This document shows positions 1 to 38,192 of a stretch of DNA of 38,192 nt, in pieces (position 1 is the stretch's first letter; each line of letters begins with the position of its first letter). This DNA comes from Jimgerdemannia flammicorona (taxonomy: Eukaryota), in the NCBI GenBank assembly GCA_003990765.1, contig RBNJ01000167.1, positions 1-38,192 of the forward strand. The letters run 5' to 3'. Below the pieces are notes generated by a model. That model did not search any database and had not been told where the DNA came from. It saw only the letters and a program-made list of their open reading frames with translations. Made by a program: the position numbers and the translations under genes.

Positions 1-83
1 ATATATACATATTATTTCCCAATTACTTACTAAATTAGTTCCTAAATTCACAAATAAAATTACTTTCAAAATCATATATATAC

Positions 84-1709
84 CTGATTAAAATGTTCAC
101 CAGTTTGATATGTATCGATGACATCTTCGAGATGATCACATAGCCGATTAAATAGTGGGATAACAGCTGCTATTGTAGGATACTTCAAAGCTGACATCAC
201 AGTTGTCACTTTGGCAAAAGGCTCAAGAAATTGGCAAATCAATTCAAATTGTTGCCATGCATCTTCAGATATATCACTCATTTGCTTATCCATAGCACAC
301 AATATATCTAAGCCCTATTTGGATATAATATCAATTTATTTAGTACCAAAATACTTCTGAATTGTATTCCAAAATCTATACAAATAGATTCAAAATCTTA
401 CCTTATGAATCTCCAAAGCAGGTGCTAACATTTTATGTATAGAACTCCATCTTGTTGTAACATCTAAGAGAGGCTTCAAAATGGGAATTCCAGAGGATTC
501 ACAGACCTTTGCCAGTTGTGCTTGTCATTGCACTGAATTTTTGATCTTTTTTATCAACTCCTGTAGCTTTCCAATGGGCTCGCTAAGAGAACCAAGAGCA
601 TCATGAACGACAAGATTCAACACATGCCCGAAATAGTATATATGAGTAAGTGGATAATGGAGATTCTCAAACAGAGTATCATTGTTACTGGCATTGTCAC
701 ACACAACAGCAATGATTTGATTGTCACTAGGCAATAAATCATCTATTACCAGCTCCAGACTTTTCGCAAGATTGGCACCCATGTGTGTTATTTTGCTGAT
801 ATTCACAAAGTCTAAGATAATGTCATGTATCTTCCAATCACTGTCAATCCAATGGGCTGTTATTCCAAGGAAAACCTTGATGTTAATGTCCAATGTCCAA
901 CAATCAAGTGTAAGTGACACCTTTGACTTGAGCCCTGCTAGCCTTGCTTTCACTTGAGTCTGCAATAGTTCGAATTCCTTTCAAATAACTTGTGAAATTA
1001 TATCAGCCAATAGAAGGGCCAGATCAGGGTGTAATATGTGAAGGAGATACTTGAAGCCAGCATTTTCGATAGTGGAGAATGGCTGATATCCAGTGACAAT
1101 GAAGTTAGCAATTAACTGACAGAAATTTTCATCACTTAAAGTCTTACTAGTGTGTTCCTATTTGTAATAATAAAATTTGATCAATTATTTTTCTAATAAC
1201 CTCCTAAGTACTTCCTGAATTCCATTCTATCCATACTCACAATATCATCTTTCTTAGACCAGCGAGGATTCTCAGTATGCTGGAGAGGTAAGAGCATGGC
1301 ATTGTGATGCTTCCAGAGATGTCATTTAAGATTGTTGATATTGCTGTCCTTCAATATATAGCTCCAAGTCATGCAATGATTGCAACTAATGAGCTTACTT
1401 TGTAAATTCTATTTGAATAGAGAGATATGAGACTATATTAGAACCTCAACCACTTACAACCAACCACCCACCCTTACGACTGAGACCAATCACCCCTATG
1501 AATTCAACCATTAGCACAATATATAAAACTACCTTTGTGGCATGATTCCACACCCAGCTATTACCAGGTTTTGTTTTTATTTTTATTCTTGTACTTGTTG
1601 GTAATAACGAACTGATGGAGATATCTGATATATTCTCCAATATATCCTCTGATATATCATCCGACAGTTCCGAGATTTCTCCTAAATATACTTCTTGATC
1701 TTTAGACAT
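84..1709 (-). pseudogene. hAT (Ac-like) transposase with N-terminal BED zinc finger, spliced, inactivated
   Basis: Exons joined by GT-AG introns at 1409-1532, 1158-1240, 315-401 and a donor at 83. Motifs: WVWNH..CNHC..HLWKHH (BED finger), QPFSTIE, SLTLDCWT, VVCDNASNN, FGHVLNL, DVTTRWSS. At least three in-frame TGA codons. Continues off the window. Confidence 0.9.
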
Positions 1710-2032
1710 TTCGAATGTTTGATAATGGTAGGGACTGGGAGCTTGAGTGGGAGGCTGAGAGCTGGAAAGTGGCTAGGAAGTGGCGAGCTAGGGAGTGGCG
1801 AACTGGAAAATGAGTTGGGGGGGCAGTGAACTAGGGGGCAGGGAGTTGTGGAGAGGTGGCGAGTGGTGGGAAAAGCCAGGAACTGTGGGGGGCAGTGAGA
1901 GGGAGAGCAGTGAGGTGGCGTGCGATAGCCAATGATCGATTGTGGACAGAGGATAGATGAATAAATATGCATGGGTGGTGAACTGGTACCCATCACGCAA
2001 CTGCAAACAGCAAACAGCAAACATACTTTGGA

Positions 2033-2421
2033 GATTCAGCATATTCTGCATTGAGCAAGGTTTGCAATGATGTTTGAGCGAGTTTTGTAGTGCATTTGAG
2101 CGAGATTTGCAGCGAGGTTCAAGCAAGATTTGCAAGCAAGATTTGCAAGCGAGATTTGCACGTAAGATTAAATCGAGATTTGCATAAGCCAGGCTTTGCA
2201 AGCCTTGCACTTACAAGCCTGGACAAGCTCAGTCACAAGCTGATATGATGTGTATATAAGCTGATATCACATGATATCAGCTATCAGCTGAGCTTGCAAG
2301 CACAAGGCTTACAAATCTCACTCGAACCTCACTGCAAATCTCGCTCAAACATACCACAAATCTCGCTCAAATGTCATTGCAAACCTTGCTCAATTGGGGC
2401 TTACGCAGAACCTGCTGAATC
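2033..2421. repeat. Imperfect inverted repeat (hairpin 1), ~105 bp arms
   Basis: 2033-2137 (GATTCAGC..TTGAGCAAGGTTTGCAATGA..GAGATTTGCAG) matches the reverse complement of ~2307-2421. The centre contains the palindrome AGCTGATATCAcaTGATATCAGCT. Confidence 0.85.
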
Positions 2422-2425
2422 ATGC

Positions 2426-2633
2426 AGAGAGGAGTGGAATGCAGTGAGGAAAGCTTCAGATTGTAAGCATAAGCATAAGCGTAAGCTTTGCTCCACTCAG
2501 TCTGACAAGCTGATAATAAGCTGATATCATGTAATATCAGCTATCAGCTGAGTGGAGCAAAGCTTGCACTTGCACTTATGCTTACGCTTATACTTGTAAT
2601 CTAGAGCTTTCCTCACTGCATTCCACTCCTCTT
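2426..2633. repeat. Imperfect inverted repeat (hairpin 2), ~75 bp arms
   Basis: AGAGGAGTGGAATGCAGTGAGGAAAGCT..GCTTTGCTCCACTCAG pairs with CTGAGTGGAGCAAAGC..AGCTTTCCTCACTGCATTCCACTCCTCT. Confidence 0.85.
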
Positions 2634-2756
2634 ACATTCCACTCCTCTTGCGTTCCACTCCTCTTGCACAACCCTTACGTATTCCTCCACCTCCCTCACC
2701 CTCATTCTTCAGATTGCAAATAACATGTAATTTAGAAATGGGTTTTGAAAGTGATT

Positions 2757-2846
2757 TCAAAGAGATTCCGAAAGAGATTTTGAAGAGATTTGGAAAGAGC
2801 TTCTGAAAGAGATTTCGGAGAGATTCCGAAAGAGCTTCTGAAAGAT
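2757..2846 (+). repeat. ~12 bp tandem repeat (GAAAGAGATTCC-like), about 7 copies
   Basis: Repeated gaaagagatt/gaaagagctt units read directly. Confidence 0.75.
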
Positions 2847-2904
2847 GTTATAGCTTTTGAACATTTAAGATATTGAAAGCTTACTTTCGCCTCTCATTCT
2901 TTTT

Positions 2905-3046
2905 GCCTTGTCCTTCACTTCGCCTCATCCTTCGCTTCACCTCGTCCTTCACTTCATCTCATCCTTTGCTTCACCTTGTCCTTCACTTTGCCTCATCCTT
3001 CGCTTTGCCTCATCCTTCACTTCGCCTCGTCCTTTGCTTTGCCTCA
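2905..3046 (+). repeat. 17 bp tandem repeat (TCCTTCGCTTCGCCTCG-like), about 8 copies
   Basis: Units read directly; variation is mostly at CpG positions. Confidence 0.8.
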
Positions 3047-3060
3047 CTTAATTCACCGCT

Positions 3061-4462
3061 ATGTTAAGAAAATGTGGATATGACTGCCCGGCCAATAAGT
3101 ATTTACTTGGCCCCTCCCAAGCTCGATGCACTTCAGCTTGCCGTCCCAAAGCTCGGTGCCCTAAAGATGCCCAGCTTGCCAACATCCAGTCTGCCGAGCT
3201 TGCCAACATCCAGCCTGCTGAGCTTGCTGACACCCAGCCTACCGAGCTTGCTGACACCCAGGTTGCTGAGATCGCCGACTCCCAGCTCGCTGACCCTCAG
3301 CTCTCTGATCTCCAGCTTGACTGCCAGCTTGCCGCCAGTCCGCAAGCACAAGGTCCCCCACCAGATCTCAATAACACAGCTCGAAAAAGTTAGTTTTTTT
3401 TTTTTTTTTCTTTTTAAATCAATGTCTGAATTTTTTTCCTAATAACATTCGAAATATACATATCCTCTAGCTTCTAAGCCTGGGCTGGAGTGCAAATCTT
3501 ACTACAATTGCCATTTTTGCCATCAAGTTTGCTCAAACACCACTTGGAAGCATTGCCAAATCAATTTCCCAGATGCCCCAAACCTCACAAAGAAAAGGCC
3601 TTACAAATCAGACATTAGGCATGCTTTCACTGCGGCCAACAAATGCATTAAGAAAGTACATGACGACCAACTGAGGCAAGAAGTCATAAGAGTGATAGAA
3701 AACCATGCGAAAATCATGAAACGTTCATCATACCACATCGGCTTCAAGGTGAATGCCAAAGCATGGAACAAGTGAGGTTGTCCAGATGGAATTGTCGTCA
3801 TGGATGAATACGAAAAACTGCTGGCCATATTTGAATGAGTACTGGTGAAGAATGACAAAATGCTTTATATGCAACTGATGGATGGCAGGCTTGTGCATTT
3901 TGTTGAGGGGGGTAGTGGTGGAGGAGATGGAGAGGTGGGAGAGGTCGGTGCCGGTAGAGGAGTCAGCACTGGTAGAGAGGTCGGTGGAGAGGTCGGTACA
4001 GGGGTGGTTGGTGTGGGGGAGGTCGGCACATGGGAGGTCAGTGTGGGGGAGGTTGGCATGGGGGAGGTTGGCGTGGGAGAGGTCAGCATGGAGGAGGTCG
4101 GCACAGAGGAATATGGGGAGGTCAGTGTGGGGGAGGTTGGCGTGGAGGAATATGGAGAGGTTGGCATGGGGGAGGTCAGTGCAGAGGAATATGGGGAGGT
4201 CGGCACAGAGGAACACAGGGAGGTCGGCACGGAGGAACATGGGGAGGTCGGTGCAGAGGAACACGGGGAGGTTGGTGCAGAGGACGAAATGGAGGTTGGT
4301 ATGGAGGAGGTCGGCCCAGAGGAGGATATGGAGAAGGAGGATATAGAGGAAAGCAGTTTGGAATATATGGAGGAAGATGGTTCGGAATATGAGAAGGAGG
4401 AGGATCAGTTGGTTTATAGTGATGAAGAGGAGGATCAGTTGGTTTATAGCGATGAAGAGTAA
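3061..4462 (+). pseudogene. Two-exon gene of unknown function (Cys-rich segments, 8-aa AELADTQP repeats, Glu/Gly/Val-rich acidic C-terminus)
   Basis: ATG at 3061, intron GTTAGT(3389)..CTCTAG(3470). The spliced frame TSKPGLECKSYYNCHFCHQVC.. continues in phase into ORF 3845-4462, interrupted only by two TGA codons. Confidence 0.65.
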
Positions 4463-4709
4463 GATCTGTTCACACCAGTAAGTTCTTTATTTTCCTGATT
4501 TACTTCCTATTTATTTCTGATTTCATTTTGATTTCTGATTCCTAATTATGTTTCTGTTTGTTTATTCTAAATATATATCTTAGATGTGCAATATATTTTT
4601 TTTGGTGCCTTGTAGCTTAAAGGCAGATAAAAGATGGGTCTGTATCAGATTAAATATGGGTCAGGGTTGGGTCACATATATTTCTCGGGTCAGGTCACAT
4701 ATATTTCTT

Positions 4710-4953
4710 AGGTTGGGTTAAAGATGGGTTACATATAATTCCGGGTCGGGTTAAAGATGGGTGATGTACATTTCCAGGTCAGGTTAAAGATGGGTGATGT
4801 ATAATTCCAGGTTGGGTTAAAGATAAGTGATGTATTATTCCAGGTTGGGTTAAAGATGGGTGACATATTATTCTGGGTTGGATTAAAGACAGGTGATGTA
4901 TAATTCCGGGTTGGGTTAAAGACAGGTGATGTATAATTCCGGGTTGGGTTAAA
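4710..4953 (+). repeat. 33 bp tandem array (GGGTCGGGTTAAAGATGGGTGATGTATAATTCC), ~7.5 copies; probable subterminal repeats
   Basis: Head-to-tail units without spacers, ending ~35 bp from the putative hAT terminus. Confidence 0.85.
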
Positions 4954-5465
4954 TATGTACACGGGTCAGCTCGGGTTGTGATATACTATCTTCGGTACAA
5001 CAAACCCAAGCAGTTGCTACAGCTGATGGAATCTCATATATCATCAGCAAGGAAGTCTGCAATCTACTCTTCTGAATTGATGACTATCAAGTACATGTTA
5101 CCCTCCAGATTGTACCACTTCCAGACAATGAAATCATCCTTGGAACTCTATGGTTGAAACAAGAGAACCCTATGATAGATTGGGTAAACCATTCTCTGAC
5201 CATTAAGAAAGGACACCACAACTTCAAACTGTAAGGTGAAAAGGACCCACTCAGTTCTAGTAACCATGGACCAAAGATCACCCACATCAATAAGCTACAA
5301 CTCAAAAAATTGGCCAAGAAATGTCCTCTCTTTGCCATCTCCATCCACCCCTCCAAAGGAGAACCTGAGAACTCTGAAGAAGACTTTTCCAAAGTTGACA
5401 GCCACATCAGACCACTACTCCAGAAATTCTGAGATATATTCCCAAAGAAACTTCCGAAAGGTCTA

Positions 5466-7200
5466 TGTAAGAGAGTTACTTTTTAGGGTAACCATTACAT
5501 AGTTCTGGAAAGGTTTTCTGGATATTCTGGATGTTCTGGAAGACCGTTTTCTTAAGGTCAAGATCAATTTCATATAGAGTACGTCCTCTATGCTTATTGA
5601 TTTCAAGATCAGATTGATGTCTCAACCAAAGTTCTTTTTTTTGGACTAGTTCTGGATGTTCAGGATTTTCCATATTTCAGGAAGTTCAAGAGACTAAGAC
5701 CAGCTTAGTTGAATTGGCGTATCGCTGCAGACAATACCCAATTAGGAAATTTCGTGATGGGGTTAGGAATGGGACCTAACAGGGGGTAGATTTACTTAAG
5801 AGTGGTTGTGGGTTATGGAATAGGTTTATTTGCTATTCATGATATTGCTATGCTAGGAGTAGTTGTGTAAAGGGATATTGTGGGGAAGTATTCAGGAATG
5901 TTCTTGTGTGTTCGAGTCTGAGATTCTGAGATCTGGGGGAGGGGGTATTTATACTAGTGAGGGGCTATCTGGACTATGCTAGATATGGATGTAGCACTAA
6001 GTGCCTTGCTGAGTTGGAATGCAGTCATGTAGTACAAGTGTAATCTGACATGTCAAGAGATCGTCTGACTGCTGAGTCAGTTCACAGTCATGTTGTACAA
6101 TGCTAATCTAACTATACTATGACTGTTAGGCTATTTATGGGTTTAGGCACTGTCTGGGTAGTCTTCGATGACATCACCATCAATTGCATTATCTCTGATG
6201 AAGTAGTTGTCTAAGAAGAGTGGTTCGCGGATTACTTCTCCTTGTTCACTGAGGTAATAGTACATTGGAACTTCATCTCCATCCCACAGGATAGCATCAT
6301 CTGTCTTGTAGGCTGGATAAGGTATTGGTGGATGAAGGATGGGTGTATTGTCTTCACTTTCGTCAGATTCACTGTCTGCATACCTTCTATAGGTTACAGC
6401 ACTATGAGTTGCAGGATTGTAGTAAGCTGGCGGCTGTGGTTCATGTCGCTCGTACTCAGGTGGTGGAGTGATTGGTTCAATCTTGAGGGTTGTCTGGAGG
6501 TACAGGTTGTGTTCTCCGGTCTCTTCATTATAGTTGAAGTAGTTGGGGGTAAATGCAGGTTGGTATTCATGCCAGTGGTCATTGTCCCAATAAGTCTCGT
6601 ATGTAGTTATAAACTGTTGTAAGTTCATTAGCAAGGTCGGCAGAGTGATCAGAGTTGGCAGAGATCCTTGGCTAGAGGTCATGTTGGCATCAGAGGGATC
6701 ATTGTCTTCTGCTTTGTCTTCATCAAAGTAGATTATATCGTAGATGTCCTTCATGGCATATCCAACTTGGGGCATTTGCAGGATTTGATCATTGGGGTGT
6801 GGGAAGGTTCTGTCTGTGGTTTTGACGTACTCGAGGTACTTGTGGTTGAGTTCTTGTATCATGTTGTCGATTTGGCCATAGGACAGGGTAGCAACCATTT
6901 CGGCTGTGGTAACTCGGAGGCAGGGAATAAAGGTGCTATACTCATAGAAGAGTTCTCGATGTTTGCAGGCGATGAGCTTCTGGTGTTGAGACATCTGAGT
7001 AATGTCTGTATCATGGTAGTGTTCGACCATATCTTCCAGGAGGCAGCTGATCTGGTAGTGGCTTGAGATTTGTCTGATTTGGTGGGCCTCACTAAGCATG
7101 TTCAGAGCATTCCATCGGGCTTCCACAAAGTAGAGTGGTGCCAGGATAAGGGGCAGAGGGTGACATATAATTTCAGTGGCTTGGAGGTTGTGCACTTACA
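5466..7200 (-). repeat. 3' LTR of copy A (1735 bp, U3 deletion variant)
   Basis: Direct repeat of 13666-15411; abuts the PPT. Confidence 0.95.
6143..7195 (-). CDS. LTR-encoded protein of unknown function; only stop-free copy, native N-terminus deleted
   Basis: 350-codon open frame inside the LTR, homologous to disrupted frames in all other LTRs. The GTG start is created by the U3 deletion; the first in-frame AUG is internal (MLSEAH). Confidence 0.6.
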   Translation of the reverse strand: MHNLQATEIICHPLPLILAPLYFVEARWNALNMLSEAHQIRQISSHYQISCLLEDMVEHYHDTDITQMSQHQKLIACKHRELFYEYSTFIPCLRVTTAEMVATLSYGQIDNMIQELNHKYLEYVKTTDRTFPHPNDQILQMPQVGYAMKDIYDIIYFDEDKAEDNDPSDANMTSSQGSLPTLITLPTLLMNLQQFITTYETYWDNDHWHEYQPAFTPNYFNYNEETGEHNLYLQTTLKIEPITPPPEYERHEPQPPAYYNPATHSAVTYRRYADSESDESEDNTPILHPPIPYPAYKTDDAILWDGDEVPMYYYLSEQGEVIREPLFLDNYFIRDNAIDGDVIEDYPDSA

Positions 7201-7220
7201 ACTCTCCCCTTCTTAGCTTT
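7201..7220 (-). other. Polypurine tract of copy A
   Basis: AAAGCTAAGAAGGGGAGAGT directly before the 3' LTR; same tract at 20764-20783, 27369-27388 and 37661-37680. Confidence 0.9.
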
Positions 7221-7625
7221 CAATGTCCTTGTTGGGGCCTTCTACTTTATTCTAGTGTTGTTACACTATTTGGGAGGTCAAAAGTCTGGTAAGGTCCATT
7301 TTCTCAGAAAGTAGCATGCTCATAGTACAGTTGCCTAACACATTGGATTCACATATTAAAGGGTTGTGTGTTCAATGCTGTATGCCAGAAGTGATTCTGA
7401 CATCATTCACTGCTAGAGAATTTCCTCTAAGGAATCTTCTTAAATGTCTATGCCTTGTTTTCCACCAGTGGTATAGGGAGAATAGGCTTGCTTTCAGTTT
7501 TGCTATTTTTCCAGAGATTCAGTATTCTTGTCTTGTTTTGCTGAGTTCTTGGTTTGGTTCACAATAATTATAATATTCAGGAGGATAATATATAGTATGT
7601 ACAGATAGGTGCAGAATATTTGGTT

Positions 7626-10600
7626 CTAGTTGTTCAAGGAATCATATTCCTGAACTAGGTCGGTAGCATTCTGGAGATTGGTCTTGGGTTCCCAGGTTGC
7701 ATCATGGATCGGGTAACCTTTCCATTTGACAAGATACTCAGGGTGGCTCTTGTTGCTACATTTGTTGAGGATTTGTTCAACTTCGTACTCTTCTTAGTCA
7801 TTAATGATGACAGGTGCAGGTGGTTTGGTGGTCCGATTTGGAAATAGCTCATCATCACTATCATTGTATCACTTGAGACATTGAACATTAAAGACTGGGT
7901 GAATCTTAATGGTATCCAGTAGTGCCAGTTTGTAGGAGGTTGGAGAGACTTGTGCAATGACTTCAAATGGTCCAATGAACTTACTGTTCAGCTTAGTAGA
8001 TGGTCTGTGCTTGAGGTTGTCAACTCGGTATCCTCTGATGTCTAGTAGGACTTTTTCTCCAATATCAAAAGTTTCTTCTCGGCAGTGTTGGTTAACATAC
8101 TGTGATTGTTGTTCTTGAGCTCGTGATAGATTCTTAATGGCAATCTGGCTTAAATTGCGCATTCGGAGTAAGAATTCTTTAACAGCTTCAACTGTGGAGG
8201 GCTCTTCAGTGGTTCAGATAAGTGTCAACAGGGTGTTTGGATTTTGTCTAGTATTGGTGAAGAATGGGGTCATTCCAAGAGAGGCTTGCTTGCTATTGTT
8301 GTAGGCAAACTCAACTGTAGTAAGGTGTTCATGCCAGTCATCTTATCTGTAGGAAACATAGTTCCTTAGCATTTGTTCTAGAGTTCAGTTCATTCTTTCA
8401 GTTTGGCCATCAGTTTCTGGGTGAAAGGCTGTGGATAGTGCAAGTTTTATTCCAAGGTGTACATGGAGGGCTTTCCAAAAATGGCTAGTGAATTTCAGAT
8501 CTCAGTCACTAACAATGATCTCAGAAAGACCATGATAGCAGAAGATGTTGTCAAACAAGAGTGTGGCTATGTCTGGTGCTGTTGCAGTAGTGGTAGTAGG
8601 CACAAAGTGGGCTTATTTGCTGAGGTAGTCCACAAAGACAACAATTGCATCTTTTCCGTTCTTGATTCAGGGTAGTTGTACAATGAAGTCTATAGAGATT
8701 TGTTCCCAATTTGCAGATGGTACTGGAATAGGGTAGAGTAAGCTGAGTTTTGCTAGTGTTGAGGACTTGTTTCATTGGCAGGCATCACAGGAAGTGATAT
8801 AGGTTTTGAGCTGATCTGCCATGTGGGGCCAATAGAAGTTTCGGGAGATAACTTTGTAAAATTTATCAAATCCTAAATGTCCAGCTATAGGGGCATCATG
8901 ACATTCAAATAGGATAGTCCTTCGGAGGTCTCGGTTGTTTGGAACATACAGTCTGTCCTTGTAGTAGATAGCATTGTCCTTGAGTTGGTATTGATTGTAC
9001 CAGATATGCTTGTCAGCATCATCATTGTTCAGGATTTCTCGAAGTACTTGAGCTTCTTTATCATCAATACATGCTGCGATGATTTGTTCCATGATAGTGT
9101 TGGTAACCAAGGTCAGAGTTTGGATAACCTCTTCGATTAGTGGTCTGGAGATTGCATTGGCAACAATATTTTCCTTGCCAGGGTGGTACTGAATTTTGTA
9201 GTCAAAGTTGGTGAGGACTTTCATCTATCTGGCTTGCTTTCGAGAAAGAGTAGCCTGTGTCTTGATATTGACTAATGACTTGTGGTCAGTCAATACAGTG
9301 AAGTATACTCCTTCTAGATATGGTCACCATTTGATCAGAGTGTCTACAATGGCTAGCATTTCCTTCTTGTGAGTTTCGTAGTTGATTTCGGCATCATTGA
9401 ACTTGTGGGAGTGATAGGCCACAGGGTGTCCTTCTTGCATGAGTACTGCTCCAAGAGCTAGGTCAGAGGCATCAGTAGTGACTTCATATAGTAGGGCAGG
9501 ATTTGCTGCTTGAAGTACTGGAGTGGTTATCAAGGCATCCTTCAGTGCTTGAAAGGCGGTATCTTGCTCATGTCCCCAATTTACAAGATTGTTGAAGTCT
9601 TTCTCTTGTTTCATGGTCCAAGGTTGTTCTTGTTTCTTGCTGTGCTTGGTCATTTGGGTGAGGGTGGTAGCGATTTTAGCAAAGTTGGCAATGAATTACT
9701 TATAATAGTTTGCTAATCCCAGGAATGACTAGAGGTCTTTTAGCTTCTTGGGTCTGGGCCAATCCTTGATTGCAGAGATTTTGCTGGGGTCTACTTTGAT
9801 TCCATTTGGAGTGACAATGTGTCCAAGGAATTGAATTTCTTTCAGGAGAAATTCGCACTTGCTGAGTTTTACAAAGAGTCGGTTTTCTCAGAGTTTCAGT
9901 AGTACTAGTTCAAGGTGTTCAAGATATTCCTCCAGGGTTTTGCTGAAGACTAGGATGTCATCAATATAGACAATAACGAATTTGTCCAGGTATGGATACG
10001 GAATGATATTCATCAGTATCTAGAAGGTTGCTGGAGCATTAGTTAAGCCAAAGGGCATAACTAGGAACTCGAAGTGTCCATAGCGAGTTTGGAAAGCTGT
10101 CTTGTAGATGTCTTCTTCTTTCATGGCAATTTGCCAGTAACTATTTCACAGGTCAAAAGAGCTCATGAATTGTGGGTTGGTGAGCCTATCGAATATTTCA
10201 TCAATCCTTGGTAGTGGGCAACAGTTTTTGATGGTCTGTTCATTGAGATCGTAGTAGTCAATACACATTCGCAGGTCTCCTCCTTTTTTGACAATGAAGA
10301 GGACTGGTGTACCATAGGGTGATACACTGGGTCTGATGAATCCTTGTTCCAGCAGTTCATCGATTTCCTTCTTGAGTGCATCAATTTCTCTTGGAGACAT
10401 ATGGTAGATTGACTTGAAGGCTGGTTTGGCATCTGGGATAGTCTTGATTGTATGGTCTACTGCTCGTTTGGAAGGTAGGCCTTTCGGGAGCTTCTTTGGA
10501 AATATGTCTCAGAATTTCTGAAGTAGTGATCTGACATGGTTGTCAACTTTGGAAAAATCTTCTTCAGAGTTCTCAGGTTCTCCTTTGGATGGTCGGATGG

Positions 10601-13528
10601 AGATGGTGAAGAGAGGGCATTTCTTGGCCAATTTCTTGAGTTGTAGCTTATTGATGTGGGTGATCTTTGGTCCAGGGTCACTAGAATTAAGTGGGTCCTT
10701 TTCGCCTTGCAGTTTGAAGTTATGGCGTCCTTTCTTGATGGTCAGAGAATGGTTTACCCAATCAATCATGTGGTTCTCTTGTTTTAACCATAGAGTCCCA
10801 AGGATGATTTCATTGTCAGGAAGTGGTATGATTTGAAGGGTAACATGTACTCGGTAGTTGCCAATTCAGAAGGGTAGATTGCAGACTTCTTTGCTAATAA
10901 CATGTGAGGTTCCATCAGCTGTAGCAACTGCTTGAGTTTGCTGTACTGGGGAGGTAAAGACCTTGAGTCTGTTGGCTGTCTCTTCATTAATGAAGTTGCC
11001 TGAGGCACCACTGTCTATCATAATATTGACAGGTGCTCCGTTGACAAAAGCCTTAAGGGTGAGCAGTTTGTCTGATCTGATAGTGGTGATTTCAGTTGTA
11101 GGAGCCTTTCTTCTGTTGGTTCTTCTTTGAGCTAGTTCATTGAAACAAGAGAAGCAATCATCAATCATTCAGGAAGAGTACATTCCAATACTATAAGGGC
11201 ATCAGCCACTTGGTACATATCCATCTTCTATCTTCTTGTAGAATTGTTCTTCTTTGCTCATAGTAGGTTGGGCTGGGGCCTTGTTTGATGAGCCAAATCC
11301 TTTGGATCCTCAGATGGTGGGTAGTAGTTCAGGGACTTCCTTGACTATCAGGGTTGACTTGATTTTTTGAATAGGATCTGGATAATGCAGAAGCCAATAG
11401 GGATCTTGAAGGGTGTCCAACTGTGATTTTGAATGAGGACAATGATTTCGCCTATGTAATCTTCATCAATGACTCCTCTTTCTACTGAGAGTCCTTTTAG
11501 TGCTAGGCTGCTGCGACAGCATATTCTTCCAACATGTCCTTCAGAGATTTGGATACTGATTCCTGTATAGACTTGTTTGACTTCTCAGTTGGAAACTTTA
11601 GCTTCTTTGGCTGCATACAGGTCATATCCAGCTGCTTTTTAACTTCCTTTGGTTGGGGCCTTAGCAGTTTGTCTTAACTTGACAAAGTCTAGTATTCTGG
11701 TGGTCAGGTTGTTGAGGTGGTGAAGAGTGGTAACAGTTGCTCATATTGCTGTTCAGGGTTTTCGGTTAGGGCAGGCACTGGCCATATGTCCTGTCTTTTG
11801 GTAATAGAAACATGCTCCGCTTCTTCAAAGTTCATTCCTTTCACCTTCAGTAAGTTTCTTGAAGGTACTGGGCTAGGTGGGTTCAGGATTTCTGGGTGTC
11901 CAAGAGGTGGATGTGGAGGGAGCTCGGGATGCTTCATGCTTGGGTTCTTCTTTCTTGGTCCAAGTCCTTTCCTTGTTATTAAATTGTCTTTGGGGCAGAA
12001 TTGGTCTAGCTGTTAGAATTCACTTGACCATGGTCTTGATTCTTGCCAGGCACTATTGTTGGTGATCACAACCAACTGGGCAGCCTTGTTCTTGGATTTT
12101 TCTAGTAAGCCATTCAGGCAGGGCATCAAATAAATTGTCTACTCTTATACCATTTTGTGCTTTATCATTGGTGATGTATCCTAGGGCAACAGTGTTCAGG
12201 AGTGACTCGAGTTTTGTACAGAAGGTTTCAAATTCTTCTTTGCCATATACATCAAATTTGAGGTTACAGAGTTTTACTCGAGATTCAGCAATCATGAGTT
12301 GTTTGAGTCCAGGGGCTGCAGGATGGGCTCCATATCCTGGGGCATTGTTTGCTGCATTCTGAGCAACTACTGTAGGTCGGGTATCCCATGTAAGGGGTTT
12401 TTTAGGAAGGGTTTGCCACCATTCTTTGGCAGGTCCTTGGAAGAATATAACAACTCAGTGGACATAGGCTGTAGTGGTAGCAAAGAGTTGTTCCAGGGTG
12501 TGGTCTTGATTGTTTGTCAGAATGCGGTTGGCAATTCGCTCATTAGTCCATTGATTGGCTTCGAAGTTGGTGTCAACTATACTAATGAAGCTTTGGACTT
12601 CTTGTGCAGTACTATTGAAGGTAGATAGACTCAGATTTTTGGTAGGTCGGGTCTGTTCAGCTAAGGCAGTAATAGTTACTGCCATTATAGCTACTTGGGC
12701 TGTGAGATCAAGAATCTGTTGGTTTGCCATGTTGATTGCTGGAGGTAGTTGGACTGCTGGTAGTGGTGTAGAGTGTGATGGGGTTCTTTGGGTCTGTGTA
12801 AGTTGCTGGAGTAGTAGTTGTGGATCTGGAGTGAGGGCTTGATAGATAGCTGTTTGTTGCTGTGTAGATGTATTCTGTCCTGATGGACGTATGTCTCCTT
12901 TAGTGGTGTATCTAGGATCGAATTCAGTGAGATACTCCTCCTCTTCTTCGGTTTGGTCCCCATATAATTGGGTTTGCTTAGCATCAAAGTAGACAGAATC
13001 AGTTGTATATCTGATTTCAGATGGACTTAATTCAAAGTCAAGTTTAGGTTTGGTGTTGGTTTCAGATTCAGGTAGGGCTGTAGCAGGGCCTGCTTCAGGT
13101 TCAGGGTCAGGTAGTTGATGAAGGGTTTCTCTTGCTTCTTCTTTAAGGATATGGTGGGTCTTGCTGTTCTGGAATCGGTAGTATAAGGCAGTCTTGGTCC
13201 TGGTGTGGTGAAAGTCGGTAGAGTTGAGCCACTTGGCTACAGAGGCTTAGGCTTCATGAGGAACTAAGGCTAGAAAGACTGCTGCTGGTTGTCCTAGATC
13301 ACTCGGATTTGTGGAGCTGACAAAACTCTTGTTGAGAAGAGTAAAGAAGGCTTCAATAAGACCTTCTTTGTCTTGGCTTGCTGGGTGTAGTGCAAGGAGT
13401 TCGGTGAATAGGGTTTCACCTATTTGCTGGTTTAACCGGAGTACTTCTTTCTTTGAATGAAGTTTATCCCACTTGTTGCAGGTGTGGAGGTCAAATTGTT
13501 CTTGTATGTCAGGTTCAATTCTCTTCAA
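7626..13528 (-). pseudogene. gag-dUTPase-pol polyprotein of copy A, disrupted
   Basis: IDSGAS protease, YIDD RT, TDASD RNase H, HHCC and DDE integrase, GPF motif, chromodomain. Multiple stops and frameshifts. 5' boundary uncertain. Confidence 0.92.
11286..11692 (-). pseudogene. dUTPase domain of copy A
   Basis: AAGYDL, GRICCRSS, VIDEDY, IIQI and KGFGSS remnants; contains stops and a frameshift. Confidence 0.88.
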
Positions 13529-13650
13529 ATTGTCAGATAGTTCAGAATAAATTCCAGTTCAGAGGTTGGGCTTTATACCAACTTGTAGGAATTCGCAGAG
13601 GGGTTTGTAGCGGGGTGAGGAAGCATCTTGAAGTGGAATTAGATTGTAAA

Positions 13651-13662
13651 CTGCTGCTACCA
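13651..13662 (-). other. Primer binding site, probably initiator tRNA-Met
   Basis: TGGTAGCAGCAG 3 nt after the 5' LTR, complementary to the ..GCTACCA 3' end typical of eukaryotic tRNAiMet. Decayed copy TGGTAGTAGTGG at 33862-33873. Confidence 0.75.
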
Positions 13663-13665
13663 AGT

Positions 13666-15411
13666 TGTAAGAGGGTTACTTTTTAGGGTAACCATTATGT
13701 AGTTCTGGAAAGGTTTTCTGGATATTCTGGATGTTCTGGAAGACCGTTTTCTTAAGGTCAAGATCAATTTTGTATGGAGTATGTCCTCTACACTTATTGA
13801 TTTCAAGATCAGATTGACATCCCAACCAAAGTCCTTTTTTTTGGACTAGTTCTGGATGTTCAGGATTTTCCGTATTTCAGGAAGTTCAAGAGACTAAGAC
13901 CAGCTTAGTTGAATTGGCATATCACTGCAGACAATACCCAATTAGGAAATTTCGTGATGGGGTTAGAAATGGGACCTAACAGGGGGTGGATTTACTTAAG
14001 AGTTGTTGTGGGTTATGGAATAGGTTTATTTGCTATTCATGATATTACTATGCTAGGAGTAGTTATGTAAAGGGATATGTGGGGAAGTATTCAGGAATGT
14101 TCTTGTGTGTTCAAGTCTGAGATTCTGAGGTCTGGGGGAGAGGGTATTTATACTAGTGAGGGGCTATCTGGACTATGCTAGATATGGATGTAGCACTAAG
14201 TGTCTTGCTGAGTCAGAATACAGTCACGTAGTACAAGTATGATCTGACATATCAAGAGATTGTCTGACTGCTGAGTCAGTTCACAGTCACGTCATATAAT
14301 GCTAATCTAACTATACTATGACTGCTAGGCTATTTATGGATTTAGGCGCTGTCTGGGTAGTCTTCGATAACATCACCATTGATTGCATTATCTCTGATGA
14401 AGTAGTCATCTAGGAAGAGTGGTTCGCGGATTACTTCTCTTTGTTCACTGAGGTAATAGTACATTGGAACTTCGTCTCCATTCCACAGGATAGCATTATC
14501 TGTCTCGTAGGCTAAATAAGGTGTTGGTGGATGAAGGATGGGTGTATTGTCTTCGCTTTCATCAGATTCACTGTCTGTGTACCTTCTATAGGTTACAGTA
14601 CTATGAGTTGCAGGATTGTAGTAAGCTGGTGGCTATGGTTCATATTGCTCATACTCAGGTGGTGGAGTGGTTGATTCAATCTCGAGGGTTGTCTGGAGGT
14701 ACAGGTTGTGTTCTTTGGTCTCTTCATTGTAGTTGAAGTAGTCGGGGGTGAATGCGGGTTGGTATTCGTACCAGTGGTCATTGTCCCAATAAGTCTTGTA
14801 TATAGTTATGAACTGTTGTAAGTTCGTTGGTAAGGTCGGCGGAGTGATCAGGGTTGGCAGAGATCCTTGGCTAGAGGTCATGTCAGCGTCAGAGGGATCA
14901 TTGTCTTCTGCTTCATCTTCATCAAAGTGGATTATATCATAGATGTCCTTCATGGCATATCCAACTTGGGGCATTTGCAGGATTTGATCATTGGGGTGTG
15001 GGAAGGTTCTGTCTGTGGTTTTGATGTACTCGAGGTACTTGTGGTTGAGTTCTTGTATCATGTCGTTGATTTGGCCATAAGACAGGGTAGCAACCATTTT
15101 GGCTGTAGTAACTCGGAGGTGGGGAATAAAGGTGCTATACTCATAGAAGAGTTCTTGATGTTTGTGGGTGATGAGCTTCTGGTGTTGAGACATCTGGATA
15201 ATGTCTGTATCATGGTGGTGTTCGACCATATCTTCCAGGAGGCAGCTGATCTGGTAGTAGCTTGAGATTTGTCCGATTCAGTGGGCCTCGCTAAGCATGT
15301 TCAGAGCATTCCATCAGGCTTCCATGAAGTAGAGTAGTGCCAGGCTATGGATATTCATGAGGGGTAGAGGGTGACGTATAATTTCAGTGGCTTGGAGGTT
15401 GTGTGCTTACA
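13666..15411 (-). repeat. 5' LTR of copy A (1746 bp), with disrupted LTR ORF (stop at 14342-14344)
   Basis: Direct repeat of 5466-7200, followed by the PBS. Confidence 0.95.
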
Positions 15412-16933
15412 GCCTACCTTCTAAACAAGCAGTAGACCATGCTATCACGACTATTTCTGATGCCAAACCAGCCTTCAAGTCAATCTACCATATATCTCTG
15501 AAAGAAATTGATATACTCAAGAAGGAAATTGATGAACTCCTAGAACAAGGATTCATCAGACCCAGTGTGTCACCCTATGGTGCACCAGTCCTTTTTGTTG
15601 TCAAGAAAGGAGGAGACTTATGAATATGTATTGATTACTATGACCTCAATGAATAGACCATCAAGAACTATTGCCCACTACCAAGAATTGATGAAATATT
15701 CGATAGACTTACCAACCCACAATTTATGAGCTCTTTTGACCTGTAAAATGGTTACTGGTAAATCACTATGAAAGAAGAAGATATCTACAAGACAGCCTTC
15801 TGAACTCACTATGGACACTTTAAATTCCTGGTTATGCCTTTTGGCTTAATTAATGCTCCAGCAACCCTCCAAACACTGATGAATACCATCCTGCACCCAT
15901 ACCTGGACAAATTTGTTGTTGTCTACATTGACAATATCCTAGTCTTCAGCAAAACCCTGGAGGAATACCTTGAATACCTTAAACTAGTATTACTGAAACT
16001 CTGTGAAAACTGACTCTTTGCAAAACTCAGCAAGTGTGAATTTCTCCTGAAGGAAATTCAATTTCTCAGACACATTATCACACTAAATAGAATCAAAGTG
16101 GACTCCAGCAAAATCTCCACAATCAAGGAATGGCCCAGACCAAAAAAGCTAAAAGACCTCTTGTCATTCCTGGGATTAGCAAATTATTACAGATAATTTG
16201 TTGCCAACTTTGCCAAAATCGCTACTGCTCTCACCCAAATGACCAAGCACAGCAAGAAAGAAGAACAGCCCTGGACCATGAAATAAGAGAAAGACTTCAA
16301 CAATCTTGCAAATTGAGGACCAGAACAAGATACAGCCTTTCAAGCACTGAAAGATGCCTTGATAACCACTCCAGTACTTTAAGCAGCAAATTTTGCCCTA
16401 CTATATGAAGTCACTACTAATACCTCTGACCTAGCCCTTAGAGTAGTACTTATGTAAGAAGGACACTCTGTAGCCTATCATTCCTGCAAGTTTAATAATG
16501 CTGAAATCAACTATGCAACTTATGAGAAGAAAATGCTAGCCATTGTAGATACTCTGATCAAATGGTAACTATATCAAAAAGGAGTACACTTCACTGTATT
16601 GACTGACCACAAGTCATTAGTCAATATCAAGACACAGGCTACCCTTTCTCAAAAGCAAGCCAGATGGATGAAAGTCCTCACCAACTTTGACTATAAAATT
16701 TAGTATCGTCCTGACAAGGAAAACATTGTTGCTGATGCAATATCCAGACCACCAATCAAAGAAGTTATCCAAACCCTCACCTTGGTTACCAATACTATTA
16801 TGGAATAAATTATTGTAGCATATACTGATGATAAGGAAGCTCAAGCACTTTGAGAAATTCTGAATAGTGATGATACTGACAAGCATACCCAGTACTATCA
16901 ATACCAACTCAAGAACAATGCCATCTACTACAA

Positions 16934-19014
16934 TGTAAGAGAGTTGCTTTTTATAGTAACTGTTACATAGTTCTGGAAGGATTTTCTGAAAGTTCTGGAT
17001 ATTCTGGAAGACTGTTTTCTTATGGTCAAGATCAATTTCATATGGAGTATATCCTCTATGCTTATTGATTTCAAGATTGGGTTGACATCTCAACCAAAGT
17101 CCTTTTTCAGACTAGTTCTGGATATTCAGGATTTTCCGTATTTCAGGAAGTTCAAGAAACTAAGACCAGCTTAGTTGAATTGGCATATCACTGCAGACAA
17201 TACCTAATTAGGAAATTTCATAATAGAGTTAGGAGTAGACCTAATGGGGAGTGGATTTACTTAAGAGTGGTTTGTGGGTTATTAAATAAGTTTATTCGTT
17301 ATTCATGATATTGCTATACTAGGAGTAGTTGTGTAAAGGAATATTGTAGGGAAGTGCTCAGGAGTTGTATTCAGATTGTTCAAGTGTTTAAGTCTTTCAA
17401 GTCTCAGATTCTGAGGTCTGGGAGAGTGGGTATTTATACTAGTGAGGGGCTATCTGGACTATGCTAAATATGGATGTAGTACTTAAGTGCTTTGCTGAGT
17501 CGGAATGCAGTCATGTAGTATAAGTGTGATCTGATATATCAAGAGATCAACTGACTGCTGAGTTAGTTCACAGTCATGTTATATAAGGCTAATCTAACTA
17601 TACTATGACTGCTAAGCTATTTATAGGTTTAGACACTATCTGGGTAGTCTTCAATGATATTACTATTGATGACATCATCTCTAATGAAGTAGTTATCTAG
17701 GAAGAGTGGTTTACGGATTACTTCTCCTTATTGGCTGAGGTAGTAATACATTGGGACTTCATCACCATCCCACAGAATAGCATCATCTGTCTCATATGCT
17801 GGATAAGATGTTAGTGGGCAAAGGTGTAGTGCATCATCTTCACTTTCATTGGTTTTGCTATCTACATACCTTCTATAGGTTACAGCACTATGAGTCATGA
17901 GATTATAGTAAGCTGGCGGCTGTGGTTTATGTCACTCGTACTCAGGTGGTAGAGTGGTTGGTTCAATCTTGAGGGTTGTCTGGAGGTATAGGTTGTATTC
18001 TCCAGTCTCTTCATTGTAGTTGAAGTAATCAGGAGTAAACATGGGTTGATATTCATATCAGTGGTCATTGTTTCAATAAGTCTCATATGCTGTTATAAAT
18101 TGTTGTAAGTTCATCAGCAAGATTGGTAGTGTGATCAGGGTTGGCAGGGATCCTTGACTTGAGGTCATGTCAGTGTCAGAGGGATCATTGTCTTCTGCTT
18201 TATCTTCGTCAAAGTAGATTATATCATAGATATCCTTTATGGCATATTCGACTTGGGGCATTTGCAGGATATGATCATTGGGGTGGGGAAAGGTTCTGTC
18301 TGTGGTTTTGACATACTCGAGGTACTTGTGATTGAGTTCTTATATTATGTTGTCGATTTGGCCATATGACAGGGTAGCAAACATTTCAGCTATAGTAACT
18401 CAGAGGTGGAGAATAACAGTGCTATATTTGTAAAAGAGTTCTCGGTATTTGTGGGCAATGAGTTTCTAGTGTTGAGACATCTGGGTAATGTCTGTATCAT
18501 GGTAGTGTTCGACCATGTCTTCCAGAAGGCAGTCAATCTGGTAGTAGCTTGAGATTTGTCTGATCTGGTGGGCCTCATTCAGCATGTTCAGAGTATTCCA
18601 TCAGGCTTCCATGAAGTAGAGGGGTGCTAGGCTATGGATATTCATGAGGGGCAGAGAGGGTGTAGCTCGGTTGATAATGGCATTCCAAATGTCAGCGTGG
18701 ATACAGTTGTAGATATCAGTGGTCATGTTTGTATGTTTGGAAGTTGTGGTTGTTGTTTGTTTTGGTTCTCTGTTCCAATACATCTCAGTACTCAGTATAT
18801 ATACATTTAGTCCTAATTGATAAGATTCTGTTTGTATGAATCTTGTATTCTGTGACTTTGTGTTGACTCAGCTTTGTACACTGTGACTTTGGTTTGACTC
18901 AGCTTCATGATCAAGCAGGTGATTTCCAGATTTGTTTGGAGGTCATGTATAATTTCAGTGGCTTGTGCAGAGAGTGACATGTGATTTCGGTGGCTTGGAG
19001 GTTGTGCACTTACA
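16934..19014 (-). mobile_element. Solo LTR (2081 bp) inserted in pol of copy B
   Basis: TGTAAG..CTTACA ends, perfect TSD TACAA (16929-16933 / 19015-19019), no internal domain. Confidence 0.95.
17629..18726 (-). pseudogene. LTR ORF copy in solo LTR (1098 nt)
   Basis: Runs from MTTDIYN to DYPDSV-stop; internal stops. Confidence 0.8.
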
Positions 19015-20862
19015 TACAAGGACAGACTGTATGTCCCAAACAACTGAGACCTCTGAAGGACTATCCTATTCGAATGTCATAATGCCCCTACAGTGGGACA
19101 TTTAGGATTTGACAAATGCTATGAAGTTATCTCCCAAAACTTCTATTGACCCTGTATGGCAGATCAGCTCAAAACCTACATCACTTCCTGTAATACCTGT
19201 CAACAAAACAAGTTCTCAACACTAGCAAAACCCAGCTTACTTCACTCTATTCCAGTACCATCCATGAATTGGGAACAAATCTCTATGGACTTTATTGTAC
19301 AACTACTCTGAACCAAGAATGGGAAAGATGCAATTGTTGTCTTTGTAGATTACCTCAGCAAACAAGCCCACTTTGTGCCTACTACCACTACTGCAACAGC
19401 ACTAGACATAGCCACACTCTTATTTGACAACATCTTCCACTATCATGGTCTTCCTAAGATCATTATTAGTGATCGAGACCCGAAATTCACTATCTATTTT
19501 TGGAAAGCCCTCCATGCATACCTTGGAACAAAACTTGCACTATCCACAGCCTTTCACCCAGAAACTGATAGCCAAACTGAAAGAATGAACTGAACTCTAG
19601 AATAAATACTAAAGAACTATGTTTCCTACAGATAAGATGATTGGCATGAACACCTGACCACAGTCAAGTTTGCCTATAACAACAGCAAGCAAGCCTCCCT
19701 AAAAATGACCCCATTCTTCGCCAACACTGGACAAAACCCAAACACCCCTTTGACACTTATCTGAACCACTGAAGAACCCTCCACAGTCGAAGCTGTTGAA
19801 GAATTCCTACTTTGAATACATAATCTGAGCCAGATCGCAATTGAGAATTTATCATGAGCTCAAGAACAACAGTCACAGTATGTTAACCAACACCACCAAG
19901 AAGAAACCTTTGACATTAGAGAAAAAGTTCTACTAGACATCCAAGGGTATCCAGTAGACAACCTGAAGCACAGACCATCTATGAAGCTGAATAGTAAGTT
20001 CATTGGACCATTCGAAGTCATCATACAAGTCTCTCCCACTTCCTACAAATTGGTGCTACCAGACACTATTAAGATTCACCCAGTCTTTAATGTTCAATAT
20101 CTCAAGTGATATAATGAAAACAATGATGAACTATTCCCAAACCAAACTACCAAACCACCTGCATCTGTCATTATTAATGATCAAGAAGAGTATGAAGTTG
20201 AACAAATCCTCAACAAACATGGCCACAAGAACTACCCTGAGTACCTTGTTAAATGGAAAGGTTATCTGATCCATAATGCAACCTGAGAACCCAAGACCAA
20301 TCTCCAGAATACTACTGACTTAGTTCAGGAATATGATTTCTTGAACAACTGAAATCCAAATACTCTAATACCTATCAGTATATAATATATATTACTCTCC
20401 TGAACATTATAATCATCACAAATGAAATCAAGAACTCAGCAAGTTAAGATATAAAAATACCAACTCTCTGGAAAAAATAGTAAAACTGAAAGCCAGTCTA
20501 TTCTCCCCATACCACTGGTGGAAAATGAGGCATAGATATTTAAGAAGATTCCTTAGAGGAAATTCTCTAGCAGTGAATGACATTAGAATCACTTCCAGTA
20601 TATAGCATTGAACACACAACCCTTTAACATATGAATCCAATACATTAGGCAACTGTACTATAAGCATGCCACTTTTTGAAAAAATGGACTTTATCAGACT
20701 TTTGATCTCCCAAACAGTGTAACAATACTAGAACAAAATTAGAAGGCCCCGATGAGGACGTCAAAAGCTAAGAAGGGGAGAGTTATAAGTATACAACCTT
20801 CAAGCCACCAAAATTACATGCAACCTCTGAATAAATCTGGAAATCACCTGCTCAGTCATAAA

Positions 20863-20970
20863 GCTGAGTCAAACTGAAGTCACAGTACACAAAGCTGAGT
20901 CAATATAAAGTCACAGAACACAAGATTTACACAAACAGAATCTTACTAATTAGGACCAAATGCATATATA
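20863..20970 (+). promoter_or_regulatory. Putative promoter of the LTR ORF (2x GCTGAGTCA plus TATATA)
   Basis: GCTGAGTCA at 20863 and 20894; TATATA at 20965-20970, ~70 bp before ATG 21041. Similar in other full LTRs. Motif evidence only. Confidence 0.45.
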
Positions 20971-21040
20971 CTGAGCACCAAGACATGTCGAACAGAGAAC
21001 CAAAACAAACAACAACTATAACTTCTGAATATACACAAAT

Positions 21041-22138
21041 ATGACCACTGAGATCTACAACTGCATCCATGCTGACATTTGGAATGCCATTGTCAATCGA
21101 GCCACACCCTCTCTGCCCCTCATGAATATCCATAGCCTAGCACCTCTCTATTTCATGGAAGCCTAATAGAATGTCCTGAATATACTTAATGAGGCCTACT
21201 GAATTGGACAAATCTCAAGCTACTATCAGATTGGCCATCTCCTAGAAGACATGGTTGAACACCATCATGACATGGACATTACCCAGATATCTCAACACCA
21301 GAAGCTCATTGCCCACAAACACAGAGAACTCTTCTATGAGTACAGCACCTTTATTCCCCACCTCTGAGTTACTATCAGTGAAATGGTTGCTACCCTGTCC
21401 TATGGCCAAATCGACGACATGATATAAGAACTCAACCACAAGTACCTTGAGTATGTCCAGACTACAGACAGAACCTTCCCACACCCTGATGACCACATCC
21501 TACAAATATCCCAAATCAGATATGCTATGAAGGATATCTATGATATAATCCAGTTCGATGAAGATAAAGCAGAAGATAATGATCCCTCTGACACTGATAT
21601 GACCTCAAGCCAAGGATCTCTGCTAATACTAATCACACTACCAACCTTGCCAATGAACTTACAATAGTTCATAACTACATATGAGGCTTATTGGGACAAT
21701 GACCACTGGCATAAATATCAACCTGCATTCACTCCCGATTACTTCAACTATAATGAAGAGACTGGAGAACACAACCTGTATCTCCAGACAACCCTCGAGA
21801 TTGAACCAACCACTCCACCACCTAAGTACAAGTAACATGAACCATAGCCACCAATATACTACAATCCCATAACTCATAGTGCTGTAACCTATAGAAGGTA
21901 TGCAGACAGCGAATCTGATAAAAGCAAAGATAATGTACCACTCCTTTACCCCCCAATACCTTATCCAGCATATGAGACAGATGATGCTATCCTGTGAGAT
22001 GGTGATGAAGTTCCAATATTTTATTATCTCAGTAAATAAGGAGAAGTAATCTGTGAACCACTCTTCCTAGATAACTACTTCATTAGAGATAATATCATCA
22101 ATGGTGATGTCATCAAAGACTACCCAGATAGTGTCTAA
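21041..22138 (+). pseudogene. LTR ORF copy in B 3' LTR (1098 nt)
   Basis: ATG ACC ACT GAG at 21041 to TAA at 22136-22138; internal stops. Confidence 0.8.
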
Positions 22139-22201
22139 ACTTATAAATAGCTTAGCAGTCATAGTATAGTTAGATTAGCCTTGTATGACATGACTGTGAA
22201 C

Positions 22202-22457
22202 TGACTCAGTAGTCAGATGATCTCTTGACATATCAGATCACACTTGTACTATGTGACTATATTCCGACTCAGTAAGGTACTTAGTGCTACATCCATATCT
22301 AGTATAGTCCAGATAGCCCTCACTAGTATAAATACCCCCTCCCCCAGACCTCAGAATATCAGACTTGAACAATCTGAACACAACTTCTGATTAATTTCTC
22401 ACAATATTCCTTTACACAACTACTCCTAGTATAGTAATATCATGAATAGCAAATAAA
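22202..22457 (+). promoter_or_regulatory. Putative main LTR promoter and poly(A) signal
   Basis: TGACTCA at 22202, TATAAAT at 22327-22333 (conserved in all six complete LTRs), AATAAA at 22452-22457. Confidence 0.55.
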
Positions 22458-25329
22458 CCTATTTAATAACCTACAAACTACTCTTAAGTAAATCTGCTCC
22501 CCATTACATCCCACTCCTAACCCCATCACGAAATTTCCTAATTGGGTATTGTCTGCAGTGATATGCCAATTCAACTAAGCTGGTCTTAGTTTCTTGAACT
22601 TCCTGAAATACAGAAAATCCTGAACATTCAGAACTAGTCTGAAAAAAGGACTTTGGTTGAGACATCAACCCGATCTCGAAATCAATAAGCATAGAGGATG
22701 TACTCCATATAAAATTAATTTTGACTATAAGAAAACAATCTTCCAGAATATCCAGAACTTCCCAAAAACTCTTCCAGAACTATGTAATAGTTACCCTAAA
22801 AAGCAACCCTCTTATAGACTCTCAGTAGAAGGAGGAGTCATTGATGAGAATTATACAGGTAAAATTATTATCCTCATCTGAAACCATAGTTGGACACTCT
22901 TCAAGATCTCTATTGATTTCTGCATCACCCAGATCCTATTTGAAAAAATCGAGTCAACTCTGACAGTCAAGGAAGTTCCTGAATTACTATCTACTATCTG
23001 AGGATCTAAAGGATTTAGCTCATCAAACAAGGCCCTAGCCCAACCTACTATGAGCAAAGAAGAATAATTCTACAAGAAAATCAAAGATAGATATATACCA
23101 AGTGGCCAATGCCCCCATGGCATTGAAATATACTCTTCATGAATGATTGATGATTGCTTCTCTTATATCAATAAATTGGCTCAAAAAAGAACCAATAGAA
23201 GGAAAGCTCCTATAATCAAAATCACTACCATTGGATCAGACAAACTACTTATACTTCAAGCTTTTATCAATCAAGCACCTGTCAAGATTATGATAGACAG
23301 TAGTACCTCAGACAACTTTATTAATGAAGAAACAACCAATAGACTTAAGGTCTTCATCTCTCTAGTATAACAAACTCAAGCAGTTACCATAGCTGATGGA
23401 ATCTCACATATTATCAGCAAGGAAGTCTGCAATCTGTACTTCCAAATTGATAACTACTGAGTATATGTTACTCTCCAGATTGTACCACTTCCTGACAATG
23501 AGATCATCCTTAGAATCCTATGGTTAAAACAAGAGAACCCTATGATCAATTGGGTAAACTATTCTCTGACTATTAAGAAAGGACATCATGTAAGGCAAAA
23601 AGAACCCACTCAGCTCTAGTGACTCTGGACCAAAGATTACCCACATCAATAAGCTACAGCTTAAGAAATTGGCCAAAAAATGTCCTCTCTTTACCATCTC
23701 CATCCACTCAACCAAAGGAGAACCTGAGAACTCTGAAGAAGACTTTTCCAAAGTTGACAGTCATGTCAGACTACTACTTCAGAAATTCCAAGATATATTT
23801 CCAAAGAAGCTCCCAAAAGACCTACCTCCTAAATGAGCAGTAGACTATACCATCAAGACCATTCCAGATACCAAGCCAGCCTTCAAATCAATCTACCACA
23901 TATCTCTGAGAGAAATTGATACACTCAAGAAGGAAATCAATGAACTCCTAAAATAAGGATTCATCAGACCCAGTGTATCACCCTATGGTGCACCAGTCCT
24001 CTTTATTGTAAAGAAAGGAGGAAACTTGTAAATGTGCATTGATTACTGTAACCTCAATGAACAGACCATCAAGAACTATTGCCCACTGCTCAGAATCAAT
24101 AAAATATTCAATAGACTTACCAACCTGCAATTTATGAGCTCTTTTGACCTGTGAAATAGTTACTAGCAAATTGCCATAAAAGAAGAAGACATCTATAAGA
24201 CAGCTTTCCAAACTTGCTATAGATACTTTGAGTTCCTGGTTATGTCTTTTGGCTTAACTAATACTCCTGTAATCTTCCAGACCCTGATGAATATCATCCT
24301 GTATCTATACCTAGATAAATTTGTTATTATCTATATTGACGACATTCTAGTCTTCAGTAAAACCCTAGAGGAATATCTTGAACACCTCAAACTAGTACTA
24401 CTGAAACTTCAAGAAAACTGACTCTTTGCAAACTTAGTAAGTGTAAATTCCTCCTGAAAGAAATTCAATTCCTTGGACATATTATCATATCAAATAGAAT
24501 CAAAGTGGACCCTAGCAAAATCTCTGTAATCAAGGAATGTCCAGACCCAAGAAGCTGAAAGACCTCTAGTCATTTCTAGGATTAGCAAACTATTATAGGT
24601 GATTTGTTGCCAACTTTGCCAAAATCGCTACTGCCCTCACCCAAATGACTAAGCACAGTAAGAAAGAAGAATAGCCTTAGACTATGAAATAAGAAAAAGA
24701 CTTCAACAATCTTGTAAATTAGAGACCTGAGCAGGATACTGCCTTTTAAGCACTAAAGGATACCTTGATAACCACTCCAGTACTTTAAGCAGCAAACCCT
24801 ATCCTACCATATGAAGTTACTACTGATGCCTCTGATCTAGCCCTTGGAGCAGTACTCATGCAAGAAGGATACCCTGTGGCCTATCATTTCCACAAGTTCA
24901 ATAATGCCAAAATCAACTATACAACTCATGAGAAGGAAATGTTAGCCATTATAGACACTCTGATCAAATGACAACCATACCTAGAAGAAGCACACTTTAC
25001 AGTATTGACTGACTACAAGTCATTAGTCAACATTAAGACCCAGACTACTCTTTCTTGAAAGCAAGCCAGATGGATGAAAGTCCTTACCAACTTTGACTAT
25101 GAAATCCAGTACTACCCTAATAAGGAAATATTGTTGCCAATGCAATCTCCAGATCACTAATCAAAGAAGTTATTCAAACTCTCACCATGGTTACAAACTC
25201 CATCATAGAACAAATTATCACTATATGTGCTGATGATAAAGAAGCTCAAGTACTCTAAGAAATTCTAAAATATGATGATACTGATAAGTATACCCAGTAC
25301 AACTAATACCGACTCAAGGACAATACTAT

Positions 25330-27368
25330 TGTAAGAGGGTTGCTTTTTAGAGTAACTGTTATGTAGTTCTGGAAGGGTTTTCTGGAGGTTCTGGATATTC
25401 TGGAAGACCATTTTCTTATGATCAAGATCAATTTTGTATGGAGTATGTCCTCTATGCTTATTGATTTCAAGATCGGGTTGACATCTCAACCAAAGTCCTT
25501 TTTTGGACTAGTTCTGGATGTTCAGGATTGTCCATATTTCAGGAAGTTCAAGAAACTAAGACCAGCTTAGTTGAATTGGCATATCACTGCAGACAATACC
25601 CAATTAGGAAATTTCGTGATGGGGTTAGGAATGGGACCTAACAGAGAGCAGATTTACTTAAGAGTGGTTTGTGGGTTATGGAATAGGTTTATTTGCTATT
25701 CATGATATTGCTATACTAGGAGTAGTTGTATGAAGGGATATTGTGGGAAGTATTCAGGAATGTTCTTATATGTTCAAGTCTGTTTAAGTCTGAGATTCTG
25801 AGGTCTGGGGGAGGGGGTATTTATACTAGTGAGGGGCTATCTGGACTATGCTAGATATAGATGTAGCACTAAGTACTTTGCTGAGTCAGAATGCAGTCAT
25901 GTAGTATAAGTGTGATCTGACATGTCAAGAGATCGTCTAACTGCTGAGTCAGTTCACAGTCATGTTGTACAAGGCTAATCTAATTATACTATGACTGCTA
26001 GGCTATTTATGGGTTTAGGCACTGTCTGGGTAGTTCTCGATGACATCACCATCGATTGCATCATCTCTGATGAAGTAGTCATCTAGGAAGAGTGGTTTGC
26101 GGATTACTTCTCCTTATTCACTGAGGTAATAGTATATTGGAACTTCATCTCCATCTCACAGAATAGCATCGTTTGTCTCATATTCTGGATAAGGTGTTGG
26201 TGGGCGAAGGATGGGTGTATTGTCTTCACTTTCATCAGATTCACTATCTGCATACCTTCTATAGGTTACAGCACTATGAGTTACAGGATTGTAGTAAGCT
26301 GGCAGCTGTAGTTCATGTTGCTCATACTCAGGTGGTGGAGTGGTTGGTTCAATCTCAAGAGTTGTCTGAAGGTACAGGTTGTGTTCTCTGGTCTCTTTAT
26401 TATAGTTGAAGTAATCGGGGGTGAATGTGGGTTGGTATTCGTGCCAGTAGTCATTGTCACAATAAGTCTCATATGTAGTTATGAACTATTGTAAGTTCAT
26501 CGGCAAGGTTGGCGGTGTGACCAGGGTTGGCAGAGATCCTTGGCTAGAGGTCATGTCAGTGTCAGAGGGATCATTGTCTTCTGCTTCGTCTTCATCGAAG
26601 TGGATTATATCGTAGATGTCCTTCATGGTGTATCCAACTTGGGGCATTTGTAGGATATGATTATTGGGGTGTGGGAAGGTTCTGTCTGTGGTTTTGACAT
26701 ACTCGAGGTACTTCTGGTTGAGTTCTTATATCATGTCATCGATTTGGCCATAGGATAGGGTAGCAATCATTTTGCTGGTAGTAACTTAGAGGCAGGGAAT
26801 AACGGTGTTGTACTCGTAGAAGAGTTCTCGATACTTGTGGGTGATAAGCTTCTGGTGTTGAGACATCTGGGTAATGTCTGTATTGTGGTGGTGTTCGACC
26901 ATGTCTTCCAAGAGGCGGCCAATCTGGTAGTAGCTTGAGATTTGTCCAATTCGGTGGGCCTCACTAAGTATGTTCAGAGCATTCCATCGGGCTTCTATAA
27001 AGTAGAGGGGTGCTAGGCTATAGATATTCATGAGGGGCAGAGGTGGTGTGGCTTGGTTGACAATGGCATTCCAAATGTCAGCACAGATATGGTTGTAGAT
27101 TTCAGTGGTCATATTTGTGTGTTTGGAAGTTGTGGTTGTTGTTTGTTTTGGTTCTCTAATTCGATGCATCTCGGTGCTCAGTATATATGCATTTGGTCCT
27201 GATTGGTAAGGTTCTGTTTGTGTAAATCAAGTGTTCCATGACTTCATATTGACTCATCTTTGTGCGCTGTAACTTCGGTTTAACTCAGCTTTGTGATCAA
27301 GCAGGTGATTTCCAGATTTGTTCAGAGGTCACGTGTAATTTCGGTGGCTTGGAGATTGTGTGCTTACA
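25330..27368 (-). repeat. 3' LTR of copy D (2039 bp)
   Basis: TGTAAG..CTTACA ends, abuts the PPT. Confidence 0.95.
26015..27112 (-). pseudogene. LTR ORF copy in D 3' LTR (1098 nt)
   Basis: Runs from MTTEIYN to YPDSA-stop; internal stops. Confidence 0.8.
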
Positions 27369-27794
27369 ACTCTCCCCTTCTTAGCTTTCGACGTCCTTGT
27401 CGGGGCCTTCTAATTTTGTTCTAGTGTTGTTACACCATTTGGGAGGTCAAAGGTCTGATAAGGTCCATTTTTCTCAGAAAGTGGCATGCTTGTAGTACAG
27501 TTGCCTAACGCATTGGATTCACACATTAAAGGGTCATATGTTCAATGCCATACGCCAGAAGTGATTCTGACATCATTTACTGCTGGAGAATTTCCTCTAA
27601 GGAATCTTCTTAATATCTATGCCTCATTTCCCATCAGTAGTATGGGGAGAATAGGCTTGCTTTCAGTTTTGCTATTTTTCCAGAGGGTTGGTATTCTTAT
27701 CTTGTTTTGCTGAGTTCTTGATTTGGTTCATGATAGTTATAATGTTCAGGAGGGTAATATATAATATGTATGGGTAGGTGCAGAGTATTTGGTT

Positions 27795-27965
27795 CTAGTT
27801 GTTCAAGGAATCATATTCCTGAACTAGGTCGGTAGCATTCTGGAGATTGGTCTTGGGTTCCCAGGTTGCATCGTGGATCGGGTAACCTTTCCATTTGACA
27901 AGGTACTCAGGGTGGCTCTTGTTGCCACATTTGTTGAGGATTTGTTCAACTTCATACTCTTCTTG
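27795..27965 (-). other. C-terminal chromodomain of integrase
   Basis: EEYEVEQIL..EYLVKWKGY..DATWEP matches the canonical chromodomain pattern. Confidence 0.93.
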
Positions 27966-30900
27966 GTCATTAATAATGACAGGTGCAGGTGGTTTGGTAG
28001 TCCGGTTTGGAAATAGTTCGTCATCATTCTCATTATATCGCTTGAGACGTTGAACATTAAAGACTAGGTGAATCTTAATGGTATCTGGTAGCGCCAATTT
28101 GTAGGAGGTTGGAGAGACTTGTGCAATGATTTCAAATGGTCCAATGAACTTGCTGTCCAGCTTTGTGGATGGTCTGTGCTTGAGGTTGTCAACTCAGTAT
28201 CCTCTGATATCTAGTAGGACCTTTTCTCCAATATCAAAAGTTTCTTCTCGGCAGTGTTGGTTAATATACTGTGATTGTTGTTCTTGAGCTCGCGATAAAT
28301 TCTCGATGGCAATCTGGCTTAAATTACATATTTGGAGTAAGAATTCTTCAACAGCTTCGACTGTAGAGGGTTCTTCAGTGGTTTGGATAAGTGTCAAAGG
28401 CATGTTTGGATTTTGTCCAGTGTTGGCGAAGAATGGGGTTATTCCGAGAGAGGTTTGCTTGCTATTGTTATAGGCAAACTCGACTGTAGTGAGGTATTCA
28501 TGCCAGTCATCTTGTCTGTAGAAAACATAGTTCCTTAGCATTTGTTCTAGAGTTCGGTTCATTCTTTCAGTTTGGCCATCAGTTTCTAGGTGAAAGGCTG
28601 TAGATAGTGCAAGTTTTGTTCCAAGGTGTGCATGGAGGGCTTTCCAAAAGTAGCTGGTGAATTTCGGATCTCGGTCACTAACAATGATCTTAGGAAGACC
28701 ATAATAGCAGAAGATGTTGTCAAATAAGAGTGTGGCTATATCTGGTGCTGTTGCAGTAGTGGTAGTAGGCACAAAGTGGGCTTGTTTGCTGAGATAGTCT
28801 ACAAAGACAACAATTGCATCTTTCCCATTCTTGGTTCAGGGTAGTTATATAATGAAGTCCATAGAGATTTGTTCCCAATTCACAGATGGTACTGGGATAG
28901 GGTGGAGTAAGCCGGATTTTGCTAGTGTTGAGGACTTGTTTCATTGGCAGGCATCACAGGAAGTAATGTAGGTCTTGAGCTGATCTGCCATACGGGGCCA
29001 ATAGAAGTTTCAGGAAATAACTTCATAGCATTTATCAAATCCTAAATGTCCAACTGTAGGGGCATCATGACATTCGAATAGGATAGTCCTTCGGAGGTCT
29101 CGGTTGTTTGGGATATACAATCTATTCTTGTAGTAGATAGCATTATCCTTGAGTTGGTATTGATTATACTGGGTATGCTTGTCAGCATTATCATTGTTCA
29201 GGATTTCTCAGAGTGCTTGAGCTTCTTTATCATCAACACATGCTGCGATGATTTGTTCCATGATAGTGTTGGTAACCAAGGTCAGAGTTTGGATAACCTC
29301 TTCGATTGGTGGTCTGGAGATTACATCGGCAACAATATTTTCCTTGCCAGGGCGGTACTGGATTTCATAGTCAAAGTTGGTGAGGACTTTCATACATCTG
29401 GCTTGCTTTCAAGAAAGGGTAGCCTGGGTCTTGATGTTGACTAATGACTTGTGGTCAGTCAATACAGTGAAGTGTGCTCCTTCTAGATATGGTTGCCATT
29501 TGATCAGAGTGTCTACGATGGCTAGCATTTCCTTCTCATGAGTTGCGTAGTTGATTTCGGCATCATTGAACTTGCGGGAGTGATAGGCCACAGGATGTCC
29601 TTCTTGTATGAGCACTGCTCCAAGAGCTAGGTCAGAGGCATCAGTAGTGACTTCATATGGTAGGGTAGGATTTGCTGCTTGAAGTACTGGAGTGGTTATC
29701 AAGGCATCCTTCAGTACTTGAAAGGTGGTATCTTGCTCGTGTCCCCAATTTACAAGATTGTTGAAGTCTTTCTCTTGTTTCATGGTCCAAGGTTGTTCTT
29801 GTTTCTTGCTGTGCTTGGTCATTTGGGTGAGGGCAGTAGCGATTTTAGCAAAGTTGGCAACGAATTGCCTGTAATAGTTTGCTAATCCCAGGAATGACTG
29901 GAGGTCTTTCAACTTCTTGGATCTGGGCCAATCCTTAATTGCAGAGATTTTGCTGGGGTCCACTTTGATTCCATTTGGAGTGACAATGTGTCTAAGGAAT
30001 TGCATTTCTTTCAGAAGAAATTTGCACTTGCTGAGTTTTGCAAAGAGTCAGGTTTCTTGGAGTTTCAGTAGTACTAGTTCAAGGTGTTCAAGATGTTCCT
30101 CCAGGGTTTTGCTGAAGACTAGGATGTCGTCAATATAGACAACAACAAATTTGTCCAGGTATGGATGCAGAATGGTATTCATTAGTGTCTGGAAGGTTGC
30201 TGGAGCATTAGTTAAGCCAAAGGGCATAACCAGGAACTCAAAGTGTCCATAGCGATCAGAAAGCTGTCTTGTAGATGTCTTCTTCTTTTATGACAATTTG
30301 CTAGTAACCATTTCGCAGGTCAAAAGAGCTCATGAATTGTGGGTTGGTGAGCCTATCGAATATTTCATCAATCCTTGGTAGTGGGCAACAGTTTTTGATG
30401 GTCTGTTCATTGAGATCGTGGTAGTCAATGCACATTCGCAGGTCTCCTCCTTTTTTGACAATGAAGAGGACTAGTGCACCATAGGGTGATACACTGGGTC
30501 TGATGAATCCTTGTTCCAGCAGTTCGTCGATTTCCTTCTTGAGTGCATCAATTTCTCTTGGAGATATGTGGTAGATTGACTTGAAGGCTGGTTTGGCATC
30601 TGGGATGGTCTTGATTGCATGGTCTACTGCTCGTTTGGGAGGTAGGTCTTTCAGGAGCTTCTTTGGGAATATGTCTCAGAATTTCTGCTGACATGGTTGT
30701 CAACTTTGAAAAAATCTTCTTCAGAGTTCTCGGGTTCTCCTTTGGATGGTCAGATGGAGATGGCAAAGAGAGGGCATTTCTTGGCCAATTTCTTGAGTTG
30801 TAGCTTATTGATGTGGGTAATATTTGGTCCAGGGTCACTAGAATTAAGTGGGTCCTTTTCGCCTTGCAGTTTGAAGTTGTGGCATTCTTTCTTGATGGTC

Positions 30901-31442
30901 AGAGAATGGTTTACCCAATCAATTATGGGGTTTTCTTGTTTTAACCATAGAGTCCCAAGGATGATTTCATTGTTAGGGAGTGGTACGATTTGGAGGGTAA
31001 CATGTACTTAGTAGTCACCAATTCAGAAGGGTAGGTTGCAGACTTCTTTGCTAATAATATGTGAGGTTCCATCAGCTGTAGCAACTGCTTGAGTTTGTTG
31101 TACTGGAGAGGTGAAGACCTTGAGTCTGTTGGCTGTCTTTTCATTAATGAAGTTGCCTGAGGCACCACTGTCTATCATAATCTTGACAGGTGCTCCGTTG
31201 ACAAAAGCCTTAAGAGTGAACAGTTTGTCTGATCCAATGGTGGTGATTTCAGTTGTAGGAGCCTTTCTTCTATTGGTTCTTCTTTGAGCCAGTTCATTGA
31301 CACAAGAGAAGCAATCATCAATCATTCAGGAAGAGTACATTCCAATACCATGAGGGTATCGGCCACTTGGTACATATCCATCTTTGATCTTCTTGTAGAA
31401 TTGTTCTTCTTTACTCATAGTAGATTGGGCTGGGGCTTTGTT

Positions 31443-31850
31443 TGATGAGCCAAATCCTTTGGATCCTCGGATGATGGGTAGTAGTTCAGAGACTTCCTTG
31501 ACTGTCAGGGTTGACTCGATTTTTTCGAATAGAATCTGTGCAATACAGAAGCCCATAGAGATCTTGAAGGGTGTCCAACTGTGGTTTCGAATGAGGACAA
31601 TAATTTCACCTGTGTAATCCTCATCAATGACTCCTCCTTCTACTGAGAGTCCTTTCAATGCTAGGCTGCTGCGACAGCATATTCTTCCAACATGTCCTTC
31701 AGGGATTTGGATACTGATTCCTGTGTAGACTTGTTTGACTTCTTGGTTGGAAACTGTAGCTTCTTCGGCTGCATACAGATCATATCCGGCTGCTTTTTGA
31801 CTTCCTTTGGTTGGGGCCTTAGCAGTTTGTCTTAACTTGACAAAGTCTAG
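31443..31850 (-). pseudogene. dUTPase domain of copy D (trimeric family, five motifs)
   Basis: AAGYDL / GRICCRSS / GGVIDEDYTGEI / CIAQI / RGSKGFGSS, in frame between zinc knuckle and protease. Confidence 0.93.
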
Positions 31851-33876
31851 TGTTCTGGTGGTCAGGTTGTTGAGGTGGTGAAGAGTGGTAATAGTTGCTC
31901 ATGTTGCTGTTCAGAGTTTTCAGTTGGGGCAGGCACTGGCCATGTGTCCTGTCTTTTGGCAATAGAACCATGCTCTGCTTCTTCGAAGTTCATTCCTTTC
32001 GCCTTCAGTAAGTTTCTTGAAGGTACTTGGCTTGGTGGGTTCATTATTTCTGGGTGTCCAAGAGGTAGATGTAGAGGGAACTTGGGGTGCTTCATGCTTG
32101 GGTTCTTCTTTCTTAGTCCAAGTCCTTTCCTTATTGTTAAATTGTCTTCGGGGCAGAATTGGTCTGGCTGTTAGGATTCGCTTGACCATGGTCTTGATTC
32201 TTGTCAGATACCATTGTTGGTGATCACAACCAACTGGGCAGCCTTGTTCTTGAATTTTTCTAGTAAGCCATTCAGGCAGGGCATCAAATAAATGGTCTGC
32301 TCTTGTACCATTTCGTGCTTCATCATTGGCAATATATCCTAGGCCAACAGTGTTCAGGAGTGACTCGAGTTTTGTACAGAAGGTTTCAAATTCTTCTTTG
32401 CCATGTACATCAAATTTGAGGTTGCGGAGTTTTACTCGAGATTCAGCAATCATGGTTTCACTGCGATATTGAGCAATCATGAGTTGTTTGAGTCCAGGGG
32501 CTGCAGGATGGACTCCATATCCTGGGGCATTGTTTGCTGCATTCTGGGCAACTACTGCAGGTCAGGTATCCCATGTGAGGGGTTTTTCAGAAAGAGTTTG
32601 CCACCATTCTTCAGCAGGTCCTTGGAAGAATGTAACAACTTGGCAGACATAGGCTGTAGTTGTAGCAAAGAGTTGTTCCAGAGTGTGATCTTGATTGTTT
32701 GTCAGAACACAGTCAGCAACTCGCTCATTGGTCCATTGATTGGCTTTGAAGTTGGTGTCAACTATACTAATGAAACTTTGGACTTCTTGTGTAGTACCAT
32801 TAAAGGTAGGTAGGCTCAGATTTTTGGTAGGTCAGGTCTGTTCAGCTAAGGCAGTAATGATTTCTGCCATTATGGCTACCTGGGCTGTGAGGTCAAGAAT
32901 CTGTTGGTTCACCATGTTGTTTACTGGAGGTGGCTGGACTGCTGGTAGTGGTGTTACTGGTACTACTTAAGATACTGGTGCAGAGTATAATGGGGTTCTT
33001 TGGGTCTGTGTAAGTTGCTGGAGTAGTAGTTGTGGGTCTGGAGTGAGGGCTTGATAGATAGCTATTTGTTGCTGTATAGGTGTATTCTGTCCTGATGGAT
33101 GTGTGTCTCCTTCAGTGGTGTATCCGGGATTTAATTCACTGAGATACTCCTCCTCTTCTTCGGTTTGTTCCCTGTATAATTGGGTTTGCTCGGCATCAAA
33201 TTAGACAGAATCAGTTATATATCTGATTTCAGACAGACTTAATTCAAAGTCAAGTTCAGGTTCGGTATTAGTTTCAGATTCAGGTAGGGCTGTAGCAGGG
33301 CCTGCTTCAGGTTCGGGGTCAGGTAGTTGATGAAGGGTTTCTCTTGCTTCTTCTTTAAGAATATGGTGGGCCTTGCTGTTCTGGAATCAGTAGTATAATA
33401 CGGTCTTGGTCCTGGTATGGTGAAAGTCAGTAGAGTTGAGCCACTTGGCTACAGAGGCTTGGGCTTCGTGAGGAACTAAGGCTAGAAAGACTGCTGCTGG
33501 TTGTCCTAAGTCGCTTGGATTTGTGGAGCTGACAAAACTCTTGTTGAGAAGAGTAAAGAAGGCTTCAATAAGACCTTCTTCATCTTGACTTGCTGGGTAT
33601 AGTGCAAGGAGTTCGGTGAATAGAGTTTTACCTATTTGCTGGTTTAACCAGAGTACTTCTTTTTTTGAATGAAGTTTATCCCACTTGTTGCAGGTATGAA
33701 GGTCAAATTGTCCTTGTATGTCAGGTTCAATTCTCTCCAGATTGTCAGATGGTTTGGATAAATTTCAGTTCAGAGGTTGGGCTTTATACCAACTTGTAGA
33801 AATTCACAGAGGGGTTTGTAGCAGGGTGAGGAAGCATCTTGAAGCGGAATTGGATTGAAAACCACTACTACCAAGT

Positions 33877-35916
33877 TGTAAGAGGGTTGCTTTTTAGGGT
33901 AACTGTTATGTAGTTCTGGAAGGGTTTTCTAGAGGTTCTGGATATTCTGGAAGACCGTTTTCTTATGGTCAAGATCAATTTTGTATGGAGTATGTCCTCT
34001 ACGCTTATTGATTTTAAGATCAGATTGACATCTCAACCAAAGTCCTTTTTCGGACTAGTTCTGGATATTCAGGATTGTCCGTATTTCAGGAAGTTCAAGA
34101 AACTAAGACTAGCTTAGTTGAATTGGCATATCGCTGCAGACAATACCCAATTAGGAAATTTCGTGATGGGGTTAGGAATGGGACCTAACAGAGAGTGGAT
34201 TTACTTAAGAGTGGTTTGTGGGTTATAGAATAGGTTTATTTGCTATTCATGATATTGCTATACTAGAAGTAGTTGTGTGAAGAGATATTATAGGGAAGTA
34301 TTCAGGAATGTTCTTGTGTGTTTGAGTCTGTTTAAGTCTGAGATTCTGAGGTCTGGGAGAGGGGGTATTTATACTAGTGAGAGGCTATCTGGATTATGCT
34401 AGATATGGATGTAGCACTAAGTGCTTTGCTGAGTTGGAATGCAGTCATATAGTATAAGTATGATCTGACATGTCAAGAGATTGTCTGACTGCTGAGTCAG
34501 TTTGCAGTTACATCATACAAGGCTAATCTAATTATACTATAACTGCTAGGCTATTTATGGGTTTAGGCGCTGTCTGGGTAGTCCTTGATGACATCACCAT
34601 TGATTGTATCATCTCTGATGAAGTAGTCATCTAGGAAGAGTGGTTCATGGATTACTTCTCCTTGTTCGCTGAGGTAATAGTACATTGAAACTTCATCTCT
34701 ATCCCACAGGATAGCATCGTTTGTCTTGTATGCTGGATAAGGTGTTGGTGGGCGAAGGATGGGTGTATTGTCTTCACTTTCATCAGATTCACTATCTGCA
34801 TACCTTCTATAGGTTACAGCACTATGAGTTGCAGGATTGTAGTAAGCTGGCGGCTGTGGTTCATATCACTCGTACTCAGGTGGTGGAGTGGTTGGTTCAA
34901 TCTTGAGAGTTGTCTGAAGGTACAGGTTGTGTTCTCTGGTCTCTTCATTGTAGTTGAAGTAATCGGGGGTGAATGCAGGTTGGTATTCATGCCAGTGGTC
35001 ATTGTCCCAATAAGTCTCATATGTAGTTATGAACTATTGTAAGTTCATCGGCAAGGTTGGTGGTGTGACCAGGGTTGGCAGAGATCCTTGGCTAGAGGTC
35101 ATGTTGATGTCAGAGGGATCATTGTCTTCTGCTTCATCTTCATCGAAGTGGATTATATCATAGATGTCCTTTATGGTGTATCCAACTTGGGGCATTTGTA
35201 GGATATGATCATTGGGGTGTGGGAAGGTTCTTTCTGTGGTTTTGACGTACTTGAGGTACTTCTGGTTGAGTTCTTGTATCATGTCATCGATTTGGCCATA
35301 GGACAGAGTAGCAACCATTTCACTGGTAGTAACTTGGAGGTGGGGAATAACGGTGTTGTATTTATAGAAGAGTTCTCGATGCTTGCGGGCGATAAGCTTC
35401 TGGTGTTGAGACATCTGGGTAATGTCTGTATCATGGTGGTGTTCAACCATGTCTTCCAGGAGGCGGCCGATCTGGTAGTAGCTTGAGATTTGTCTGATTC
35501 GGTGGACCTCGCTAAGCATGTTCAGAGCATTCTATCAGGCTTCTACGAAGTAGAGGGGTGCTAGGCTATGGATATTCATGAGGGGCAGAGGGGGTGTGGC
35601 TTGGTTGACAATGGCATTCCAAATGTCAGTGTGGATACGGTTGTAGATTTCAGTGGTCATATTTGTGTGTTTGGAAGTTGTGGTTGTTGTTTATTTTGGT
35701 TCTCTAATTTGATGCATCTCAGTGCTCGGTATATATGCATTTGGTCCTGATTGGTAAGGTTCTGTTTGTGTAAATCTTGTGTTCCATGACTTCATATTGA
35801 CTCATCTTTGTGCACTGTGATTTCGGTTTGACTCAGCTTTGTGATCAAGCAGATGATTTCCAGATTTGTCCGGAGGTCATGTGTAATTTTGGTGGCTTGG
35901 AGGTTGTGCACTTACA
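33877..35916 (-). repeat. 5' LTR of copy D (2040 bp)
   Basis: Direct repeat of 25330-27368, followed by the PBS. Confidence 0.95.
34563..35660 (-). pseudogene. LTR ORF copy in D 5' LTR (1098 nt)
   Basis: Same start and stop positions as the other full copies; internal stops. Confidence 0.8.
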
Positions 35917-37680
35917 ACTATTTACTATAAGGACAGATTGTATGTCTCAAATAACTGAGACCTCCAAAGGACTATCCTATTTGAATGTCATGATGCTCCT
36001 ATAGCTAGATATTTAGAATTTGACAAATACTATAAAGTTATCTCCCAAAACTTCTATTGGTCCTATATGGCAGATCAGCTCAAGACCTACATAACTTCCT
36101 GTAATGCCTGCCAACAGAACAAGTCCTCAATACTAGCAAAACCTGGCCTACTTCACCCTATCTCAGTACCATCTGCAAATTGGAAACAAATCTCTATAGT
36201 ACAACTACCCCAGATCAAGAACAAGAAAGAGCAATTGTTGTCTTTGTAAACTATCTCAGCAAGCAAGCCCACTTCATGCCAATTACTACTACTGCAATAG
36301 CACTAGACATAGCCACACTCTTGTTTGACAACATCTTCTACTATCATGGTCTTCCTAAGATTATTATTAGTGATCAAGATCCAAAATTCACCAGCCATTT
36401 TTGGAAAGCCCTCCATACATACCTTGGAACAAAACTTATACTATTCACAGCCTTTTACCCTGAAACTGATGGCCAAACTGAAAGAATGAACTGAACTCTG
36501 AAACAAATGCTAAGAAACTATGTTTCCTACAGACAAGATGATTGGCATAAATACCTCACTACAGTCAAGTTTGCCTATAATAATAGCAAGCAAGCCTCTC
36601 TGGTAATGATCCTATTCTTCACCAATACTGGACAAAATCCAAACACCCCTCTGACACTTATCCAAACTACTGATGAACCCTCTACTGTTGAAGCCATTGA
36701 AGAATTCCTGCTCCAAATGTGCAATCTAAGCCAGATTGTGATTGGAAACTTATCACAAGCTCAAGAACAACAGTTACAGTATATCAATCAGTACTGCTAA
36801 GAGGAAATTTTTGATATTGAAGAAAAGGTTCTATTGGATATTTGAGGATACTGAGTTGATAACCTCAAGTACAGACTATCTACAAAGCTGAACAGCAAGT
36901 TTATTAGACCATTCAAAGTTATTGCACAAGTCTCTCTGACCTCCTACAAATTGGCACTACCAGATACTATTAAGGTCCACCCAGTCTTTAATGTTCAATG
37001 TCTCAAGCAATATAATAAAAATGATGACAAACTATTCCCAAACTGAACTACAGAACCACCTGCATCTGTTACTATTAATGACTAAGAAGAGTACAAAGTT
37101 GAACAAATCCTTAATAAACATAATAACAAGAACTACTCTGAGTACTTTGTCAAATAGAAAGGTTATCCAATCTATAATGCAATATGGGAACCCAAGACAA
37201 ATCTCCAGAATGCTACTGACTTAGTTCAGGAATATGATTCCTTGAACAACTAAAACTGAATATCTGACACCTATTAGTACATACTATATATTACTCTTCT
37301 GAACATTATAACTATTATAAACAAAATCAAAAAACTCAGCAAGTCAAGACAAAGAAATACCAACCTTCTGGAAAAAACAGCAAAACTGAAAGCAAGCCTA
37401 TTCTTTCTATACCACTAGTGAGAAATGAAGTATAGACATTTAAGAAGATTCCTTAGAGGAAATTCTCCAGCAGTGAATGATGTCAGAATCACTTTTAGTA
37501 TATAGTATTGAACATATGACCCTTTAATATATGAATCCAATATATTAGGAAACTGTACTATGAGTATACCACTTTCTGAAAATGGACTTTACTGGACTTT
37601 TGACCTCCCAAATGGTGTAATAACACTAGAATAAATTAGAAGGCCCTGACAAGGATGTCAAAAGCTAAGAAGGAGAGAGT

Positions 37681-38051
37681 TGTAAGTATACAACCTCTAA
37701 GCCACTGAAATCACATATCACTCTCAGAACAAGCTACTGAAATTACATGCAACCCCTGAACAAATCTAGAAGTCACCTGCAAGATCATGAAGCTGAGTCA
37801 AACTGAAGTCACATTGTACAAAGCTGAGTCAATACAAAGTCACAGAATATAAGACTTACACAAACAGAATCTTATCAATCAGGACCAAATACATATATAC
37901 TAAGCACCAAGATACATCAAAACAGAGAACCAAAACAAATAATAACTACAACTTCTGAATATATACAAACATAACCACTGAGATCTATAACTATATCCAT
38001 ACTGACATTTGGAATACCATTATCAACTGAGCCACACCCCCTCTGCTTCTC
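37681..38051 (+). repeat. Partial 3' LTR of copy C
   Basis: TGTAAG start after the PPT; homology ends at a T13 run. Confidence 0.9.
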
Positions 38052-38192
38052 TTTTTTTTTTTTTATAGTCACTTGGACTCCTTTATTCCACTGGTCTAAA
38101 AATAACACTATCCATACATCTCTACGATCATCTTAGAACAACAATGAACCCAACCCATGACTATATATAACAATACAAAGAAGAACCAATTA
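38052..38192 (-). mobile_element. 3' end of a polyadenylated retroposed insertion (LINE or retrocopy)
   Basis: Minus strand shows AATAAA (38082-38087), 17 nt, then A13 (38052-38064). Unrelated to the LTR it interrupts. Confidence 0.6.

Follow-up and report, generated by a model that had tools for sequence, protein, structure and literature searches.

Organisation of the locus

The window analysed here is the whole 38,192-nt stretch of Jimgerdemannia flammicorona DNA (positions 1 to 38,192 of contig RBNJ01000167.1). It consists of a nest of copies of one retrotransposon family, in which seven LTR copies of approximately 2.04 kb were identified, one of them (G) a fragment. A frame of exactly 1098 nt (365 codons), with ATG as its first codon and TAA as its last, and in the orientation of the carrier's gag-pol, is present in four of these LTRs (copies C, D, E and F), and further copies of the frame were identified in the other three (A, B and G). 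The features are as follows.

5466..7148, (-) strand: LTR A, the 3' LTR of element 1, with approximately 350 nt gone from its 5' end
6143..7147, (-) strand: ORF copy A, 334 codons plus TAA, no internal stops, start codon and first 31 codons deleted
7154..13664, (-) strand: internal region of element 1
13665..15370, (-) strand: LTR B, the 5' LTR of element 1, 5'-truncated
14342..15370, (-) strand: ORF copy B, 5'-truncated, 3 internal stops
16934..18965, (-) strand: solo LTR C, with parts of the interrupted (+) element on both sides
17629..18726, (-) strand: ORF copy C, 1098 nt, 8 internal stops
20781..22814, (+) strand: LTR D, with a polypurine tract directly before it
21041..22138, (+) strand: ORF copy D, 1098 nt (365-codon frame), 10 internal stops, carried by the 3' LTR of an element in (+) orientation
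25329..27371, (-) strand: LTR E, the 3' LTR of element 2
26015..27112, (-) strand: ORF copy E, 1098 nt, 5 internal stops
27372..33875, (-) strand: internal region of element 2, gag(CCHC)-dUTPase-PR-RT-RNaseH-INT-SH3-chromodomain
33876..35919, (-) strand: LTR F, the 5' LTR of element 2, 93.0% identical to LTR E
34563..35660, (-) strand: ORF copy F, 1098 nt, 4 internal stops
37730..38046, (+) strand: LTR fragment G, first ~26 codons of the frame, with ATA as start codon and then an early stop

The four 1098-nt frames had been noted in the original prediction, and their coordinates and strands were verified. It had also been claimed that every LTR holds the same frame; traces of it are indeed found in all seven, but in A, B and G it is truncated. 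The description of these frames as open ORFs does not stand. Under the standard code, the four full-length copies contain between them all three types of stop codon at internal positions, and none of them is among the nine ORFs of at least 150 aa in the window. What is conserved among the copies is the length of the frame and not its openness, and the earlier argument from ORFs of 1098 nt was a misreading, since the copies are not intact. Copy A is the sole copy without an internal stop (stop-free stretch 6146-7147, (-) strand, 334 codons). Of 1682 sites compared between LTRs A and B, 115 differ, and the LTR pairs are approximately 7% diverged. All copies in the window are old and dead, each being broken or truncated, and a complete intact copy was seen neither among them nor among the database relatives described below.

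The carrier element

Pfam domains and LTR structure identify the carrier as a Ty3/gypsy chromovirus with a dUTPase. The LTRs have the termini TGTAAG..CTTACA, the polypurine tract (PPT) AAGAAGGGGAG abuts the 3' LTR and a sequence resembling a primer-binding site, TGGTAGTAGTGG, follows the 5' LTR. A 5-bp target-site duplication, ATAGT, borders element 2 (25329-35919). The nearly complete polyprotein of this element contains 38 stops in frame 0, with part of the RT in another frame. Pfam analysis of this polyprotein identified a dUTPase (PF00692, E=7.9e-34) at residues 685-811, between the CCHC knuckle and the protease (882-997), followed by RVT_1 (1207-1294), RNase H (1377-1501) and integrase (1591-1759). 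The integrase hits comprise the zinc-binding and core domains, and a Tf2-type SH3 domain was also found. A chromodomain (residues 1974-2022, E=3.5e-16) lies at the C-terminus, after PR-RT-RNaseH-INT, as in chromoviruses.

It has been described that dUTPase-bearing chromoviruses occur in fungi, and a fungal host is plausible for the present element; one of those described, the gypsy chromovirus PosPlaTy3-3 of Postia placenta, has its dUTPase at the amino-terminus of Pol (available text of PMC2864245). In Tmt1-type elements of Tuber the dUTPase is located between PR and RT (available text of PMC6431247). The present dUTPase precedes the protease, as in PosPlaTy3-3 and unlike Tmt1-type elements, as far as those texts describe them. 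PosPlaTy3-3, the Phanerochaete elements and Tmt1 are thus likened to the present element as dUTPase chromoviruses by domain content, not by RT phylogeny. The available text of PMC2864245 makes no mention of an LTR-borne ORF in the fungal dUTPase chromoviruses; the legend of its Figure 3 lists an 'add. ORF' of unknown function, which that text does not locate.

The family is also present in the contigs of one soil-metagenome run, where 946 of 7742 pieces are at least 99% alike, and in three further runs labelled as one organism; the best-matching run may derive from the source of the window itself. Compared with the window, the sequencing contigs are short collapsed pieces of unrecorded library type and gave no usable joints, the one joint in the ORF stretch depending on one contig (depth 2.4, 27-letter side). 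No RNA run carrying the family was found among the sequencing runs listed.

Position of the frame within the LTR

In a six-copy MAFFT alignment the ORF occupies columns 261-1358 of 2058, corresponding to LTR positions 260-1357 of 2043. The PPT abuts the start of the LTR and the ORF starts 260 nt inside it, so that the frame does not lie in the interval from pol to the PPT. In the four copies retaining the region before the ATG, the frame extends upstream without a stop for 4-47 codons only, short of the LTR edge 86 codons away, so the ORF is not the end of a longer one that began in the internal region. Several candidate regulatory motifs were identified around it, given here for LTR D.

20853..20923, (+) strand: 31-nt tandem repeat, 2.3 copies, in 5' U3, with TGAGTCA in each unit
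20964..20971, (+) strand: ATATATAC, TATA-like, approximately 70 nt before the ATG, in 4/4 copies keeping the region; candidate ORF promoter
22326..22336, (+) strand: GTATAAATACC, invariant in 6/6 LTR copies, approximately 190 nt past the ORF stop; putative TATA box of the main (genomic RNA) promoter
22450..22458, (+) strand: AAATAAAC, in 6/6 aligned copies; putative poly(A) signal setting the R/U5 border

The invariant core of the downstream TATA box, TATAAATA, lies at columns ~1549-1556 in all six copies, and AATAAA is likewise kept in 6/6 copies approximately 140 nt beyond it. From these motifs, rather than from mapped RNA ends, we infer a U3 of ~1585 nt, an R of ~130 nt and a U5 of ~340 nt, with the ORF wholly in U3. 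The gene, being downstream of the PPT, is part of U3, and is therefore regenerated in both LTRs in each cycle and kept in solo LTRs such as C. TGASTCA is a sequence that we take to be an AP-1/Gcn4-type (bZIP) site. Its enrichment in the window is not significant (17 observed against 10.9 +/- 3.0 expected, with 6 of 100 shuffles reaching 17), and its occurrences in the LTR copies reflect common ancestry and are not independent.

The same motifs allow a different reading, in which R is very long and includes the ORF, leaving it outside U3: with the genomic RNA starting from the TATA-like box at LTR position ~185, the ORF would be the first cistron, before gag. The conserved TATA-like motif and the TGAGTCA repeats upstream of the ATG are in keeping with this, as is the A at position -3 of the ATG in the six-copy alignment. 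However, the best TATA box is the one downstream, and together with the AATAAA it gives a conventional R situated downstream of the ORF. A first cistron of 1098 nt in an R of ~1.5 kb would also be expected to block scanning to gag. This arrangement is considered quite unlikely, and placement of the ORF in U3 is preferred.

Evidence for a formerly selected gene

The sense strand of the frame is A/C-rich, being poor in T and G, and the antisense frame in register is fairly open (4-11 stops). Both observations would agree with a frame that is not a gene, a by-product of strand composition or of cis-regulatory constraint on U3. Yet none of 2000 dinucleotide-preserving shuffles of copy A was free of stops (mean 19.7, minimum 7); the other two sense frames contain 12-43 stops in the six copies. 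Codon-position periodicity, the ratio of non-synonymous to synonymous changes and two gene-called relatives that are open, each set out below, also contradict this explanation, which is judged very improbable.

Internal stops occupy 13 columns of the alignment, and at all 13 of these other copies have CGA, CAA, CAG or TGG (Arg, Gln or Trp), one or two transitions away. Among polarised post-insertion changes, 72 of 86 are C>T or G>A, and the window has a CpG observed/expected ratio of 0.25. Transversions are unaffected by C>T hypermutation. Stops of each type are found at codons that are Gln, Trp or Arg in other copies, which could also reflect a genetic code with reassigned TAA, TAG and TGA, in which the stops are read as sense and the four full-length copies are intact. 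This was rejected as extremely improbable, since CGA-to-TGA and TGG-to-TAG changes are not synonymous under known reassignments, one terminal stop position is common to the six copies and the relative P0001, P0001 and a second relative (P0002) are open under the ordinary code, gag-pol has frameshifts besides its 38 stops, and the mutation spectrum is one of general C>T decay.

The distribution of indels and substitutions points to past constraint on the protein. It had been claimed that length variation among the LTRs falls outside the frame, and this is borne out for the LTRs, measured here at ~2.03-2.04 kb: none of 13 distinct gap runs in the six copies lies within the ORF, although it makes up 53% of the alignment of 2058 columns (p=5e-5, binomial). 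Codon position 3 is the most variable, even for transversions: among the six copies, transversion columns number 7, 5 and 22 at codon positions 1, 2 and 3 (chi-square p=5e-4), and transition columns 99, 50 and 132 (p=1e-8). Between elements 1 and 2, the ratio of divergence at position 3 to that at position 2 is ~3.1 in the ORF, compared with 1.7-2.8 in three gag-pol blocks.

Nei-Gojobori omega between the LTRs of one element is 0.38-0.39, though only neutral divergence is possible there; the estimate is biased downward because ~90% of changes are transitions. Two classes of difference were therefore compared directly. Pre-insertion differences are those at which both LTRs agree within each of elements 1 and 2 while the elements differ, and post-insertion differences are those at which the two LTRs of one element disagree. 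The N:S counts were 16:24 pre-insertion and 96:54 post-insertion (odds ratio 0.375, Fisher p=0.007), drawn, like the other selection tests, from six related copies in one window, with 40 pre-insertion differences. The test is conservative, since parallel hypermutation or gene conversion between LTRs shifts the pre-insertion class towards the neutral ratio. Splitting the differences of LTR pairs in this way provides a reusable means of parting selection from hypermutation decay.

The frame is a genuine protein-coding gene that was once under purifying selection. Selection on the frame, as originally proposed, is thus backed by the indel, codon-position and pre-/post-insertion N:S tests as well as by the two open relatives.

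Predicted protein and its relatives

The product of copy A is acidic (pI 4.37), rich in Glu, Asp and Pro, and contains 8.7% Tyr. No hydrophobic segment was identified, the maximum Kyte-Doolittle mean over 19 residues being 0.88, which is consistent with the earlier statement that a signal peptide and transmembrane helix are lacking. The protein had also been said to belong to no recognisable family, and the searches agree. Pfam analysis of three copies at E<=1 gave no credible family (RAMP at 0.019 and TMEM51 at 0.26, both under cut-offs), and no credible match was found in PHROGs or in PDB sequences. No homologue of known function was identified in Pfam, 1.84 billion HMMER representatives, PDB sequences or the ESM Atlas. 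The Atlas gave no match to copy A, for which the best feature score was 0.77; its model of P0001 is of low confidence (pLDDT 0.39, best TM 0.30). AlphaFold2 models from the full-length alignment and from the N-terminal half (mean pLDDT 30.3 and 43.7, respectively) were unusable. Such poor confidence would fit an orphan protein, and equally a largely disordered product. Taken as they are, the low-confidence models suggest that the N-terminal half is helical, as far as approximately residue 170, and that the C-terminal half has short strands.

Relatives were searched for in 5.8 billion clustered proteins (word-indexed; near, shorter and longer lengths) and in the 1.84 billion HMMER representatives, and only two real relatives were found. 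P0001 (247 aa, from a 998-bp contig) is 67-68% identical to the window copies and open throughout; it differs from them by two in-frame 2-residue gaps and has a common C-terminus (..YPDS). P0002 (128 aa, from a 1180-bp contig) is 87-88% identical, open, and has the common start MTTEIYN. Both are contig-end fragments. A further protein, P0003 (the third of three HMMER hits, a 1459-aa repeat protein matching query residues 208-243 at E=1e-5), was judged spurious. Scans of metagenome contigs with patterns from the alignment and from P0002 gave 534 and 92 pattern matches, of which tblastn confirmed none.

When aligned with P0001, the protein resolves into conserved blocks of aromatic residues with variable acidic linkers between them. 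Two PPxY motifs, at residues 260 and 270, are both intact in five of the six window copies (the second is LPAY in copy E), and both are missing from P0001. Because of these losses the pair is probably not a conserved functional core. A reading of the motifs as late domains was retained as a lead only, given their absence from P0001.

The protein is an orphan without any retroelement-type domain. It may derive from a host gene or gene fragment that was passively transduced, caught downstream of the PPT and carried along in the LTR without use to the element. Capture of ORFs by LTR elements has been reported (available text of PMC6431247 and PMC5408684), and the ORF has no similarity to the gag-pol of its own element: tblastn of copy A against the window matched the LTR copies only, other matches having E>=0.7. 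However, the differences that bear the mark of purifying selection arose between element lineages while the gene rode in the LTR, and the frame is held in a relative of 67% identity with in-frame gaps only. In addition, a search of proteins of 586-2000 residues gave no cellular form that was longer or fused, a weak point, and eukaryotic coverage is uncertain. Passive carriage is therefore considered unlikely; what the evidence disfavours is the absence of a function, and not capture as the origin of the gene.

Comparison with known systems

Complex retroviruses are characterised by accessory genes inside U3. The sag gene of MMTV, of several hundred codons, is contained in U3, beyond the PPT, so that both LTRs receive a copy; a promoter within the LTR is among those available to it. 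By position it is the closest analogue of the gene described here, the likeness being the location of the gene within U3 (the U3/R border of the present LTR being set from motifs). There is no sequence relationship between the two (nothing credible in Pfam at E<=1), the hydropathy maximum noted above does not match the type II membrane anchor of Sag, and the carrier is an env-less Ty3/gypsy chromovirus rather than a retrovirus. HIV/SIV nef and foamy-virus bel/bet are likewise 3'-terminal accessory genes reaching into U3. These have their start before the LTR and merely overlap U3, whereas the present frame is wholly inside the LTR. Pfam gave no sequence match to any of them either, and, in contrast to Nef, the N-terminus MTTE lacks the myristoylation glycine.

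Among gypsy elements, extra ORFs have been described in plant Ogre/Tat/Athila elements and as the ORF3s of rotifer elements. They are lineage-specific and often orphan, and occupy the internal region after pol, either replacing env or next to it (available text of PMC6431247 and PMC5408684). In contrast to these, the PPT is upstream of the ORF in the present element, and the gene belongs to the LTR.

In the openly searchable full-text literature, no retrotransposon with a gene inside its LTR was found, and hence no prior description of an LTR-borne accessory gene of this kind; its placement is odd and its role is putative. A preprint considered as a precedent (bioRxiv 10.64898/2026.05.04.722472) was set aside, as its statement that LTRs encode proteins refers to LTR elements in general.

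Proposed role of the LTR-borne gene

It is probable, on the evidence above, that the seven copies are the decayed remains of one formerly selected accessory gene situated wholly in U3, within the LTRs of a Ty3/gypsy chromovirus that bears a dUTPase. In the genomic RNA the gene is a 3'-terminal 'ORF3', copied by reverse transcription into both LTRs. Purifying selection on the protein kept the frame in the active lineage. After insertion, copies were inactivated mainly by C-to-T and G-to-A changes converting Arg, Gln and Trp codons to stops, with truncation also contributing in copies A and B and fragment G. The view that an accessory gene is doubled at each transposition and kept in solo LTRs fits its placement, in U3 and in solo LTR C, but not the state of the copies, which are not intact.

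The gene may have had a promoter of its own within the 260 nt at the start of U3, with polyadenylation at the LTR signal, in which case each LTR would be a self-contained transcription unit of ~1.5 kb. This route is favoured because of the TATA-like box and the repeated bZIP-type sites, and is regarded, in rough terms, as a reasonable possibility at slightly less than even chances. A spliced subgenomic RNA is a possible but more doubtful route, and other routes account for the rest.

Our best guess, judging from sequence features, is that the product may be a soluble, non-enzymatic, trans-acting adaptor or regulator serving the element's own replication. The anti-silencing or host-manipulating role put forward originally is a conjecture, which the searches for homologues and the fold models neither favour nor oppose. 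A bolder and unlikely version would make each LTR, solo LTRs included, an autonomous gene with a bZIP-site/TATA promoter, a 365-codon ORF and the LTR poly(A) signal. The trans-acting factor that it encodes would perhaps be a host-recruiting adaptor (for example, of WW-domain ubiquitin ligases through the PPxY pair) that aids replication or blunts silencing.

With a selected gene wholly within the LTR, a solo LTR is potentially a complete gene and not only a promoter or enhancer relic. The dosage of an element-encoded factor would then track the number of LTRs and not the number of intact elements. Were the bolder version true, an expressible copy of a trans-acting factor would remain after each transposition and after each recombination between LTRs, and the family would provide a retrotransposon counterpart of the U3 accessory genes of retroviruses.

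Polyprotein and internal region of the family

The polyprotein of element 2, one of the minus-strand copies of this Ty3/gypsy chromovirus family, carries a dUTPase domain, with the CCHC knuckle of gag before it and the protease after it:

27372-33875, minus strand: internal region of element 2, with the dUTPase domain (PF00692) at polyprotein residues 685-811 (Pfam E=7.9e-34)

The dUTPase is an uncommon accessory domain among retrotransposons and is known from a few fungal and rotifer elements. Alignment of gag between element 1 (internal region 7154-13664) and element 2 showed two gaps of 27 nt, at alignment columns 895 and 1395. As both are multiples of three, they suggest that gag varies by in-frame repeat units. 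The family is variable in the length of the spacer that separates the pol stop from the polypurine tract: for 27421-27703, contigs of sequencing runs X2 and X11 include variants lacking 223 or 281 nt.

Other features of the window

Minisatellite arrays with periods of 12-72 nt form a 2.9-kb block (2099-4957) in which G strongly exceeds C (GC skew of 0.54 at 4001-5000). Long frames over this block are artefacts of the repeats. On the minus strand at 72-980, two frames without stops (80 and 151 aa) were identified, which may represent a hAT-type transposase remnant; neither gave a Pfam match at E<=0.01.

Decay and nesting of LTR copies

Post-insertion decay of the LTR copies bears a cytosine-deamination or RIP-like signature with CpT largely spared. 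C>T/G>A changes make up 84% of it (72 of the 86 polarised changes across all LTR copies), occurring in the contexts CpA (36), CpC (19), CpG (10) and CpT (7). The CpG observed/expected ratio of the window is 0.25.

Two minus-strand copies are nested within plus-strand copies of the same family:

16934-18965, minus strand: solo LTR C, inside the plus-strand copy 15413-22814
25329-35919, minus strand: element 2, inside the plus-strand copy 22817-38046

On these two different copies their insertion points coincide to within about 8 nt (6788-6792 and 6780-6783 in element-2 coordinates). LTR C is only 86% identical to the LTRs of element 2 (E and F), versus 93% between E and F, which makes independent insertions into one hotspot the likelier explanation, ahead of duplication of a single insertion.
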